The notes under the pieces were generated by a model. The model saw nothing but the letters and a program-made list of their open reading frames with translations. It was not told the DNA's origin and did not search any database. Of a stretch of DNA of 64,000 nt, positions 1 through 64,000 are shown in pieces. The DNA lies in assembly GCA_943355025.1 (NCBI GenBank), contig CALRDW010000001.1, positions 60,015-124,014 of the forward strand, written 5' to 3'. Position 1 is the first letter of the stretch. Every line of letters starts with the position of its first letter. Source of the stretch: Candidatus Magasanikiibacteriota bacterium (GTDB lineage: Bacteria; Patescibacteriota; Patescibacteriia; Magasanikbacterales; 2-02-FULL-50-9b). A program made the position numbers and the translations under genes.

Positions 1-89
1 GTGGCGAAGGCACAAAGGTGCTCCATGGCGTTCGTTGCGAAATTATAATCCACACGCCCAAATTTGTCCAGATCTGCTATACTGCTTCT

Positions 90-770
90 ATGATTCGTCT
101 CGATGCTGTTTCAAAAGTATACGGGGGCGGGATTCCTGCTCTCGAGGATATTCATTTACATATTGCGCCGGGCGAGTTTGTTTCGATTGTAGGACAAAGT
201 GGAACCGGCAAAACAACGCTCGTTAAACTTCTCATCGCGGAAGAACGTGCGACAAATGGCCGTATAGAAATTGGTGGTTGGGATATAACGCGAATCGGCC
301 GTGGGGATGTGCCGCTGCTTAGGCGTCAAATGGGAATAATTTTTCAAGATTTTAAATTGTTGCCTAATAAAACAGCGTTTGAAAATGTTGCATTTGCGCT
401 TGAGGTTGCGGGAGAATCTCGACCACGCATTCGCCGCGCAGTAACACAACTGCTTGACATTGTTGGGATAACCGAAGCTGCTCATAGATTTCCATTCGAG
501 TTGTCGGGAGGTGAACAGCAACGCGTCGCGATCGCGCGCTCCTTAGCGCACCGACCAAAAATTTTAGTTGCCGACGAGCCGACGGGAAATCTTGACACGC
601 TTAATACACAAGAAATCATTCGCATTCTTAAAAAAATTAATGAGTTTGGCACGACCGTTCTTTTGGTAACACACAATCGTGAGGTTGTGAACGATCTGCG
701 GCGGCGCGTTATCACACTTGACAAAGGGCGTATTTCGCATGATCAAAAAACAGGAAAATATGTCATTTAA
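90..770 (+). CDS. ftsE: Cell-division ABC transporter ATP-binding protein FtsE
   Basis: Walker A GQSGTGKTT, ABC signature LSGGEQQRVAIAR and Walker B ILVADEPT. The in-frame ATG at 90 is the likely start of ORF 18..770. Confidence 0.9.
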   Translation: MIRLDAVSKVYGGGIPALEDIHLHIAPGEFVSIVGQSGTGKTTLVKLLIAEERATNGRIEIGGWDITRIGRGDVPLLRRQMGIIFQDFKLLPNKTAFENVAFALEVAGESRPRIRRAVTQLLDIVGITEAAHRFPFELSGGEQQRVAIARSLAHRPKILVADEPTGNLDTLNTQEIIRILKKINEFGTTVLLVTHNREVVNDLRRRVITLDKGRISHDQKTGKYVI

Positions 771-1704
771 TAATCATCGGGCATCATTTTTTATTGTAGT
801 CGGACGCGTGTTTCGCTACGCGTTTCAAAATATCCTTCGTAATTTTGGTCTCGCAATAATTACAATTTCGATTTTGGTACTTTCGCTCATTTCTGTTAAC
901 ACACTTTTAGCCGTCAAATCGCTCACAGCTGCAGCTGTACATGCAATTGAAAAGCAGGTTGATATCAGTGTGTTTTTTGTTCCTGAGGCAACAGAAAAGC
1001 AAGTTGACGAAGTGCGTGCGTACATGGCTCAGTTTAATTCTGTGACGACTGTGGATGTGATTAGCCGCGAAGATGCGCTTGCAGCCTTTAAAGCGCGTCA
1101 TGCGGACAATCCTGAGATTCTGAAGTCGCTTGCGGTGCTTGAAACAAATCCGTTGGGGGCTATCGTTGTTGTCCATACAAAAGATGCGAAGGATTATAAA
1201 GTTATTTTGGATTCGTTTGAGAAACAAACACAGTTCAATTCGATTGTTCAACGCCGATCGTTTGAGGATCGTGGAAAAATTGTTGAGCGCGTTGAATTTT
1301 TAACGGCGCGTGCGCAGGATGGTGCGCTTGGGCTCGCTGCACTGTTTGCTCTCATTGCGGTTTTGATTGTTTTTAATGCGATACGTGTCGCGATCTATAC
1401 GCAGCGCGAAGAAATTTCAATTAAAAAACTAGTTGGCGCGACAAACGGTTTTATTCGTGCTCCATTTTTTATTGAAGGATTTGTGTATGTAAGCGTTTCT
1501 GTTGGAATAGTTGCGGGGATTATGCATATCGCAACTCGATACATCGATCCCTTTCTCGGCCCGTTGTTTTCTGGTGGAGGTTTCTCGCTGCATGCAACAT
1601 TTTTTCAGAATTCGGGGCAGCTATTTGGCATCGAGCTTGTGGCGCTGCTCGCTATAACGTGGATGACCTCGGTTATTGCTATGCGAAAGTATTTACAAAA
1701 ATAA
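760..1704 (+). CDS. ftsX: Cell-division permease FtsX
   Basis: Directly follows and overlaps ftsE. N-terminal cytoplasmic segment, TM helix, periplasmic domain, then three C-terminal TM helices (FtsX topology). AGGA lies before the ATG at 760; alternative starts are 739 and 718 (TTG). Confidence 0.8.
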   Translation: MSFNNHRASFFIVVGRVFRYAFQNILRNFGLAIITISILVLSLISVNTLLAVKSLTAAAVHAIEKQVDISVFFVPEATEKQVDEVRAYMAQFNSVTTVDVISREDALAAFKARHADNPEILKSLAVLETNPLGAIVVVHTKDAKDYKVILDSFEKQTQFNSIVQRRSFEDRGKIVERVEFLTARAQDGALGLAALFALIAVLIVFNAIRVAIYTQREEISIKKLVGATNGFIRAPFFIEGFVYVSVSVGIVAGIMHIATRYIDPFLGPLFSGGGFSLHATFFQNSGQLFGIELVALLAITWMTSVIAMRKYLQK

Positions 1705-1762
1705 AGCGGGTTGCGGCAGAGGTTGTCAGGATGCAGGAGCTTGTGATACGCTGGTGGCGCAA

Positions 1763-1833
1763 TCCGGGATCGTCTAATGGTAGGACACGGCCCTTTGAAG
1801 GCTGTTATCTTGGTTCGAATCCAAGTCCCGGAG
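1763..1833 (+). tRNA. tRNA-Gln (anticodon TTG)
   Basis: Hand-folded cloverleaf: 7 bp acceptor stem TCCGGGA/TCCCGGA, D-loop TCTAATGGTAGG, anticodon stem CGGCC/GGCTG with loop CTTTGAA, T-arm CTTGG-TTCGAAT-CCAAG, discriminator G. No encoded CCA. Confidence 0.75.
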
Positions 1834-1877
1834 CACGGTTGCTTCATATTTAAAAATTGTATTTCACCTGGGAGGGT

Positions 1878-2420
1878 ATGAGAAAAAAAGTTTTTGCAGT
1901 AATCGGAAGCGTTTTGTTTTTTGTGTTCGTGGCTTATAAAGGGACGTCAGTATTTCCGCGTTCGGCGTCAGCCCAGCACACACCAAATTATTTAATTCCT
2001 GATGGCACGGTTATTCGCACCGTTGATGGGGATACATTTGTTGTACAACTCGGCGGCCTACAGGAAAAAGTTCGTATGCTGGGAATGGATACGCCAGAGA
2101 CTGTTGATCCGCGAAAAACAGTTCAGTGTTTTGGAAAAGAGGCGAGTAAAAAACTGCACGAACTTCTGACTGATAAAATAGTAACTTTGAAATCAGATCC
2201 TGCAAATGATGATCGCGATAAGTACGGCCGAATTTTGCGCTATGTGTATTTACCAGATGGAACATTTGTTAATTCGATTATGATCGAGCAGGGCTTTGCA
2301 TTTGCATATATAAAATTTCCATTTATGTATAAGGAGCAATTTGTTCGGCTCCAGATGCAGGCGCGAGCGGCGCGCGCTGGTCTGTGGGGGAAGGAAACCT
2401 GCAATGGTGTGCATGGGTAG
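1878..2420 (+). CDS. Secreted thermonuclease (staphylococcal nuclease-like, SNase fold)
   Basis: N-terminal hydrophobic signal. SNase-type motifs VIRTVDGDTFVV, VRMLGMDTPET and YGRILRYVY. GGAGG RBS before the ATG at 1878. Confidence 0.8.
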   Translation: MRKKVFAVIGSVLFFVFVAYKGTSVFPRSASAQHTPNYLIPDGTVIRTVDGDTFVVQLGGLQEKVRMLGMDTPETVDPRKTVQCFGKEASKKLHELLTDKIVTLKSDPANDDRDKYGRILRYVYLPDGTFVNSIMIEQGFAFAYIKFPFMYKEQFVRLQMQARAARAGLWGKETCNGVHG

Positions 2421-2465
2421 GCAGCGTGGTATACTCACCGCGGAATAATTATAATTTCAACCTCT

Positions 2466-2939
2466 ATGGTATCAGCTGGAAAGAAGGCACCGTCATTCAA
2501 ATTATTTGACCAGTCGGGGACGCCGCATTCGTTAGCGGATGAGAGTGGTAAATGGGTTTTGCTTTATTTTTATCCAAAGGATGATACACCAGGATGCACA
2601 AAGGAAGCGTGCTCGATTCGGGATAATTTTTCAAAGTTTAAAAAATTAAATGTAACCGTGTTTGGAGTGAGTGCTGATTCAATAAAATCGCACGCAAAGT
2701 TTGTTGAAAAATACGAATTGCCGTTTATACTTCTTGCAGATATTGATAAAAAAATTGTCGCAAAGTATGGCGTGTGGGCAGACAAAAAATTTATGGGCCG
2801 CGAGTACAAAGGTATATTACGTACCTCATTTCTCATCGATCCCGAGGGGATCGTCGCGAAAGTTTACGAGAATGTAAAACCCGAACAACATGCGGATGAA
2901 ATTTTGTCGGATCTTAAAAATTTTCAGAAATCTCGGTAA
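2466..2939 (+). CDS. bcp: Thiol peroxidase / peroxiredoxin Bcp (AhpC/TSA family)
   Basis: FYPKDDTPGCTKEAC peroxidatic cysteine motif; length and layout typical of Bcp. Confidence 0.85.
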   Translation: MVSAGKKAPSFKLFDQSGTPHSLADESGKWVLLYFYPKDDTPGCTKEACSIRDNFSKFKKLNVTVFGVSADSIKSHAKFVEKYELPFILLADIDKKIVAKYGVWADKKFMGREYKGILRTSFLIDPEGIVAKVYENVKPEQHADEILSDLKNFQKSR

Positions 2940-3183
2940 AAAATACCCGAACAAAAGCCGAAATTGTGGGTGTGGATAGCCTGCTTGCGCAGGATGGGGT
3001 AGGGGTGTAAGGTTCCCCCACTAAACAACCTAACCCGCTGGCATATGCGCCTCGCATCAATACTCATGAGAGAAAATTTCTTTTGCGAAGACGGAGGTGA
3101 TTCCGAGGATGAGGAAGTGCTGTAAGGCACTTCTTTTGTATCTACGGCAGGGGAGTTTAAAAGTTTTCCACACCCCTAAAATT

Positions 3184-3206
3184 TGCTATTTATAGCATAG
3201 CAGGAT
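3184..3206. promoter_or_regulatory. Palindromic candidate operator (GCTAT-TT-ATAGC followed by ATAGCAGGA) upstream of sod
   Basis: Inverted repeat with perfect 5 bp arms, 14 nt before the sod start. Shares an ATAGCAGGA 9-mer with the palindrome at 9726..9744. Confidence 0.35.
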
Positions 3207-3219
3207 ACCTTTAATTTGT

Positions 3220-3822
3220 ATGAATAAAACTGAACCAAAATCATTACCCTTTACAAACGCTCCTGAGGGCATTTCAGAAAAAACTCTCGCTATCCATCAC
3301 GATAAGCTGTACGTTGGATATGTGAACAAAAAAAATGAGATCGAAGAAAAACTTGAGCCGCTCATGACTGGCGGGAGTGTTGCTTCTGCAAACCAAACGT
3401 ATTCAGAACTACGTGCTTTGAAGGACGGTGAAACATTTGCGGTCAATGGCGTGTATTTGCACGAATGGTATTTTGATGTGCTTGGCGGCGACGGGCTTGC
3501 GCATGGTGCACTCGCGGAAGCGCTTATCGGACAGTTCGGGAGCGTTGAAAATTTTATTGGATATTTTGCTGGGTGTGGTATGGCTGCTCGTGGATGGGCA
3601 GTACTCGCGTATGACACGCACGATAAAATGCTCAAAGTATATACGTGCGACTCACATAATCAGGGCGGGGTTTGGGGAGCAATTCCTGTAATCGTGCTCG
3701 ATGTGTATGAGCACGCATATTTTATAGATTATGGTAGCGATCGTGCGGCGTATATTCAAGCTTTTTTGAAGCAACTCAATTGGACGAAAGCAAATGAGTT
3801 GTTCGCTGCAATCTCAAAGTAA
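3220..3822 (+). CDS. sodA: Fe/Mn superoxide dismutase
   Basis: N-terminal LPF...HHDKLYVGYVNKKN and C-terminal DVYEHAYFIDYGSDRAAYI motifs that hold the metal ligands of the Fe/Mn SOD family. Confidence 0.9.
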   Translation: MNKTEPKSLPFTNAPEGISEKTLAIHHDKLYVGYVNKKNEIEEKLEPLMTGGSVASANQTYSELRALKDGETFAVNGVYLHEWYFDVLGGDGLAHGALAEALIGQFGSVENFIGYFAGCGMAARGWAVLAYDTHDKMLKVYTCDSHNQGGVWGAIPVIVLDVYEHAYFIDYGSDRAAYIQAFLKQLNWTKANELFAAISK

Positions 3823-3851
3823 TGGTTCTTTAATGTAATTGTATTTCTCGT

Positions 3852-4148
3852 ATGCCAACAGCGCAACAGTTTTCTCACTCGTTCGAAATTCCACAAGAGA
3901 CTCAAGCAGAGATTGAAGATATTGCCGCATATCTTTCGCAGGTATATGGATTTGATTTTCCACTCGAGCTTCTCGAGGATTGTTATAAACAGGTCGAACA
4001 AGTTGAAATTGTGCGTGCAATTGCGGACCGCGTAAAAGTCAGAATCAATATTGATCCAGATGATATTTTTGAAGATGAAAAAATGGCGCGCCACCTGAGC
4101 CGGCTTGAGCGTGCGTTTCAGTATTTTGTCGACGAACACCTCTCTTAA
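3852..4148 (+). CDS. Hypothetical acidic small protein (98 aa)
   Basis: ORF sits exactly between sod and the peroxiredoxin, same strand, no overlap. No recognisable motif. Confidence 0.35.
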   Translation: MPTAQQFSHSFEIPQETQAEIEDIAAYLSQVYGFDFPLELLEDCYKQVEQVEIVRAIADRVKVRINIDPDDIFEDEKMARHLSRLERAFQYFVDEHLS

Positions 4149-4162
4149 TTACATTTACGATT

Positions 4163-4690
4163 ATGAATATGTTACAAGTACGAACAGCAGCGCCGGAATT
4201 TGACGTCGAAGCTTACGTTGGCGGTGAAACAAAACATGTTTCATTGAAACAGTACCGTGGAAAATGGGTTGTCTTGTTTTTTTACCCCCGAGATTTTACA
4301 TTCATCTGTCCGACAGAGCTTAAGGGTTTTGCAACAAGCGAATCTGAGTTTACTGCATTGAATGCTGTACTCGTTGGTGCGTCGACAGATAGCGCGTTTG
4401 CACACAAGGCGTGGTTTGAGCGTGACCTTCCTATGGTCACGTATCCAGTTCTCGCTGATACAACTCACAGCGTAAGCCGCGACTATGGTGTTTTGCTTGA
4501 GGATTCTGGCGAGGCATTGCGCGGGACATTTATTATTGATCCGGATGGCGTGCTGCGCTACTCAGTAATTTCTGATTTGAATGTTGGGCGCTCAGTTGAT
4601 GAAACATTGCGTGTTGTTAAGGCGCTTCAAACAGGAGAACTTTGCCCAATCGAGTGGAAGCCTGGCGAAACGACACTGGGTAAAGCATAA
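4163..4690 (+). CDS. Peroxiredoxin, AhpC/Prx1-type 2-Cys
   Basis: FFYPRDFTFICPTEL peroxidatic Cys motif and a resolving Cys near the C-terminus (GELCPIEW). Confidence 0.85.
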   Translation: MNMLQVRTAAPEFDVEAYVGGETKHVSLKQYRGKWVVLFFYPRDFTFICPTELKGFATSESEFTALNAVLVGASTDSAFAHKAWFERDLPMVTYPVLADTTHSVSRDYGVLLEDSGEALRGTFIIDPDGVLRYSVISDLNVGRSVDETLRVVKALQTGELCPIEWKPGETTLGKA

Positions 4691-4693
4691 CGT

Positions 4694-5296
4694 ATGTCGC
4701 GCGAAGTGGTCTTTGATATTGAAACACAAAACACGTTTGATGAGGTTGGCGCAGGGAATCACAAAGGGCTGAAGGTGTCAGTTGTTGTTGCATATACGTA
4801 CGAGGATGATCAGTTTCACGTGTTTCGTGAGGAGAATCTAAAAGATCTCTGGCCAATTCTTGAACGCGCAGAACGATTGATCGGATATAATTCGAAATTT
4901 TTTGATATCCCAGTTCTGCAAAATTATTATACAGGTGATTTATCGAAAATTCCGCATCTTGATTTATTGGAGGAAATTCGACGATCTGCGGGATTTCGTC
5001 CAAAGCTTGATGATATTGCGCGAGCAACGCTTAACACACAAAAATCGGCGCACGGACTTCAAGCGGTTGAATGGTTTAAACAGGGCGAGTGGGAAAAAAT
5101 AGAAAAGTATTGCATTGACGACGTACGGATTACGCGTGATGTGTATGAATACGGAAAAACAAATAAACAAGTTTTTTATCCGGATTTGCAAGGAAATTTA
5201 AAACCAATTCCTGTAAAATTTGGTGTTGAAAAAGTTGCTCAGGGTGCTGGAATTGAGGCGCCAGGCACAGGCATGAATATGACGCTGCCCTTTTAA
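4694..5296 (+). CDS. 3'-5' exonuclease, DEDD (DnaQ/RNase D-like) superfamily
   Basis: Exo I motif VVFDIETQ, Exo II GYNSKFFDIPVL, Exo III YCIDDVRITRDVY. Confidence 0.6.
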   Translation: MSREVVFDIETQNTFDEVGAGNHKGLKVSVVVAYTYEDDQFHVFREENLKDLWPILERAERLIGYNSKFFDIPVLQNYYTGDLSKIPHLDLLEEIRRSAGFRPKLDDIARATLNTQKSAHGLQAVEWFKQGEWEKIEKYCIDDVRITRDVYEYGKTNKQVFYPDLQGNLKPIPVKFGVEKVAQGAGIEAPGTGMNMTLPF

Positions 5297-5306
5297 TTTT
5301 TTTCGT

Positions 5307-6587
5307 ATGCTTAAATTCGTATTGCAGCGCGCGCTTGCTTCGATTGCCCGGGCCGTTGTTAAAAAATATCGTCCAAAGGTTGTTGGCATCACGGGCTCTG
5401 TAGGAAAAACTTCAACAAAAGAGGCGTGTGCCGCCGTTTTATCGACGCGATATCGAGTTGGAAGCGCGAAAAAAAATTATAATAATGAGCTGGGCGTGCC
5501 ACTCACCATTTTGGGAGAGGATGCGCCAGGTCGCTCGATTCTGCGATGGCTCGGTTTATTTTTTACCGGCTTTCGCCTGTTGCTTACCGAAGACGCGTTG
5601 TACCCACAGGTTCTTGTTCTTGAACTTGGCGCAGACCATCCGGGTGATCTTGCTTATTTATTAACGATTGCACCGCTTGATGTCGCCATCATTACTGCAA
5701 TTGGTGCAGCACACACCGAATATTTTGGATCAATCGCCGGTGTGCTCACGGAGAAAAAAACAATTGCAGTTTCATTATCCAGCGACAAAATTGCAATTCT
5801 CAACGGTGATGATTCCTTACTCACAGAAATTCGAGGTGAGATTTCTGCACGTATTGTTTCATTTGGTTTTTCACCGACAAACGATGTTCAGGGTCGCGGC
5901 GTACAAACACATTATGCAACGGACGGCGTACCGGACGGCGTTGAGGCTGATGTATTTATGCGAGGCGAGGAATTTAGTTTAGTTATGTCAGGCGTGCTTG
6001 GACGACCAACAGTGTACGCCGCGCTCGCAGCTGTTGCAGTTGGTCAGGCAATGGACGTTGGTATGGCTGAGATTCAACTAGGACTTGCGACGGTTTTATT
6101 TCCACCCGGCCGTATGCGAATAATTCCTGGAATTAAGGGCACGCTACTGATTGATGACACCTATAACTCGTCACCAACCGCAGCTGCTGAATCGCTTTCC
6201 CTACTGGAATCATTGCATGCTCACGGTCGGCGAATTGCCATTCTTGGCGACATGTTGGAGCTTGGAGCTTTGACTGAAATCGAGCATCGTAAAATTGGAC
6301 TATTGGTTGCTGAGAAAAATATTGATGTGTTATACACCGTTGGCGGTGCGTCGCATGCTCTAGCCGCCGCGGCGCGTGAGGCGGGAATGGAAGAGTATTC
6401 GATTTATTGTTTTGATACGTCGGCAGAGGCAGGAAGATTTTTGCAAGATCGTATACAGGATGGGGATATTATTTTGATCAAAGGATCACAGGGTACGCGC
6501 ATGGAGCGAATTGTAAAAGAAGTCATGGCAGAGCCGCTCAAAGCAGAAAAATTATTAGTGCGTCAGGGGAAGGGCTGGGTTTCTTGA
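5307..6587 (+). CDS. murF: UDP-N-acetylmuramoyl-tripeptide--D-alanyl-D-alanine ligase MurF
   Basis: Mur ligase ATP-binding motif GITGSVGKTSTKE and C-terminal Mur ligase domain; length about 426 aa. Confidence 0.9.
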   Translation: MLKFVLQRALASIARAVVKKYRPKVVGITGSVGKTSTKEACAAVLSTRYRVGSAKKNYNNELGVPLTILGEDAPGRSILRWLGLFFTGFRLLLTEDALYPQVLVLELGADHPGDLAYLLTIAPLDVAIITAIGAAHTEYFGSIAGVLTEKKTIAVSLSSDKIAILNGDDSLLTEIRGEISARIVSFGFSPTNDVQGRGVQTHYATDGVPDGVEADVFMRGEEFSLVMSGVLGRPTVYAALAAVAVGQAMDVGMAEIQLGLATVLFPPGRMRIIPGIKGTLLIDDTYNSSPTAAAESLSLLESLHAHGRRIAILGDMLELGALTEIEHRKIGLLVAEKNIDVLYTVGGASHALAAAAREAGMEEYSIYCFDTSAEAGRFLQDRIQDGDIILIKGSQGTRMERIVKEVMAEPLKAEKLLVRQGKGWVS

Positions 6588-6647
6588 AAATTTTGTTTAT
6601 CTTTTTTTCTAGGAAAAAACAAGTATATCTTTTTTGCTACTTGTCTT

Positions 6648-6668
6648 TTGTAAGACAATGTCTTACAA
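6648..6668. promoter_or_regulatory. Perfect 10 bp inverted repeat TTGTAAGACA-A-TGTCTTACAA, candidate operator of the RHH gene
   Basis: Perfect palindrome ending 9 nt before GGAGG and the ATG of the RHH gene at 6678. Confidence 0.5.
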
Positions 6669-6677
6669 AGCGGAGGT

Positions 6678-6902
6678 ATGCGTAAAACAATTACAATTTC
6701 TTTGCCAGAAGAATTGGCTAAAAAATTAGCTGTAGAAATTAAGAGACGAAATTTTGCTACAACAAGTGAGTTTATTCGGCGTCTCATTAATAAATGGTTT
6801 ATTGAAGAAGAGGAGCGAAAATATTTACTCAAAAAACGCTCCAATCAAATTTTAAAGGATGTGATTAAGCGTGCAGAAGCGACAGGTTCTCTTGAAGAAT
6901 AA
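6678..6902 (+). CDS. Ribbon-helix-helix (CopG/ParD-like) DNA-binding protein, orphan antitoxin-like
   Basis: N-terminal TISLPEELAKKLAVEIKRR is a typical RHH beta-strand plus helix. 74 aa, strong RBS, no toxin-like partner on either side. Confidence 0.6.
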   Translation: MRKTITISLPEELAKKLAVEIKRRNFATTSEFIRRLINKWFIEEEERKYLLKKRSNQILKDVIKRAEATGSLEE

Positions 6903-6905
6903 AAA

Positions 6906-6930
6906 ATACCACCCGAAGGTGGTATTTTTT
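6906..6930 (+). terminator. Rho-independent terminator (ATACCACC-CGAA-GGTGGTAT + T5)
   Basis: 8 bp perfect stem, tetraloop and T-run directly after the RHH stop codon. An A-run lies upstream, so it is possibly bidirectional. Confidence 0.65.
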
Positions 6931-7004
6931 GGTAGCGCTAACGGGAGTCGAACCCGTCTTCTCAGATTGAGAATCTGATGTCCTAACCGATAGACGATAG
7001 CGCC
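6930..7004 (-). tRNA. tRNA-Glu (anticodon CTC), CCA encoded
   Basis: Reverse complement folds as GGCGCTA acceptor (G1:U72), D-arm GTCTATCGGTTAGGAC, anticodon stem TCAGA/TCTGA with loop TTCTCAA, T-arm ACGGG-TTCGACT-CCCGT, discriminator A, then CCA. Confidence 0.75.
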
Positions 7005-7103
7005 GGATAGCGCCTATTCTATCAGACCTTGTTCGAATGTTCAACCCGTCATTGACCATGGCTTGTAAACATGCTACTCTCGGATTGCATTTATGGAGGT
7101 TAC

Positions 7104-7976
7104 ATGCAGACGCTTTCAGTACCGAACATTGACCTTGAACGCATTGATGAGCCGAGCCCTTTTGGGACGGAACTTACTGCGGTTTCGAATCTTGCGGCCA
7201 TTCAATTGACTCCGCGCGGTTTGCGAGCGGAACGGATGGGGAACACACGAACGCTCATCGATCGGATCGCGGCGCTACCTGAATACATAGCGCCTCGACC
7301 TGGAGACACTCATGCACCGCACGGGCGTTTTCGTGGTCGGCAGATCATTGGTAGCGGCGCCGCGATTCGTGGTGGCGTCTATATGGGTCGCGGCCCGCGA
7401 GAAGCAATTGTTGTTGATCTTGAGCCGGGAACAGCAGCACGGTTTCTGTACGAACAGCTCGTTCTCTCTTCTTTCGCGGTAATTCAACCACAGTGGACGA
7501 AAGTGTGGCGGCACAATCTTTTGCACTTCTTTCTGGCCATTTTTTGGTTGGTGCCACCCGATGAAGATGATGATTCGCATGTGCCGCTTTCAGTGGCACT
7601 GCCCCGCATCACTTCGTTTGTTCAGCAGCACATGCCGTACAGCGATGCGCTCAGCGCCGAGGTAGCGCGGCGACTTAAAGCGGGAAAGGATGAAGAAGTT
7701 TCGATTGATGAGTATATTCGCGCCACCGCTGGCGTGTGTCGTCATCAAGTATGTTTGCTCGGCGGTTTGCTTGAGCAACTGATCGAGGCGGGGCATATCG
7801 CGGGCTCAGTTTCGATAGAGCGCGACTTACTGCTCGGCGGGAGTCACGCGTGGGTGCGCTTCACAGCGCCCGGCGGCCAGGCGTATATACTTGATCCAGC
7901 ACAAAATGTATTGTGCATGCGGCTGCAAGATATGCATGAAGGTACGCGGGCATTCTACGACAAACAGATGTTCTAA
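7104..7976 (+). CDS. Transglutaminase-like cysteine protease domain protein
   Basis: C-terminal core AGVCRHQ...GSHAWVRF...ILDP (Cys-His-Asp triad order of the transglutaminase-like superfamily). GGAGG RBS before the ATG at 7104. GC-rich relative to flanks. Confidence 0.65.
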   Translation: MQTLSVPNIDLERIDEPSPFGTELTAVSNLAAIQLTPRGLRAERMGNTRTLIDRIAALPEYIAPRPGDTHAPHGRFRGRQIIGSGAAIRGGVYMGRGPREAIVVDLEPGTAARFLYEQLVLSSFAVIQPQWTKVWRHNLLHFFLAIFWLVPPDEDDDSHVPLSVALPRITSFVQQHMPYSDALSAEVARRLKAGKDEEVSIDEYIRATAGVCRHQVCLLGGLLEQLIEAGHIAGSVSIERDLLLGGSHAWVRFTAPGGQAYILDPAQNVLCMRLQDMHEGTRAFYDKQMF

Positions 7977-8107
7977 CAGGGCGGCCACTTTTTCAAGCGG
8001 CCGTTTTTCATTTGCGCATAGTTTATTTGGTCTGTGTGTATAAATAAAAAAGCAGCAGACCTCGCGAAGTGCGTGGTGTGCTGCTAGTGCTTTGTCCAAA
8101 GCACTTT

Positions 8108-8746
8108 TTACTGCTTGGGTTTTCCCGGCGTTCGTTTGAACGAAAGGACTGTGCATTTGGTAATCGAGAGTCCAGATTTCTGCATCCAGCGTCCCAAAGG
8201 GGATGCTGCAATCGCTGTTTTCGCGGACTCGGGCAGTTCACTCAGTTTCTCGCCAGGATCGATTGCGACAATTCCAGGATTAGTTTTCACGCTTTCATTG
8301 AACAAGCGCATGAAAGCTACAGTCACGTATTCATCGGTCTCGGCGGTCATGATGATTTTTTTCTTCGCGAGCTTGTCCGTGAAGGCTGGTGAATGTGCGA
8401 ACGCAGTTGGGTCTGCAACGGCGAGCACAAACCCGTAATCAATGGCTGACACGGGACCATCGCCATGCATGTGGATCTCAAAAGCCTCTGAAACGTTAAT
8501 GCATTCGGAAGGGCACCATGCAACCTCCATTTTTTTCCAGGTGTCCCCTTCGTCAATTCGTTGAAGAACATCAGTGTGTCCTATGGGTTCTTCGAGCACT
8601 ACCGGCGAAAGAAGAAAGAGCATGCTGACCCCGAGCATGGCAGGTCCCACAATTCGTGAAACAGGATGTATTGGTGCTACAAGAAAGATAAAAACCGAGG
8701 AAACAACACCAAGGATTAATCCTATTATCATGAGTGCAATTATCAT
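8108..8746 (-). CDS. Hypothetical membrane-anchored protein (2 N-terminal TM helices)
   Basis: ORF overlaps the upstream minus-strand gene by 4 nt (operon). N-terminal hydrophobic helices followed by a soluble domain. No recognisable motif. Confidence 0.5.
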   Translation of the reverse strand: MIIALMIIGLILGVVSSVFIFLVAPIHPVSRIVGPAMLGVSMLFLLSPVVLEEPIGHTDVLQRIDEGDTWKKMEVAWCPSECINVSEAFEIHMHGDGPVSAIDYGFVLAVADPTAFAHSPAFTDKLAKKKIIMTAETDEYVTVAFMRLFNESVKTNPGIVAIDPGEKLSELPESAKTAIAASPLGRWMQKSGLSITKCTVLSFKRTPGKPKQ

Positions 8747-9687
8747 ATGCGGTCCTCCATAACGTCGAGCGTGCGCTCGACATCAATCGCGCGTTTCATA
8801 TAACGATCAACAGTGTCATGCAACAGCATGTCATCCACGCGGCTATTGCCGGTTGCCGGCCCTGCGACCGCCATGCGGATGCCCGTTTCTTCAATGAGCT
8901 CTGACAATTCGCGTGCAAGAGTTCCCACTCGCGTGTTTGCCTGAATGGCTGCGCGATAGAGAATGTCTGTGGTTCGCTCCTTGATACCGAGCGACTGTGC
9001 GCGCAGATCTGCGGCGCGTTGACTGAGCGCGATGTTTGACTGCGGATTGAGAAGATCCTCAACCGCCGTGAGCGATGCATCATATTTTGCTGCAAAGCCA
9101 TCGATATCCGTGCGGACTCGGCCAAGGCAGTCAGAAAATTCCTGCTCCGCTTCGGTCGCATTTTGAATCGCATCTTCGGCATCTTGCCCCGTGAATTTCC
9201 CCTCATTCATCCGTCCGGAAAGGGTAATGTGGAGGCTCGCTGTTTGGGTAAGAGCTTCTTCGAGCAGTATTCGGAATAGAACAAGCTCAGATTTCGGACC
9301 AATTCGCTCCTCGCGTTCTGCTAGCAGATTTGTGCGGAGAAAATCAGTCACGAGCTCTAAATCATTTTTATACTCTTTGGCGGGCTTGCCGCCTGCCGCC
9401 GCAACAACTTCATTGATACGCTCTTGTTTAATGATCTCTTGAATAAGGATCATCGCAGCCGAAGCCAGGCCTGCAGCTATGCAGATGCACCACCAGGCTA
9501 GATAACATCCGCTCACAGCGCCAGCTATAAATAGCACGACCACTGCAAGTATCAGCATGTTGCCGTAGGCATCGTCAGCGGGAGAATCCTCCAGGATGAT
9601 TTTTTCCGTCGGCTTCTTCGTCGCTTTGCGCCACTTTTCTGCTCGGCGTGTGAGCTGTTTAAATTGCCCTGTTATGGCTTGGTCCAT
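8743..9687 (-). CDS. Hypothetical membrane protein with long helical C-terminal domain
   Basis: 314 aa ORF with two central TM helices (LILAVVVLFIAGAVSG / WCICIAAGLASAAMILI) and a helix-rich remainder. First gene of a two-gene minus-strand operon. Confidence 0.5.
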   Translation of the reverse strand: MDQAITGQFKQLTRRAEKWRKATKKPTEKIILEDSPADDAYGNMLILAVVVLFIAGAVSGCYLAWWCICIAAGLASAAMILIQEIIKQERINEVVAAAGGKPAKEYKNDLELVTDFLRTNLLAEREERIGPKSELVLFRILLEEALTQTASLHITLSGRMNEGKFTGQDAEDAIQNATEAEQEFSDCLGRVRTDIDGFAAKYDASLTAVEDLLNPQSNIALSQRAADLRAQSLGIKERTTDILYRAAIQANTRVGTLARELSELIEETGIRMAVAGPATGNSRVDDMLLHDTVDRYMKRAIDVERTLDVMEDRI

Positions 9688-9725
9688 GAGGTTTGCCTCC
9701 TGATCCGGTTGATTTTGAAGGAGCC

Positions 9726-9744
9726 ACTGCGGCTACTGCTATAT
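9726..9744. promoter_or_regulatory. Perfect palindrome CTGCTATAT-C-ATATAGCAG in divergent intergenic region
   Basis: 9 bp perfect arms. About 40 nt upstream of the minus-strand membrane operon and upstream of a TTGATT-17-TAGACT promoter-like pair for typA. Confidence 0.45.
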
Positions 9745-9858
9745 CATATAGCAGGAATTAGCGCGGTTGTCAATGGAGCGTGGCCCCAAAAACTTGATTA
9801 ATTCGCTTAGTTCTGTTAGACTACGGCAATCTGAAAAATCGCATAAATTAGCGCTCGT

Positions 9859-11661
9859 ATGGACATCCGTAATATTGCAATCATCGCCCACGTTGACCAC
9901 GGCAAAACCACACTTGTGGATGCTTTGCTTAAAATTACCAAAACAAAAATTGGTCACGACCGTCCGGATGAGCGCGTAATGGACTCCAATGACCTGGAAC
10001 GCGAACGCGGCATTACCATTTTTTCAAAAAATGCGTCAGTGCATTACGGCGACACAAAAATTAATATCATCGACACACCGGGCCACGCTGATTTTGGTGG
10101 AGAGGTTGAACGCGTGCTCAAAATGGCGGACGGCGCACTACTTTTAGTTGACGCAAAAGAAGGCCCGATGCCGCAGACAAAATTTGTTTTAAAGAAAGCG
10201 ATTAACCTTGGCTTGCGAGTTATTGTTGTTATTAATAAGATTGATAAAAAAGACGCACGTTGTGAGTTCGTACTCAACACAACGTTTGATTTGTTTGTTG
10301 CGCTTGGCGCGAGCGATTATCAGCTCGACTTTCCAGTCATTTATGCGTCAGCGATTTCAGGCAAGGCAGGTTATGAAGACAATCTCGAGGCAATGACTGA
10401 CATAACACCGATTTTTGACACAGTTATCAAGAATATCCCAGCTCCAAAGGGCGATCCAGAGGCGCCACTCCAAATGTTGGTTGTTTCGCTCCAAATGGAT
10501 AACTATAAAGGAAAACTCGGTATCGGTCGTATTTTTAACGGCCGTGTTAAAAAAGGTGACACGGTTACACACATCAATCGAGAAGGTGTCATGACGAAAC
10601 AAAAAGTTACTGCACTTCTTGCGTTTGAAGGACTTGAAAAAACGGAAATCGAACATGCGCAGGCTGGTGACATTATTTTGCTCGCAGGTGTTGGCGATGT
10701 TTCAATTGGCGACTCGATTGCTGATGCTGTCACTCCTGTTGCACTCGACATGCTTGAAATCGAACAGCCAACCGTTAAAATGACGTTCCGTGTTAATGAT
10801 TCGCCATTTAATGGAAAAGTTTCAGGTACAAAGAATACCTCGCGCCTTCTCCGCGAACGTCTCGACAAAGAATTGGAAACTGACGTTGCACTCCGCGTTG
10901 AGCAGGGAGACAGTGCTGATAATTTTGTTGTGTCGGGTCGTGGTGAATTGCACCTCGCAATTTTGATTGAAAAAATGCGCCGCGAAAATTATGAGCTTCA
11001 AGTAACGCGACCGCAAGTTGTGACGCACATGGAAAATGGTGTTGAAATGGAGCCGGCCGAGGATGTATATGTTGAAGTTCCGGAAAACTATGCGGGAACA
11101 GTTATCGAAAAACTTGGTAAGCGCCGAGGTGAGATGAAAAATTATTCAGTGCAGGATGGCCACGCGCAAGTTCATTTTTTGATTCCAACGCGCGGTCTCA
11201 TCGGTTATCGCAATGAATTCATGACCGATACAAAGGGTACCGGTATTTTGAACTCGCTTTTTAACGGATTTATTCCGTGGGTTTCAAATTTATCAACCAG
11301 TAATCACGGCTCGCTTATTGCATTTGAGGCTGGCATTACGACGGGTTACGCTCTTGAGTCAGCGGGTGAGCGCGGACAGTTGTTCGTTGGTCCTGCAATG
11401 GAAGTTTACGCAGGACAGGTTGTTGGACAAAATGCGAAGGACGATGATTTGGAAGTTAATGTGTGTAAGGAAAAGCGTTTGTCGAACATGCGCTCGTCTG
11501 GCGCTGACATGGCAGTTAAGCTCGAACCTCATCGCACACTTACACTTGAAGAAGCTATTGAATATATTGGAGATGATGAGTGGGTGGAAATTGTGCCAAG
11601 CGAAATTCGAATTCGTAAGCAGTATTTGAGCCCGAACGATCGGAAGAAAAATTCACGATAA
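9859..11661 (+). CDS. typA: Translational GTPase TypA/BipA
   Basis: AHVDHGKTTL G1 motif, DTPGH, NKID. 600 aa, EF-G-like domain order without domain IV, as in BipA. Confidence 0.9.
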   Translation: MDIRNIAIIAHVDHGKTTLVDALLKITKTKIGHDRPDERVMDSNDLERERGITIFSKNASVHYGDTKINIIDTPGHADFGGEVERVLKMADGALLLVDAKEGPMPQTKFVLKKAINLGLRVIVVINKIDKKDARCEFVLNTTFDLFVALGASDYQLDFPVIYASAISGKAGYEDNLEAMTDITPIFDTVIKNIPAPKGDPEAPLQMLVVSLQMDNYKGKLGIGRIFNGRVKKGDTVTHINREGVMTKQKVTALLAFEGLEKTEIEHAQAGDIILLAGVGDVSIGDSIADAVTPVALDMLEIEQPTVKMTFRVNDSPFNGKVSGTKNTSRLLRERLDKELETDVALRVEQGDSADNFVVSGRGELHLAILIEKMRRENYELQVTRPQVVTHMENGVEMEPAEDVYVEVPENYAGTVIEKLGKRRGEMKNYSVQDGHAQVHFLIPTRGLIGYRNEFMTDTKGTGILNSLFNGFIPWVSNLSTSNHGSLIAFEAGITTGYALESAGERGQLFVGPAMEVYAGQVVGQNAKDDDLEVNVCKEKRLSNMRSSGADMAVKLEPHRTLTLEEAIEYIGDDEWVEIVPSEIRIRKQYLSPNDRKKNSR

Positions 11662-11683
11662 ATAATTTGGAAGCTTAAGAAAA

Positions 11684-11708
11684 CCGGAGTGCAAGCTCCG
11701 GTTTTTTT
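11684..11708. terminator. Bidirectional rho-independent terminator (CCGGAG-TGCAAG-CTCCGG + T7)
   Basis: Hairpin flanked by an A-run and a T-run between the convergent typA and sugar-transferase genes. Confidence 0.65.
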
Positions 11709-11709
11709 A

Positions 11710-13080
11710 TTACTGCCCCTTCCGATATAAAATCACGTGGAATGTTTTGAGAAGAATGGTGAGGTCGAGAAAAAACGAGCGATTTTTGACGTAGTATAAA
11801 TCGTATTGAAATTTAGTGAGTTGCTGCTCTGGCGTTGCAGCGTAGGGATAATTAATCTGCGCCCATCCGGTTACGCCAGGCTTGATTAAATGTCGAACGG
11901 TGTAGTACGGCATGGTGCGTTCAAACTCATACACAAATTTTGGACGCTCTGGACGCGGGCCGATAAGACTCATGTCGCCGCGCAGCACGTTAAAAATTTG
12001 TGGTAATTCGTCGAGCCGTAGAGTGCGCATTAATTTTCCAACGGGCGTAATACGCGGATCATTGTGCGTTGTAAATTGCGCTCCGCGTAGTTCTGCGCCA
12101 CCCTGCTTGTCGAGTGCAAACATGGTGCGAAATTTGATAAGCCAAAAACGCTTACCATTTTTTCCGACACGCTCCTGTTTATAAAATAACGGACCACGTG
12201 AGGTAGCTTTGATTGCAATCGCGATCAGTGGAAAAACACAGAGGAGCGCTAATAGAGCGAACACGCAGAGAATATATTCGGCGATTCGACGAGCAACATC
12301 GTATGCGACGACACGGTCGGCTTTGAGATTTTCGAAAAACCACGCCTCGCTCAAAACACTGAGTGAAACACGACCCGTCATGGTTTCAAAAAAAGAATCA
12401 GCGGGCATCACGTGTACATTCCAAAACAACAATTCGTAAAGTTCGCGGTACATCAGTGCTTGTGCCGCATCATTTTTTGTAACAAGGACAAGCGAGATAT
12501 GATGTTCGGAAACAAGGGCACGAAGTTGCTCATGCGAATGAAAAACGGTTAAATTTTTTGGTACGTGTGTTCCTTCAGGCACAAGAACACCCGCGATTTC
12601 ATAGCCCAGCTGTTTATTGCGCTCAAGTGTTGAAAGCAGCTCAAGGGTGTCTGCATGCGGATTTACCGCGAGTACGCGTATGGCTGTGTGCGGGAGAGCA
12701 TGCATGAGTGTGCGCCAGCCGATAAAAATAATCGCATAAACTCCAGCAAGAATAAACAAATTTGTTTTTGGTGTGATGCCAAAAATGGGAATCAAATAAA
12801 ATAAACCAACAGCAATGGTGAGACCCATCGCAACGCTTTCTGTAAAGCGGCGATAGAGCGCAATTGTAGGTTTGCTCAGATACAAATCGTAGAGGCCATT
12901 AATATATGCAAGAAGTATCCACACGAAGAAGATAATGCTAAAAGGAAGAATGTGGAGCACGTATTGAACACCAAATTCTGGCAGTGTATAGCGAATTACA
13001 ATCATCACTGCAAGCGAAAGATAGAGTGTTGCGACGTCACCTGCTAGTAGAATGAATTGTCGTGCTTTGACAGCAGTCAT
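11710..13080 (-). CDS. Polyprenyl-phosphate sugar phosphotransferase (WbaP/CpsE-like bacterial sugar transferase)
   Basis: C-terminal Bac_transf motifs DELPQIFNVLRGDMSLIGPRP and PGVTGWAQIN; multi-TM N-terminus. Confidence 0.85.
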   Translation of the reverse strand: MTAVKARQFILLAGDVATLYLSLAVMIVIRYTLPEFGVQYVLHILPFSIIFFVWILLAYINGLYDLYLSKPTIALYRRFTESVAMGLTIAVGLFYLIPIFGITPKTNLFILAGVYAIIFIGWRTLMHALPHTAIRVLAVNPHADTLELLSTLERNKQLGYEIAGVLVPEGTHVPKNLTVFHSHEQLRALVSEHHISLVLVTKNDAAQALMYRELYELLFWNVHVMPADSFFETMTGRVSLSVLSEAWFFENLKADRVVAYDVARRIAEYILCVFALLALLCVFPLIAIAIKATSRGPLFYKQERVGKNGKRFWLIKFRTMFALDKQGGAELRGAQFTTHNDPRITPVGKLMRTLRLDELPQIFNVLRGDMSLIGPRPERPKFVYEFERTMPYYTVRHLIKPGVTGWAQINYPYAATPEQQLTKFQYDLYYVKNRSFFLDLTILLKTFHVILYRKGQ

Positions 13081-13141
13081 AAATACTCTGTATAATTTGA
13101 GTCGTTATACCAGATTTAGCTAGAAAAAACAAGTTCCATCT

Positions 13142-13837
13142 ATGATATCATCACAAAATAAAATTATAGCCGGCATCGTTCTCGTAGTTCTGATTTTAGG
13201 CGGTTGTTTTGCTTATTATTCAACACGTGCGCCAGGCATCCCGAGTCGTGCGTCTTTAGACGGAAAGCCAGAGCTCCAAGTGGCATATGACAAAGCGCTC
13301 GCTGCAGAAAAAGCGATTCCATCAGATAAAACAAACCCACTTCAATATGTGATCGCGAGTTCGGAATGGAAAACCATTGGCGATTTTACAAATAATCCTG
13401 TGTGGTACCGTCGCGCACTCAGCGTGTTACAGGAAGGCATCACAGCAACTAAAGGCACAAACTCGCTACTCATTACTAACGCCGCTGTAATCGCAACCAT
13501 TTCGGGCGACTTTGAAACAGCGCGCGCGCTTTACGAACAAGCAATTGCAGATGCCCCAGGCGATGGTTCATACTACACCGCACTTGCACATCTACTTTCA
13601 GGCAAAATGCACGCGAGCCAGGCAGATGTATTAAAAATTTACACTCGTGCAATAGAACGTGTTATTGGCGGAGCGGATATTATTCAGGACCGAGCACTGT
13701 ACTTTAAATCTGTTGGGCGATACGATGACGCGCTCAAGGATTACGAGCAGCTCAAAAATTCAAATATTATTTCTGCAGAGAAATATGCAGACGTGCTTGT
13801 TGAAATTAAACAACTAGAATCATCGCAACCGCGTTAA
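13142..13837 (+). CDS. Hypothetical protein with N-terminal TM anchor
   Basis: 231 aa ORF; TM helix IIAGIVLVVLILGG followed by an alpha-helical domain. No recognisable motif. Confidence 0.45.
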   Translation: MISSQNKIIAGIVLVVLILGGCFAYYSTRAPGIPSRASLDGKPELQVAYDKALAAEKAIPSDKTNPLQYVIASSEWKTIGDFTNNPVWYRRALSVLQEGITATKGTNSLLITNAAVIATISGDFETARALYEQAIADAPGDGSYYTALAHLLSGKMHASQADVLKIYTRAIERVIGGADIIQDRALYFKSVGRYDDALKDYEQLKNSNIISAEKYADVLVEIKQLESSQPR

Positions 13838-13849
13838 ACTTTTTGCTCT

Positions 13850-15850
13850 GTGATTAAAAAAAATCGTTCTCGTGCCCTTGTTTCGCTTTCAATATTTTTG
13901 TTTGTATTGTTTCCACTCACTGCAGCGGCTCGTACTTCGAACGATCCACAGATTGCTGATTTAACAGGGCCGTTTGATCAAATACATGTGCAAGACGCGT
14001 GGGATTTTACGCAAGGTTCTCCTGACGTTGTTGTTGCCGTGATTGATACGGGTGTTGATATTACAAATCCAGATCTTGTAGGAAATGTGTGGGTTAATCC
14101 CCATGATACAGCTGACGGCACAGACAATGATGGTGACGGTAATATTGATGATATTCACGGCTGGAATTTTATTGATAATAATAGCAACGTACGTCCGACA
14201 TTTACAGCGGCTGCAACGCGTATCGGACTTAATCACGGAACGATTGTTGCAGGTATTATTGGCGCGACCGGAAATAATTTGACCGGTGCAAGCGGGGTTA
14301 ATTGGCACGTTAAAATCATGGCGCTCAAAATTTTGGATGAGCATGGCGACGGCGATTCGGATCTTGCAGTTAAAGCAATTGATTACGCAATCAAGCACAA
14401 TGCAAACATTATTAATTTGAGTTTTGTTGGACCAACACCAAGTTTAAATTTTATTCAAGCAATTAGGCGTGCATATCGTGCAGGTATTTTGGTTGTTGCA
14501 GCGGGCGGGAACGCGGCCGAGAACTCGAAGGGGACGGATCTCAATGTTGTCCCACAGTATCCTGTTTGTTTTGATGATCCGCTTAAAGAAGAAAATTGGG
14601 TGCTTGGCGTAGCAGCCTTGACTGAAAATGGATTGCTCGCGCCATTCTCAAATTTTGGGAGCAAATGTATTGATCTTGCAGCCCCAGGAACGCATATTCC
14701 CGCGACCATGTTTTATGATCCGCAAAATGGATACCCGGATATTTTTGGTGGTAGTTGGTCAGGAACTTCGATCGCAGCGCCGTTTGTAACTGGTGTTGCT
14801 GCGCTCGTAAAAACGGTACAACCAACATGGGGACCTGATCAGTTGATTCGTAATTTGATAGAAACCACTGATTCGATTCCAGGCAATGATACACACGCGG
14901 CAGGACGCGGCTCGCTTAATGCTCTGCGCGCTGTGCGAAATGCGGCACAAGGTGGTGATGGAGGCTTGCCAACGGGTGTTTTTGTCTCAACTTCTGTAAG
15001 TAAGGGCGCAACGCTCGCAAAAATATTTGACTCATCATTTGTTGAACTCAAGTCATTTGAGATTTCACACATTGCCCCGAAACAATCTGTTTCGCTGGTA
15101 ACGGGAGATATTGACGGAAGCGGTGTTTCAAACATTATCGCTGCGGTTCCAGACAAAAAAGGCACGCTCATTCGTGTTTTTCAGCGCGACGGCAAATTAC
15201 TTCGCGATGTTCGACCGTTCGGTAAATCGGAACAAGGTGCGGTTCAAATTACAACACGCGACTTAGATCTCGATGGTATTGAGGAAATTATTGCTGCAAG
15301 CCCGTGGACGCACCAAGTCGTTATCATGAACAGCACGGGAAAGATCACAGGTAAAATTCAGATTCAGAATGGCAAGTTGCCGATACTTTTAACAACATTG
15401 CGTGAAGGAAGTTCTACATTTATTGTAACGGCAGTGCCAGACAAGAAAGTTGCGCACGTGTTTGTGTGGGATGTTATCGGCTCGTTTATTCGTTCCTTTG
15501 ATGTGCTTGTAACAGGTACGGGGGTTACGCTTGGTACCGCAGATTACTTAGGAGTCGGACATGAGGAATTGTTTCTGTCAGGCATTGCTGGTAACACATT
15601 GACAACACAATTTTATACGCTTGACGGAAGTCCTGACAACACACGAACGGCACAAATAAAAAACGGAAAAATTTTTGGCTTCTCCTTTGCGTTCGTTAAA
15701 GATCTTGAGGGACCAACACTTGTTGTTGCTGTTCAGCAAGGAAAAAATTATAGTTTTCAAACGGCAGATACACACGGAGCGGTTCAGCCAGTGATGACGA
15801 GCGTTAATAAAACAACCGTGCAAGGGCAAAATCTGTATTTTGGAAGATAG
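13850..15850 (+). CDS. Subtilisin-like serine protease (peptidase S8) with C-terminal FG-GAP/beta-propeller-like repeats
   Basis: Catalytic triad motifs VAVIDTGVD (Asp), HGTIVAGIIGA (His), GTSIAAPFVTGVAAL (Ser). Signal peptide present. C-terminal repeats GDIDGSG... and DLDLDG.... GTG start. Confidence 0.85.
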   Translation: MIKKNRSRALVSLSIFLFVLFPLTAAARTSNDPQIADLTGPFDQIHVQDAWDFTQGSPDVVVAVIDTGVDITNPDLVGNVWVNPHDTADGTDNDGDGNIDDIHGWNFIDNNSNVRPTFTAAATRIGLNHGTIVAGIIGATGNNLTGASGVNWHVKIMALKILDEHGDGDSDLAVKAIDYAIKHNANIINLSFVGPTPSLNFIQAIRRAYRAGILVVAAGGNAAENSKGTDLNVVPQYPVCFDDPLKEENWVLGVAALTENGLLAPFSNFGSKCIDLAAPGTHIPATMFYDPQNGYPDIFGGSWSGTSIAAPFVTGVAALVKTVQPTWGPDQLIRNLIETTDSIPGNDTHAAGRGSLNALRAVRNAAQGGDGGLPTGVFVSTSVSKGATLAKIFDSSFVELKSFEISHIAPKQSVSLVTGDIDGSGVSNIIAAVPDKKGTLIRVFQRDGKLLRDVRPFGKSEQGAVQITTRDLDLDGIEEIIAASPWTHQVVIMNSTGKITGKIQIQNGKLPILLTTLREGSSTFIVTAVPDKKVAHVFVWDVIGSFIRSFDVLVTGTGVTLGTADYLGVGHEELFLSGIAGNTLTTQFYTLDGSPDNTRTAQIKNGKIFGFSFAFVKDLEGPTLVVAVQQGKNYSFQTADTHGAVQPVMTSVNKTTVQGQNLYFGR

Positions 15851-15871
15851 GAGTGTTATACTAAGGCAGCT

Positions 15872-16885
15872 ATGCAAACCACCACGACCTTTGAAAAAAA
15901 GAATTGTCTTGTTACAGGCGGAGCCGGCTTCATCGGTTCACATTTATGCGAAGCACTGCTCCAAGAAGGGCGTGTCATTTGCATTGATGATTTGAGCAAC
16001 GGCCTTACGGCAAACATCGAACACCTGCTGGTGCATCCAGATTTTGTGTTTTTGAAACATGATGTGTCGCAGCCGCTTGACCTTGAAAATCTTCCCGAAC
16101 TTGCGCGGTTTAAAGTTTCTGTGCAAGGAGTTCAGGAAATTTTTCATCTTGCATGTCCGATGAGTGTTCGATATTTTCACGACATGCGCATCGCAACGCT
16201 CATGGCAAATAGTGCGGCTATGAAAGTGACACTTGATTGGGCTGTAAAATATAAGGCGAAATATATTTTTACTTCGAGTGCGATGGTATATGGCGCACGA
16301 ACGAGCGATACTCCGGCGAATGAGCAGACGATCGGCCTTATAAATCATATGCAGCCGCGTGCAGTGTATGACGAAGGGAAGCGCTTTGCTGAAACATTTG
16401 TATCAACGTATGCAGATACTTTTGGTGTTGATGCGCGCATTGCGCGTCTCTTTAGAACGTATGGTCCGCGTCTTAAAATGTTTGATGAGCAAATGATAAC
16501 AGAGTTTGTTGTGAGCGCGCTTGACGACAAGCCGCTGACCGTTTTTGGAACGAAAGATTTTAAAACAACACTACTCTATGTAACCGATGCTGTGTCTGCG
16601 CTCGTCAAACTTGCGAAAGCGCCTGCGGGTCTTGGTCCGATTAACTTGGGTGGCGACGAGGAGTTTACATTTACGTCCATCGCAGAACATGTTATGAAGC
16701 TGGTGGGTTCGAATCAGGAAATTCGTTATGAGCAGCCACTCGAATTTTTGTCTGAGCAACCGATTCCTGATATTTCGTACGCGAAACAGTCGCTCGGCTG
16801 GATGCCGCTCATACGCCTTGAAAATGGGTTGCAACACATGGTAGACTACGTTACTGCCAACAAAAATCGGCTGTCTTACGATTGA
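15872..16885 (+). CDS. NAD-dependent epimerase/dehydratase (UDP-glucuronate decarboxylase/UDP-xylose synthase-like SDR)
   Basis: Rossmann motif VTGGAGFIGSHL and extended-SDR catalytic YxxxK context; about 337 aa. Confidence 0.8.
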   Translation: MQTTTTFEKKNCLVTGGAGFIGSHLCEALLQEGRVICIDDLSNGLTANIEHLLVHPDFVFLKHDVSQPLDLENLPELARFKVSVQGVQEIFHLACPMSVRYFHDMRIATLMANSAAMKVTLDWAVKYKAKYIFTSSAMVYGARTSDTPANEQTIGLINHMQPRAVYDEGKRFAETFVSTYADTFGVDARIARLFRTYGPRLKMFDEQMITEFVVSALDDKPLTVFGTKDFKTTLLYVTDAVSALVKLAKAPAGLGPINLGGDEEFTFTSIAEHVMKLVGSNQEIRYEQPLEFLSEQPIPDISYAKQSLGWMPLIRLENGLQHMVDYVTANKNRLSYD

Positions 16886-16890
16886 CATGT

Positions 16891-17544
16891 ATGAAAACTC
16901 TTGTAGTATTACCTGCGTTTAATGAGGCTACTACAATTACAGAGGTTATTGCCTCACTACCACCCGAATTTGATCGGGTGGTTATTGATGACGGTTCGAC
17001 TGATAAAACAGGCGACATTGCGCGCGATGCGGGGGTTCGTGTCGTAACGCATCGGGTTAATCGAGGCCTCGGTGCGGCACTTCGAACTGGTTTTGCGTTT
17101 GCAGTGCGTGGCGGCTACGACGCAGTTGTAACGCTTGACGCTGATGGCCAACATGATCCGGCAGAGATCGGTCAATTACTCGTAGCGCTCGAGGGCGGTG
17201 CGGATATTGTTATCGGGCGGCGAATTCAATCGCACATGCCGCGTATTCGTCAGTATTACAACGCGATTGGTGGAATCATTACTTCAGGTTTGTTTGGAAC
17301 GCCAATGGTTGATGCTCAGTCGGGATTTCGAGCGCTTCGCACAGAAGCTCTTCAGCGTATGGAGCTTAGAACTTCGCGCATGGAAATTTCTTCAGAAGTC
17401 ATTGCTGAGGCACATCGTATTCATCTCAGAATCTCCGAAGTTCCTATCTCAGTTCGGTATACAGAATATTCGCTGAGCAAGGGTCAGAGTTTGGGTGAGG
17501 GAGCACGAACCGCGTGGCGATTATTTATGAGGAGCGTATCGTAG
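16891..17544 (+). CDS. Glycosyltransferase family 2 (polyprenol-phosphate sugar transferase-like)
   Basis: VVLPAFNEATTI, DDGSTD and TLDADGQHDP (DxD) motifs of GT2 / dolichol-phosphate mannosyltransferase-like enzymes. Confidence 0.8.
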   Translation: MKTLVVLPAFNEATTITEVIASLPPEFDRVVIDDGSTDKTGDIARDAGVRVVTHRVNRGLGAALRTGFAFAVRGGYDAVVTLDADGQHDPAEIGQLLVALEGGADIVIGRRIQSHMPRIRQYYNAIGGIITSGLFGTPMVDAQSGFRALRTEALQRMELRTSRMEISSEVIAEAHRIHLRISEVPISVRYTEYSLSKGQSLGEGARTAWRLFMRSVS

Positions 17545-17549
17545 TATAT

Positions 17550-17915
17550 ATGGGAAGACCAGTAATCATGCAACTTGTTTTAAGTTTACTTGCTGCCATA
17601 AGTGTATACCGCGTCGCTCTGCGGGTGCGGGCGCGACAGATGGGGCGTGCGCTTGCGGGCGTATGGTGCTCGGGCGTTGTGGTTTTTTTATTATTCGTAT
17701 GGCATCCAGAATTTGCAACGCGTGTATCTGATTTTTTGGGAATTGGTCGCGGCGTTGATGCTGCGCTCTATATCGGTGTTGCGCTTCTTTTTTACGGTGT
17801 GCTTCGAATTATCATCCGACTTGATCAACAAGATGACACACTTACTAAATTGGTGAGTGAAATTGCACTACTTCACGACGCGACGAGGAATTCTGATCTC
17901 GGCCCCCGAAAATAA
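17550..17915 (+). CDS. Small membrane protein (DUF2304-like, commonly paired with GT2)
   Basis: About 120 aa with three hydrophobic helices, immediately downstream of the GT2 gene. Family assignment is from memory only. Confidence 0.4.
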   Translation: MGRPVIMQLVLSLLAAISVYRVALRVRARQMGRALAGVWCSGVVVFLLFVWHPEFATRVSDFLGIGRGVDAALYIGVALLFYGVLRIIIRLDQQDDTLTKLVSEIALLHDATRNSDLGPRK

Positions 17916-17921
17916 TTTTAT

Positions 17922-19052
17922 ATGCGAATCGCAGTGGTTAGCGCTGTTTTTCCACCAACTCTCGGTGGCATGTGCACTGTTGCAGCAGCCGAAGCCGAAG
18001 CGCTTCATGAGGCAGGAAACGAGGTTGTGGTATATACGCTGCAAACTGCTTCTACGCGAGCGGACAAAGCGTTCGACCGTGCGTTTCCAGTACCGATTAT
18101 TCGATTGCTTGGATTACCACGTGTGTGGATTTCTGGTGCTGTACCACAGTTGTTGTGGCACTTACGCCGCGAAAAAGTTGTGTACGCACACCTACCTGCC
18201 TACGGTTTTTTTGCCGTGTTGCTTTTGTGGAAAACGCTTTTTAGTGGCCGCTTGGTTGTGACGCTGCATATGGACCCCATTGGAGTTGGCTGGATTAAAT
18301 ATATTTTTCGTTTTGAACGGTTTATGCTCCGCGCTGTACTTCGCCGTGCCAACGCGATTCGTGTTTCATCATCTCGCATGCAGGATAGCGAACTGCTCCG
18401 GGATCTCGGGCCAGCTACATTGAAAAAAATTCACGTTATTCCGTTTGGGATCAATTTACAGACGTTTCATCCGCCGCAATTAACAGCCCAGCGGGAAAAT
18501 GCTGTTTTATTTGTTGGCCGCCTGTCGCGCACGCATTATTTTAAGGGCGTTGACGTTCTGCTCCGTGCTTTTCGTACAGTAAAAGAGCATCAAATAAAGG
18601 GAACTGGACCACTCCCTTGTTTATGGGTTGTTGGTGACGGCGAAGAGCGCGCACGATATGAACAAGTTGTGAAAGATTTGGGTATTTCCAATGCGGTTAC
18701 ATTTCTCGGCGCTGTTTCAGACACAGAATTACCGGCGCTGTATCGGCGAGTGCGCGCGCTCGTGTTGCCGTCAATTGATACCTCAGAAACATTTGGCATG
18801 GTGCTTCTCGAAGCAATGGCGTCGGGAACTCCTGTCATTGCAAGTCGACTTCCGGGTGTTGATGCACTCGTGACTCACGGCTCATGCGGCCTACTTGTTG
18901 AACCAGGAGACCAAAAGGAACTCGAGAGAGCTCTTGCGGATGTTTTTGAAAATCCAGATGTGTGGAGTGCGCGGGGAATTATCGCGCGCACAGCTGCAGA
19001 GCGCTACGGGGAGTGGAAAACTATTGCGGGGAATCTTGCAACTCTGCTATAA
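17922..19052 (+). CDS. Glycosyltransferase family 4 (GT-B fold)
   Basis: C-terminal ETFGMVLLEAMASGTPVIASRLPG retaining-GT4 motif (EX7E region). Confidence 0.8.
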   Translation: MRIAVVSAVFPPTLGGMCTVAAAEAEALHEAGNEVVVYTLQTASTRADKAFDRAFPVPIIRLLGLPRVWISGAVPQLLWHLRREKVVYAHLPAYGFFAVLLLWKTLFSGRLVVTLHMDPIGVGWIKYIFRFERFMLRAVLRRANAIRVSSSRMQDSELLRDLGPATLKKIHVIPFGINLQTFHPPQLTAQRENAVLFVGRLSRTHYFKGVDVLLRAFRTVKEHQIKGTGPLPCLWVVGDGEERARYEQVVKDLGISNAVTFLGAVSDTELPALYRRVRALVLPSIDTSETFGMVLLEAMASGTPVIASRLPGVDALVTHGSCGLLVEPGDQKELERALADVFENPDVWSARGIIARTAAERYGEWKTIAGNLATLL

Positions 19053-19089
19053 TGCGTTCACTTTGAAATTATTATAATAGCTTTTTCGT

Positions 19090-19854
19090 ATGGAAATGCA
19101 AGAACAGCAGAGCTCGTGGATGAATTCACTCCCACCGAAAGTACTTTTTATCGGTGGTTTGGTCGGCGGCATCATGACACTTTGCACAATCGGTTTTTTT
19201 ATTCTTCTCGGCATGATGGTTAGTGGCAAGTCAATTGGATCGCTTGCAAAAGCACCAGTGGCAAATGTTGCAGCACCAACACCTGACGCCGCCGCACCAA
19301 CACCTGCGGGAAAACCAGCGGCGGTTACAGCTGATGATCACATTTTGGGCAACAAGAACGCAAAAGTTACGCTTATTGAATATTCCGATTTTCAGTGCCC
19401 ATTTTGCAGTCGTTTTGCGCCAGTTGCGCTTCAACTTGTTAATGATTCCCAAGGAAAAGTTGCGCTTGTTTACCGCAATTTTCCGCTTGAGTCAATTCAT
19501 CCAATGGCATTTAAGTCGGCTGTTGCAGCCGAGTGTGTCGCATCACTGCGTGGGAACGATGTGTACTGGAAGTACCACACAGATTTATTTAACAATCAGG
19601 GCGCGCTCAGCGATCAGATGCTCACGAACACAGCGGTTAAGCTTGGCGTGAACAAAGCTCAGTTTGAGACATGTATCAACTCGAAGAAATTTGATGCAAA
19701 AATTAAAGCCACAGAAGCAGAAGGTGAATCAATCGGAGTTCAAGGAACGCCAGCAACGTTTGTTGTTGCGGCTGACGGATCATCGGAGCTTATTCCAGGC
19801 GCACTTCCGCTTGAACAGGCAAAAGTTTATGTTGATCGCGCACTTGCAAAATAA
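19090..19854 (+). CDS. DsbA-like thiol:disulfide oxidoreductase (membrane-anchored)
   Basis: N-terminal TM helix; thioredoxin-fold active site FQCPFC. Confidence 0.8.
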   Translation: MEMQEQQSSWMNSLPPKVLFIGGLVGGIMTLCTIGFFILLGMMVSGKSIGSLAKAPVANVAAPTPDAAAPTPAGKPAAVTADDHILGNKNAKVTLIEYSDFQCPFCSRFAPVALQLVNDSQGKVALVYRNFPLESIHPMAFKSAVAAECVASLRGNDVYWKYHTDLFNNQGALSDQMLTNTAVKLGVNKAQFETCINSKKFDAKIKATEAEGESIGVQGTPATFVVAADGSSELIPGALPLEQAKVYVDRALAK

Positions 19855-20169
19855 TTATCCGCTTATCCACAGGGATAAGCTGTGGCCAGAGTTGTTTGCA
19901 CAGTGCTCAGTGGCATGGTACGGTGAGCGTGCTCTGAAACACTTTGGCCTTGGCCACACACGAATCACCTGAGCATTCTCGGGGGTCGTAGGTCTGCGGT
20001 ATACAAAGGAGGGGAGCCACTTGACGCGTACGAGGAGGGCGCCGCATCACCGAGATTGATGCGCATGGAATTTTTGGCTTGTTGGGGGACGGCTGGGGAC
20101 TCCCTGGGGGTGGTTTTAAGTGAAGAGGGTATCTCGCACATGGTGTTATACAAACGTATGGAGGGGCAT

Positions 20170-20196
20170 AAACCCCCTGGATTTTCCAGGGGGTTT
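20170..20196 (+). other. Perfect 11 bp stem hairpin (AAACCCCCTGG-ATTTT-CCAGGGGGTTT) just upstream of a TATAAT box
   Basis: Read directly. The TATAAT at 20201..20206 lies 11 nt before the GT4 start codon, suggesting a very short leader. Confidence 0.5.
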
Positions 20197-20217
20197 ATGT
20201 TATAATCGGACCGATTT

Positions 20218-21354
20218 ATGAAGATTCTCATGGTAATTACAGAGGGAGACCTCGGTGGCGCGCAGCGCCATGTACTCGACGCGTCGCGTGAGCTTATTCG
20301 TCGTGGGCACGTTGTTACTATTGCTGTCGGTGGTACAGCGACTGAAATGGAAAAAGCTGCTGCAACCGAAAGCCCTGTAGTTTCTGTGCGGCGTGTTCCA
20401 TATCTTGCTCGACCAATTCGCCTCATGCAGGATGTGCGCGTGATTATTGCGCTTTTCAAACTTGTAAAAGAATTGAAGCCAGATATTGTACATTGTCACA
20501 GCTCAAAAGCTGGAGCTGTTGGTTCGGTGGCGGGGAAACTTGCGGGCGCTCGTGTTGTGTATACGGCGCATGGTTTTGTATTTCGTGAGGAATTATCTCC
20601 CAAAATTAAATTTTTATATCGGTGGGTTGAAATAATCGCATCGTGGTTTCGCGACAAAGTTATTACTGTTTCACGGAGCGACGCTGAGGAGGCAATTCGT
20701 CGGCATATAGTCCCGGCTCGCAAAATCGTTACAATCCAAAATGGAATTGATGAGATGTTGGCGGCAACTTTTTATAGTCGTGCAAATGCACGCGCTACGC
20801 TATCCGAATGGTGTGGAAACGATGTGTCCGCAAATAAGCTCGTGGTTGCAATTGCGAATATGTATCCAGCAAAAAATGTGCCGCTGCTCATTCGTGCATT
20901 TGAGTTCGTGTATCGACGCTTGCCAGACGCGCGGCTCATTGTTATTGGAGACGGAAAGGAGCGTCCGCAGTGCGAAAAAATTATCGCTGACACGCCGGCG
21001 TTGCAGAAGACGGTTTTTCTTGTCGGTAAACGAACAGATGCCTATCGAATTTTACGTGGCGCTGATGTGCTATGTTTATCGTCGACAAAAGAAGGTTTGC
21101 CCTACGTAATTTTAGAAGCGAAACTTGCAGGAACACCTGTTGTTGCAACGCGGGTTGGGGGCGTGCCTGAAATGGGTGAAGCTCCTCAGTTGACTTTGGT
21201 TGTTCCGCATTCGGCAGAAATGTTATCTGAAGCGATTGTTGAAACGTGTCGAAATCCGCGTCCTCCTGCAGAAGGTCGACTAGAACATCAATTTACACTC
21301 GTCGGAATGGTGGATGCGATTGAAGACGTGTACGAACAGGTGATGAAAAGCTAA
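20218..21354 (+). CDS. Glycosyltransferase family 4
   Basis: N-terminal GT4 motif MKILMVITEGDLGGAQRH and C-terminal STKEGLPYVILEAKLAGTPVVATRVGG. Confidence 0.8.
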   Translation: MKILMVITEGDLGGAQRHVLDASRELIRRGHVVTIAVGGTATEMEKAAATESPVVSVRRVPYLARPIRLMQDVRVIIALFKLVKELKPDIVHCHSSKAGAVGSVAGKLAGARVVYTAHGFVFREELSPKIKFLYRWVEIIASWFRDKVITVSRSDAEEAIRRHIVPARKIVTIQNGIDEMLAATFYSRANARATLSEWCGNDVSANKLVVAIANMYPAKNVPLLIRAFEFVYRRLPDARLIVIGDGKERPQCEKIIADTPALQKTVFLVGKRTDAYRILRGADVLCLSSTKEGLPYVILEAKLAGTPVVATRVGGVPEMGEAPQLTLVVPHSAEMLSEAIVETCRNPRPPAEGRLEHQFTLVGMVDAIEDVYEQVMKS

Positions 21355-22016
21355 TAGATTTCAAAGTGAATGTTTAGTGGTGCGGCTCCAGCGCTGAGAA
21401 GTTGTGCACGAACTTCCATAACCATCTCGGGATTGCCACAAATATACCAAGCAGCGTTTGGGTGTTTGGATAGGAGATCAGGAACATAAGCCGTTACACG
21501 GCCAACGCAGCCTGACCATTCTTCGGTGGGTTGAGTGAGGGTGATGAGAGAATTTGCAGGCAGTTTTTCTTGCCAAAATAAATCTGAGTTCGTTCGCACA
21601 CCGAAAAGAATTGTCGCAGGTACGCTTGAATTGCTTTCAATAAAACTTATAATCGGTGCAATGCCTGTGCCGGTTGCAATATAAACGCGATCTGTATCAG
21701 CGGGATTTAAAATAAACCGGCCCATTGGTTTCGAAACATCAATTTTCGTGCCAGGCTCACTTTGAGCGAGATATCCGGAAATGTGTCCGTCAGGGTTGTG
21801 TTTCATGAGAAACGTAATTTCGTGCGCAGTTGGGGCACAGGCAAAAGAGAATGCACGCGCATATTTTTTTTCAGCTTCTAGCTGTTTGAGCATAACAAAT
21901 TGACCCGCTTCAAAGGGGAATGCCGCACCTGGAGAATCAGAATCGACTACAAAAGAATAGCTGCGAACGTCAGGGGTTAAAATGTGGTGTGACAAAAGTT
22001 TGAGTTGCATGTCCAC
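21351..22016 (-). CDS. FAD/NAD(P)-binding oxidoreductase (ferredoxin-NADP reductase-like)
   Basis: FAD-binding RAFSFA (RxYS-type) and NAD-binding GTGIAPI motifs; 221 aa two-domain FNR-like layout. Confidence 0.7.
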   Translation of the reverse strand: MDMQLKLLSHHILTPDVRSYSFVVDSDSPGAAFPFEAGQFVMLKQLEAEKKYARAFSFACAPTAHEITFLMKHNPDGHISGYLAQSEPGTKIDVSKPMGRFILNPADTDRVYIATGTGIAPIISFIESNSSVPATILFGVRTNSDLFWQEKLPANSLITLTQPTEEWSGCVGRVTAYVPDLLSKHPNAAWYICGNPEMVMEVRAQLLSAGAAPLNIHFEIY

Positions 22017-22097
22017 AATTTAACCACACTTGACAATTTTTGAAAACCTGCTACCTAGTTAATTGTTGCCAACAGACAGGCAATTGGAGGAAAACCT

Positions 22098-22697
22098 ATG
22101 TTACTCGATATGGGAAGTCAAGTCGCAGCGCCATCAGTAACGCGTGTTATTGACGCACGAGCAGTGCATGCGCGCATTCTCTGGGATAACGGTTGGGGCC
22201 GTGGACGCTTCAAGAATTTTGAGGCGTATGTTTCGAGTATTCCTCGTATTCCAGTTATGCCGCGTGGTACCCGCTTCAACAAGCTGGTACTTGTTGACAC
22301 GACGCTTGTCCTCACGGATGCGTGTCGTGTTCTCGGGATTGAGTATGGTGGGGACAACACTGTATTCACACACTATCCGAATCGGCCGCCCCCGGCTGAA
22401 GCTTACTGGATGTGGATGCAGGATGGTGAATCTACTCTCGGACTCTCAGGGTTTGACTGTGTTTCTGCCGCCCCCGCGAAAGAAATCTTTCTAACCGCGG
22501 CTGAAGGTGTATGTTGGTATGCAGGTAATACCGGAGTGCTTTTTGGTCGTTCTGTTGAATTGCCAGGATCACGGCTCGGAAGTTTTCCTGTCTACTCTGC
22601 ATGCCTCATGGTGCATGAGGGACAACCAACGCTTGGTGTCACGGAATATTGTGTTGGAAGTCCAGATCGCGGCTCTGCATCGGCATGGGGCGGCTAG
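22098..22697 (+). CDS. Hypothetical protein (199 aa, Gly/Trp-rich), upstream of agmatine deiminase
   Basis: Long ORF, GC-rich, same strand and 77 nt before aguA. No recognisable domain. Confidence 0.4.
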   Translation: MLLDMGSQVAAPSVTRVIDARAVHARILWDNGWGRGRFKNFEAYVSSIPRIPVMPRGTRFNKLVLVDTTLVLTDACRVLGIEYGGDNTVFTHYPNRPPPAEAYWMWMQDGESTLGLSGFDCVSAAPAKEIFLTAAEGVCWYAGNTGVLFGRSVELPGSRLGSFPVYSACLMVHEGQPTLGVTEYCVGSPDRGSASAWGG

Positions 22698-22773
22698 GAT
22701 TGACTTTTTTCGTGTCGACCTGTAGCCTTAGTTTCACGACCGAGCTGTTTCGGCGTTTAATGAGGATGGTTGA

Positions 22774-23859
22774 GTGATGCTAAGTCTAAGAAATTCGCGA
22801 GTTCCTGCTGAATGGGAAGTACAAAGTGGCATCATGATGGTCTTGCCGCACAAGGACAGTGATTGGGAGCCTGTTCTTGCACGAGCACAGAGTTGTGTCG
22901 CAACCATCTGTGCAACACTCACGCGATTTGGTCAACACGTTCTGCTTGTTGTTCCACCGGATGAAACAACGACAGCATGTCGTATTCTGGAGAGGGCAGG
23001 CGTTGACCTCGGTCTCATACATATGTATGAGGTTGCGACAAACGATACATGGATTCGAGATTTCGGTCCGGTTACTGTTTGGTCTGGCGGGGGTTACAGA
23101 CTGTTAGACTTCAAATTCACGGCGTGGGGCGGGAAATTTGCGTACGACAAAGATAATTTGGTGACTGGTATTCTGCATGCTGCAGGAGCATTTGCACCTG
23201 GTATTGAACGCGTTGTGGTCCCTCTCGTGCTCGAGGGCGGCGCCATCGAATCAGATGGCAACGGAGTTATTTTGACAACTGCCTCGTGTCAAAATAATCC
23301 GAATCGAAATTGGGGCCTTAGTAGACGAGAAATTGAATTCGCTATGGACCGCCTTGGCGCGTATCGAGTTGTATGGATTCTGAACGGCTATTTACGCGGT
23401 GATGACACGGACTTTCACATCGACGTTGCGGCGCGATTCGCGCCGGGGAACAAGATCGTTTATATCGGTTGTGATGATCCGAACGACGAACATTTCGAGC
23501 CACTCGCGCGCATGCGTGAGGAGCTTTCAGAAATTTCTTCGTACGGCGCTGATGCTGGTCGGTATAAACTGCTCCAATTGCCCTGGCCGCGTGCGAAATA
23601 TGTTGGTGGCAAACGTCTCGCGCTTTCGTATGCGAATTACCTTATCTCCAATGCCGGTCGTGGCTGCAAGGTTGTGCTTGTTCCGCAGTACGAAGATCCT
23701 GCGGACGCTGTTGCACTTGCTGTTGTGAAAAAGGCGTATCCGGAATTTGTCGTAGTTGGTATTGATTGCCGTGTGCTCGTTGAACAGGGCGGTTCATTGC
23801 ACTGTATGACGATGCAACTTCCAATGGGCGTTCTTAACGTGGGTAAAAAATCTCGGTAG
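22774..23859 (+). CDS. aguA: Agmatine deiminase (peptidyl-arginine deiminase family)
   Basis: TWIRDFGP motif, HIDV and C-terminal catalytic Cys in GGSLHCMTMQ; GAGGA RBS. Confidence 0.85.
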   Translation: MMLSLRNSRVPAEWEVQSGIMMVLPHKDSDWEPVLARAQSCVATICATLTRFGQHVLLVVPPDETTTACRILERAGVDLGLIHMYEVATNDTWIRDFGPVTVWSGGGYRLLDFKFTAWGGKFAYDKDNLVTGILHAAGAFAPGIERVVVPLVLEGGAIESDGNGVILTTASCQNNPNRNWGLSRREIEFAMDRLGAYRVVWILNGYLRGDDTDFHIDVAARFAPGNKIVYIGCDDPNDEHFEPLARMREELSEISSYGADAGRYKLLQLPWPRAKYVGGKRLALSYANYLISNAGRGCKVVLVPQYEDPADAVALAVVKKAYPEFVVVGIDCRVLVEQGGSLHCMTMQLPMGVLNVGKKSR

Positions 23860-23973
23860 ACTCGCGCACCGCATAAACACGGATTCTGCGACAGCTGGGA
23901 TTACGATGCGCTGCTTATTTCTGGCAACAGATTGGGCAGCGTTTTTTATTTTCTGAGCGCTTTATACCATACC

Positions 23974-24011
23974 TTGACAGTCTGAATTAGTCCTGGTAGT
24001 ATTCACATACT
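23974..24011 (+). promoter_or_regulatory. Sigma70-like promoter TTGACA-17-TAGTAT overlapping palindrome AGTAT-TCAC-ATACT (candidate Rrf2/IscR autoregulatory site)
   Basis: Consensus -35 at 23974..23979 and -10 at 23997..24002 with a 17 nt spacer. An inverted repeat overlaps the -10, about 25 nt before the iscR start. Confidence 0.55.
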
Positions 24012-24026
24012 CGAAAGGTATGCTTT

Positions 24027-24443
24027 ATGGCAATGACACTGAATCGACAAACAGATTACGCGCTCCAATTTTTGTCAGCGCTCGCACGCCTGCAAACAGG
24101 TGAAAGTTTGGCGCTCTCGGTTTTTGCAAAAAAAGGACGCGTTTCATTTTTGTTCATGCAGCGAATCGTTGGAAAATTGCGCGCAGCTGGGCTTGTTGAA
24201 GCAGAACGTGGCCGAAGTGGTGGCTATAAACTAGTCAGGACTGCAGCCGAAATTACGGTACTCGACGTTGCACGCGCGCTTGAAGGCGACATGGCTGTGG
24301 TGCCGTGCTTAAAAGAGAATGATACGAGTTGTCCACACCAGGCGGTTTGCATGACCCGCACCAATTTTCATACCATCAACGCGTACATCCAGCAATATCT
24401 TAAAACAATCACACTGACAGAACTTATTGGTAAAAACGTATGA
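24027..24443 (+). CDS. iscR: Rrf2-family transcriptional regulator (IscR-like)
   Basis: Rrf2 wHTH N-terminus and spaced cysteines (...VPCLKENDTSCPHQAVC...); directly precedes iscS. Confidence 0.8.
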   Translation: MAMTLNRQTDYALQFLSALARLQTGESLALSVFAKKGRVSFLFMQRIVGKLRAAGLVEAERGRSGGYKLVRTAAEITVLDVARALEGDMAVVPCLKENDTSCPHQAVCMTRTNFHTINAYIQQYLKTITLTELIGKNV

Positions 24444-25741
24444 TCAAGCTTCCTGAACTTCCACGACGCACTGTCTACCTCGACAATGCAGCAACAACAG
24501 CAACTGATCCCCGAGTTGTTGAGGCCATGCTTCCGTATTTTACGGAGAATTTTGGAAATCCAAGCGGATTGTATTCTGCCTCGCGCAGCGCGAGTGATGC
24601 GGTACAAAGTGCACGAGATTCAATTGCGAGCGTCCTGCACTGCCGCGCTGACGAGATTATATTTACTAGCGGTGGAACTGAAAGTGATAATCTTGCGTTG
24701 TTTGGGATTGCACGCAAGTATGGAAACAATCCAAAATGGGGAAAGCATATCATTACGTCTCAGATTGAGCACCACGCAGTACTTCTGCCGACTGAAGTTT
24801 TAAAAAAAGAAGGATTTGATATCACGGAAATTGGTGTTAACGAACACGGTGAGGTTTCTGCTCATGCAGTAATAGCAGCGATTCGCCCCGAAACCATTTT
24901 GGTTTCGATTATGTATGCGAATAATGAAATTGGGACAATTGAACCAATCGCTGAAATTGGAAAAGCAATCCGACAGTGGAAAAAAGAACACGATCGTAAG
25001 CCTCTCGATCCGCCGTTTCTCCACACAGATGCGTGTCAGGCTGCTGGCGTGCTGTCCATTGATGTTCAAGAGTTGTCGGTTGATTTGCTTACGCTTAATG
25101 GCAGTAAGCTGTACGGACCGAAAGGTGTTGGCGCATTGTTTGTGCGTCGGGGTATTCAGCTTCAGCCACAACTTGTTGGTGGTGGCCAAGAAAATCGTAT
25201 TCGTTCAGGCACAGAAAATGTTCCTGCAATCATGGGCCTCGCGCGCGCCCTCGAACTTGCACAAACGGATCGTGAATCTGAAAATACGCGCCTCTCTGAG
25301 CTCAGAAATTATTTATGGGAACACGCACAGCGCCTCATTCCAAAGCTCGTGCTTAATGGGCATCCGACAAACCGTCTACCGAACAATCTCAATTTTACAA
25401 TTCTCGACATTGAAGGTGAAGCTGCACTGCTGTATCTGGATGAATACGGTATTTCATGCTCAACCGGCTCGGCCTGCACATCGACATCACTCGATCCATC
25501 GCATGTAATTCTCGCGATGGGGAAACCATACGAGTTTGCACACGGGTCGCTTCGGTTTACGCTCGGACACTCGACAACAAAAGAGGATATCGATCACTTA
25601 CTTCTTGTGTTGCCGCCTGTTGTTGAGCTTCTGCGGTCAATTTCACCAATTAATTTATCTGTGGATCAAAAGCAAGAAGACATTGCGCTTCGTGGCGCGT
25701 TTGTTGAAGACGGCGTTCCGCACTGGATGGCAAATAAATAA
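24440..25741 (+). CDS. iscS: Cysteine desulfurase (IscS/NifS class V aminotransferase)
   Basis: YLDNAATT N-terminus, PLP-lysine region LTLNGSKLYGPKG, active-site Cys region STGSACTS. Confidence 0.9.
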   Translation: MIKLPELPRRTVYLDNAATTATDPRVVEAMLPYFTENFGNPSGLYSASRSASDAVQSARDSIASVLHCRADEIIFTSGGTESDNLALFGIARKYGNNPKWGKHIITSQIEHHAVLLPTEVLKKEGFDITEIGVNEHGEVSAHAVIAAIRPETILVSIMYANNEIGTIEPIAEIGKAIRQWKKEHDRKPLDPPFLHTDACQAAGVLSIDVQELSVDLLTLNGSKLYGPKGVGALFVRRGIQLQPQLVGGGQENRIRSGTENVPAIMGLARALELAQTDRESENTRLSELRNYLWEHAQRLIPKLVLNGHPTNRLPNNLNFTILDIEGEAALLYLDEYGISCSTGSACTSTSLDPSHVILAMGKPYEFAHGSLRFTLGHSTTKEDIDHLLLVLPPVVELLRSISPINLSVDQKQEDIALRGAFVEDGVPHWMANK

Positions 25742-25750
25742 ATAACTTTT

Positions 25751-26443
25751 ATGTCAGACGACATTATCGCAGTAAAACCAGTAACAACCGGCGACATGCA
25801 AAAATCAGATGTAGTTAATGCGCACACAGGACAAAAGTGGGCGTATTCACAAATTGTAAAAGAACATTTTTTCAATCCAAAAAATTTGCTTCTTGAAGAG
25901 CCGGCCCCGGGGCAATTTGATGCGCGCGGAACAGTTGGCTCTCCCGCATGCGGGGACGTTATGGATATTTGGATTAAAGTTGACCCAGCAACAAATCGAA
26001 TCGCGGATCTCAAGTGGAAAACGTTCGGTTGTGGAAGCGCAATCGCGGCAACATCGATGTTTTCTGTCATGATTACAGAAGATGGAGGGCGGACGCTTGA
26101 CGAAGCGGTGACTGTTAAGCCACAAGACATCATGGAGCGCCTCGGAGGATTGCCAAATCGAAAAATTCATTGCTCAGTTCTCGCGGATAAAGCATTTCGC
26201 AAGGCAGTAAATAATTATTATCACGCGACCGGCCAGCATGACAAAGTAGAGGTCGAGGGTGCGCGGGTAGTTGACACAAGACTTAATATTACGGACAAGG
26301 ATATCGAAGAAGCGGTGCTTGAGGGCGCAACGAATCTTGAGGAAGTGCAGAAAAAACTTAAGGTCGGTGTTGGCGATCCTGAAGCAATTCCAGATATCGA
26401 ACAACTCATCCGCTTCTACAAAGAAAAATACTACGGAGTTTAA
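25751..26443 (+). CDS. nifU: NifU-type Fe-S cluster scaffold (IscU-like N-domain plus C-terminal extension)
   Basis: IscU motifs GSPACGDVMD, GCGSAIA and the HCS-equivalent region; 230 aa. Confidence 0.8.
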   Translation: MSDDIIAVKPVTTGDMQKSDVVNAHTGQKWAYSQIVKEHFFNPKNLLLEEPAPGQFDARGTVGSPACGDVMDIWIKVDPATNRIADLKWKTFGCGSAIAATSMFSVMITEDGGRTLDEAVTVKPQDIMERLGGLPNRKIHCSVLADKAFRKAVNNYYHATGQHDKVEVEGARVVDTRLNITDKDIEEAVLEGATNLEEVQKKLKVGVGDPEAIPDIEQLIRFYKEKYYGV

Positions 26444-26510
26444 GTTGTGTGGTGAGATTGGTGTGTGTTAATTTTTTGTTGTATACTACCAGCAACAATT
26501 AATTTATAGT

Positions 26511-27185
26511 ATGAAAAAAATCTCACAGCTCTTTACAATACTGTCGTGTATGGCCCTTTCGCTTTTCATGACAACATCGGCTTTTGCTCAGGACGCTGCT
26601 GCGAATGGATCTGACCTCGGCACTGAAACTATTAATCAGTCTGCTGGGCTTGGACATGCGTCATTTGGTGCACCAACCTTGGCGTCGACTGTTGGCAACA
26701 TGGCCGCATTTATTTTTTCTTTACTTGCTGTGCTCGCAATTGTGTTTGCAATTGTGTTTGGTGTCGTATTTCTGGTTCGTCGGAGTAAATCTCAGATTGC
26801 AGCAGATGCGGCAGCAGCGCGCTCAAATCCCGCATACGTAAACCTGACAGATGAGCAGATGTACTATATTTTTGACTGGTCGTGGTCTGCGTTTTTTGGT
26901 TCGTTCGTGTGGCCGCTTGGTCAGAAGCTCTATTTGTGGGCGCTGTTTATTTTTTTGGGTGGAATTTTTCCAATCATTCCTCTTATTCTCATATATTTTC
27001 TTGGACGCGACGGTCGTCGTATGGCATGGGAAAAAGGCTGGCCTGGTTTTGAGCAGTTTCGTCATCGCCAAACCGTGATGGCCTGGGTTGTAGCAGCATG
27101 GGTTATTTTGGTACCTATTATTGTGATCAGTTTGCTCGCAACGATTGCGGCCGCTACGTTTGCATCGCTTGGTACGGGCGCGTGA
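26511..27185 (+). CDS. Membrane protein, paralog A (signal peptide plus conserved W/F-rich membrane domain, DUF2628-like)
   Basis: C-terminal about 120 aa (NLTDEQ..WSWSAFFGSFVWP..LYLW..LGRDGR..AW..GW...HQT) is conserved with the next ORF. Confidence 0.55.
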   Translation: MKKISQLFTILSCMALSLFMTTSAFAQDAAANGSDLGTETINQSAGLGHASFGAPTLASTVGNMAAFIFSLLAVLAIVFAIVFGVVFLVRRSKSQIAADAAAARSNPAYVNLTDEQMYYIFDWSWSAFFGSFVWPLGQKLYLWALFIFLGGIFPIIPLILIYFLGRDGRRMAWEKGWPGFEQFRHRQTVMAWVVAAWVILVPIIVISLLATIAAATFASLGTGA

Positions 27186-27195
27186 TATTGAACGT

Positions 27196-27993
27196 ATGAT
27201 CGACCAGGCGCTCTTTACATACATTAAAGAACAGCTGACGAACGGGTTCAGTGCCCATGAGATTCGTCATGCTGTCGTTGGTGCTGGATGGAACGCAGAC
27301 ATGGTTGATGAAATTTTAAAGGAACTTGCACCGGAGGCCGAAAGTAGGGCGTTTGGATCTGGGTATACATATGGGAGTCCGTGGGCTCCTCGTCACCCCA
27401 GCCTTGGCGCTGCATGCATTACAGTTTCAGTTGCGTTTGTTCTTATTGCAACAGAGGTTTTTGTTCAGAATTATAAGTTCGGGCATTTCGTAGCTCATCC
27501 AAATGGGGAGAGTCTTATCACAGCGTTCTCTGTTGTGGCCCTGTTCATGTCCGTTGCGATGGCATTAATTGGTATTCCCGTTGGGATCAGTTTTTTTCGA
27601 CGTCGAACGCCAGAGCAGCTCAAAGCTGCGGTGCGTGCGGCGCGCGGAAACGACCTGTATAAAAATCTAACCGACGCACAAATTGAATACATACACGAAT
27701 GGTCGTGGACAGCTTTTTTTGGAGCATTCGTCTGGCCGTGTGGGGAGCGATTATATTTATGGGGACTCGGGATGTTTCTGGGTCTCGTTATTCCGGTTAT
27801 TCCACTCATACTTGCCTTTCGTCTTGGCCGCGATGGACGTCAACTTGCATGGAAAACTGGCTGGGACGAGTTTGCGGCCTATCGTAAACACCAAACCTTG
27901 ATGTCGTGGATCGTTGCATTATTTGTTATCATTCCCCTCATGATTACCTTCGTTGCCTTGCCATTCACCTTTATTCTCGCTAAGATCGTGTAA
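27196..27993 (+). CDS. Membrane protein, paralog B (same conserved domain as 26511..27185, different N-terminal region)
   Basis: Shares NLTDAQ..WSWTAFFGAFVWP..LYLW..LGRDGR..AW..GW...HQT with the upstream ORF. The ATG at 27196 follows the upstream stop. Confidence 0.55.
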   Translation: MIDQALFTYIKEQLTNGFSAHEIRHAVVGAGWNADMVDEILKELAPEAESRAFGSGYTYGSPWAPRHPSLGAACITVSVAFVLIATEVFVQNYKFGHFVAHPNGESLITAFSVVALFMSVAMALIGIPVGISFFRRRTPEQLKAAVRAARGNDLYKNLTDAQIEYIHEWSWTAFFGAFVWPCGERLYLWGLGMFLGLVIPVIPLILAFRLGRDGRQLAWKTGWDEFAAYRKHQTLMSWIVALFVIIPLMITFVALPFTFILAKIV

Positions 27994-27995
27994 CT

Positions 27996-28241
27996 ATGGA
28001 AGAAATCCCAAAGAAATCAAAAATTGCAAAAATTGTCGTAGACCGTGATGCGTGTATTGGTGCCGCCTCTTGCGTTGCTGTTGCGGGCCGGACGTTTTAT
28101 ATGGACGAAGAAAATAAAGCAGTTGTTGTCGAACCTTGGGGCGATGATGATGAAACAATATTACTCTCTGCACAATCATGCCCCGTTCTTGCAATTACAT
28201 TATTTGACACGGAAGGAAATCAAATTTATCCCGAACTTTGA
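27996..28241 (+). CDS. Small mono-cluster ferredoxin (3Fe/4Fe type)
   Basis: DRDACIGAASC...SCP arrangement with three Cys (the middle Cys of CxxCxxC is replaced by Ala), typical of a single-cluster ferredoxin; 81 aa. Confidence 0.55.
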   Translation: MEEIPKKSKIAKIVVDRDACIGAASCVAVAGRTFYMDEENKAVVVEPWGDDDETILLSAQSCPVLAITLFDTEGNQIYPEL

Positions 28242-28259
28242 TAGAACTTATACATTTGC

Positions 28260-28952
28260 ATGAAGTTATATATTGTCGCAACACCGATCGGAAATCTTAA
28301 AGATTTAACTGAGCGAGCTCGAGAAATTTTGTCGTCGGTAAAATTGGTTTTCGCGGAAGATACACGTGTTGCGGCGAAACTTCTTGCGCACATCGGTGCG
28401 CATCCGCGTGTTATTGCACTTCATCACCACACAGTCGGAGGCGCGCTTGAAAAAGTTATTGCAGAACTCACATCTGTTGATGAGGCAGCACTTGTGACAG
28501 ACGCGGGAACTCCCGGTATTTCGGATCCAGGAAATCATTTCATTGCGGAGTTGATTCGGCGTGCGAATAATTCTGAGGGGCATGTTGAACACACAGAAAT
28601 TATTCCAATTCCCGGTCCTTCAAGTGTTACTGCAGCACTTTCGATTTGTGGATATCCAACGGATCGTTTTCGTGTGCTTGGATTTCCGCCGCACAAAAAT
28701 AAACGGAATAAATATTTCGATGAAGTTGCTGCAACAGAAGAAGTCACAGTTATTTTAGAATCCGTGCATCGAATTAAAAAAACATTAGCCGATATCGTGC
28801 GCGTCGCGCCGACACGACATGCAATGGTTGCACGAGAAATGACAAAATTATTTGAGACAATTTATCGCGGAACTGCGAGTGAAATTTCGGCGCAGATATT
28901 AGATGCAGAAACAAAAGGTGAGTTTGTAATTGTTCTTTCTCAAAAAATATGA
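28260..28952 (+). CDS. rsmI: 16S rRNA (cytidine1402-2'-O)-methyltransferase RsmI (tetrapyrrole methylase fold)
   Basis: LYIVATPIGNLKDLT N-terminus, FAEDTR, and SDAGTPGISDPG motifs. Confidence 0.85.
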   Translation: MKLYIVATPIGNLKDLTERAREILSSVKLVFAEDTRVAAKLLAHIGAHPRVIALHHHTVGGALEKVIAELTSVDEAALVTDAGTPGISDPGNHFIAELIRRANNSEGHVEHTEIIPIPGPSSVTAALSICGYPTDRFRVLGFPPHKNKRNKYFDEVAATEEVTVILESVHRIKKTLADIVRVAPTRHAMVAREMTKLFETIYRGTASEISAQILDAETKGEFVIVLSQKI

Positions 28953-29137
28953 AACCACATTCAGGCAAAGACCACCATGGCGGCGCACATGCGGGAAAAT
29001 CGCACGGCGCGCATGGCGGACACGGAAAAAATTTTGGAAGCGCCCCGGCGCCGGTCTCAGGTATCGCACTTGCGGCTGTTGGAATAGGCGCGGCAATTCT
29101 TCTCTTCATGTTTTCACAAGGACTTCTCGGTATTTGA
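28949..29137 (+). CDS. His/Gly-rich small protein with C-terminal TM helix (62 aa)
   Basis: The ATG overlaps the rsmI stop (ATGA). N-terminal HxG repeats (DHHGGAHAGKSHGAHGGHG) followed by a hydrophobic helix. Confidence 0.35.
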   Translation: MKPHSGKDHHGGAHAGKSHGAHGGHGKNFGSAPAPVSGIALAAVGIGAAILLFMFSQGLLGI

Positions 29138-29183
29138 AACACGCGTTGATTTTTGTGGCGTGTTTTGCTAAGCTTGCTCTACT

Positions 29184-30692
29184 ATGCCAAAGAAATCTGA
29201 TCACTACTACCTGACAACGCCAATCTATTATGTAAATGCTGCGCCGCATATCGGCCACGCATATACGTCGATTGCGGCTGACGTCATGGCGCGGTTTCAA
29301 CGCTTGCTGGGTAAGCAAGTCAATTTCTTAACCGGCACTGACGAGCACGGCCAAAAAATTCAGCGCGCAGCTGAAGCGGCTGGAAAAAATTCACAGGAAT
29401 TTGTTGATGAAATTTCCGTAACTTTTCGTAAGCTCGGTGATGTTCTTAATTTGAGCACGACGGATTTTATTCGAACAACAGAAGAGCGACATACGCGGGG
29501 AGCGGCGAAATTTTGGGAAGCTGCTGCGGGGCGTGGGGATATTTACAAAAAAAAATACGAAGGACTTTATTGCGTGTCATGCGAACAATTTTACGTTGAA
29601 AAAGACCTGCCTGAAGGTTTGTGTCCGATTCATAAAAAAGCGCCCGAACTTTTTCAGGAAGAAAATTATTTTTTTCGATTGTCCGCATACACTGAAAAAA
29701 TTGCAGAATATTTTGATGCGCATCATGATTTTGTTTTTCCTCACAATCGGTGGAAAGAAATGCGCCAAATTTTAGTTGAGGGACTGGAAGATGTTTCAAT
29801 ATCGCGCAGCCGAGAAAAATTATCATGGGGAATTCCCGTGCCAGGAGATCCAATGCAAGTCATGTATGTTTGGTTTGATGCGCTGACAAATTATGTCACT
29901 GCTGTTGGCTATGGAACGAATGAGAAATTTTTTGATGATTGGTGGCCAGCAGACGTGCACCTCATGGCAAAAGAAATCAATCGATTTCATTCGCTCTTGT
30001 GGCCAGCGATGCTCATGTCCGCAGGAGTTTCGCTTCCGGGGAAAATTGTTGTGCACGGATGGCTGACAGTAGACGGAGAAAAAATGTCGAAGTCGTTGGG
30101 CAACATGGTTGATCCGTTTGAAATTGTCAGTCGTTATGGAACGGACACATTTCGCTTCTTCTTGTTTCGTGAAATGTCGTTTGGCAGCGATGGAGATTTT
30201 TCTATTGCCAAACTCGAACAGCGTTATACGAGTGATTTGCAACACGATCTCGGAAATTTGCTCATGCGCTCTATTGCAATGGCAATTAAATTTTGTGATG
30301 GCAAAATTCCACAACAAACTGTTGGCGATAATACTGAAGTTTGGGCTCGATACCATGCACACATGGAGAAGTGGGAATTTCAACAGGCCCTTGAGGGAGT
30401 TTGGGAATATGTCCGTGCACTTAACCAGCTGATTGATCGAGAAAAACCATGGACGCTATATAAGGAAGGAAAATTTGAGGAAGTTAACGCAACGCTATAC
30501 ATACTTCTCGAGGGATTGCGACAGACAGCCATTGCAATTTCTCCATTCATGCCGGACGCGAGCGTTTCGATGCTGACTGCGCTTGGGTTTGAATATTTCG
30601 ATCCGAAATTTGATTCTTTGACCGAGTGGGGGCTTTTGAAGTCCGGGGGCGTGCTTGCCGAACCACATCCGTTGTTTCCACCGCTCATATAA
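29184..30692 (+). CDS. metG: Methionyl-tRNA synthetase
   Basis: Class I HIGH motif (PHIGHAYT) and KMSKS (KMSKSLGN); 502 aa core MetRS. Confidence 0.9.
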   Translation: MPKKSDHYYLTTPIYYVNAAPHIGHAYTSIAADVMARFQRLLGKQVNFLTGTDEHGQKIQRAAEAAGKNSQEFVDEISVTFRKLGDVLNLSTTDFIRTTEERHTRGAAKFWEAAAGRGDIYKKKYEGLYCVSCEQFYVEKDLPEGLCPIHKKAPELFQEENYFFRLSAYTEKIAEYFDAHHDFVFPHNRWKEMRQILVEGLEDVSISRSREKLSWGIPVPGDPMQVMYVWFDALTNYVTAVGYGTNEKFFDDWWPADVHLMAKEINRFHSLLWPAMLMSAGVSLPGKIVVHGWLTVDGEKMSKSLGNMVDPFEIVSRYGTDTFRFFLFREMSFGSDGDFSIAKLEQRYTSDLQHDLGNLLMRSIAMAIKFCDGKIPQQTVGDNTEVWARYHAHMEKWEFQQALEGVWEYVRALNQLIDREKPWTLYKEGKFEEVNATLYILLEGLRQTAIAISPFMPDASVSMLTALGFEYFDPKFDSLTEWGLLKSGGVLAEPHPLFPPLI

Positions 30693-30701
30693 TCTTTTTC
30701 T

Positions 30702-31217
30702 ATGACCCTACTTGACCTCATCTTGATTGCACTTCTCGCAAGTTTTGTATTTTCCGGATTTCGTCTCGGGTTTATCCATGCTCTTGGTTCATTAATCGGT
30801 GTTGCTCTTGGCGCATACATCGCAACACACTACACGACACAAATCGCTTTGTGGGTTGCGAGCCATAGTGGCGTTGATATTCGTGCGTTTGGGAAATGGG
30901 TAACATTTTTTCTTATATTTTTTATTGTTGGAAGATTGGTGGGTATTATTTTTTGGTTTGTTGAACGTTCTGTGGGTTTGCTCGTGCATCTGCCATTTTT
31001 ACATTCGATTAACGCAACGCTCGGCGGCATCGTTTCTTTTTTTGAAGGCGCGCTCATAATCGGTTTAACAATTTCTTACGCAAAATATCTTCCCGTGCCG
31101 CAGGTAAGTGCTTTATTTGCCGCATCAAAACTTGCCCCGTGGTTTATTAAGATGGCAAATATTTTGTTGCCACTTGTTCCTGAAGCACTGCGCAAAGTCA
31201 TGACCGGAACATTGTAA
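30702..31217 (+). CDS. CvpA-family membrane protein
   Basis: Four TM helices with the conserved N-terminal DLILIALLASFVFSGFRLGF pattern of the colicin V production protein family. Confidence 0.65.
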   Translation: MTLLDLILIALLASFVFSGFRLGFIHALGSLIGVALGAYIATHYTTQIALWVASHSGVDIRAFGKWVTFFLIFFIVGRLVGIIFWFVERSVGLLVHLPFLHSINATLGGIVSFFEGALIIGLTISYAKYLPVPQVSALFAASKLAPWFIKMANILLPLVPEALRKVMTGTL

Positions 31218-31220
31218 TAT

Positions 31221-32075
31221 ATGGAACCTCGAATTATCGATACACATTGCCATGTTCATTTTGCGGCATACGACGCAGATTCGCGAGCGGTAATCGAAGA
31301 AGCGCTAGCAGCAGGGATTCACATGATTGTTGTAGGAACACAGGCGACGACGAGTAAGAATGCGGTTGTGTGCGCGGAACAATTTGGTGGTGTATACGCC
31401 GCAGTTGGTTTGCATCCAAATCATTTACATACAATGCCGATTGACGAAGATGAACTTCCGACGTTTCTCACACGAGCGGAAGAATTTGAAATGGAATATT
31501 ATCGAGAGCTTGCGAAGCATCCGAAAGTTGTTGGGATTGGCGAAACCGGTTTTGATGCGTATCGATTGCCGGATGGAGTTTCGTTTGATGAGGTGATGCA
31601 AAAACAAGAAAAAGCATTTCGACAACATTTGGATTTATGCACCGAGCTCGGTAAACCTGTAATCGTGCATTGTCGCGATGCGCATAGCCACGTTATTCGA
31701 ATTTTTAAAGAGTATCTTGCTGCGGCAAAGCTGGACGCGCGCGGCGTGCTGCATTGTTTTACGGGAACTGTCGAGGAGGCACAAGAATATGTTGCGATGG
31801 GTTTTTATATTTCGCTGTCTGGAATAGTAACGTTTCCGGCGCGCAAAGGACAAACTGAAAATCCGCTCAGCAGTGTTGCCCGATCTGTCCCGCGCGACAA
31901 GCTTGTTATTGAAACAGATTCGCCGTACCTCACACCGATGCCGCACCGCGGAAAACGAAACGCGCCGTCCTATGTTATTCACACAGCGAAGCACGTCGCA
32001 CAGCTCTGGGGAACAACGCTTGAGGAGGTTGAACGGCAGACAACCGTAAATGCACGAAGATTATTTCGCATCTAG
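31221..32075 (+). CDS. tatD: TatD-family metal-dependent hydrolase (DNase)
   Basis: IDTHCH, GETGFD, HCRDA and ETDSPYL motifs. Confidence 0.85.
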   Translation: MEPRIIDTHCHVHFAAYDADSRAVIEEALAAGIHMIVVGTQATTSKNAVVCAEQFGGVYAAVGLHPNHLHTMPIDEDELPTFLTRAEEFEMEYYRELAKHPKVVGIGETGFDAYRLPDGVSFDEVMQKQEKAFRQHLDLCTELGKPVIVHCRDAHSHVIRIFKEYLAAAKLDARGVLHCFTGTVEEAQEYVAMGFYISLSGIVTFPARKGQTENPLSSVARSVPRDKLVIETDSPYLTPMPHRGKRNAPSYVIHTAKHVAQLWGTTLEEVERQTTVNARRLFRI

Positions 32076-32097
32076 CGCCGCTATTTTTTTCCGTGTC

Positions 32098-32126
32098 TTG
32101 ACCCAAATGCAGAAAACCAGTATCAT
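32098..32126 (+). promoter_or_regulatory. Sigma70-like promoter TTGACC-17-TATCAT upstream of the atp operon
   Basis: Near-consensus -35 and -10 hexamers with a 17 nt spacer, about 10 nt before atpZ. Confidence 0.55.
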
Positions 32127-32135
32127 AGACACGTA

Positions 32136-32405
32136 TTGAGCACCAACATGCCATTCACAGAGAATGATCGCCGCTCGTATCTGCTTGGACTCCGGATCAT
32201 GGGTGATTTCGGAGCGTCCATTGCGGTACCTGTTATAATCTTTGTTCTCATCGGAAAATGGTTGCAAACAAAATATGGTGGTGCGCCATTTGGTGTTGTC
32301 ATCGGATTTGTACTTTCAGCAGCGCTCAGTGCGCGCATCATTCGACGTAAAACAAAATGGTACGCCGCAGAATACAAAGCTCTTGAATCAGCAAAGAAAA
32401 AATAA
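32136..32405 (+). CDS. atpI: ATP synthase protein I (AtpZ/AtpI-like small membrane protein)
   Basis: 89 aa, two TM helices, immediately upstream of atpB. Confidence 0.5.
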   Translation: MSTNMPFTENDRRSYLLGLRIMGDFGASIAVPVIIFVLIGKWLQTKYGGAPFGVVIGFVLSAALSARIIRRKTKWYAAEYKALESAKKK

Positions 32406-32407
32406 GT

Positions 32408-33220
32408 ATGTCCGTCCCTCTTGCCGCAGAATCAATCGCACATATCGGTTTTTTGACAATCACAAATTCCATGGTGGATGCGTGGATTGTTTCGATTGTA
32501 ATTGTTCTTGGTGTTGTGGTTTTGAGGTTTCAGCTTCGAGAAGTTCCGCGGGGAATTCAAAATGCACTGGAGGCATTTCTCGAACTTGTACTTAAAACAG
32601 CGGATAGTGTTACGCATGATCGCGCGCGAAGCCGACGATTTTTACCAATCGTCGCAACGCTGTTTCTTTTTATTCTTCTCAACAACTGGATCGGTCAGCT
32701 TCCGGGCACTGGTTCAATTGGTGTTTGGAAAGAAGTACATGGCACAGTTGAACTAGTTCCACTGTTTCGTCCCGCGACATCTGATCTGAACTTAACACTT
32801 GCTCTTGGCGGATTTGCAATTTTGCTCACGCATCTGATGGGAATCGGCACGCTTGGTTTTTTTCGTCACGCGGGAAAGTTTATTCAAATCAAGTCAGTGT
32901 TAAAGTCGCTCAGAAAAAATCCTATCAACATCATGACCGCGCTCATCGAGTTTGGAGCAGGACTTATCGAGGCCATGGGGGAATTTGCGCGTGCGTTGTC
33001 GCTCTCACTGCGTTTGTTCGGAAATATTTTTGCTGGCGAAGTTTTGATCACGGTTATGTTGTCGCTTGCGGCATATATTGTGCCGCTGCCGTTTCAAGCT
33101 CTTGAAATTTTGGTGGGTCTCATTCAAGCGCTTGTATTTTCGATGTTGACTCTGGTCTTTTTGACGCTTGCAACTGAACCGCCCCATGGCGAGCATGCGG
33201 CAGACGAGCAACATGCATAA
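32408..33220 (+). CDS. atpB: ATP synthase F0 subunit a
   Basis: Conserved LSLRLFGNIFAGE (essential Arg) and multi-TM topology. Confidence 0.9.
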   Translation: MSVPLAAESIAHIGFLTITNSMVDAWIVSIVIVLGVVVLRFQLREVPRGIQNALEAFLELVLKTADSVTHDRARSRRFLPIVATLFLFILLNNWIGQLPGTGSIGVWKEVHGTVELVPLFRPATSDLNLTLALGGFAILLTHLMGIGTLGFFRHAGKFIQIKSVLKSLRKNPINIMTALIEFGAGLIEAMGEFARALSLSLRLFGNIFAGEVLITVMLSLAAYIVPLPFQALEILVGLIQALVFSMLTLVFLTLATEPPHGEHAADEQHA

Positions 33221-33301
33221 ATAATTGGATGTTTGAACTGCGATCCGCGCATTTAGTCGATGTAGCGGGCCGCTGACAGTCATTCATGTAAACATTTCAC
33301 T

Positions 33302-33526
33302 ATGGTGTTGGACGTCGAATCAACAAGAATTCTGGCCAAAGGACTCACTATGGCTTTTGGTGGTATGCTTCCTGCATGGGCAGTAGGTAACATCGTTGGA
33401 AAAGCTATGGAAGCGATCGGACGCAACCCAGAAGCAAGCGACAAAGTATTTGTTCCGATGCTTCTCGGTGCAGCATTCGCAGAAGCTATCGCTATTTATT
33501 CGCTCGTGGTCGTGTTCGTACTCTAA
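33302..33526 (+). CDS. atpE: ATP synthase F0 subunit c
   Basis: Two-helix hairpin with GRNPE loop and conserved carboxylate helix (AFAEAIAIYSLVV). Confidence 0.8.
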   Translation: MVLDVESTRILAKGLTMAFGGMLPAWAVGNIVGKAMEAIGRNPEASDKVFVPMLLGAAFAEAIAIYSLVVVFVL

Positions 33527-33539
33527 TCAATGAAACTTC

Positions 33540-34145
33540 GTGGGTAGCTCGGCGCATATGCCAGCGCCCACGGAGGTCAGTGGTTCCTTTTCTATGGAGA
33601 CAACTCAAACACAAACTCAAACAGAAGCAGTAGAACATCCGGGCGCAATTGATACATTCGGACTTAAAACCGATGTCTTTATTGCTCAGCTGGTCAACTT
33701 TCTTATTATTTTATTCGTGCTCTGGCGATGGGCGTATAAGCCGCTCCTCAAATTAATGGAAGCGAGACAGGAGAGAATTGAGAAAGGGTTACACGATGCG
33801 GAAACCGTGTCGCTTCGTCTCGCGGATATTGAGAAAGATCATCAGGCTGCACTTTCCGAAGCGCGAAAACAGTCCGCGGAATTTATGAAGGAAGCGCATG
33901 CCGAAGTTGAAAAAAAACGCGATGAGATTTTAAATAAATCTCGTGAAGAAGTTGGCAAACTTATTACAGAAGCACGAAAAAAGATTGCAGAGGAACGAAG
34001 TCTTGCTGAAGCAGAATTGAAACGGGAGATTTCAGCGCTCGTTGTTGCAACAGCAGAAATGGTTCTCAAAGAAAAATTAGATCCAACAAAGGATGCTCAA
34101 TTAATGGACGTTGCGGTAAAAAAAGCGCCGCAGCACAAGAAATAA
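33540..34145 (+). CDS. atpF: ATP synthase F0 subunit b
   Basis: Single N-terminal TM helix followed by a long charged coiled coil. Start uncertain (33540/33558/33594). Confidence 0.75.
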   Translation: MGSSAHMPAPTEVSGSFSMETTQTQTQTEAVEHPGAIDTFGLKTDVFIAQLVNFLIILFVLWRWAYKPLLKLMEARQERIEKGLHDAETVSLRLADIEKDHQAALSEARKQSAEFMKEAHAEVEKKRDEILNKSREEVGKLITEARKKIAEERSLAEAELKREISALVVATAEMVLKEKLDPTKDAQLMDVAVKKAPQHKK

Positions 34146-34186
34146 AACACTGATAACTATCGCGCCTCTGAGCGTGCACCCGAATT

Positions 34187-34564
34187 ATGAAACGGTTGAC
34201 TGTGCGGGAATGGGTTACGTTCCTGAAGGAGATAACAGCTGAAGCTACAGAACGTGATGTTCCAAAATGGTTGGGCGAGTTTATGCGTGTTGTACGAGTT
34301 CGTCGCGCACTCAAGCTTCTGCCGCGGATAATTGCAGCATATAAAGAGGCGGCCGACACAGAATCAGGGACAGTCCGTATAGAAACATGGGCGGCGCGTG
34401 CACTTCCAAATCAAATCACAGAAGCATTACAAAAATTGGGCACAGATGTCGTTATTGATCACACCATCAATCCGCTCCTTATCGGAGGGTTGAAACTAAA
34501 AGTGGGTGATGTGATTATTGATGGCACGATTGCCACTCGTTTGAAAAAATTGTATGAAGCATAA
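34187..34564 (+). CDS. atpH: ATP synthase F1 delta subunit (short form, 125 aa)
   Basis: C-terminal [29 protein letters not shown] matches the delta/OSCP C-terminal motif. The upstream frame is closed by stops, so the N-terminal OSCP bundle is largely absent. Confidence 0.7.
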
Positions 34565-36086
34565 TAACATGAAAGATTTTGTCGTAGATACGCTCGTGAA
34601 TCAGATTCGCGGGTTGTCTGATGATCCAGAAGTTGCAGAAGTTGGAACCGTGCTTGAAGTTGGGGACGGCATTGCTAAAGTATCGGGACTGACCAAGGCG
34701 CAATCCTCTGAAATGCTTGAGTTTCCTTCGTCAGCAAAAGGCGGCGAGCCAACTCTCGGCGTTATTCTTAATCTCGAAGAGGACATGGTTGGTGTTATTA
34801 TTTTGGGTGACTATCGACATTTGAAGGAGGGCGACACAGTTAAGCGTACGGGACGCATTCTTTCGATTCCTGTTGGCGAACATTTTATTGGTCGCGTAAT
34901 CGATCCTCTTGGACGACCGCTCGACGGCAAAGGCGAAATTAAATCAAAAGAATTTTATCCAATCGAGCGCGTGGCGCCGGGCGTTCTTGAGCGTCAGCCA
35001 GTTGAACAGCCAGTACAAACAGGTATTAAAGCAATTGACGCGATGATTCCAATTGGTCGTGGACAACGCGAGCTTATTATTGGTGATCGCCAAACTGGTA
35101 AAACCGCGATTGCCATCGACACAATTATCAATCAAAAAGGGCAGAACATGGTTTCGATTTACGTTGCGATTGGTCAAAAAGAATCCAAGGTTGCGCGTTT
35201 GGTTGCAAAATTGGAGGAAGCGGGCGTTATGGACAACACCATTGTTGTTGTCTCCGGCGCGTCAGATCCAGCGTCGCTCACATATATTGCACCGTTTGCG
35301 GGATGTGCGCTCGGCGAATATTTCATGAATAATAAAAAGCACGCGCTTGTTGTTTATGATGATCTGTCCAAACACGCGTGGGCGTATCGAGAAATTTCCC
35401 TGTTGCTTCGTCGGCCACCAGGTCGCGAGGCATATCCAGGCGATATCTTTTATCTGCACTCACGACTGCTCGAACGCGCCGCAAAACTCTCGGATAAAAA
35501 TGGAGGAGGCTCTTTGACCGCGCTTCCAATTATTGAAACTCAGGCGGGTGATGTTTCGGCATACATTCCGACAAACGTAATTTCGATTACGGACGGTCAG
35601 ATTTTTCTTGAGTCTGATTTGTTCTACAAGGGTGTGCGTCCTGCTCTTAACGTTGGTATTTCGGTTTCGCGTGTTGGTGGCGCCGCGCAGATCAAAGCAA
35701 TGAAAAAAGTGTCTGGTAAACTTCGTCTTGACCTCGCACAATTTCGAGAACTGGAAGGTTTTTCGCAATTCGCGTCTGATCTCGATGAGACAACGCGCAA
35801 ACAAATTGAGCGTGGACGACGAATCGTTGAAGTTTTGAAGCAGCCGCAGTACTCGCCACTTTCGGTTGAACACCAAATCTGTGTGATTTATGCAGTGATC
35901 AATGGATACTTCGATTCAACACCAGTGGATCAGGTGAACAGCGCGGAAACAGCACTGCATACATATCTCGATACAGACTGCAGCGATGTGATCGATGCGC
36001 TTACACGCGAAAAAGCACTGAGCGAATCGTCGGAGACACGTCTTAAAGAATCACTGGTCATCTTCTTCGCTTCGCGCGCAAAATAA
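34554..36086 (+). CDS. atpA: ATP synthase F1 alpha subunit
   Basis: P-loop GDRQTGKTA, Walker B, overall alpha-subunit domain order. Confidence 0.95.
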
Positions 36087-36087
36087 T

Positions 36088-37053
36088 ATGGCAATCTCAG
36101 GCCGCGTGATTCGCGGACGCATCAAATCAGTGAAGAATACGAAAAAAATCACTAAAGCCATGGAACTTGTTTCCGCGGCTAAAATGCGTCGTGCAGTCGC
36201 GGCCGCGCTTCAGTCGCGCACATACGCGCGCTATGCGTGGGAGCTTCTTACTCGTCTTGAAGCAACGGGGCGCGCGCTTGAAAAGTCAGAACATCCGCTT
36301 CTTGCAGTGCGGCCTGTTAAAAAAATTCTTGTTGTTGCAATCACGTCAAACCGCGGTCTTGCTGGTGCGTTTAATTCGAATGTAATCAAGTTGGTAGCAC
36401 AGCAAATTCGTCATCCCGAACAGATTGCGCGCAACAGAGTTGGCAAGCGGTGGATTGAACCGGCGAACGACCATCCTGAGATGGAGTTTGTTATTGTTGG
36501 CAAGCGCGGCGAAACAGCACTCCGCCGGATCACGGATAAAATTGTGGCGAGTTTTGTTGATGTGCCGGATGTTCCTAAATTAAGTGACGTGACAGCACTT
36601 ATCACGCTCGCAATTGGTGGGTATGAGCGCGGCGAGTATGATAAAGTTGTGCTTGCGTATACAGATTTTGTGTCGGCGCTTGTGCAAAAACCAAAGGTAC
36701 GTCAACTTCTACCAATATCAACGGTTGATATTGAGAAGACGTTATTTCCCGAAGGCGTTGTTGCCGATCCTGTCGGACATGAAGAGTGGAGCGAGGTATT
36801 TGTTGAATTTGAGCCATCAATTACGGAAATTATTGGGGCTGCTGTGACGCGGCTGATTGAATCACAAGTGTATCAAGCGGTTCTTGAATCGTCTGCATCC
36901 GAGCATTCTGCACGCATGATGTCCATGCGTCAGGCAACGGATGCAGCGACGGACATGATCGATACACTGACACTTGTGTTTAATCAGGCGCGCCAGGCAA
37001 GTATTACGAAAGAAATTTCGGAAATTAGTGCTGGTAAAGCTGCGCTCGAGTAG
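36088..37053 (+). CDS. atpG: ATP synthase F1 gamma subunit
   Basis: N-terminal IKSVKNTKKITKAMELVSAAKMRRA and the C-terminal helix. Confidence 0.9.
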   Translation: MAISGRVIRGRIKSVKNTKKITKAMELVSAAKMRRAVAAALQSRTYARYAWELLTRLEATGRALEKSEHPLLAVRPVKKILVVAITSNRGLAGAFNSNVIKLVAQQIRHPEQIARNRVGKRWIEPANDHPEMEFVIVGKRGETALRRITDKIVASFVDVPDVPKLSDVTALITLAIGGYERGEYDKVVLAYTDFVSALVQKPKVRQLLPISTVDIEKTLFPEGVVADPVGHEEWSEVFVEFEPSITEIIGAAVTRLIESQVYQAVLESSASEHSARMMSMRQATDAATDMIDTLTLVFNQARQASITKEISEISAGKAALE

Positions 37054-37061
37054 GTGGAAGT

Positions 37062-37098
37062 AAATAAAAACCCCACACACCTTTCGGTAGGGTGGGGT
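37062..37098 (-). terminator. Rho-independent terminator for the minus-strand gene (hairpin CCCCAC...GTGGGG with T-run on minus strand)
   Basis: Plus-strand A6 run at 37065..37070 precedes the hairpin, so on the minus strand the hairpin is followed by T's, about 55 nt after the minus-gene stop. Confidence 0.5.
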
Positions 37099-37150
37099 CT
37101 GGAAATGCGAGGTGCGTTTCCGGGAAGCAGTGGTTCTTCGGCTGAAGCGA

Positions 37151-37780
37151 TTACCGCGTCGGCAGGTACACGCGATTAAACGAAGTAATTCCGTCGTTTG
37201 GCCACGTGTAGATCTGACCGGGCATGGCACCGAGTGGCGTGTAGTTAATCGTTTGGGTGTATGGTCCCCAGCGACGAGTTACACTCGTGACAGCGCCATT
37301 ATGATTCATATCAACCACGACAGCGCCCATCGGGAGCACGCCGCGAGTTGATCCGAACCGAGAGTACGCGCCATACGGAACCTGGTATGAACCATACGAA
37401 CCGCCTGAGTAATTCCAGTTGTTGGCCATGCCAAAGGGCACGCGATACATCTGGCCGCCGCAGTTCATGTCCGTCGTGATGGGTTTGCCCACCGCGTCGA
37501 ATCCGACTGTGATCCGCTTACACACAACATTCGTATTCGTGCCGCCAGGGCCCGAACGCGTTTCCTGTGCATACTCGACGTTGCCGTCTTCGTCCCGCTC
37601 GACGTACGAGTCGCGCCGATTGGCCTCGGTCACGGTCGTTGACCGACTGACCGGAGTTTGGATGGTTGATTCCGAGTAAGCGATTCGGCCCGCATCGTCG
37701 CGAACGACGTACGAGTCATAGCAACCAGCTGTTGAGGCCGCGAGAGCGCAGAGAATAACGAGTTGTGAGAAAATGCTCAT
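37151..37780 (-). CDS. Hypothetical secreted/lipoprotein-like protein (Gly/Tyr/Ser-rich), GC-rich, inserted inside the atp operon on the opposite strand
   Basis: Signal peptide MSIFSQLVILCALAASTAGC (lipobox-like TAGC). AGGAG RBS before the ATG at 37780. Higher GC than flanks. The longer ORF to 37972 would overlap the atpD start. Confidence 0.5.
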   Translation of the reverse strand: MSIFSQLVILCALAASTAGCYDSYVVRDDAGRIAYSESTIQTPVSRSTTVTEANRRDSYVERDEDGNVEYAQETRSGPGGTNTNVVCKRITVGFDAVGKPITTDMNCGGQMYRVPFGMANNWNYSGGSYGSYQVPYGAYSRFGSTRGVLPMGAVVVDMNHNGAVTSVTRRWGPYTQTINYTPLGAMPGQIYTWPNDGITSFNRVYLPTR

Positions 37781-37880
37781 GATGAGCTCCTTGTAGATGC
37801 GCTGGCCCGTTGGCCACGCGCGGTATGAAGAGCAAAGGGCTTTACCCCGGGATTGAGCTGAACTCAGCCAAAAGCCGGGA

Positions 37881-39323
<1,443 letters not shown>

Positions 39324-39334
39324 TTTTCAGGGCT

Positions 39335-39787
39335 ATGATTCGTTTTTCGCTCATCACACCAGAGAAAACAGCGTACACCGGCGAATGCGATTCGGTAAGT
39401 TTGCCGACCACAACGGGTCAAATTCAGGTTCTTGAAAAACATGAGCCGCTTGTGTCAATTTTGGCGCCTGGCGAACTTAAAATTGTAAAAGGTGACGAGA
39501 TAACATATTTAGCGGTTTCGAGCGGGTTTATCGAGGTGCGGCCTGGTGGCGAGGTTGTTGTGCTCGCAAATACGGCAGAAGTTGCAACCGATATCGATAT
39601 CGAGCGAGCAGAGCAGGCGAGGGTTAGGGCGCGTGAGCTTGTTGCGGGCAAGGTAACATCGGCTGCTGAATATGCAGCAATTGCCGGGGCCATGGAAAAA
39701 GAGTGGGCACGACTTAAAGTTGGGCGAAAGCATTTTTCGAAGCGCGGGCCACTTGGGTCCATGGGCGTCAGACCCGATACAAAATAA
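39335..39787 (+). CDS. atpC: ATP synthase F1 epsilon subunit
   Basis: N-terminal beta-sandwich (LITPEK...VSLPT) plus C-terminal helical hairpin. Confidence 0.85.
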   Translation: MIRFSLITPEKTAYTGECDSVSLPTTTGQIQVLEKHEPLVSILAPGELKIVKGDEITYLAVSSGFIEVRPGGEVVVLANTAEVATDIDIERAEQARVRARELVAGKVTSAAEYAAIAGAMEKEWARLKVGRKHFSKRGPLGSMGVRPDTK

Positions 39788-39905
39788 TCGGGTTCAATCG
39801 CGGAGGTTAGAAGAAATCGGCCCCCAAGGGGTTGATTTTTATTTCAAAGCGTGATAGTCTATTTTTTGTTCACGCCGGATGCAAACTCGCATCATTGGAG
39901 GCACC

Positions 39906-40361
39906 ATGTATCTAACGCCCGACGACATCTTGAAAAAACTAAAGGATAACGCGCCACTTTCGCTTATCGTTCGGACAGCCGGTGAAATGCGCCTGAACAG
40001 CATCGTCGAGGAGCGCGGTGGGCTTGCGTGGAGCGGTTGGTCCATCCGTAAGGACGGTAAGAGCACAACGTCGTCGCTTACGCTTGGCAGCTACCGTAAC
40101 CACAGGATTCACGGGTACGACGTTGTTGTGCGTTACATGCTTCAGCGTGGCAATGCCTTGCCATATTTTGCGGCAGATATTGTCTGGAGTGCGGTCAAAA
40201 AAGAGTGGAGCCTGCGGACTGAAGGTTCGCGCAAGCTCAAGGGTCAGATGATTCTTGCGCGTCAACTGACGCCGTTTGAAGGACGGGGTTTGAGCGATTT
40301 TGCGGCGCGTGAGCAGCTCGTTACTGTGATGAGCTGGTTCCGCGACCGGAATCCACGGTAA
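39906..40361 (+). CDS. Hypothetical protein (about 150 aa), GC-rich
   Basis: GGAGG RBS before the ATG at 39906; followed by a terminator. No recognisable domain. Confidence 0.4.
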   Translation: MYLTPDDILKKLKDNAPLSLIVRTAGEMRLNSIVEERGGLAWSGWSIRKDGKSTTSSLTLGSYRNHRIHGYDVVVRYMLQRGNALPYFAADIVWSAVKKEWSLRTEGSRKLKGQMILARQLTPFEGRGLSDFAAREQLVTVMSWFRDRNPR

Positions 40362-40388
40362 CTGTTCGATGGTCTGATGGGTCACGTG

Positions 40389-40437
40389 TCGCCGCACTGG
40401 TGTTTGTTTCAAACATTGGTCGCGGCGATTTTTTTAA
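40389..40437 (+). terminator. Rho-independent terminator (TCGCCGC...GCGGCGA + T7)
   Basis: GC-rich stem with an internal AT hairpin and a following T-run, after the hypothetical gene. Confidence 0.55.
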
Positions 40438-40592
40438 CAGAACTCCAAAGCTTCCAAATACCACAACACACCGGTTCAACCTATACTCAAAAGTAAAAAC
40501 TATTACTTCTCAGGGAGAGATAAACAGGAACTCCCGTCGAAGTAATATTTAATTCTTTGAGTATACGTTCATTCAAGTGTTATACTACTCTC

Positions 40593-41708
40593 ATGCTTCC
40601 TAATCCTTTTCAAAAATCATTACCAGAGTTTAAAGACACAGATCCTCTTAAGAACAGAGAGATTGTTCGGAGTCTTCTTGGAGAGCACGGTGTTCATCGC
40701 TATCGAAAGATTTTGAGTGGCAACACAGATTCGTCTAATAAAAGAGAGAAAAATGTTTCTCAGGAAGACCTCAAAGCTCTTGCTGCAGACGCGCGTTCTA
40801 AAATAGACACGCTCTCGCGAGATTCCTTCAAACTAATTTTCGAAAAACTCATCGAGAAAGGATATAAGTCTCAAATAAAATCTTTGCAAGAAATAAACTT
40901 TCTCGAAACCAAAGATGGAAAAATTGGACACGTAGATATTCTTGGAGTATTCAGAGAACTGCCTACAGAGGAAGCGATTAAAAATCATTTTTTATCTCTG
41001 CCAAACATCAGACAAAAAATTGCACAAGGATTCACGAGATTGCTCATTGTTCCATTTGGGTCATCGATTGAAAACTTATTATGCAAAACAGGGGAATTGA
41101 TACTTAAACACAGTGCTGTGAAGAAACTTCTAAGTGAAGATGGCACAGTGCTTTCGGTAGATATGGAAGAGCCAGCATATATGTTTGATGATTACCACGA
41201 AAGAGAAGACTCGTCTGAAATTGTCTATTATCCCACGAGCTTTGATCTGAATAACGAGGGGGGAAAAACAAAAGCAGAATTACTTTCGAAAGTGTCAAAA
41301 TATTCTCCGTTTCCCGGCTACCACGTTTTACTCATTTCTGAAGACACACAGTTGTCTCGGCTTCACGAAGGGGAGGAACAAGCTGGTAGAAGTCAATTAG
41401 AATCTAACATGTCATCAATTGAGTATCTTGGGCTCTTGAACTCCGATCCAGCATATGCTGGGGAATTTGGTTTAACCCCTGAAGATTGGTTGACTCTATT
41501 TTCGACTAAACTTAATCAAACCAACCGCGTGATCGGGGATTACGAGTCGGATCAAGATTGCATGAGTTTTTTAATTGGTAGCACCTTCTTAGCTGGCAAC
41601 GGTGTCCCTCTAGTGGTTTGGGACAGGACCCGAGGACGCGTTAATTTGACCACCCATAGTCCGTCATGTGCGGATTTAGAAATTTCAGCACATGTTGCAA
41701 TTGGATAA
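40593..41708 (+). CDS. Hypothetical protein (about 372 aa), AT-rich relative to neighbours; possible leaderless start
   Basis: Long ORF (TTG at 40557 or ATG at 40593). A TATACT -10-like box ends 5 nt before the ATG at 40593 with TTGAGT 17 nt upstream. No Walker, HEPN or PD-(D/E)xK motif recognised. Confidence 0.5.
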   Translation: MLPNPFQKSLPEFKDTDPLKNREIVRSLLGEHGVHRYRKILSGNTDSSNKREKNVSQEDLKALAADARSKIDTLSRDSFKLIFEKLIEKGYKSQIKSLQEINFLETKDGKIGHVDILGVFRELPTEEAIKNHFLSLPNIRQKIAQGFTRLLIVPFGSSIENLLCKTGELILKHSAVKKLLSEDGTVLSVDMEEPAYMFDDYHEREDSSEIVYYPTSFDLNNEGGKTKAELLSKVSKYSPFPGYHVLLISEDTQLSRLHEGEEQAGRSQLESNMSSIEYLGLLNSDPAYAGEFGLTPEDWLTLFSTKLNQTNRVIGDYESDQDCMSFLIGSTFLAGNGVPLVVWDRTRGRVNLTTHSPSCADLEISAHVAIG

Positions 41709-41750
41709 TTATTGTTGACGAAGAATGCCCTGCGCTGCTACGATAAACGC

Positions 41751-44705
41751 ATGAAAATTTTAGATGGACTCACGGAGGAACAACAAAATGCAGTTACGCA
41801 TGCACAGGGGCCGCTGATTATTATTGCGGGTGCGGGAACGGGGAAAACTAAAGTTATTACAACGCGCATTGCGTGGCTTATTGAGCAGAAGCTTGCGAAG
41901 CCGAGCGAAATTGTTGCACTTACATTTACTGAAAAGGCGGCGAATGAAATGTCGGATCGATTGGAGACGCTCGTTGGCCATCATGCAATTGAAATTTCAA
42001 CAACAACGTTTCATGGATTTTGTCAGCAGATAATCGGGCGATACGGTTTAGAAATTGGGATTACACCAGGCGCGCCACTCTTAAATGAAATTCAATTGTG
42101 GTTACTCCTCACGCGCGAATTTGATCGGCTTAATTTAAAACATTACAAACCGCATGGAAATCCAACAAAATTTTTGCGCAGCATTATTAAACACATTGCG
42201 CGTGCGAAGGATGAAAATATTACCGTAGAACAGTACGCGGCATACGCAGAAAAAATTCGGCTTGACGCCGGAGAAATTGATGGGCCGGAGAGCGAGGAGG
42301 TTCGGCGCGTTTCGGAACTCGCAGAGTGCTATCGCGTATATCAGGAATTATTACTCGAGCGCGGTGTAATGGATTTCGGTGATTTATTATTATACGCAAA
42401 TCAAATTCTTGTTCAGCGTCCATCAGTGCGCGCGAAAATGCAGCAGCGAATTAAATATGTTGTTGTCGATGAATTTCAGGATACGAACATGGCGCAGTAT
42501 GATTTAGTTCGAGCGCTGCTTGGGCCTGAACAAAATATTACAGTTGTTGGCGATGACGATCAGGCGATTTATAAATTTCGTGGCGCGAGTGTTGATAATA
42601 TTTTGCAATTCCGTGCACATTTTCCAACACGCGCAGAAGTATTTCTTACAAAAAATTATCGATCGAAACAAGAAATTCTCGACGCGTCATATGCGCTTAT
42701 TCAGAGAAACAATCCCTATCGCCTTGAGTCAGATGAACTGGGCGTTTCGAGTGGCGCAAAAAAATTAACAGCCGCGCGCGGCGATGGGGCCGTTGTTACG
42801 GCGCGATCATTTGCAACTGGTATCAAAGAGGCAAAGTGGATTGCGACGGACATCGAGCGTGCGATTATAGGTGGCGCCGCGCCACGCGCTATTGCTGTTT
42901 TGACGCGAGGAGCATCACACATTGAAGAGGTGGCGGGCGAGCTGCGCCGGCGCGGTATTCCGTATGTGATTGCGCAAACCGAAGGCTTACTTAAAACAAG
43001 CGCGGCACTTGATCTCATGTCGCTGCTACGTGCGGCACTTGAGCGGTATAATACGAATGCGTGGTATCACGTAAGCATTTCGCGCATTTCGCATATTTCA
43101 CCGCACGACCTTGTCGAGTGCATCGCGTATGCGCGTAGAAAAAACATTTCTCTTGCGCGTGTACTTCATGGCGAATATCCATCCGAACTTTCTGATGATG
43201 GAAACGCTGCGATAAAAGATTTGATAGCGCGTCTTAAACTTACGCCTGAAATTTTGCATACAAACAAAGCAAGCACAATTTTATATAGTGTGCTTGAAGC
43301 AACAGATTATTTTAGGGCGCTTGTGCGTTCAATTGAGTCTGGCGACACTGCTGCGATGCAAGACATGACGCTTGTTAATAGTTTTTTGGAATTTATTGCG
43401 GAGTGGGAGGCTCAGCATCCGCGTGCAACGCCGTATGATTTTCTTGCGGACTGCGATCGGCTGCTTGAGTTTGGAGAGGAGGCGGGGCAGGCAGGTGCGC
43501 TGATTGATGTTGATGCTGTGCAGATGCTCACAATTCATTCAGCAAAGGGTTTGGAATTTTCTCGCGTGTATGTTGTCTCGGCTGTTGAGCAACGATTACC
43601 AAGCACTGAACGGCGCGAGGGAATCGAACTTCCCGACGCACTCGTTCGTGAACATTCAATTCCCGACGATCACCACACACAAGAAGAACGACGTCTTGCG
43701 TACGTTGCGTTTACACGCGCACAAGATGTGTTAACGATTTCATACGCTGAAAAATATGGCGGCAGTGAAACAGCACGCCGACGCAAACCATCGAGATTTA
43801 TTTCTGAGGCAGGCATCGAAATTATTCCAGCGACTGAAGAATTGACTGAAGAGGTTTCTGAAACACCGCCGAATCTTGCTATGGGAGTTACTTTTTTTGA
43901 GGGTGCGATAGCTCCAAGAGAAAAGGCGCCCCTTAGTTTTTCTCAATTACAAATGTTTGAAAAATGTCCCTATCAATATTGGTTTGCGCACGTACTTCGT
44001 CTGCCGAGACAGGCGAAGTGGTCAATGAGTTTTGGGAAATCGATTCATTCAGCGCTTCAAAAGTGGTATGAGCTTCTCAAAGAAGAGGATGGTGCAGAGC
44101 AGGTAGCGCTTTTTGAGACCAACGCATCACATGTTGTAAAAAAAGTTCCGGAGGTCGCAAAACTTTTGGAGCTTTTAACACACGCATGGATTAACGAAGG
44201 ATATCCATCGGAAAAATTTCACGATGAAAAATTTGCCGACGCAGAAAAAATGCTCCGTCTTTATTATCGTCAGAATGAACACTCGTGGAACATTCCGGCG
44301 CACATTGAAAAAAAGTTTCGTGTTATCATCGGCGGAGAAACACTCGAAGGGTCGATTGATCGCATTGATATAAACTCCGATGGATCCATAGAAATTATCG
44401 ATTACAAAACGAGCGCTCCGAAAACGTCAGACGACCTGAAGTTTCAAGATAAGGAACAGCTTTTAATTTATCAGATTGCGGCTGAGCGCGACTTGGAATT
44501 TCGGCCAACGCTACTTTCATACTATTATGTGCAAGATGGCACACGCGCGACATTTTCTGCAAAAGCAAAAGATCTCGAAAAGATAGAAACATTTGTTGCT
44601 GAAACAGGCGCGCGGATTCGTGAGGGAAAATTCGAGGCAAAACCTTCGTCGTTTACGTGTGCACAATGCGATTTTAAAGATATTTGCGAGTATCGGGATC
44701 TTTAG
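41751..44705 (+). CDS. UvrD/PcrA-type SF1 helicase fused to a C-terminal Cas4/AddB-like PD-(D/E)xK nuclease with Fe-S cysteines
   Basis: Helicase motif I GAGTGKT, UvrD motifs through VDEFQDT and TIHSAKGLEF. C-terminal GSIDRIDIN...IIDYKTS plus CP...CAQCDFKDIC four-Cys pattern. The ORF frame opens at 41712 (TTG). Confidence 0.85.
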   Translation: MKILDGLTEEQQNAVTHAQGPLIIIAGAGTGKTKVITTRIAWLIEQKLAKPSEIVALTFTEKAANEMSDRLETLVGHHAIEISTTTFHGFCQQIIGRYGLEIGITPGAPLLNEIQLWLLLTREFDRLNLKHYKPHGNPTKFLRSIIKHIARAKDENITVEQYAAYAEKIRLDAGEIDGPESEEVRRVSELAECYRVYQELLLERGVMDFGDLLLYANQILVQRPSVRAKMQQRIKYVVVDEFQDTNMAQYDLVRALLGPEQNITVVGDDDQAIYKFRGASVDNILQFRAHFPTRAEVFLTKNYRSKQEILDASYALIQRNNPYRLESDELGVSSGAKKLTAARGDGAVVTARSFATGIKEAKWIATDIERAIIGGAAPRAIAVLTRGASHIEEVAGELRRRGIPYVIAQTEGLLKTSAALDLMSLLRAALERYNTNAWYHVSISRISHISPHDLVECIAYARRKNISLARVLHGEYPSELSDDGNAAIKDLIARLKLTPEILHTNKASTILYSVLEATDYFRALVRSIESGDTAAMQDMTLVNSFLEFIAEWEAQHPRATPYDFLADCDRLLEFGEEAGQAGALIDVDAVQMLTIHSAKGLEFSRVYVVSAVEQRLPSTERREGIELPDALVREHSIPDDHHTQEERRLAYVAFTRAQDVLTISYAEKYGGSETARRRKPSRFISEAGIEIIPATEELTEEVSETPPNLAMGVTFFEGAIAPREKAPLSFSQLQMFEKCPYQYWFAHVLRLPRQAKWSMSFGKSIHSALQKWYELLKEEDGAEQVALFETNASHVVKKVPEVAKLLELLTHAWINEGYPSEKFHDEKFADAEKMLRLYYRQNEHSWNIPAHIEKKFRVIIGGETLEGSIDRIDINSDGSIEIIDYKTSAPKTSDDLKFQDKEQLLIYQIAAERDLEFRPTLLSYYYVQDGTRATFSAKAKDLEKIETFVAETGARIREGKFEAKPSSFTCAQCDFKDICEYRDL

Positions 44706-44751
44706 TATTTTTGCGCTTGCCAAGCAAAGGGTTTTCTGGGAGAATACGGTC

Positions 44752-45039
44752 ATGGACGATCTGAAAGACATTCTTAAAGGCCGTGTGCAACACGCTGGGG
44801 TAACCGCATCGGTGACAGCGGCGCTTGTTGTTGAGTCTGCACAGAAAGTTTTCGATGATTTTTTCGGTCTGACACCGCAGCTCATTCGAGTTTTATATCT
44901 TAAAAATAGAACGCTCACAGTCGCGGTTAATGGCGCACCGGTCGCGCAAGAAGTAAAACGAAATGAGAAAACATTGCTTGAACAGCTTCGTGCAGCAACA
45001 AAAGATGAGCAAATAGAACGTATTCGTTATTTATTATAA
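44752..45039 (+). CDS. Small conserved hypothetical protein (possibly DUF721-like)
   Basis: 95 aa from the internal ATG of ORF 44593..45039. The family call is weak and from memory. Confidence 0.3.
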   Translation: MDDLKDILKGRVQHAGVTASVTAALVVESAQKVFDDFFGLTPQLIRVLYLKNRTLTVAVNGAPVAQEVKRNEKTLLEQLRAATKDEQIERIRYLL

Positions 45040-45041
45040 GC

Positions 45042-45437
45042 GTGTTTGCTATGTCGCTTCGGGGTTTTTTAATCATCATTGGTATAACAGATCTCTTAGC
45101 GTGGTGCGCGTGGGGCACCGTGCTTTTTGCGACGTCGCCCGAATCCGGCTTTCCGATTTTATTTGTTTTTTACGCGAGTCTTTTGCTTGCGCTCCTCGGA
45201 TTGTGCGCGATTATTGGTTTTTGTATTCGTGTATATGTCTTCAAGCGTGATGAGTTAGTAAGTTTGTACGTAAAACGAACGTTTCGCCAGGGCTTTCTAC
45301 TCTCGCTACTTCTTGTTGTATGCCTCATGCTTGCACATGCGGGGCTGCTTCGTTCATGGGTTGTCCTAATTGTAGTAGCAATAATTGGTTTTGGAGAGCA
45401 CCTTTTTCTGTCCGGTGAGCACGCAGCCCGCAATTAA
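45042..45437 (+). CDS. Hypothetical multi-TM membrane protein
   Basis: 131 aa with 3-4 hydrophobic helices, tightly packed between neighbours. Confidence 0.4.
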   Translation: MFAMSLRGFLIIIGITDLLAWCAWGTVLFATSPESGFPILFVFYASLLLALLGLCAIIGFCIRVYVFKRDELVSLYVKRTFRQGFLLSLLLVVCLMLAHAGLLRSWVVLIVVAIIGFGEHLFLSGEHAARN

Positions 45438-45450
45438 TCCAGATGCATGT

Positions 45451-46698
45451 ATGAAATTTACCCAGCAAGTAACTAAAACAAGCAAGGAGGTGCCACACGG
45501 CGAAGTTAGTCGAAACGCAGAACTACTTATACGCGCTGGTTTTATTGATAAAACAATGGCGGGAGTGTACACGATGCTTCCGATGGGGCTCAAGGTGCTG
45601 ACAAAAATCAACACGATCGTTCGTGAGGAAATGAATGCTCTTGGAGCCGAAGAAATTTTGATGCCCGCGCTGCAACCAAAAGAATTTTGGGAGACAACAG
45701 GGCGCTGGGATTATATGGATGTGCTCTACCGTGTACATTCAGCGGATGGTTCACATGAATTTGGTCTTGGACCAACACATGAAGAGGTTGTAACGCCGCT
45801 CATGAAGCGCTTTATTTTATCGTATCGTGACGTGCCAAAAGCGGTTTACCAGATTCAGACGAAATTTCGCTATGAGCCACGCGCTAAATCAGGGATTTTG
45901 CGCGGCCGCGAATTTTGCATGAAAGATTTATATAGCTTTCATCTGACTGAGGCGGACATGCAGGAATTTTATGAGCGTGCGTCGGTTGCTTATTTTCGCG
46001 TATTTTCCCGCGTCGGTCTCTCTGCACTTCGCGTACATGCGTCCGGCGGCGCGTTTTCTAAATTCTCAGATGAATTCCAAGTGATTGCGAAAAATGGCGA
46101 AGATACTATTTTGTATTGCGACTGTGGCTTTGCGGAAAATTCAGAGATTGCTGAGGTAAAGGCGGGTGACACGTGTCCAAAGTGTGCATCGCGACAAGTC
46201 CGTGCCGAACAATCAATTGAGGTTGGAAATATTTTTTCTCTGAACACTCGATTTTCTGAGCCGTTTAAATTTTCGATTCAAGATCAGGCGGGGATTCCGA
46301 CGCATGTGCTCATGGGTTGTTATGGGATTGGATGCTCGCGTTTGATGGGAACGGTTGCGGAGGTGTTGTCTGACGAGAAGGGTCTCATCTGGCCAGACGC
46401 AATCGCGCCGTATCGTATCCATCTCGTTCAGCTCGGAAATGATGCCGGCGTTGTTGCAGCAGCGAATGATGTGTATGTTCAACTCCAATCAAATGGCGTG
46501 AGTGTCCTTTTCGACGATCGTGAGGACGTTGGTGCGGGTCAGAAATTTGCAGACGCAGATTTAATCGGTTGTCCACGGCGCGTTGTAATTTCAGCAAAAA
46601 CAATTCAAGCAGCAGCTGTTGAAGTTAAGCATCGCGCGTCCGGGGAAACCCAACTCATTCCGGTAAATGAGTTTTTGGACAGTGTGATGTATGTTTAA
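45451..46698 (+). CDS. proS: Prolyl-tRNA synthetase (short form without editing domain)
   Basis: Class II motifs; ProRS-like N-terminus YTMLPMGLKVL...FWETTGRW; C-terminal anticodon-binding domain. Confidence 0.8.
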   Translation: MKFTQQVTKTSKEVPHGEVSRNAELLIRAGFIDKTMAGVYTMLPMGLKVLTKINTIVREEMNALGAEEILMPALQPKEFWETTGRWDYMDVLYRVHSADGSHEFGLGPTHEEVVTPLMKRFILSYRDVPKAVYQIQTKFRYEPRAKSGILRGREFCMKDLYSFHLTEADMQEFYERASVAYFRVFSRVGLSALRVHASGGAFSKFSDEFQVIAKNGEDTILYCDCGFAENSEIAEVKAGDTCPKCASRQVRAEQSIEVGNIFSLNTRFSEPFKFSIQDQAGIPTHVLMGCYGIGCSRLMGTVAEVLSDEKGLIWPDAIAPYRIHLVQLGNDAGVVAAANDVYVQLQSNGVSVLFDDREDVGAGQKFADADLIGCPRRVVISAKTIQAAAVEVKHRASGETQLIPVNEFLDSVMYV

Positions 46699-47746
46699 GA
46701 GATTTTTTGGACGATTTAGTAAAGACGTCGGACTTGACCTCGGCTCGGCGCACACGCGTGTGTATGTGCGCGACAAAGGTATTGTTGTTGATGAACCGTC
46801 TGTTGTCGCGCTTAATATTAAAACAGATCAGATTATTTCGGTGGGGCACACGGCGCGCGACATGATTGGAAAAACGCCGGCCCATATTTTGACGTCACGC
46901 CCTTTGAATCATGGAATTATTTCAGATTATGAGGTTGCGGAGAAAATGATCAAATATTTTATTGATAAAATCCACGAAGATGGGGTAAATTTGGTCGCGC
47001 GTCCGCGAATTGTTATTGGAGCACCACTTGAAATAACTGAAGTTGAGCGCAAAGCAATCGAGGATGCGTCATATGCTGCAGGCGCCAGCGTCGTTCATGT
47101 TATCGAGGCGCCAATGGCCGCAGCATTTGGCGTTCGACTTCCCGTTGAAGAGGCCATCGGTACTATGATTGTTTCAGTCGGCGCGGGAATAACAGAAATC
47201 GCGGTCATTTCTCTGGGTGGAATCGTAACCTGGCGTTCATTACCGATCGCAGGCGATGAAATGGATCATAACGTTGTGCAGTATTGTCGCGAAGCATTTA
47301 ATTTGCTTATTGGTGATCGACAAGCGGAGCTTGTAAAAATTAAATTGGGCTCAGCTGAGCCATTGGATGCGGCAGAACAGATGTCCGTGCGTGGTCGTGA
47401 TTTAATAACTGGTCTGCCAAGAGAGGTGATGATTACCGATAGTCAGGTCCGCGAAGCAATTCATCGTTCAATCAAAGCAATTATTGATTCGGTCAAGGCA
47501 GCGCTTGAGGTAACACCTCCAGAGCTTGTCGCAGACATTCACGAGCGTGGAATAGTTATGGTTGGTGGAGGATCGCAGCTGCGCGGACTCGATCGTGCAA
47601 TTGCAAAAGCAGCGGAGATTCCTGTGCGCGTTGCCGATGATCCAACGACGGCAGTTGTTCGAGGAACGGGACTTTTACTTGAACACCCAGCAGTTCTTAA
47701 AGAGGTTGAACTGCCGTCAGCGCGTGTTCAGGACAAAGTTGGTTAA
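46691..47746 (+). CDS. mreB: Rod shape-determining protein MreB
   Basis: Actin-fold motifs GLDLGSAHTRVYV, DEPSVVAL and GGGSQLRGLD. Confidence 0.9.
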   Translation: MFKRFFGRFSKDVGLDLGSAHTRVYVRDKGIVVDEPSVVALNIKTDQIISVGHTARDMIGKTPAHILTSRPLNHGIISDYEVAEKMIKYFIDKIHEDGVNLVARPRIVIGAPLEITEVERKAIEDASYAAGASVVHVIEAPMAAAFGVRLPVEEAIGTMIVSVGAGITEIAVISLGGIVTWRSLPIAGDEMDHNVVQYCREAFNLLIGDRQAELVKIKLGSAEPLDAAEQMSVRGRDLITGLPREVMITDSQVREAIHRSIKAIIDSVKAALEVTPPELVADIHERGIVMVGGGSQLRGLDRAIAKAAEIPVRVADDPTTAVVRGTGLLLEHPAVLKEVELPSARVQDKVG

Positions 47747-47751
47747 CGCAT

Positions 47752-48543
47752 ATGCGCTTTAAGTCGCGCAAACAATTATATTGGTACTCAGGATTTGTCG
47801 CGGTACTTGTTGTGCTGCACATGTTTGGTATTCTCGCCTCATGTGGGCGTTTGGTACGTGGATTGGTTGACCCTTTTGTACACAACACATATCGAACCTC
47901 TCAAAATTTTCGTTTTTTTGGGCATACGTGGGGCATGAAGCCGATTAGTCAATCAGATCTTGAGACCCTTGAACATGAGCGCGATATTCTCAAAACACGC
48001 GTTGCGCTTGTTGAATCGGAAAATACAACACTCCGTCGGCAGCTCAGCTATCCAGATCGGAATAAATGGAAAATAATTGGCGCCGAAGTAATTGCAAAAA
48101 CGAGCGGCAGTTCCGAGCAAGCGCTTATCATAAATCGGGGATTGGGTGATGGTCTTGTGGCGGGGCAAGTAGTGTTTACTGACCAAGGTGTTCTTATCGG
48201 CTCTGTGCGGCTAGTTGAGCAAACACGTTCGTTCATTCAACTGCTCAACGATCCACAAAGCCGTATTGGTGCTTTGCATGTAACAAATTCACATCCAATC
48301 GGAATTATCGCTGGCGGATATGGGCTTGGAGTTCAGTTGACACTCATACCACCCGAAGAGGTCGTTGCTGTCGGCGATTTAATTGTGAGTAATGATGTAA
48401 CGGAGCAGATGCCACGCGGGTTACTCATCGGAAAAATAACTTCTGTTGGCCGCGAAACGTATGAACCATTCCAGCATGCCCTGATTGAGCCGACAATTCC
48501 GTTCGACCAGGTCAAAACCGTGACAATTATTATTAGTAAATAA
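47752..48543 (+). CDS. mreC: Rod shape-determining protein MreC
   Basis: N-terminal TM, coiled coil (LETLEHERDILK...), then beta-rich domain with ITSVG. Confidence 0.8.
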   Translation: MRFKSRKQLYWYSGFVAVLVVLHMFGILASCGRLVRGLVDPFVHNTYRTSQNFRFFGHTWGMKPISQSDLETLEHERDILKTRVALVESENTTLRRQLSYPDRNKWKIIGAEVIAKTSGSSEQALIINRGLGDGLVAGQVVFTDQGVLIGSVRLVEQTRSFIQLLNDPQSRIGALHVTNSHPIGIIAGGYGLGVQLTLIPPEEVVAVGDLIVSNDVTEQMPRGLLIGKITSVGRETYEPFQHALIEPTIPFDQVKTVTIIISK

Positions 48544-48544
48544 T

Positions 48545-49081
48545 ATGGGTTTTCTTCGCGCGTTGCTCGCACTCTGTATCGGTGTTGCTATCGGTGTTTT
48601 TTATGTTGGCGTAATTATCGTATTTCCATTTCCATTTTCAGCTCTCCCATTATTCTCAATTTTACTTTCGCTCAGTCTCGTCATGCGCGTGCGCGCAAGC
48701 ATGTTTTGGGTTCTGCTTGTCGCGGTCAGCATTGCGGATTTGTATGCAACCGGTGCATTTGGCGTTGGAATTTTGAGCTTCGTCTTCATTACACTGCTCG
48801 GAGTTCATGTTTCTAGTGATGTGATTACACACAGATCTGCTGTCGGATGCTTTGTTATTTCATTCGTTGTTGGAGCAACGTGGGTGATTTCGACGGAAGT
48901 GCTTGGTGGCTTTGCGGCTTGGTGGCATTTTCACGTGAACATTGTTTCAATCGTGCATATTATTTTGACTGCGTTGGCTCAAGGCCTCTTTACGGCTTTC
49001 GTTTGTACCGTTCTTTATGTGTTTTTGCCGCATTGGTGGCGTGATCGTTCACCGATCACGGTAAATTATCGTGCAGTATGA
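48545..49081 (+). CDS. mreD: Rod shape-determining protein MreD (polytopic membrane protein)
   Basis: Position after mreC and five hydrophobic helices. Confidence 0.6.
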   Translation: MGFLRALLALCIGVAIGVFYVGVIIVFPFPFSALPLFSILLSLSLVMRVRASMFWVLLVAVSIADLYATGAFGVGILSFVFITLLGVHVSSDVITHRSAVGCFVISFVVGATWVISTEVLGGFAAWWHFHVNIVSIVHIILTALAQGLFTAFVCTVLYVFLPHWWRDRSPITVNYRAV

Positions 49082-51045
49082 AGCTCTTTGAGAGGAAATT
49101 ATTTGTTTCGCAGCGCATGCGCTGGGTTGAAGATGCTGCACCAGCAGTTACATCGGACACTGGCCGCAGCTCTTCGTTTATTGGCGCTGCAATCGGGCAA
49201 AAGCGAATTTTATTTTTTGGATTTTTTGGTGTTATTTTTTTAGGACTTCTGCTTATTCGTGTTATTCAGATTCAGATTGTTCAGAATGCTGCGTGGCGGA
49301 CACTGGCCGAGCACAATCGTTTGCGGATTCAACCTATTATTCCTGAGCGTGGCATCATTTTTGATCGTTCCATGGTTCCGCTCGTAACAAATGTGCCGAA
49401 TTTTAGATTGACTCTTCGCGCTCAGGATTTGCCGCGTAATGATGCAAAAAGAGAGGTTCAGATTCGCGCGATTGCTGCTACGGTAGGTGTGCAAAGTGAC
49501 AAAATTGATCAGATTTTAAACGCATTTTCAAAATACCGATATGCAAGCGTTGTCATTAAAGATCCTGTTACCTATGAGGAGGTTGTTGATATTTATTTGC
49601 GTAGCGCGGCGTTTCCGAGTTTGACCATTGAACGTGGAGCGAAGCGCAAGTATGTTGAAGGTGTCCCGGGACACCAGACACCGCTTCCAGAAAGCATGGC
49701 GCATGTGCTTGGATTTTTGGGGCGTATTTCTCCGGACGAACTTGAGACGCTGAAAGTGCAAAGTCAGTATGAGTCGGGAAGCGAGTATTATCCGAGCGAT
49801 TCAATTGGAAAAACAGGAATTGAAGCGGTTGCAGAACAATTTGTTCGCGGAGCACCGGGCGAACGGGGCGCTGAAGTTGATGCGCGCGGCGCAGAGCGTG
49901 GAACTGTATCGGTTAAGCAGCCGACGCCTGGCGCAAGTGTTGTGCTAACAATTGATATTGAAATTCAAAAACAGTTGGAATCTGCTTTAAAAATGGGGCT
50001 TGCAAAAGCGGGGAAGAAGCGCGGTTCAGCGATTGCCATTGATCCGCGCGATGGCTCAGTCCTCGGCCTCGTCTCACTGCCCGCGTATGACGGCAATCTT
50101 TTTGCCGATTCAATCACACCCAAAGCGTATGCGGATTTGACTGCAAACCCCGATCAGCCGCTTGTTAATCGGGCGATTGGCGGTTTGTTTCCGGCGGGCT
50201 CAACCGTTAAGCCTTTTCTTGCCGCGGCCGCACTTCAGGAGCACGTTGTAACGCCAGAAACAAAAGTTTTGAGCACAGGCGGTCTTCATCTTGGAGCTTG
50301 GTTTTTTCCAGATTGGAAAGCTGGGGGCCATGGTCTTGTCGACGTACGTTCGGCAATTGCAAATTCTGTTAATACATATTTTTATACGATTGGGGGTGGT
50401 TACGGAACTATCCAGGGGCTTGGTCCGGCGCGTATTAAACAATACCTTGAATATTTTGGTCTTGGTTCACCGACGGGAATTCCAATCCCCGGAGAGTCAC
50501 GCGGTTTTTTGCCAAGTCCTGAATGGAAAAAAGAATCGCGCGGTGTTCAGTGGTATATTGGCGACACATATAATATTTCAATCGGACAAGGCGATATTTT
50601 GGTGTCACCGCTCCAACTTGCTATGGGCATAGCAGCAATCGCAAATAATGGAACGTTATGGAAACCTCGCGTCATCGATTATCGAATTAATAAAGATGGA
50701 ACCGAGATTGTTGAATCGCCGAGCCTGTCCGCAAAAATACCGATCGATGGTCAGTGGTTGCAAGTTGTGCGCGAAGGTATGCGACAGACAGTCACAGGTG
50801 GTTCGGCGCGAAGTCTTGGGTCAGTACCGATTGAAATTGCGGGCAAGACAGGCACGGCTCAGTGGTCGAGCACAAAGCCGCCACACGCATGGTTTGAATC
50901 GTTTGCTCCGTACCAAAATCCAGAAATTGTAACTTTGTTTATGATTGAAGAGGGAAATGAGGGGAGTACGGTTTGTGTTCCTGCCGCAAAACAATTCTAT
51001 ACGTGGTGGGCGGAGTATCGAAAAAATCGGGCTGGCGGGATTTGA
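49078..51045 (+). CDS. mrdA: Penicillin-binding protein 2 (class B transpeptidase)
   Basis: SxxK (AGSTVKPF), SxN (SVN) and KTG (GKTGTAQ) motifs. The last 18 nt overlap the opposite-strand tRNA-Pro. Confidence 0.85.
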   Translation: MKLFERKLFVSQRMRWVEDAAPAVTSDTGRSSSFIGAAIGQKRILFFGFFGVIFLGLLLIRVIQIQIVQNAAWRTLAEHNRLRIQPIIPERGIIFDRSMVPLVTNVPNFRLTLRAQDLPRNDAKREVQIRAIAATVGVQSDKIDQILNAFSKYRYASVVIKDPVTYEEVVDIYLRSAAFPSLTIERGAKRKYVEGVPGHQTPLPESMAHVLGFLGRISPDELETLKVQSQYESGSEYYPSDSIGKTGIEAVAEQFVRGAPGERGAEVDARGAERGTVSVKQPTPGASVVLTIDIEIQKQLESALKMGLAKAGKKRGSAIAIDPRDGSVLGLVSLPAYDGNLFADSITPKAYADLTANPDQPLVNRAIGGLFPAGSTVKPFLAAAALQEHVVTPETKVLSTGGLHLGAWFFPDWKAGGHGLVDVRSAIANSVNTYFYTIGGGYGTIQGLGPARIKQYLEYFGLGSPTGIPIPGESRGFLPSPEWKKESRGVQWYIGDTYNISIGQGDILVSPLQLAMGIAAIANNGTLWKPRVIDYRINKDGTEIVESPSLSAKIPIDGQWLQVVREGMRQTVTGGSARSLGSVPIEIAGKTGTAQWSSTKPPHAWFESFAPYQNPEIVTLFMIEEGNEGSTVCVPAAKQFYTWWAEYRKNRAGGI

Positions 51046-51100
51046 ACCCGCGACCTCATCGTCCCGAACGATGCGCGCTACCAACTGCGCTACAGCCCGA
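51028..51100 (-). tRNA. tRNA-Pro (anticodon CGG)
   Basis: Reverse complement folds as CGGGCTG acceptor, D-arm GCGC-AGTTGGTA-GCGC, anticodon stem CATCG/CGATG with loop TTCGGGA (G37), T-arm GCGGG-TTCAAAT-CCCGC, discriminator A. No encoded CCA. Confidence 0.75.
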
Positions 51101-51163
51101 TGTCGAAATATTTTACCGCGGCCAGAGCTGCCGTGTCAATAAAATTGTGCTATAATTACACGT

Positions 51164-52936
51164 ATGGCTCGTCATTCTCTGTATGCAGGAACAGGTGCTC
51201 AGCGTTTGCGCACAGTAGGTGTGTGCTGGCTTGTTATTACCACTTTATTTATTTTGAGGCTTCTTTATTTGGAAACAGTTCAACATGCCCGGTACACAAG
51301 TCAGGCTTCTGGTGCTCGTACGTTGCACCAAAGCATTCGTGCGAAACGTGGCGAAATTTTTGCGCACGACGCGCGAGCGGGTCAGGAGACATTATATCCG
51401 ATAGCGATAAATCAGGATAAGTTTTTGCTTGTCAGTGATAATCGCAAAGTAAAAGATACAGCTCATGCAGCGCATGTGATTGCGTCGTCGAGCGGTATAG
51501 AGGGTGTTGATGAGACGGCACTTTTGCAAAAATTGTCGGTTGCTGGGCGCGCGTATCAGCCGCTTCTTAAAGGTGTTCGGGTTGAAAATATGGAATCCAT
51601 GACTGCGCAAATGGAGCGTGAGAATGTCACGGGACTTTATTTTGATCGCGAGCCGGCTCGTTTTTATCCAGAGCACGAACTTCTCGCGCATATCTCAGGA
51701 TTTATTGGTAAGGACACAGCGGGCGCTGCTGTGGGTCGTTACGGAGTTGAGGGATATTTTGATGAGCAGCTTCGCGGGGTCGACGGATTTGTGCGCACAG
51801 AAAAAGATCCGTTCGGCGGATGGATTCCCGTGGCTGATCGAGAATTTAAAGCTGCGACAGATGGCTCAGATTTAATTGTTACCGTTGATCGTGTAATTCA
51901 GTTACGCTTATGCGATGCGCTTGCACAAGGTGTAAAAAAATATGAGGCACGCAGCGGAAGTGGCATTATCATGGATCCACACACAGGCGCAATTTTGGCG
52001 ATGTGTAACGTTCCGACATTTGATCCGAATGAATATCAAAAAGTTGGCGATCCGTCAGTGTACAATAATGACGCGCTGTTCCGTGCATTTGAACCGGGGT
52101 CTGTGTTCAAGGCATTTACTATGTCAGCAGCGCTTGACGCCGGAGTTGTTTCGCCGGACACGACATATGTTGATGCAGGCTTTGTTAAGCGGGATGGATT
52201 TACGATTAGAAATGCTGCGAATAAAATATGGGGAACTGAAACCATGACAAATGTAATTAAGGAATCGATAAATACAGGAACAGTTTTTGCCGCTGATCTT
52301 TTGGGGATCGATCGGTTTAAAACATATGTTGAGAATTTTGGGTTTGGCGCGAAAACAGGAGTTGAATTAAAAACCGAAGAAAAAGGAATCATCAAATCGC
52401 TGAGAAAAAAAGGGAGTGTGTATATTGCAACCGCCTCATTTGGTCAGGGAATTACGGTTACACCGATGCAACTCATTCAAGGATATGGCGCAATTGCTAA
52501 TAAAGGGGTGATGATGAAGCCGTACATTACCTATGCATGGCGTGACGCGGCGGCGCAGGCAACAGTAACGAAGCCAACGGAGATTCGGCGCGTAATTTCA
52601 GAAAAGGCAGCAGCGCAAATTACAGAAATGATGCGCGCCGTGGTTGATGAGGCTCATGGGAAGTTAGCGCGCGTTCCCGGGTATTCGATTGCTGGCAAAA
52701 CAGGTACGGCGCAAATTGTAGGCAATAAAGGCAAATATGAAGATGCTTCGATTAACAACCATACCTTTGTCGGCTATGGGCCAATCGCGAATCCTCGGTT
52801 CGTCATGCTCATTACTTATGAGGCGCCACACGCGCGCTTTGCGGAAAGCACAGCTGTGCCAACATTTGGCGAAGTTGCCAAGTTTTTGCTAGAGTATCTG
52901 GGCGTTCCACAAGACCGCCCCCTGGCTCAGAAATAA
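51164..52936 (+). CDS. ftsI: Penicillin-binding protein, FtsI/PBP3-like class B transpeptidase
   Basis: SxxK (GSVFKAF), SxN (SIN) and KTG (GKTGTAQ) motifs; N-terminal TM. Confidence 0.85.
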   Translation: MARHSLYAGTGAQRLRTVGVCWLVITTLFILRLLYLETVQHARYTSQASGARTLHQSIRAKRGEIFAHDARAGQETLYPIAINQDKFLLVSDNRKVKDTAHAAHVIASSSGIEGVDETALLQKLSVAGRAYQPLLKGVRVENMESMTAQMERENVTGLYFDREPARFYPEHELLAHISGFIGKDTAGAAVGRYGVEGYFDEQLRGVDGFVRTEKDPFGGWIPVADREFKAATDGSDLIVTVDRVIQLRLCDALAQGVKKYEARSGSGIIMDPHTGAILAMCNVPTFDPNEYQKVGDPSVYNNDALFRAFEPGSVFKAFTMSAALDAGVVSPDTTYVDAGFVKRDGFTIRNAANKIWGTETMTNVIKESINTGTVFAADLLGIDRFKTYVENFGFGAKTGVELKTEEKGIIKSLRKKGSVYIATASFGQGITVTPMQLIQGYGAIANKGVMMKPYITYAWRDAAAQATVTKPTEIRRVISEKAAAQITEMMRAVVDEAHGKLARVPGYSIAGKTGTAQIVGNKGKYEDASINNHTFVGYGPIANPRFVMLITYEAPHARFAESTAVPTFGEVAKFLLEYLGVPQDRPLAQK

Positions 52937-52938
52937 CC

Positions 52939-54333
52939 TTGACGCACACTATGGAACTATTTACTGCAAATCGTGTACATATCCTTGGCATTGGCGGCAT
53001 TGGTGTTTCTGCAATTGCTAAAATTTTACATGCGGGCGGCGTACGAGTCACAGGCTCTGACGCGGCAGCATCCCTCATCACCGACGAGCTTTCTCTGCGC
53101 GGTATTTCGGTTGTGATTGGCCACATCGCGGAGAATCTTCCGAGCGATGTTGATGCTGTTGTGTACTCGGGTGCGGTTCCGGCAGACAATGTAGAGCGCG
53201 TTGCAGCAACAGATCGCGAGGTTCCTCAATTTTCATATTCAGAAGCGCTTGGTGCTCTCTCTCGGACTCGCCGGACGATTGCGATTTCAGGGACGCACGG
53301 AAAAAGTACGACGACGTCGATGCTTGGTTCGATTTTGATACATGCGGGCCTCGATCCGCTCATTATTGTTGGCACGCGAGTCGCTGCATTTTCGGACGGG
53401 AATGTTCATCTTGGGCGCGGTGATTTTTGTGTTGTTGAGGCGTGCGAGCATGAGGCGCAGATGATGCGTTTGGTACCGGAAAGAATAATAGTAACGAATC
53501 TTGAACCAGATCATCTCGATTATTATGGTAGTTTTGAAAATCTCATCGAAACATTTAAAAAATATGTTGCGCGCGTTCCGGCAGACCACTGCGTCGCTAA
53601 TGCAGACGATAAAGCAGTGATGAGTTTGTTTGGTAACGATGGTGCTGCGGGCCCGCGCACAATCGGAGCAAAGGCGGGAATGCTTCGGTGTGTTTCGCGA
53701 AGGACAGATACTGGGGTTCAACGAGTGCAGATTGAAGACGCGGAAACCGGATCTCAATTTGAACTCGCACTCAGAATTCCGGGTGCGTTTAATGTGCTTA
53801 ATGCTCTCTGCGCGCTTGAAATGGCGCGAAGTATCGGTATCGGTTTGGAGCTCGCTATTGAGGCGCTCGAACAGTTTCCGGGATCGTGGCGTCGCTTTGA
53901 GCGCGTTGGAACATTTCATGATGCTCCCGTTATTTCCGATTATGGACATCATCCGACAGCGGTTCGCGAAACGATTCGCGCGGCGCGAGAATTTTTTCCG
54001 GGGCGTCGAATATTTTTAGTGTATCAACCACATCAGCATCACAGAACCGAAGCATTATACAAAGACTTTGTTGATGCGCTACAGGAGTCGGACGCATTGG
54101 TGCTCTGCGAAATTTACGATGTTGTTGGACGCGAGCACGGCTCGAGCGCTGCATCGGCGCATGGCATAATTGATGAGCTGTCAGCGCGTGATGCAGATAA
54201 ACCGCTATGGTATGCACAGTCATTGAGCGATGCGGTTGAATATGTTCGTTCGAATGTTGAGCCGAACGATATTTTGCTTGTCATGGGCGCGGGGGACATT
54301 TATAAAATCGCCGACATGCTATGCTCGAAATAA
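52939..54333 (+). CDS. murC: UDP-N-acetylmuramate--L-alanine ligase
   Basis: N-terminal Rossmann GIGGIG and Mur ligase P-loop GTHGKSTTT. Confidence 0.9.
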   Translation: MTHTMELFTANRVHILGIGGIGVSAIAKILHAGGVRVTGSDAAASLITDELSLRGISVVIGHIAENLPSDVDAVVYSGAVPADNVERVAATDREVPQFSYSEALGALSRTRRTIAISGTHGKSTTTSMLGSILIHAGLDPLIIVGTRVAAFSDGNVHLGRGDFCVVEACEHEAQMMRLVPERIIVTNLEPDHLDYYGSFENLIETFKKYVARVPADHCVANADDKAVMSLFGNDGAAGPRTIGAKAGMLRCVSRRTDTGVQRVQIEDAETGSQFELALRIPGAFNVLNALCALEMARSIGIGLELAIEALEQFPGSWRRFERVGTFHDAPVISDYGHHPTAVRETIRAAREFFPGRRIFLVYQPHQHHRTEALYKDFVDALQESDALVLCEIYDVVGREHGSSAASAHGIIDELSARDADKPLWYAQSLSDAVEYVRSNVEPNDILLVMGAGDIYKIADMLCSK

Positions 54334-55250
54334 AATCGGATGCGCCACTTGGCAAAGTGACCACATTCAAAATTGGGGGCAACTCGCGCGCCGCTGCTCT
54401 GGTTGGCTCAGTCGACGAATTGAAAGAGGCGTGCGCTTTTGCAGACGGCGCCGGTCTCGCATTCCGAGTTCTTGGTGGTGGAAGCAATGTGCTCGTTGGC
54501 GACGACGGTTTTGACGGCCTGATTATTTGGTATCGCGACAGAACTTTTGAAATTGATGCCTCGACTGGCATCATACGTGTTGGTGGCGGCGCCATCACAG
54601 CACAGGTCGCAGGGGCCGCCGCGCGCGCCGGCCTTACGGGTTTCGAATGGGCTGCCGGCGTACCGGGGACAATTGGCGGCGCGATCTATGGAAACGCGGG
54701 AGCTTCAGGCGGAGAAATGAAAGAAGTTGTCGTGAGTGTTGATGTATTTGAGCGTGGCGAAACTCGTACATACTCGGCAGCTGAGTGTGGGTTTGCGTAT
54801 CGACATTCCGCGTTTAAGAATGCTAGCGGCATTATTACCGCAGCGACACTTCGGTTGCAGCATGCTACTCAGAGCGCAGATCCCCAGAAAAAAGTAATGG
54901 AAGTGCTTCGTTACCGCATGGAAACGCAGCCAAAAGGTTTTGCATCAACAGGGTGTATCTTTAAAAATTTTGAACCAGATGAGACCGCAATTGAATCTCT
55001 GCGAGGTGTTGGCGTGCCTGAAATGTTTTTGGTAGCACGTCGTGTCCCCGCCGGCTGGCTCATTGAGCACGCAGGACTCAAGGGCCTGCGCCGTGGAGCT
55101 GCGCGTGTATCTGAAGTGCATGGAAATTTTATCATTAATGAGGGTGGAGCAACTGCTGGCGATATCATCGAACTCATCGAATTGGTGCGCGGCGGAGTTG
55201 AAAAGAAATTTGGCGTGCGCTTGACAGAAGAGATTACAATTTTGCAGTAA
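54321..55250 (+). CDS. murB: UDP-N-acetylenolpyruvoylglucosamine reductase
   Basis: FAD-binding VLGGGSN motif and C-terminal MurB domain. Confidence 0.85.
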   Translation: MLEIKSDAPLGKVTTFKIGGNSRAAALVGSVDELKEACAFADGAGLAFRVLGGGSNVLVGDDGFDGLIIWYRDRTFEIDASTGIIRVGGGAITAQVAGAAARAGLTGFEWAAGVPGTIGGAIYGNAGASGGEMKEVVVSVDVFERGETRTYSAAECGFAYRHSAFKNASGIITAATLRLQHATQSADPQKKVMEVLRYRMETQPKGFASTGCIFKNFEPDETAIESLRGVGVPEMFLVARRVPAGWLIEHAGLKGLRRGAARVSEVHGNFIINEGGATAGDIIELIELVRGGVEKKFGVRLTEEITILQ

Positions 55251-55290
55251 ACCGGTCATTGGCGTGCTATACTAAAGAAAATAATTTCAT

Positions 55291-55734
55291 ATGGACACAT
55301 ACTCATTACCCTCAACTGCACTCACGAATACACGAGAGCCACAAGGCGTCGGTATTCGTCTCGTCGCAACAATAATTGATTTTATTGTTATTGTCATCGG
55401 CACATTTATTTTTAGCATGTTTTTCGGTACGGCGCGTGGGAGCAGTTTTTCCGTTCAGGGTCTGTCGGGACTTGTTTTATTCTTTCTCATTCTTGGATAT
55501 TACGTAATCATGGAATGGAAATATGGCGCAACTGTCGGCAAACTTGCGGTGGGTCTACGAGTTGTCATGCTCGACGGATCGCGCGAAACGATTGCAGCCG
55601 CGATTATTCGGACTATTATGCGTATAATCGATAGTTTGTTTTTATATCTTGTTGCGGTAATCGCCGTTTCCGCATCCGTGAAAAAACAGCGTCTTGGGGA
55701 TATGGTTGCTGGAACCATAGTTATTAAAAAATAG
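55291..55734 (+). CDS. RDD-family membrane protein
   Basis: GIRLVATIIDFIVI, then TM helices, then C-terminal QRLGDMVAGTIVI, as in the RDD family. Confidence 0.7.
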   Translation: MDTYSLPSTALTNTREPQGVGIRLVATIIDFIVIVIGTFIFSMFFGTARGSSFSVQGLSGLVLFFLILGYYVIMEWKYGATVGKLAVGLRVVMLDGSRETIAAAIIRTIMRIIDSLFLYLVAVIAVSASVKKQRLGDMVAGTIVIKK

Positions 55735-55756
55735 GAACGCATTAATTTTATTTGGT

Positions 55757-56071
55757 ATGAAACTGATTTTACACACGGATGGTTTGCAAATGACCGCAGC
55801 GACAAAACAAGAAGCGGAGGACAAATTTATGCGGTTGCGACGAGTGTTCGGTCGACTTGACCATAGCGACTTACTATTTAATGTTGAGCTTTCGCGCACA
55901 ACAACGCATCATAAAAAGGGTAAAATTTTTCGCGCAGAAGCGCACATGCCAATTGGAAAACATGCAATGTTTGTGGCTGTTGAGGGAGAAGATTTATTGG
56001 AAGCAATTGACCACTGCATTGCTGCATGCCGCAAACAACTCACTCGAATTAAGGAGAAACTCGAGAACTAA
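55757..56071 (+). CDS. hpf: Ribosome hibernation-promoting factor (HPF/RaiA, short form)
   Basis: 104 aa with the S30AE/sigma54-modulation fold pattern; located immediately upstream of secA as in many bacteria. Confidence 0.8.
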   Translation: MKLILHTDGLQMTAATKQEAEDKFMRLRRVFGRLDHSDLLFNVELSRTTTHHKKGKIFRAEAHMPIGKHAMFVAVEGEDLLEAIDHCIAACRKQLTRIKEKLEN

Positions 56072-56119
56072 ATAGACCCTTGAATTCATTCTGGAAAGGC
56101 GCTATACTGAGCGTTATCT

Positions 56120-58912
56120 ATGTCTTTCCTCACAAAACTGTTTGGCGATCCGAATAAGAAAGTAATTGATGTGCTCCGGCCAGTGGTTTCGCGCATAAAC
56201 GCGTATGAAGCTGATTTTAAGCTTCTTTCAAAAGAAGAGCTATGCGAAAAGACCATCTTTCTGAGAACGCGGCTCGCCCAGGGTGAATCGCTCGACGACG
56301 TTTTGCCAGAGGCGTTCGCTGCAGTGCGCGAGGCAGCAAGCCGAACCATTAATCAGCGCCACTACGATGTCCAGCTCATGGGCGGCATCGTTTTGCACCG
56401 AGGACAAATCGCAGAAATGCGCACGGGTGAAGGTAAAACGTTAACTTCGACGCTTGCAGTGTACCTTCAGGCGCTTTCGGGTCGCGGCGTGCACGTTGTG
56501 ACAGTTAATGACTATCTTGCAAAGCGTGATGCGGTTTGGATGGGTCAGATTTTCCATGCCCTTGGCATGAGTGTCGGTATTATTCAACAACAAATGACGT
56601 CATTTGCGTATGACCCGTCGTTTAAGGTGCGCCAGACAGTAACAGCGGATGGCCTCACGGATCAGGGGACAGAAAAAGACGTGGAGCGCGACACACTCGG
56701 CTCGTTTCATGTTGAAATGGACTATCTTCGGCCGTGCGAGCGAAAAGCTGCGTATGCGGCTGACATCACCTACGGAACAAACAATGAGTTTGGGTTTGAT
56801 TATTTGCGCGACAACATGGCGTATTCGAAGGCTGAGATGGTTCAGCGCGATTTAGCATTTGCCGTTATTGATGAAGTTGATTCAATATTGATTGATGAAG
56901 CTCGCACGCCGCTTATTATCAGCGCGCCAGCCGAAGAGTCGAGTGATACGTATGCAAAATGTGCGCAGGTTGTTCGTGCGCTCGCAGCGAACGACCACTA
57001 TACTCTTGACGAAAAACAACGGACCGTTTCTTTGACTGACAGCGGTATCGCAAAAGTTGAGGGATTGCTCGGCGTTGAAAATTTATATGTTGATGGCGGA
57101 CATCGCCTCGTGCACCACGTCGACGCGGCATTGCGCGCGCAAGTTTTATTTACGCGCGACAAAGATTATGTAGTTAAGGATGGTGAAATTCTTATCGTTG
57201 ACGAATTTACGGGCCGCCTCATGATTGGGCGTCGATACTCAGAAGGTTTGCACCAGGCGATTGAAGCAAAGGAAGATGTTACGGTTCAACGCGAAAGTCA
57301 GACGCTTGCGACTGTTACGTTTCAAAATTATTTCCGCTTGTACGATCGCATCGCGGGTATGACAGGTACTGCGGTAACGGAAGCTGAGGAGTTTGGGAAA
57401 ATTTATACGCTTGAAGTTGTTGTTATTCCGCCAAATAAAATTTCTCAGCGTACAGATTTGGGCGATCAAATTTACGCGACAGAGGAGGGAAAGTTTAGCG
57501 CGGTTGTTGCGGAAATTAAAAAGCGACACGAGCGCGGACAGCCGGTTTTGCTTGGTACGATTTCAATTGAGAAAAATGAGCGGTTGTCGCTGCTTCTTGA
57601 GCGCGAAGGTGTACCACATCAAATTTTAAATGCGAAAAATCACGAAAAAGAAGGCGAAATTATCGCGCAGGCAGGACGGCGTGGTGCTGTAACGCTCGCG
57701 ACAAATATGGCGGGTCGCGGTGTTGATATTTTGCTTGGTGGTAATCCAATTACTCCGGAGCAACAGGAATTCGTCCGCTCAGTCGGGGGTTTGTTCGTAC
57801 TTGGAACAGAGCGTCATGAATCGCGCCGCATTGATAATCAGCTTCGTGGTCGCGCGGGACGACAAGGCGATCCGGGTGAAACACAATTTTTTATCTCGAC
57901 TGAGGACGATCTCATGCGCATCTTCGGCTCTGATCGCATGCGAAATATGATGCGCCGATTGCAGGTGCCGGACGATATGCCGATTGAGCATCCGCTTATT
58001 TCTCGCTCGCTCGAAACTGCACAGAAAAAAGTTGAAGGCCATAACTTTGACATTCGAAAACATTTGCTCGAATATGATGATGTATTAAATCGTCACCGCG
58101 AAGTTATTTACAAGAAACGTCGCGAGATTTTGGACGCAAGTGAAGAGGTTGAAGGTCTTGAAAAAATTCTTGAGATGCTCCGCGTAATGTTTGACGAGGA
58201 GATCGAGCATTTAATTTTTCAATACACAGAAGTTGCAACCGAGATCGAAACTGAAACAACTGCTGCGCGACGAGAGCTGCTTAGCACGTTGGTCCGACTA
58301 CTTCGAATCGATGAATCACGAATTAATACGGCACTTGCACCACTCGATGTTGAGGAGGCTGTTGAACTTCTTGCGGTTCGGACTGAGACAATTGAAGCGC
58401 TCAGCGAACTCGCACACGAGCAGCTTGAAACAACAATCGCTAGTTTTACAGACAAGCAGATTGTACTCGGCGCATTGAGCAATGTTATGCTTCGTGCGAT
58501 TGATGCGCTGTGGATCGAGCATTTGGAAGCGCTCAGTTATCTGCGAACGGGTATAGGGCTTCGTGGGTATGGACAGCGCGACCCGCTTGTTGAATATAAG
58601 AAGGAAAGTTATCGATTGTTTCAAGAGCTCATGGCATTTATTACGAAGGATGTTGTATATATTGTACTTGCTGTCGGTCAGGCCGCGAAGTTTGCGCCAT
58701 CATTATTGTCGCGTGAAGGACTTTCTCTCTCGGGTGCTGCAAAAACTCAGGATGCGCAGGAGCGACAGGATGAAAAAATTCATGACGGGGAAATTGTTGA
58801 TGGTATGTCGGGGGTTTCCGAGGAAATGAATTTGGGAGGGCCAAAGGTCGGGCGCAATGATGCGTGTCCGTGCGGAAGTGGCAAAAAATATAAAAAATGT
58901 CATGGGGCATAA
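56120..58912 (+). CDS. secA: Preprotein translocase ATPase SecA
   Basis: DEAD-motor motifs MRTGEGKTL and [11 protein letters not shown], and C-terminal zinc finger [14 protein letters not shown]. Confidence 0.95.
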
Positions 58913-58918
58913 CGCAAG

Positions 58919-58943
58919 AAATAATGCATATGATGCATTATTT
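58919..58943. repeat. 11 bp perfect inverted repeat AAATAATGCAT-ATG-ATGCATTATTT immediately after the secA stop
   Basis: Read directly. AT-rich hairpin/palindrome; may act as a weak terminator or a protein-binding site. Confidence 0.5.
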
Positions 58944-59050
58944 CCGTTATGCCGGGCCGAGCCCTGCGAGGCCCAGGAGCATAACACTGCGTGCCGGGCC
59001 GAGCTGCTAGCGAGGATCGGTTGCAGCGAAAATTAAAATAATAAAACACT

Positions 59051-59437
59051 ATGCCGCTAACACTCAAGGTCGTTGTCTCAGCACTCATCATCAAAGATGA
59101 TACAATTTTGTTGGTTCAGAATAAAAAAAATCCGAAAGTCGGCTGCTACGGTTTTCCAGGCGGCGTTGTCAAAGGAGCAAATCCACTTGAGTCGCTCATA
59201 AAGCAGGTGCTGGATGATACGAGTTGCAAATTCGAGGGCGCATTTTTCACCTACAATTATCGTGAAGAAACATTTCCTGTTGCAACACTCTTTTTTGTGG
59301 GCACAGTCAAAGGAAAACCACATAAAGCTGGAGCAAACATTTCTGATGTTACGTTTGTTGCAATTGAAGAGGCACGCAAAATGGATTTGGCACATGATCA
59401 TAATTTAATTTTAGAACAGTACGTTGCAACTCGATAA
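59051..59437 (+). CDS. Nudix hydrolase
   Basis: Nudix-fold N-terminus (GFPGG) with a divergent Nudix box. The family call is moderately supported. Confidence 0.6.
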   Translation: MPLTLKVVVSALIIKDDTILLVQNKKNPKVGCYGFPGGVVKGANPLESLIKQVLDDTSCKFEGAFFTYNYREETFPVATLFFVGTVKGKPHKAGANISDVTFVAIEEARKMDLAHDHNLILEQYVATR

Positions 59438-59456
59438 TCTTCATAAGAATTGATTT

Positions 59457-59855
59457 ATGAAAATAGTAATTTGTGGCAGCATGAAATTTTCCTCAGTAAT
59501 GCTCGAGACACAAAAAAAACTAGAGACGCTCGGCCACGAAGTTACGATTCCGAAGGGTATGGAACGATTTCTTAATACCAGTCTTGAAATTGAGACCGCG
59601 GATATAAAAATCGAGAATGATTATATTCGACACTATCACGGCAAAATTGTAGAGGCCGATGCAATTCTTGTTTTGAATTTAACAAAGAATGGCGTTGAAA
59701 ATTATATTGGCGGCAATACTTTGATGGAATTGGGTTTCGCGCATGTAATGAATAAAAAAATATTTTTGTTCAACCCGATTCCTGAAATGAGTTACTCAGA
59801 TGAGATAATTGCGGTGCAACCAATTATAATTAATGGAGATTTAGAAAAAATATGA
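59457..59855 (+). CDS. Nucleoside 2-deoxyribosyltransferase-fold protein (DNPH1/Rcl-like dNMP N-glycosidase candidate)
   Basis: N-terminal KIVICGSMKF and C-terminal LMELGFAHVMNKKIFLF match the conserved pattern of DNPH1/Rcl-type hydrolases. Confidence 0.5.
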   Translation: MKIVICGSMKFSSVMLETQKKLETLGHEVTIPKGMERFLNTSLEIETADIKIENDYIRHYHGKIVEADAILVLNLTKNGVENYIGGNTLMELGFAHVMNKKIFLFNPIPEMSYSDEIIAVQPIIINGDLEKI

Positions 59856-60223
59856 CACCAAGCGAATATATTCAGAGCGCGATGCGCACAGAAAAAAAAG
59901 AGTACGGATTTGAGGCGCTGGGGAAAGTTACGCCACGCATTGAGCACGCAGTCATGGGTCTTGTGACAGAAGCGGGCGAGTGCATGGATGCGCTCAAGAA
60001 GTCGAAAATGTATGGTAAGGAACTCGACACCGTTAATTTAATTGAAGAGGCGGGTGACATCATGTGGTATCTCGCGCTACTTTCTGATGAGCTCGGAGTA
60101 TCATTTGAACAGCTCTGGGAAAAAAATATCGCAAAACTTCGTGTTCGGTTTCCCGAAAAATACACTGAAGAGCTTGTTTCGACTCGCAATCTGGGCGCCG
60201 AACGAGCGGTTCTCGAAGCCTAG
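59852..60223 (+). CDS. MazG-like nucleoside triphosphate pyrophosphohydrolase (single-domain, house-cleaning type)
   Basis: EAGECMD...EEAGDIMWYLALL metal-binding helices of the all-alpha NTP-PPase fold. Start overlaps the previous gene (ATGA). Confidence 0.7.
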   Translation: MTPSEYIQSAMRTEKKEYGFEALGKVTPRIEHAVMGLVTEAGECMDALKKSKMYGKELDTVNLIEEAGDIMWYLALLSDELGVSFEQLWEKNIAKLRVRFPEKYTEELVSTRNLGAERAVLEA

Positions 60224-60313
60224 TCTGCGATCTGGCTCTCCAGGATATACACAGCAACCCAGGTTGCCTCATTAATCCAATTCTGTTACCATTGACGCAC
60301 TTTTCTGTATTGT

Positions 60314-62320
60314 ATGAAATTACGCACAACAAAAATCGAGATTTCTCATAGCGCAGTGCGAAATGGCCTTATAGCCATTGTTGTTCTTGCTCTGCTTGCG
60401 ATTGGATATAGTTTTCCAGTTACGTATAATAAAACGTCGGATGCACTCCACAGCAAGGCCGGTTTTTCAATCGGGCACGTCAATTTTCAGCCATTTAGAT
60501 TGGGCCTTGATTTGCGTGGTGGTGCGTACCTTATGTACGACGTCAATGTTACGGGTGTAGATCCGTCCGAACAGGCAGCAGCGGTTGAGGGCGCACGTGA
60601 TGTAATTGAGCGCCGCGTAAATGCGTTCGGTGTTGGTGAGCCGCTTGTACAGACAACAAAATCCAGCGGTGTGTGGCGTGTTTTGGTTGAGCTTCCTGAT
60701 GTGCATGAAGTTCAAAAAGCGATTGACATGATTGGTGCAACGCCAATTTTAGAATTTCGCGACAAGAATGGTGGCACAGTTAAACTTGAAGACACGCAGC
60801 AACAGCAAATCGATGAAACAAATAAACAAGCAAAGATCGCGGCGTTAGCAACATCTGACAAAATTAAAAAAGGTGTAAAATTTGAAGACGAACTCGCAAA
60901 AAACAAGGGAGGCGACATCGCAGCAGTAACTACAGAGAGCAATCCGACAGTTTTTGCATGGGCAAAAGCACACAAAGAGGGTGACGTAACGCGAGATCCA
61001 ATTGAAGCAAAGGATGGTTATTATATTGTACAACGCGGCGCGACAAAGCTTGACCCTGAAATCTCGGCGCGACACATTTTAATTTGTTGGAATGGTGCGA
61101 CGCAGTGTTCGTCGACGCTTACAAAAGATGAAGCGCTTCAAAAAGTGAAGGATTTGCTTTTTAAGGCAACGCCACAAAATTTTGCTGACCTTGCGAAGGT
61201 AAACTCAACTGAGCCGGGCGCAGCAACGTCGGGTGGTGATCTTGGGTGGTTTGGGCATGGTTCAATGGTGAAGGCATTTGAAGATGCTGTGTTTGCACTC
61301 AAAAAAGGCGGAATTACTACGACGCCTGTTGAAACTGAGTTCGGATACCACATTATTTTTAAGACGGATGAGCGGATGAAGACTTCGTATGCACTCAAGG
61401 GAATGGTGTTTAAGAAAATTACGGCGGACGACTTGTTCGCGAATACGGGAGATTGGAAGCCAACAGGTCTTTCAGGGAAACAGCTCGAGCGAGCGACCGT
61501 AGAGTTTGATCCAAATACGGGTGAGCCAACTGTTAACCTCGCGTTTAATAACGAGGGCAAACAATTGTTTGCAGACATTACACGCCGTGATGTTAACCAA
61601 CAAGTTGCGATTTTTCTCGATGGTCAACCAATCAGTGAGCCGGTTGTTCGTCAGCCAATTCTTGATGGTCGGGCAGTTATCTCGGGAAATTTTACACTTA
61701 CAGATGCAAAAAAATTGGTTGAGCGTCTGAATGCTGGTGCATTGCCACTACCGATCAAACTCGTCAGCCAGCAAACGGTTGGTGCAACACTGGGTGCAAA
61801 ATCATTGCACGATAGCGCGACCGCTGGCCTTATCGGTTTTGTTCTTGTGCTTATCTTCTTGACGGCGTTTTATCGAGTTCCTGGGCTGCTCGCAAGTCTT
61901 GCACTCCTCATGTATGCGGCATTCGTGCTTTCCATCTTCAAGTTTATTCCTGTGACACTTACGCTCGCGGGCATCGCCGGTTTTATTCTTTCGATGGGTA
62001 TGGCTGTAGATGCGAATGTGCTTGTGTTTGAGCGTACGCGAGAAGAACTCGCAACAGGTAAGTCACTTTCCGCGGCGCTTGAAGAAGCGTTTCCTCGCGC
62101 GTGGAATTCTATTCGCGATTCCAATGCATCGAGTCTGATTACGTGTGCAATTTTGTTCTGGTTTGGTTCAAGCATTGTTCAGGGTTTCGCACTTACGCTT
62201 GCAATTGGTATTTTTGCCAGCTTGTTTACTGCGATTACGGTTACGCGTCTGATGCTGCGTTTTATTGCGCCACTTCTCAAGGATCGTCCCGAATTGTTTA
62301 TTCCTCCAAAGCGTTCATAA
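60314..62320 (+). CDS. secD: Protein-export membrane protein SecD carrying an embedded parvulin (PpiC-type) PPIase domain
   Basis: SecD N-terminal TM plus periplasmic domain and C-terminal six-TM region (DANVLVFER). Residues about 245-350 (ARHILI...GGDLGWFGHGSMVKAFEDAVFALKKG...GYHIIF) are a parvulin rotamase domain. Confidence 0.85.
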   Translation: MKLRTTKIEISHSAVRNGLIAIVVLALLAIGYSFPVTYNKTSDALHSKAGFSIGHVNFQPFRLGLDLRGGAYLMYDVNVTGVDPSEQAAAVEGARDVIERRVNAFGVGEPLVQTTKSSGVWRVLVELPDVHEVQKAIDMIGATPILEFRDKNGGTVKLEDTQQQQIDETNKQAKIAALATSDKIKKGVKFEDELAKNKGGDIAAVTTESNPTVFAWAKAHKEGDVTRDPIEAKDGYYIVQRGATKLDPEISARHILICWNGATQCSSTLTKDEALQKVKDLLFKATPQNFADLAKVNSTEPGAATSGGDLGWFGHGSMVKAFEDAVFALKKGGITTTPVETEFGYHIIFKTDERMKTSYALKGMVFKKITADDLFANTGDWKPTGLSGKQLERATVEFDPNTGEPTVNLAFNNEGKQLFADITRRDVNQQVAIFLDGQPISEPVVRQPILDGRAVISGNFTLTDAKKLVERLNAGALPLPIKLVSQQTVGATLGAKSLHDSATAGLIGFVLVLIFLTAFYRVPGLLASLALLMYAAFVLSIFKFIPVTLTLAGIAGFILSMGMAVDANVLVFERTREELATGKSLSAALEEAFPRAWNSIRDSNASSLITCAILFWFGSSIVQGFALTLAIGIFASLFTAITVTRLMLRFIAPLLKDRPELFIPPKRS

Positions 62321-62330
62321 CGCCACGAAT

Positions 62331-63233
62331 ATGTTTTCAGTAATCAAAACACACAAAATCTGGTTCACACTTTCGACAGTGCTCTTCGCGCTTTCGATTC
62401 TTGCGGTGAGTGTGTGGCACTTCAAACTCGGTATTGATTTCACAGGCGGTTCGCTCATGGAAATTACCACGACTGCCCCTGTTTCTGATTTGTCTGTCAT
62501 CGAAAATGCTGCGGAGCCAATTCTAAAAGAGAAGCCGCATATTCAACCTATCGGTTCAAACGGATACATTATTCGTACACCATTTATTTCTGAGGCAACG
62601 CATCAGGAGGTTCTCACAGCAGTTAAAAAAATTCCAAACATTGGTGAGATTAAAGAAAGTCGGTTTGAGACAATCGGGCCAACAGTAAGTGCAGAGCTTC
62701 AGCGCAAGGCAATCTGGTCAATTATTATGGTGCTTGGTGCGATTATCATCTATGTTGCGTGGGCATTTCGTGGCGTTTCGCGACCACTTTCAGCATGGGT
62801 GTACGGCGTTGTAGCAGTTATTGCACTTTTGCACGATGTGTTTATTCCTGCCGGCGTGTTTGCAGTTCTTGGTAAGTACTATGGCTATGAAGTCGACACG
62901 CTTTTCGTAACGGCTCTGCTTACCATTCTTGGTTTTTCAGTACATGACACAATCGTTACGTTTGATCGTGTGCGTGAACATCTCAAACGAACACCAAAAG
63001 CAAATTTTTCGGAACTTGTTGATCAATCGGTGCGCGAAACATTTCGTCGTTCGATCAATACTTCAATGACAGTACTTCTTGTTCTCGTGCCTGTGCATAT
63101 CTTTGGTGGTGAATCTATTAAAGAATTTACACTTGTTCTTATTCTTGGAATCATTGTTGGTACCTATTCGTCAATATTTATTGCATGCCCACTTTTAGTT
63201 GTGTGGAATTCGCTTGCAGAGAAGCGCCGCTAG
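62331..63233 (+). CDS. secF: Protein-export membrane protein SecF
   Basis: GIDFTGGS motif, periplasmic domain and six-TM core; follows secD. ATG at 62331 within ORF 62265..63233. Confidence 0.85.
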   Translation: MFSVIKTHKIWFTLSTVLFALSILAVSVWHFKLGIDFTGGSLMEITTTAPVSDLSVIENAAEPILKEKPHIQPIGSNGYIIRTPFISEATHQEVLTAVKKIPNIGEIKESRFETIGPTVSAELQRKAIWSIIMVLGAIIIYVAWAFRGVSRPLSAWVYGVVAVIALLHDVFIPAGVFAVLGKYYGYEVDTLFVTALLTILGFSVHDTIVTFDRVREHLKRTPKANFSELVDQSVRETFRRSINTSMTVLLVLVPVHIFGGESIKEFTLVLILGIIVGTYSSIFIACPLLVVWNSLAEKRR

Positions 63234-63257
63234 AGGGTATAATGCCCACGCGATTGT

Positions 63258-63683
63258 ATGAGTGCAACTGCGTTGGTCATCACAATTTATTATTTCGTTG
63301 CGGGCCTGGGATTACTGGGTGCATTTGCAACATGGTGGATCACGCGAAAAGGCGAGGATAACATTTGGCGTTGGATTTTTTCGCTTATTGGTAGCTTGGT
63401 TTTTGTAACGGTGTACTGGATTTCGTATCTGATTGGTTCCTACGAAGCGATTCCAGTAATTTTGTTTTTTCTCGCCGCTATTTACGCGTGGTTATATATT
63501 GTATTTTCTGCACGGTCATCGTCAACACTCGACCATTTTGTGTTTGCCTCATTTGGAACAATGGTGTTTGGTATGACTATGATTGGTGGATATACAGCTG
63601 GCGCACGTGGTTGGTGGGCGATGGCGCTGCCATTTTATGTAGTGGCAACGTATAGTTGTTACTCGCTTCTAGTACCAGACTGA
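63258..63683 (+). CDS. Hypothetical multi-TM membrane protein
   Basis: 141 aa, four hydrophobic helices. Confidence 0.4.
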   Translation: MSATALVITIYYFVAGLGLLGAFATWWITRKGEDNIWRWIFSLIGSLVFVTVYWISYLIGSYEAIPVILFFLAAIYAWLYIVFSARSSSTLDHFVFASFGTMVFGMTMIGGYTAGARGWWAMALPFYVVATYSCYSLLVPD

Positions 63684-63691
63684 TCTTTACT

Positions 63692-64000
63692 ATGGATGTA
63701 ACCGCTCTTGGTAATTATTTTAACGAGCAATTTATTGCAGCCTCAGTTTCAACATGGGACACGATTCGTGTTGCCATAATTCACGGCGGTTGGATGGGGC
63801 TATTTGTTTTTTTCATTGAAGTTTCGTTTGGACTTTTTTATGATCGCATGACTGGTTTGTTTGCTGGCGGTCTTAAATTTACATACCTCGCTGTTTCAAT
63901 TCCTAAGTTGAATGAACAAACGCCGCGCGCGGTTGAAAACTTTTTTAATCAACTCGCTGGCGCACATGTAACGCAAGATCTTGTTGAAAAATATTGGCTT
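63692..64000 (+). CDS. Hypothetical protein, 5' partial (runs off the window end)
   Basis: The ATG at 63692 opens a frame with no stop through 64000 (103 codons). Confidence 0.3.
   Translation, partial: MDVTALGNYFNEQFIAASVSTWDTIRVAIIHGGWMGLFVFFIEVSFGLFYDRMTGLFAGGLKFTYLAVSIPKLNEQTPRAVENFFNQLAGAHVTQDLVEKYWL

Follow-up and report, generated by a model that had tools for sequence, protein, structure and literature searches.

A probably horizontally acquired segment between tRNA-Glu and typA of a Candidatus Magasanikbacteria chromosome carries a transglutaminase-fold enzyme and a two-gene membrane cassette

Introduction

CPR/Patescibacteria have small genomes that are commonly regarded as streamlined, and integration hotspots have, to our knowledge, been little described in such reduced genomes. 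Proteins of the LapG/BTLCP type are periplasmic and calcium-dependent and are partnered with LapD- and LapA-type proteins. CPR-C4 (PDB 7pjo) is described as a zinc-binding cysteine protease with a non-canonical Cys-His-Leu(carbonyl) triad that is highly conserved across the CPR (PMC9108980).

Here we analyze a 64,000-nt stretch from the chromosome of an uncultured member of Candidatus Magasanikbacteria (referred to below as the window), in which the DNA from about 7005 to about 9785 probably represents a lineage-specific segment that was acquired horizontally and carries two unrelated cargo modules, the enzyme P1 and the membrane-protein cassette P3-P2 (Table 1).

Table 1. Coordinates of the features in and around the segment between tRNA-Glu and typA
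Feature	Position	Strand	Description
tRNA-Glu, anticodon CUC	6930-7004	minus	ARAGORN; Rfam tRNA, 60.6 bits; left landmark
P1	7071-7976	plus	Predicted soluble, cytoplasmic transglutaminase/papain-fold Cys-His-Asp enzyme of an unnamed family
P1 catalytic codons	Cys223 7737-7739; His259 7845-7847; Asp275 7893-7895		Predicted catalytic residues
P1/P2 intergenic spacer	7977-8107	no strand	Between convergent genes
P2	8108-8746	minus	212-aa membrane protein; second operon gene
P3	8743-9687	minus	314-aa membrane protein; first gene of the two-gene operon
Palindrome	9736-9754	no strand	Perfect, 9+1+9, CTGCTATAT-C-ATATAGCAG; candidate operator
-35 hexamer TTGACA	9768-9773	minus	Perfect; 17 nt upstream of TGn-TATATG; putative P3-P2 promoter
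typA promoter and leader	9794-9858	plus	TTGATT 9794-9799, 17-nt spacer, TAGACT 9817-9822; right conserved flank
typA	9859-11661		Next after the right conserved flank

Results

Composition and borders of the segment

The first-pass annotation had described a GC-richer block beside tRNA-Glu, and quantitative analysis indeed found a non-uniform composition in GC content, GC at third codon positions (GC3) and tetranucleotide distance. Between 7071 and 9858 the GC content is 0.516 compared to 0.465 in the remaining window, which places this stretch approximately 2.4 SD above the mean and in the top 0.4% of equal-length windows across the 64,000 nt. A GC content of 0.51 is also reached by two more blocks, one near 36.1-38.9 kb and one near 52.4-55.3 kb, so the shift is real yet moderate. 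The individual genes reach 0.545 (P1), 0.484 (P2) and 0.526 (P3), and their GC3 values of 0.53, 0.49 and 0.53, respectively, exceed the mean of 0.42 (SD 0.057) of the 66 open reading frames in the window, among which P1 and P3 rank third to fourth and P2 sixth. In tetranucleotide distance the block ranks highest in the window (z of approximately 3.8).

The placement of the tRNA gene in the first-pass annotation was confirmed by ARAGORN and by Rfam, in which the tRNA was the sole match. In alignments, similarity to two related genomes (L008 and L009) ends exactly at the 5' end of tRNA-Glu (7004/7005) and similarity to relatives resumes at the -35 element of typA. The variable DNA ends at about 9774-9790, just past the -35 hexamer of the putative P3-P2 promoter. 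P1, P2 and P3 are the only open reading frames with coding features in between. The spacer between the convergent genes P1 and P2 contains a terminator-like hairpin (8086-8105) that is followed by a T run, a type of hairpin that was no more common in our consensus scan than in shuffled sequence.

The same slot in related genomes

Three related genomes, L004, L008 and L009, have TypA proteins that are 90, 89 and 87% identical to that of the window, and all three keep the typA promoter and leader. The window genes from 718 to 6587 as well as typA are collinear with those of L008 and L009, which retain RNaseH-murF-tRNA-Glu and typA with other genes in between, namely genes for 2OG-Fe(II) oxygenases and an M48-like peptidase. 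A tblastn search with P1, P2 and P3 against these two genomes gave no match. Although the slot genes of L008 and of L009 are both 2OG-oxygenase-like, they lack pairwise similarity, and we therefore rejected an orthologous relationship between them. In another genome, L010, the slot holds sugar and pyrimidine genes. The slot cargo of the relatives has a GC3 of 0.64-0.69 compared to 0.44-0.54 in their typA genes. In the L004-type genome a P1-family gene (P0005) lies directly upstream of typA and a large serine recombinase gene is found two genes upstream of it; however, P0005 is 38% identical to P1, which is thus no nearer to it than to a Myxococcota homologue (39%). Conserved presence of all three genes at this position across relatives, which would have spoken against acquisition, was not found, as the three genes are missing there in the closest relatives L008 and L009, and the proposal of acquired accessory DNA is supported by the deviant composition together with the differing slot contents.

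Such a combination of deviant composition and variable presence (the block is absent from L008, L009 and L010, each of which has different cargo) is a trait of genomic islands. An integrase-mediated insertion into tRNA-Glu, followed by loss of the integrase, would account for a compositionally deviant block next to a tRNA gene and for the large serine recombinase close to the P1-like gene in the same slot of the sister genome. We nevertheless regard this origin as very unlikely. Relative to tRNA-Glu, the cargo is located at the 5' (promoter) side instead of the 3' end, the regions 6900-7040 and 7041-9900 have no 11-mer in common, no convincing direct repeats were detected, there is no integrase reading frame between 6.5 and 10 kb, and P1, P2 and P3 match no recombinase model. 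In addition, large serine recombinases are not known for a characteristic preference for tRNA genes. The search for flanking repeats derived from the tRNA, which the first-pass annotation had proposed as a check, yielded only weak 73% repeats at chance level, and neither an integrase or transposase nor a direct repeat or tRNA fragment was found at the borders. The tRNA-Glu gene is a landmark of the segment, not a demonstrated integration site.

P1 belongs to an unnamed transglutaminase-fold family

The true start of P1 is most likely the ATG at 7104, giving a product of 290 aa, since a GGAGG motif lies 5 nt upstream of this codon but is lacking before 7071, and a protein of 290 aa is also annotated in other assemblies. 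The predicted fold, conservation within the family and Pfam matches among its members corroborate the transglutaminase-like Cys-His-Asp core that had been noticed in the sequence, which P1 carries as GVCRHQ, HAWV and ILDP. Across 49 family members Cys223 never varies, while 90% or more retain His259 and Asp275; in the 14 closest sequences all three residues are invariant. An invariant motif, GGVY.G...REAIVVD, which includes Glu111 (7401-7403), is located in the N-terminal part and is specific to the family. In the AlphaFold model, which has a pLDDT above 90 in this region, Cys223 opens a helix (223-239), His259 lies within a strand (257-265) and Asp275 at the end of another strand (271-275). 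A Foldseek comparison with the PDB returned solved transglutaminase cores with marginal E-values of approximately 1e-2 (best 7e-3). P1 itself had no match in Pfam and NCBIfam at E<=1, and PF04473 (DUF553) was matched by 11 of the 49 family members, with P0028 alone passing the gathering score (25.8 versus 20.5).

The family comprises about 50 sequence clusters from CPR and also, judging by a single named member of one cluster, from Myxococcota. Its proteins are small (about 270-300 aa) and have no transmembrane helix and no apparent signal peptide; in P1, the N-terminus lacks a hydrophobic segment (maximum Kyte-Doolittle 19-mer score 1.21). One branch carries an N-terminal FHA domain fusion, which suggests that its members are targeted to proteins marked by phospho-threonine. 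No recurrent neighbor emerged from the 16 P1-family loci or from two further look-ups. The thiolate-imidazolium pair of P1 would attack amide or isopeptide linkages in protein substrates via a thioester intermediate, and the enzyme might act as a protease, isopeptidase, deamidase or transamidase. The earlier designation as a transglutaminase-like protease therefore stands with regard to the fold, while protease activity is merely one of several chemistries that this fold allows.

P3 and P2 form a rare and rapidly evolving membrane cassette

The arrangement of the reading frames and their hydrophobic helices agree with the previously proposed operon of two membrane proteins that overlap by 4 nt. 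The overlap consists of ATGA, both genes are convergent with P1, and each has a GGAGG ribosome-binding site, that of P2 being situated inside the end of P3. Judged by this layout, P2 is translationally coupled to P3. Both proteins have two hydrophobic helices. In P3 a basic N-terminal helix bearing the conserved motif F-x4-R-x-A-x2-W is accompanied by a transmembrane hairpin (approximately aa 44-85) and an all-helical bundle of about 230 aa that is predicted to be cytoplasmic; the confidence of this model is low to medium (pLDDT 67), and fold comparison matched it to helical bundles of a generic kind. P2 starts with two transmembrane helices (approximately aa 1-25 and 35-52), and its C-terminal domain of about 155 aa, which is probably extracytoplasmic, contains an invariant W-C-P-x-x-C-x-N motif at aa 77-84.

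Word-indexed protein searches with P3 and P2 returned self matches alone. In contrast, an exhaustive phmmer search identified three distant P3 homologues of 301-314 aa, each of which is followed by an overlapping reading frame of 202-216 aa with two transmembrane helices and the WCPxxCxN motif. P3-P2 is thus a rare conserved cassette rather than a pair of singletons. At two of these loci (L100 and L103) the cassette directly follows a Bac_transf (PF02397) gene, and at the third (L099) it comes after MurJ and TerC; in the window, Bac_transf and a glycan cluster are located just past typA. Since L100 and L103 are related genomes, the association with Bac_transf rests on very few independent cases. 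The host loci have a GC content of 60-63%, which the cassette matches. While the Bac_transf proteins of L100 and L103 are 88% identical with a dN/dS of 0.07, their P3 and P2 proteins share only 45 and 32% identity with a dN/dS of about 0.42. Between the window and the strain variant L007 the dN/dS of P3 was 0.65, and P2 showed 11 non-synonymous versus 1 synonymous change, so that purifying selection is not apparent from these small counts. Such rapid turnover of the P3-P2 sequences suggests a role at the surface that involves exposure or conflict.

The scarcity of homologues in word-indexed searches and the dN/dS values relative to L007 (P3, 0.65; P2, above 1) might also be expected if P2, P3 or both were chance reading frames in GC-richer DNA. 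This is extremely improbable, considering that the frames extend over 314 and 212 codons with GGAGG ribosome-binding sites on both and an ATGA overlap, and that three distant genomes show this two-gene architecture again, with the same lengths, transmembrane pattern and motifs and a dN/dS of about 0.42.

Upstream of P3 we found the perfect palindrome that the first-pass annotation had reported, 10 nt away from the coordinates assigned there (9726-9744). The window contains 4 palindromes of this kind compared to about 0.5 expected by our own estimate. The palindrome upstream of P3 overlaps the extended -10 element TGC-TATATG (9750-9745, minus strand) of the promoter-like site for P3. As the palindrome is kept in the strain variant L007 and missing upstream of typA in L004, L008 and L009, it belongs to the cargo. 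A role as a typA promoter element was rejected, because the palindrome is not kept where the typA promoter is kept.

The two modules and their origin

P1, P3 and P2 could in principle constitute one system, for instance a membrane sensor with a cytoplasmic cysteine-hydrolase effector in phage defense or inter-bacterial conflict. However, 16 P1-family loci were without P3, P2 or any conserved neighbor, a P1-family gene was missing at all three P3-P2 loci, P1 is convergent with P3-P2 and lies outside their operon, and there were no PADLOC, PHROG, phage or plasmid matches, which makes a single system highly improbable. More generally, P1, P2 and P3 gave no PADLOC or PHROG match at E<=0.1, searches of viral contigs, phages and plasmids with P1, P0005 and the P3 family revealed no relatives, P2 and P3 returned nothing usable from Pfam and NCBIfam, and searches of PDB sequences, whether started from single proteins or from family profiles, produced EF-hand or coiled-coil noise alone.

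The P1-family gene in the sister-genome slot and the Bac_transf gene past typA, which recalls L100 and L103, could also fit an ancestral presence with subsequent loss.

An origin in which all three genes are ancestral and were lost or replaced in relatives, with the GC content resulting from amino-acid usage or local mutation bias, would be in line with a P1-family gene upstream of typA in the genome with a 90% identical TypA, with the window Bac_transf beyond typA given that Bac_transf directly precedes the cassette in L100 and L103, and with a slot that is GC-rich in several relatives and may thus be so for regional reasons. Nonetheless, we consider it unlikely: P1 and P0005 are 38% identical compared to 90% for TypA and a Myxococcota protein is equally distant from P1, the GC excess extends to third codon positions, the slot is filled with different, unrelated genes in every relative, and the sole P3-P2 homologues belong to loci whose GC content is about 60% or higher. 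In the favored explanation, the segment was probably acquired horizontally and occupies a slot, bounded by tRNA-Glu(CUC) and the typA promoter, that would be permissive for recombination. Composition, gene structure, family conservation, fold, synteny and evolutionary rates are observations, while the route of acquisition, the chemistry and substrates of P1, and membrane topology and complex formation are inferred.

Discussion

The segment is a solid and fairly ordinary example of accessory DNA. The compact slot, whose contents differ in every near relative and include genes of foreign composition, shows where CPR genomes take up and exchange accessory functions. Catalogues gain an unnamed transglutaminase-fold family as well as a rare membrane cassette of two genes, whose evolution outpaces that of neighboring genes several-fold, a signature typical of surface or conflict proteins. 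The functions of P1 and P3-P2 are putative, and their value is that of a lead, not a discovery.

P3 and P2 may assemble into a complex that spans the membrane at the cell envelope, in which P2 would contribute a transmembrane hairpin and an outward-facing domain with the Cys-x3-Cys arrangement. A more far-reaching and unlikely interpretation joins two proposals, that P3-P2 represents a hitherto undescribed trans-envelope module of ultrasmall CPR-type bacteria that diversifies fast and is exchanged through a hotspot, and that the P1 family is a new branch of transglutaminase-fold modifiers linked to phospho-signals through its FHA association. Under this interpretation P3 would serve in the cytoplasm as a scaffold of BAR-like or coiled-coil type and P2 as a surface-exposed domain bearing a disulfide or metal; the module would work with the initiating phosphoglycosyl transferase or lipid-II flippase in shaping or guarding the surface of the cell, with attachment to a host or exclusion of phages as examples, and lineages would exchange it at the tRNA-Glu/typA hotspot.

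Compared to known systems, P1 is predicted from its fold to share the Cys-His-Asp core of the transglutaminase-like/papain-like superfamily (animal TG2/TG3/FXIII cores, bacterial TgpA, S. pyogenes TglA, Pfam DUF553), from which it differs by its own invariant N-terminal module and by the FHA fusion in some relatives. Unlike LapG/BTLCP (Peptidase_C93), P1 has no hydrophobic N-terminal segment, no corresponding Pfam match and no LapD- or LapA-like neighbors. In contrast to CPR-C4, to which it has no sequence match, it has a canonical Cys-His-Asp triad and a patchy, accessory distribution. P3-P2 resembles envelope-polysaccharide proteins encoded beside an initiating phosphoglycosyl transferase (Wzz/CpsC class) in its Bac_transf neighborhood, its two transmembrane helices and its long helical domains; however, sequence and profile comparisons with Wzz/CpsC-type families revealed no similarity, and P3 and P2 each have an adjacent transmembrane hairpin and a terminal domain instead of a loop domain between transmembrane helices. 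Finally, although the copy in the window is very small (2.8 kb) and has neither a mobility gene nor repeats, the slot resembles integration hotspots and genomic islets in its conserved flanks, differing cargo, deviant composition, bordering tRNA gene and the presence of a recombinase in one relative.

Variable DNA between tRNA-Glu and typA

The host of the window is a CPR/Patescibacteria genome. TypA identity is 89% with Candidatus Magasanikbacteria RIFCSPHIGHO2_02_FULL_50_9b (L008), 87% with L009, 70% with L010, a MAG of Magasanikiibacteriota, and about 60% with Uhrbacteria. L009 (CAZUSU010000023.1) is titled "uncultured Gammaproteobacteria bacterium", yet from its TypA identity and its RNaseH-murF-tRNA-Glu-typA order, which agrees with Magasanikbacteria, this MAG is probably misclassified. 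Upstream of tRNA-Glu, between 718 and 6587, gene order is the same as in L008 and L009, and typA follows in each, while the content between tRNA-Glu and typA is different in every genome compared: a single 2OG-Fe(II) oxygenase-like ORF in L008, an M48-like peptidase and an unrelated 2OG oxygenase in L009, EamA-like, glycosidase and pyrimidine genes in L010, and in the window the transglutaminase-fold protein P1, convergent with the membrane-protein cassette P3-P2. The window's DNA is also archived as an 84-kb ENA contig, and L104, another assembly from this population, stops right after P1. In an L004-type genome (TypA 90% identical), described here by gene order upstream of typA, typA is preceded by a serine recombinase, a cupredoxin gene and a P1-family gene whose product (P0005) is 38% identical to P1, a Myxococcota homologue (39%) being no farther. 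The recombinase on the P0005 contig, a 562-aa large serine recombinase (Resolvase and Recombinase domains) encoded two genes ahead of the P1-like one, is a candidate agent of cargo turnover at this site.

Features of the locus and of a second GC-rich region (window positions)
Feature	Position	Strand
murF	5307-6587	+
Perfect palindrome, 11+1+11	6647-6669	
Small RHH/CopG gene	6678-6902	+
tRNA-Glu(CUC)	6930-7004	-
P1	7071-7976	+
P2	8108-8746	-
P3	8743-9687	-
Perfect palindrome	9736-9754	
TGC-TATATG	9750-9745	-
TTGACA	9773-9768	-
typA -35, TTGATT	9794-9799	
typA -10, TAGACT	9817-9822	
typA	9859-11661	+
Bac_transf	11710-13080	-
Perfect palindrome, 10+1+10	36713-36733	
High-GC3 ORF	37151-37972	-
High-GC3 ORF	39879-40361	+

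In the alignment, conservation with relatives stops at the 5' end of tRNA-Glu and restarts at the typA -35/-10 elements and leader. The RHH/CopG gene between murF and tRNA-Glu (74 aa, Pfam RHH_1 at 4e-8) has the lowest GC among 66 ORFs (GC 0.33, GC3 0.27) and is missing from L008 and L009, so variable DNA, here low-GC, lies on the other side of tRNA-Glu too; the palindrome ahead of it is probably its own operator. Synteny with L008 and L009 is also broken directly downstream of typA (window 11710-26000 versus 9800-17800), where the window has Bac_transf, followed by TPR and S8 peptidase genes and a glycan-synthesis cluster, and L008 and L009 have small ORFs (a 105-aa ORF among them in L008) and then a giant protein of at least 1,560-1,756 aa, its ORFs reaching the locus end. 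On the P0005 contig typA is followed by DUF5663 (105 aa) and a 1,829-aa protein; none of these genes of L008, L009 and the P0005 contig is present in the 64-kb window.

The GC-richer block that the first-pass annotation placed beside tRNA-Glu is borne out by quantitative analysis. GC is 51.6% in 7071-9858 versus 46.5% in the remaining window; among equal-length windows (mean 46.9%, SD 1.9%) 0.4% reach the block's value, all overlapping the block itself, and 51% is also attained by two further regions. GC3 is 0.53, 0.53 and 0.49 for P1, P3 and P2 (3rd, 4th and 6th among the 66 ORFs; mean 0.42, SD 0.057), and the tetranucleotide distance from the window average is largest for the block (0.252 versus 0.183 ± 0.018). 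The compositional shift is thus genuine but moderate. The slot cargo of relatives is GC3-rich as well (0.64-0.69 versus 0.44-0.54 for typA). Loci of P3-P2 homologues have 60-63% GC with the cassette in line with its surroundings, which fits an import from GC-richer donors. Two ORFs in a second GC-rich region at about 36-39 kb, which also contains a palindrome, have the top GC3 of the window (0.62, z about 3.5), exceeding that of P1, P2 and P3, and may be additional foreign genes.

P1, a transglutaminase-fold protein

The annotated ATG of P1 at 7071 is without a ribosome-binding site, while ATG 7104 has GGAGG 5 nt upstream and a 290-aa product is called in other assemblies; the latter is the likely start. 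P1 had no match in Pfam, NCBIfam, PADLOC, PHROG or PDB sequences, and a search of a large protein collection gave 49 homologues (28-41% identity). Invariant in this family are Glu111-Ala-Ile-x-Val (REAIVVD motif), Gly221-Val-Cys223-Arg, Arg251 and Trp261, and at least 90% conserved are His225, His259, Asp275 and Tyr296. Pfam DUF553 ("transglutaminase-like") is matched by 11 of the 49 members, one of which (P0028) beats the gathering threshold, and four weakly match arylamine N-acetyltransferase, an enzyme with the same fold as the transglutaminase superfamily. We conclude that P1 belongs to the transglutaminase/papain-like superfamily as a family of its own without a curated model; cleavage, deamidation and cross-linking are putative options for its chemistry. 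Comparison with the LapG/BTLCP and CPR-C4 types of enzyme showed P1 to be neither.

No hydrophobic segment was found in P1, which points to a cytoplasmic location, in agreement with the N-terminal FHA domain in nine of its 49 relatives. Residues 136-172 (window 7476-7586) form an aromatic and hydrophobic insertion, QPQWTKVWRHNLLHFFLAIFWLVPPDEDDD, of low confidence in the predicted model (pLDDT 52-59), at a place where the loops of homologues are shorter and rich in Trp; this segment could make contact with a membrane or a substrate. Neighbour clustering over 16 loci, with two further look-ups, gave no recurrent neighbour of the family; its contexts include OsmC/VWA, ExbBD-TonB, Fpg/RecF-like and Band_7, and Myxococcota are the named source of one cluster member.

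The P3-P2 cassette

The two membrane-protein ORFs with a 4-nt overlap were correctly recognized at first reading: the overlap is ATGA, each gene has a GGAGG ribosome-binding site and each protein two strongly hydrophobic helices. Their apparent orphan status was not sustained. A word-indexed search recovered the same genome and its 95% variant L007 only, while exhaustive phmmer with P3 found three distant full-length relatives (301-314 aa, 23-26% identity, E 4e-12 to 3e-10), each followed on its contig by a 202-216-aa ORF overlapping by 4-7 nt. These ORFs share with P2 two N-terminal transmembrane helices, a basic loop between them, an acidic Cys-containing segment past the second helix and an invariant W-C-P-x-x-C-x-N motif. 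Because of this recurrent arrangement and these common features, P3-P2 is, by sequence comparison, a rare yet conserved unit. By the positive-inside rule, judged by eye, the helical domain of P3 would be cytoplasmic and the C-terminal domain of P2 extracellular. The cassette comes immediately after a Bac_transf phosphoglycosyl transferase in L100 and L103, and after MurJ and TerC in L099; since L100 and L103 are mutually related, this is weak evidence for a link to the envelope. In the L100/L103 lineage the cassette is followed by a conserved 215-223-aa ORF (L100 7666-8313, L103 7551-8222, L102 2026-2697) with H..L.H and HD-like motifs, no Pfam match and no counterpart in the window, and in L103 then by a MoxR-type AAA ATPase and a VWA protein.

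Between L100 and L103, Bac_transf is 88% identical (dN/dS 0.07), compared with 45% for P3 (0.42) and 32% for P2 (0.43). Between the window and L007, typA is identical in protein (0 non-synonymous, 31 synonymous changes; dN/dS 0), compared with 95% for P3 (17.5 and 8.5; 0.65) and, over the N-terminal part present in L007, 93% for P2 (11 and 1; above 1). Judged by these comparisons, P3 and P2 are real genes evolving several-fold faster than their neighbours. This fast change explains their orphan look and is consistent with a function that is exposed or tied to conflict.

The perfect palindrome described upstream of the cassette exists, 10 nt from its reported position. Like TTGACA and TGC-TATATG it lies inside the variable DNA. 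These two elements, the first perfect and 17 nt from the second, plausibly form the P3 promoter, and the palindrome, lying across its -10, is a possible operator.

Origin of the islet

The description given by the first-pass annotation and its main inference, acquired accessory DNA, were upheld, after correction of where the palindrome lies, where P1 likely starts, the idea of integration at the tRNA and the orphan status of P3 and P2. No integrase, direct repeat or tRNA fragment was found at the block and the cargo is positioned 5' of tRNA-Glu, features that speak against a classical tRNA island; phage, plasmid or viral relatives were likewise not found. Since P1 and P3-P2 are convergent and their families never occur together at any other examined locus, we treat them as independent cargo sharing one hotspot by chance. 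Overall, the locus holds a compact, hypervariable islet made up of two gene families of which little is known. We hold this structural and evolutionary account with fair confidence, while any specific biochemical function assigned to its genes would be doubtful. For work on CPR surface biology, and on how diverse transglutaminase-fold enzymes are, the islet offers a useful lead; on present evidence it does not represent a new kind of system.

What the first reader, a model, noticed from the sequence alone, without database searches (positions are those of the whole stretch)
61040..61370. SecD with an inserted parvulin (PpiC) peptidyl-prolyl isomerase domain
The secD ORF (60314..62320, 668 aa) has a roughly 105-residue block with clear parvulin signatures (HILI..., GGDLGWFGHGSMVKAFEDAVFAL, TEFGYHIIF). 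The block sits between the N-terminal periplasmic SecD region and the C-terminal TM bundle. A foldase fused to a translocon-associated subunit would couple export directly to prolyl isomerisation; elsewhere separate proteins such as PpiD, PrsA or SurA fill that role. This is a Rosetta-stone fusion. I cannot say from memory how widely it is already annotated.
Basis: partly seen in the sequence, partly recalled or inferred. Interest (0 to 1): 0.55.

Follow-up and report, generated by a model that had tools for sequence, protein, structure and literature searches.

The report
SecD translocon subunit with built-in parvulin foldase
The protein-export helper SecD of this small-genome (Patescibacteria) bacterium carries two prolyl-isomerase-type domains, one apparently active and one degenerate, spliced into its outward-facing domain; the design is common in this bacterial group but apparently undescribed, and it suggests that export and folding are physically coupled.

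Summary
The ORF at 60314..62320 is one uninterrupted 668-aa SecD. Residues 247-352 (nt 61052..61369) match Pfam Rotamase/Rotamase_3 at E about 1e-25.

1. The insert spans residues ~153-370 and holds two parvulin units.
2. Upstream unit A is degenerate and both catalytic His are lost. It appears circularly permuted, with canonical unit B nested between its beta4 and beta1 strands.
3. The insert sits in the linker between the P1 base and an intact P1 head. It does not abut the TM bundle.

It is not a chimera. All 120 listed homologues share the architecture. Half of the 150 best 50%-identity representatives carry at least one parvulin at this site. Forms include one, two or more units, in SecD and in SecDF. 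Named hosts are Magasanikbacteria, Falkowbacteria, Kuenenbacteria, Uhrbacteria, Peregrinibacteria and Gracilibacteria.

Unit B keeps His254, His346 and Glu/Asp300.

Best reading: a PrsA/PpiD-like foldase hard-wired to SecD, acting on chains leaving SecYEG. This is inferred, not shown. Databases call these proteins plain "SecD", and I found no paper describing the fusion.

Verdict: new variant of a known kind, moderate interest.

The parts
60314..62320 (+). secD gene, 668 aa, stop TAA at 62318-62320
   Evidence: The ORF is uninterrupted. TIGR01129 secD scores 360.7 bits against a cutoff of 244.4. Foldseek finds SecDF structures 5xan, 5yhf and 3aqp at E 1e-20 to 1e-22. The stop codon was read directly.
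60347..60412 (+). TM1 of SecD (residues ~12-33). It places everything up to TM2 on the extracytoplasmic side.
   Evidence: The AF2 model has a helix at 12-33, and the sequence NGLIAIVVLALLAIGYSF is hydrophobic. The topology follows from established SecD architecture.
60491..60769 (+). P1 base subdomain, N-terminal part (residues 60-152). It ends with the strand PILEF.
   Evidence: Pfam SecD_1st matches residues 92-152 at 55.4 bits. AF2 places strands and helices at E70-77, H84-103, E111-128, H133-141 and E146-150.
60782..61048 (+). Parvulin unit A, main segment (residues ~157-245): alpha1 to beta4 of a degenerate, circularly permuted parvulin. The catalytic His is replaced (Tyr237), and about 8 aa covering the 'SEDxxSK' motif are deleted in this clade.
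   Evidence: Pfam Rotamase scores 22.7 bits (E 2e-4) here and 53-60 bits in relatives P0074 and P0019, with the match starting at profile position ~8-10, so beta1 is missing. The alignment is shown. The unit A HMM cross-hits unit B at 24.3 bits. Unit A is closest to the single permuted units (31.6% identity).
61052..61369 (+). Parvulin unit B (residues 247-352): canonical-order, apparently catalytic PpiC-type domain.
   Evidence: Pfam Rotamase_3 91.8 bits and Rotamase 88.7 bits, profile 1-94 of 97. Best PDB sequence matches are Cbf2/PEB4 3rfw (4e-22), PrsA 6xd8 and SurA P2. Conservation across 61 sequences: His254 and His346 60/61, Glu/Asp300 61/61, Leu310 59/61, Met318 53/61, Phe322 61/61, Cys258 and Cys265 61/61. 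pLDDT is 91-97.
61376..61414 (+). Strand after unit B (residues ~355-367). It is inferred to be the displaced beta1 strand that completes unit A, with the His position occupied by Gly363 (Arg in most relatives).
   Evidence: AF2 DSSP shows continuous strands E235-257 and E344-367. The register i+j=600 pairs H254 with H346 and Y237 with G363. In single-unit relatives this strand reads '[SA]SHIL[IF]K' after 'GYHII', and the P0141 model has a beta4-turn-beta1 hairpin at E222-234/E237-248. The re-permuted Pfam test was only weakly supportive.
61466..61747 (+). P1 head subdomain (residues 385-478), intact
   Evidence: Pfam SecDF_P1_head scores 94.2 bits over profile positions 20-113 of 114. Insert-less relatives start at a similar profile position (15-19).
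61754..62278 (+). C-terminal TM bundle of SecD (residues 481-655), including the invariant Asp566 in the 'MAVDANVLVFER' motif
   Evidence: Pfam SecD_SecF_C matches residues 481-645. D566, A567, N568, F572, E573 and R574 are invariant in 61 sequences. AF2 places helices between 495 and 655. Equating Asp566 with the proton-coupling Asp of T. thermophilus and E. coli SecD is from my own knowledge, not tested here.
62331..63233 (+). secF, whose ATG lies 10 nt after the secD stop codon
   Evidence: Pfam SecD_SecF_C 197.3 bits and Sec_GG 26.2 bits. The start codon was read directly.
56120..58912 (+). secA (930 aa), 1.4 kb upstream on the same strand (context)
   Evidence: Pfam SecA_DEAD 409 bits, plus SecA_PP_bind, SecA_SW and SEC-C.

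Best explanation
This is the SecD subunit of a Patescibacteria (Magasanikbacteria-type) Sec translocon. A two-unit parvulin module is spliced into the linker between the P1 base and the P1 head of its extracytoplasmic domain.

Anatomy (shown by sequence and model):
- Order along the protein: TM1, P1 base, unit A (alpha1 to beta4 of a degenerate parvulin), unit B (a complete canonical parvulin), one further strand, the intact P1 head, then the TM bundle. secF follows.
- Unit A lacks both catalytic histidines. It corresponds to the single, circularly permuted parvulin found at the same site in related lineages.
- Unit B is nested between unit A's beta4 and displaced beta1. Two long continuous strands tie the two domains into one rigid body.

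Mechanism (inferred):
- As a secretory chain leaves SecYEG it is captured by the mobile P1 domain of SecDF, which is thought to be driven by the proton-motive force.
- The same polypeptide presents an intact parvulin active site (His254, Glu300, His346, and hydrophobic pocket residues Leu310, Met318, Phe322) next to the capture site.
- Xaa-Pro bonds would therefore be isomerised, and the chain held, as it emerges.
- In other bacteria this job falls to separate, translocon-associated proteins: PrsA, PpiD/YfgM, SurA and the Mycoplasma Mdp dome.
- Degenerate unit A most likely serves as a non-catalytic scaffold or binding surface, like SurA P1 or the PpiD parvulin domain.
- In this clade an invariant Cys258/Cys265 pair in the beta1-alpha1 loop of unit B probably forms a disulfide.
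For: The fusion is not an artefact:
- All 120 listed homologues (49-71% identity) have the same Pfam architecture.
- 75 of the 150 best 50%-identity representatives carry at least one parvulin between P1 base and P1 head.
- Named lineages include Magasanikbacteria, Falkowbacteria, Kuenenbacteria, Buchananbacteria, Uhrbacteria, Komeilibacteria, the Parcubacteria group, Peregrinibacteria/Peribacteraceae and Gracilibacteria.

The insert is a clean module. P0141 (562 aa) and P0202 (446 aa) are ~80% identical on both flanks and differ by a 115-aa indel at exactly this site.

Active-site positions in unit B are under purifying selection. Its best sequence matches among solved structures are extracytoplasmic parvulin proteins: Cbf2/PEB4, PrsA and SurA P2.

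The AF2 model gives pLDDT 89-97 across residues 161-370. Unit B shows parvulin secondary structure and there are long bridging strands. Foldseek also finds SurA over 227-281 aligned columns, consistent with a two-parvulin module.

The permuted topology is independently seen in single-unit relatives, by motif order (61 of 81 inserts) and in an AF2 model with a beta4-turn-beta1 hairpin.

The location is extracytoplasmic, between TM1 and TM2. The SecD TM motif containing Asp566 is invariant, and an F-type ATP synthase is encoded in the window. A membrane-anchored DsbA-like protein with a CPFC motif is also in the window.

Functional precedent for PPIase-translocon coupling: PMC9643414, PMC9987972, and bioRxiv 10.1101/2025.04.25.650208 and 10.1101/2024.09.05.611430.
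Against: - No activity or interaction data exist. Everything functional is inference.
- pTM is only 0.47, so the position of the module relative to the P1 head, SecF and SecYEG is unknown. I had no access to model coordinates.
- The residue at the Pin1-Cys113 / PrsA-Asp position is Glu in this protein and in 37 of 61 relatives. I do not know of Glu at this position in a characterised active parvulin.
- The PpiD and SurA-P1 parvulin domains show that the fold can be non-catalytic (own knowledge).
- Near-identical SecDs without the insert exist, so the module is dispensable in at least some lineages.
- The nested topology of unit A in this particular protein rests on DSSP strings and register arguments. 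The re-permutation HMM tests gave no signal for the window's own sequence.
- Whether these genomes lack a free PrsA-type foldase could not be checked. Only 64 kb was available, and it holds no other parvulin.
Confidence: 0.6

Rival explanations
1. The parvulin units are non-catalytic holdase or substrate-binding domains. They enlarge the preprotein-capturing surface of P1, as with the inactive parvulin domains of PpiD and SurA P1, and prolyl isomerisation plays no significant part.
For: Unit A has lost both histidines and, in this clade, the SEDxxSK segment. Unit B has Glu rather than Asp or Cys at the catalytic position in 37 of 61 sequences. In M. pneumoniae only one of several translocon-associated PPIC domains keeps catalytic residues.
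Against: In unit B, His254 and His346 are kept in 60 of 61 sequences, the acidic residue in 61 of 61, and the hydrophobic pocket residues are also kept. Single-unit forms keep both His motifs in 61 of 81 inserts. That pattern is what selection for catalysis predicts, and it contrasts with the free decay seen in unit A.
Confidence: 0.25
2. The insert is mainly a structural or docking module. It could be a rigid spacer that alters P1 hinge mechanics, or a contact surface for another envelope component such as the cell wall, YidC or a lipoprotein, using the parvulin fold only as a scaffold.
For: The insert sits in the base-to-head connection. The site tolerates very different loads: 0, 1, 2 or more units and low-complexity stretches. 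Two long strands make the tandem rigid.
Against: The load at this site is a parvulin in every class examined, and active-site residues are conserved. A pure spacer would not need either.
Confidence: 0.1
3. Artefact: a frameshift, assembly chimera or gene-calling error joined a separate parvulin gene to secD.
For: None found.
Against: SecD sequence lies on both sides of the insert within one frame. The same architecture appears in all 120 listed homologues of the window protein and in half of the 150 best 50%-identity representatives, from NCBI, JGI, ENA and Logan assemblies. The AF2 model is confident across the junctions.
Confidence: 0.01

Closest known systems
Canonical SecD/SecDF (e.g. Thermus thermophilus SecDF, PDB 3AQP, 5XAN, 5YHF)
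   Same: It has TM1, a P1 base, a P1 head and a C-terminal RND-like TM bundle with an invariant Asp in 'VDAN', and secF is adjacent. Foldseek E-values are 1e-20 to 1e-22, and TIGR01129 scores above its cutoff.
   Different: About 218 extra residues, forming two parvulin units, are inserted in the linker between the last base strand and the first head strand. Insert-less relatives have only ~20 residues there.
PrsA (Firmicutes lipoprotein foldase) and Cbf2/PEB4 (C. jejuni)
   Same: These are the closest solved parvulin domains by sequence (3rfw 4e-22, 6xd8 1e-17, 4wo7). They are also extracytoplasmic and act after translocation, and they share the His/acidic/His active-site pattern.
   Different: The PrsA/SurA-type N+C chaperone domain is absent (only Rotamase families hit; NCBIfam PrsA models score 59-74 bits against cutoffs of 343-361). 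The module is anchored by insertion into SecD rather than by a lipid. Glu replaces Asp at the catalytic position.
SurA (tandem parvulins P1 inactive, P2 active)
   Same: Both have two consecutive parvulin domains of which only the second keeps the catalytic residues. The NCBIfam SurA model aligns over residues 159-365, and Foldseek hits 1m5y over 227-281 columns.
   Different: SurA's domains are each in canonical order and are separated by linkers. Here unit A is circularly permuted with unit B nested inside it. There is no SurA N- or C-terminal chaperone module, and the protein is membrane-integrated.
PpiD/YfgM at SecYEG (E. coli) and the Mdp444/436/489 PrsA-like dome on SecDF-SecYEG-SecA (Mycoplasma pneumoniae)
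   Same: Parvulin-type domains are positioned at the trans side of the translocon. In Mycoplasma, substrate density contacts the one catalytically intact PPIC domain and the proteins cross-link to SecD (PMC9643414; bioRxiv 10.1101/2025.04.25.650208 and 10.1101/2024.09.05.611430).
   Different: Those are separate polypeptides that associate non-covalently. Here the parvulin is part of the SecD chain itself, at 1:1 stoichiometry, and potentially rides on the moving P1 domain.

Membership tests
SecD (protein translocase subunit) | Full-length match to the SecD equivalog model above its curated cutoff | tested here: met
   TIGR01129 scores 360.7 bits against a cutoff of 244.4, spanning residues 63-648 across the insert.
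SecD (protein translocase subunit) | P1 base, P1 head and C-terminal SecD/SecF TM bundle; fold similar to solved SecDF | tested here: met
   Pfam SecD_1st, SecDF_P1_head and SecD_SecF_C all match. Foldseek hits 5xan, 5yhf and 3aqp at E 1e-20 to 1e-22.
SecD (protein translocase subunit) | Partner secF gene adjacent | tested here: met
   secF lies at 62331..63233, with SecD_SecF_C at 197 bits and a Sec_GG motif.
SecD (protein translocase subunit) | Conserved proton-coupling Asp in the TM bundle | tested here: met
   Asp566 in 'MAVDANVLVFER' is invariant in 61 sequences. Its equivalence to T. thermophilus D340 and E. coli D519 is from my own knowledge.
SecD (protein translocase subunit) | PMF-dependent stimulation of preprotein translocation | not testable with these tools
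   This needs a biochemical or genetic assay.
Parvulin (PpiC-type PPIase), unit B, residues 247-352 | Match to Pfam Rotamase models above the gathering score over the full domain | tested here: met
   Rotamase_3 91.8 bits (cutoff 22.5) and Rotamase 88.7 bits (cutoff 21.7), profile 1-94 of 97.
Parvulin (PpiC-type PPIase), unit B, residues 247-352 | Parvulin fold (beta-alpha3-beta-alpha-beta2) | tested here: met
   AF2 DSSP gives beta1 within E235-257, H271-284, H290-297, H303-306, E309-313, H320-328, E339-341, and beta4 within E344-367. pLDDT is 91-97.
Parvulin (PpiC-type PPIase), unit B, residues 247-352 | Active-site His/His pair plus Cys or Asp, and a hydrophobic proline pocket | tested here: inconclusive
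   His254 and His346 are kept in 60 of 61 sequences, and Leu310, Met318 and Phe322 are conserved. The third catalytic position is Glu300 in this protein (Glu in 37, Asp in 24 of 61). The effect of Glu on activity is unknown.
Parvulin (PpiC-type PPIase), unit B, residues 247-352 | Peptidyl-prolyl cis-trans isomerase activity | not testable with these tools
   This needs an enzyme assay.
Parvulin fold, unit A, residues ~157-245 plus ~355-367 | Match to Rotamase models | tested here: met
   22.7 bits against a cutoff of 21.7 in this protein (marginal), and 53-60 bits (E 1e-14 to 1e-16) in relatives P0074 and P0019. The unit A HMM cross-hits unit B at 24.3 bits.
Parvulin fold, unit A, residues ~157-245 plus ~355-367 | Catalytic histidines | tested here: not met
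   The beta4 position is Tyr237 here (GYYIV), with Asn in the family consensus (GYNI). The beta1' position is Gly363 (Arg in 37 of 61).
PrsA / SurA / PpiD chaperone-foldases | N- and C-terminal SurA/trigger-factor-like chaperone domain flanking the parvulin | tested here: not met
   No SurA_N or PrsA-type chaperone family appears in the Pfam scan. NCBIfam PrsA and SurA models hit only at domain level (59-74 bits against cutoffs of 343-394).

The most novel reading that the evidence does not exclude
Patescibacteria have replaced the free, translocon-associated foldase (PrsA, PpiD or Mdp type) with a parvulin built into the moving P1 domain of SecD. Proton-driven P1 swings would then mechanically feed the emerging chain through a PPIase active site. 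The module is a previously undescribed circularly permuted parvulin. In some lineages it has a second, canonical parvulin nested in its beta4-beta1 hairpin, giving a rigid catalytic-plus-scaffold pair.
Probability: 0.3. Interest if true: 0.7.

Novelty: new variant of a known kind. Interest (0 to 1): 0.5.

Why it matters
How translocation through SecYEG is coupled to folding on the far side of the membrane is still being worked out. The evidence so far comes from transient complexes such as PpiD/YfgM, SurA with the holotranslocon, and the Mycoplasma dome.

A natural covalent SecD-parvulin fusion, recurrent across a major bacterial radiation, is independent evolutionary evidence that SecDF and parvulin foldases act on the same substrate at the same place. 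It also offers a fixed-stoichiometry, single-polypeptide system for structural and biochemical study.

Natural insert-minus relatives at ~80% identity provide ready-made controls.

The permuted and nested parvulin topology is a clear example of domain insertion exploiting the adjacent N and C termini of a fold. It also warns that order-dependent HMMs under-report such domains.

For genome annotation, these proteins are currently labelled plain "SecD" or "SecF", which hides the foldase function.

Tried and rejected
1. Frameshift or chimera. Rejected: one frame, SecD on both sides of the insert, and a recurrent architecture.
2. Parvulin replaces the P1 head. Rejected: the P1 head is intact at residues 385-478.
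3. The region upstream of the parvulin is a PrsA/SurA N-domain. Rejected: it is a second parvulin unit.
4. Re-permuted constructs scored against Pfam and against my own canonical parvulin HMM for 61 single-unit inserts. These were uninformative. The gain was +2-3 bits with the profile start moving from 8 to 2 for one relative, none for the window sequence, and a mean difference of 0.0 bits in the batch. The short beta1 strand cannot pay for the junction gap. The topology claim therefore rests on motif order and AF2 secondary structure.
5. Unit B arose by recent tandem duplication of the permuted unit. Not supported: unit B is equally distant from single units (37.4%), from Peregrinibacteria unit B (36.3%) and from free parvulins (38.7%), and only 22.0% identical to unit A. 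The origin is left open.
6. The listing of cluster members for taxonomy of the unusual classes returned no organism names.
9. Apparent non-CPR hosts ('uncultured Gammaproteobacteria', 'Binatia'). Their SecDs are 50-93% identical to CPR forms, so I treat the labels as unreliable. I could not verify this.
10. A search of the window for a second, free parvulin gene found none, but 64 kb is too little to conclude for the genome.
11. Seven literature searches found no description of the fusion or of a circularly permuted parvulin. The library does not cover most subscription journals.
Full report
**1. Observation**

The window holds an uninterrupted 668-aa ORF at 60314..62320 on the + strand. The flagged span 61040..61370 is in frame (residues 243-352) and contains the cited motifs.

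Pfam places these domains along the protein:

| Domain | Residues | Score |
|---|---|---|
| SecD_1st | 92-152 | 55.4 bits |
| Rotamase_3 | 247-352 | 91.8 bits, E 5.5e-26 |
| Rotamase | 254-349 | 88.7 bits |
| SecDF_P1_head | 385-478 | 94.2 bits |
| SecD_SecF_C | 481-645 | 47.4 bits |

NCBIfam's secD equivalog TIGR01129 scores 360.7 bits against a cutoff of 244.4 and bridges the insert. secF starts at 62331, with 10 nt between the secD stop codon and its ATG. secA lies 1.4 kb upstream.

**2. The insert is larger and more structured than reported**

The alignment of 61 family members (A1) and its display show that residues ~157-245 also resemble a parvulin. Relatives read '...F..LAK.YSED..SKNNGG.LGF...GYNI.KRG' there.
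- Scanned alone, this segment hits Pfam Rotamase at 53-60 bits (E 1e-14 to 1e-16) in two relatives.
- In the window's own protein it scores 22.7 bits against a cutoff of 21.7.
- The match always starts at profile position ~8-10, so the first strand is missing.
- An HMM of this segment cross-hits the canonical unit at 24.3 bits.

The window's clade has additionally lost about 8 residues covering the 'SEDxxSK' motif, and it has Tyr where the beta4 histidine should be. The insert (residues ~153-370) therefore holds a degenerate unit A and a canonical unit B.

**3. Topology**

The AF2 model built on A1 has mean pLDDT 85.8, and 89-97 across residues 161-370. Its pTM is 0.47, so domain-domain placement is not reliable.

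DSSP shows two unusually long, unbroken strands, 235-257 and 344-367.
- Unit B's two catalytic histidines (254 on beta1, 346 on beta4) must pair, which fixes the register at i+j=600.
- The same register pairs Tyr237 (the beta4 His position of unit A) with Gly363 (Arg in 37 of 61 relatives).
- So the strand after unit B occupies the place of unit A's missing beta1.

Related proteins with a single unit make this explicit. Their sequence runs alpha1 ... 'FGYHIIKK', then a short turn, then '[SA]SHIL[IF]K', and then the P1 head. This order holds in 61 of 81 single-unit inserts. That is a circularly permuted parvulin. An independent AF2 model of one of them (P0141, pLDDT 83.7) gives H137-163, H167-174, H178-181, E186-191, H197-206, E222-234, a turn, and E237-248, which is a beta4-beta1 hairpin.

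In the window's protein the canonical unit B sits where that hairpin turn would be. Some single-unit proteins carry long low-complexity insertions at the same spot (P0131 and P0148).

Unit A is closest in sequence to the single permuted units (31.6% identity, against 22.0% to unit B). Unit B is equidistant from single units, from Peregrinibacteria unit B and from free parvulins (36-39%). A recent duplication is therefore not supported, and the origin of unit B is open.

Caveat: the HMM tests with re-permuted constructs were essentially uninformative, and I could not inspect coordinates. The nesting in this particular protein is a well-motivated inference, not a demonstration.

**4. Where in SecD**

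P0141 (562 aa, one unit) and P0202 (446 aa, no unit) are 79-81% identical on both flanks. They differ by a clean 115-aa indel between '...LEFKEQNP.PE' and 'TD.IDFENWQPWK.TGLDG'. The module therefore sits in the ~20-residue linker between the last strand of the P1 base and the first strand of the P1 head.

The head itself is intact. Insert-less and insert-bearing proteins begin their P1_head match at the same profile positions. The parvulins decorate P1 and do not replace the head. Because P1 lies between TM1 and TM2, the module is extracytoplasmic (established SecD topology).

**5. Distribution**

All 120 listed homologues of the window protein (49-71% identity) share the architecture. Those that carry names are Candidatus Magasanikbacteria or 'Patescibacteria group', annotated simply as SecD.

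A profile search of 1.84 billion 50%-identity representatives, followed by local classification, shows that 75 of the best 150 carry at least one parvulin unit at this site:

| Class | Length |
|---|---|
| One unit | ~530-590 aa |
| Two units | ~655-705 aa |
| Larger inserts | 775-940 aa |
| SecD-SecF single-chain versions | 1015-1100 aa |

Every larger class tested by Pfam has Rotamase between SecD_1st and P1_head.

Named hosts by class:
- One-unit forms: Kuenenbacteria, Buchananbacteria, the Parcubacteria group and Komeilibacteria.
- Two-unit forms: Falkowbacteria and Uhrbacteria.
- Single-chain SecDF forms: Peregrinibacteria and Gracilibacteria.
- The ~810-830-aa class: Peribacteraceae.

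A few MAG records labelled 'uncultured Gammaproteobacteria' or 'Binatia' encode SecDs 50-93% identical to the CPR forms. I regard those labels as doubtful.

**6. Is unit B likely active?**

Its best sequence matches among solved structures are extracytoplasmic parvulin proteins: C. jejuni Cbf2/PEB4 (3rfw, 4e-22), PrsA (6xd8, 4wo7) and SurA P2.

Conservation across 61 sequences:

| Position | Residue(s) | Count |
|---|---|---|
| 254 | His | 60/61 |
| 346 | His | 60/61 |
| 300 (aligns with Pin1 Cys113 / PrsA Asp) | Glu 37, Asp 24 | 61/61 |
| 310 | Leu | 59/61 |
| 318 | Met | 53/61 |
| 322 | Phe | 61/61 |

Unit A has decayed at the same positions, and this contrast argues for selection on catalysis in unit B. 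Glu at the third position is unusual, so activity remains unproven.

Cys258 and Cys265 in the beta1-alpha1 loop are invariant in this clade (61 of 61) but absent from other lineages. The window also encodes a membrane-anchored DsbA-like protein with an intact CPFC motif (19090..19854). A disulfide is therefore plausible.

**7. Mechanism (inferred)**

SecDF is thought to capture emerging preproteins with its mobile P1 head and to use the proton-motive force to prevent backsliding (established work on T. thermophilus SecDF; solved structures recovered). The TM motif 'MAVDANVLVFER' with Asp566 is invariant here, and an F-type ATP synthase is present.

A catalytic parvulin at the base-head junction would meet the chain as it leaves SecYEG. 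It could accelerate Xaa-Pro isomerisation, while the rigidly attached degenerate unit offers extra binding surface.

This mirrors non-covalent arrangements elsewhere:
- PpiD/YfgM at SecYEG (PMC9643414).
- SurA with the holotranslocon (PMC9987972).
- The M. pneumoniae dome of PrsA-like lipoproteins. It contains SecDF, SecYEG and SecA, and substrate density contacts the single catalytically intact PPIC domain (bioRxiv 10.1101/2025.04.25.650208 and 10.1101/2024.09.05.611430).

**8. Membership**

The protein is a SecD by every testable criterion, and unit B is a parvulin domain. It is not a PrsA, SurA or PpiD orthologue, because the flanking chaperone domain that defines those proteins is absent.

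**9. Novelty**

The architecture is abundant in public sequence data, and its Pfam domains are precomputed there. It is annotated only as SecD or SecF.

Seven full-text searches found no paper describing a SecD-parvulin fusion or a circularly permuted parvulin. The library does not cover most subscription journals.

I class it as a new variant of a known kind. Interest is moderate. The fusion is a useful Rosetta-stone confirmation of a coupling that specialists already suspect, with an unexpected structural twist, but it is not a new principle.

**10. Context**

The window otherwise looks like an ordinary small-genome Patescibacteria chromosome. It encodes:
- FtsX, Mur ligases, MurB, two PBPs and MreB.
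- BipA, MetRS and a second aminoacyl-tRNA synthetase.
- Glycosyltransferases and a subtilase.
- SUF-type Fe-S assembly genes and an F-type ATP synthase.
- An AddA-like helicase-nuclease.
- SecA, a NUDIX protein and a MazG protein.

Noticed in passing
window 19090..19854 (+): A membrane-anchored DsbA-like thioredoxin-fold protein. It has an N-terminal TM segment, a Pro/Ala-rich linker and an intact CPFC motif (Pfam DSBA 75.6 bits, Thioredoxin_4 88.9 bits). This implies extracytoplasmic disulfide formation in the organism, which fits the invariant Cys258/Cys265 pair in the SecD parvulin.
   Followed up: partly
window 61085..61087 and 61106..61108 (Cys258, Cys265 of SecD): A CxxxxxxC pair in the beta1-alpha1 loop of parvulin unit B. 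It is invariant in all 61 aligned Magasanikbacteria-type sequences but absent from the Peregrinibacteria and other lineages. It may be a clade-specific disulfide staple next to the active site.
   Followed up: partly
window 37151..37972 (-): A 273-aa ORF with no Pfam match. It lies on the opposite strand in the ~880-nt gap between the ATP synthase gamma gene (36088..37053) and beta gene (37938..39323). It has a hydrophobic N-terminus and a Gly/Tyr/Asn-rich C-terminal half. This is an odd interruption of the atp operon, and it may not be a real gene.
   Followed up: no
P0202 versus P0141 (related proteins, not in the window): A natural insert-less SecD (446 aa, seen on 7 contigs from four sources) is ~80% identical to a single-parvulin SecD (562 aa) on both sides of a clean 115-aa indel. 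The module has been gained or lost recently and is not obligatory.
   Followed up: partly
P0131 and P0148 (related proteins): These single permuted parvulin inserts carry long low-complexity (Gly/Val/Glu-rich) stretches within the beta4-beta1 hairpin. That is the site where the second parvulin sits in tandem forms, so the hairpin looks like an insertion hot spot.
   Followed up: no
L002, L004, L006, L018, L020-L023, L027 (GTDB genome loci): These MAG records are titled 'uncultured Gammaproteobacteria bacterium' or 'Candidatus Binatia bacterium', yet they encode tandem-parvulin SecDs 50-93% identical to CPR forms. L004 and L006 have ~65% GC. The records are either mislabelled or mis-binned, or there are high-GC lineages outside the named CPR groups that carry the trait.
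   Followed up: partly
window 59051..60223 (+): Three small genes lie between secA and secD: a NUDIX hydrolase (59051..59437), a 132-aa ORF with no Pfam match (59457..59855), and a MazG-like pyrophosphohydrolase (59852..60223) that overlaps the previous ORF by 4 nt. This is a nucleotide-housekeeping trio embedded in the sec cluster.
   Followed up: no
window 63258..63683 (+): A 141-aa hydrophobic ORF, probably a multi-pass membrane protein, lies immediately downstream of secF. It has no Pfam match. Whether it is a conserved partner of secDF was not checked.
   Followed up: no
window 13850..15850 (+): A 666-aa subtilase (Peptidase_S8, 157 bits) follows a TPR protein. It is a likely secreted protease and so a candidate client of the Sec/foldase machinery.
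   Followed up: no
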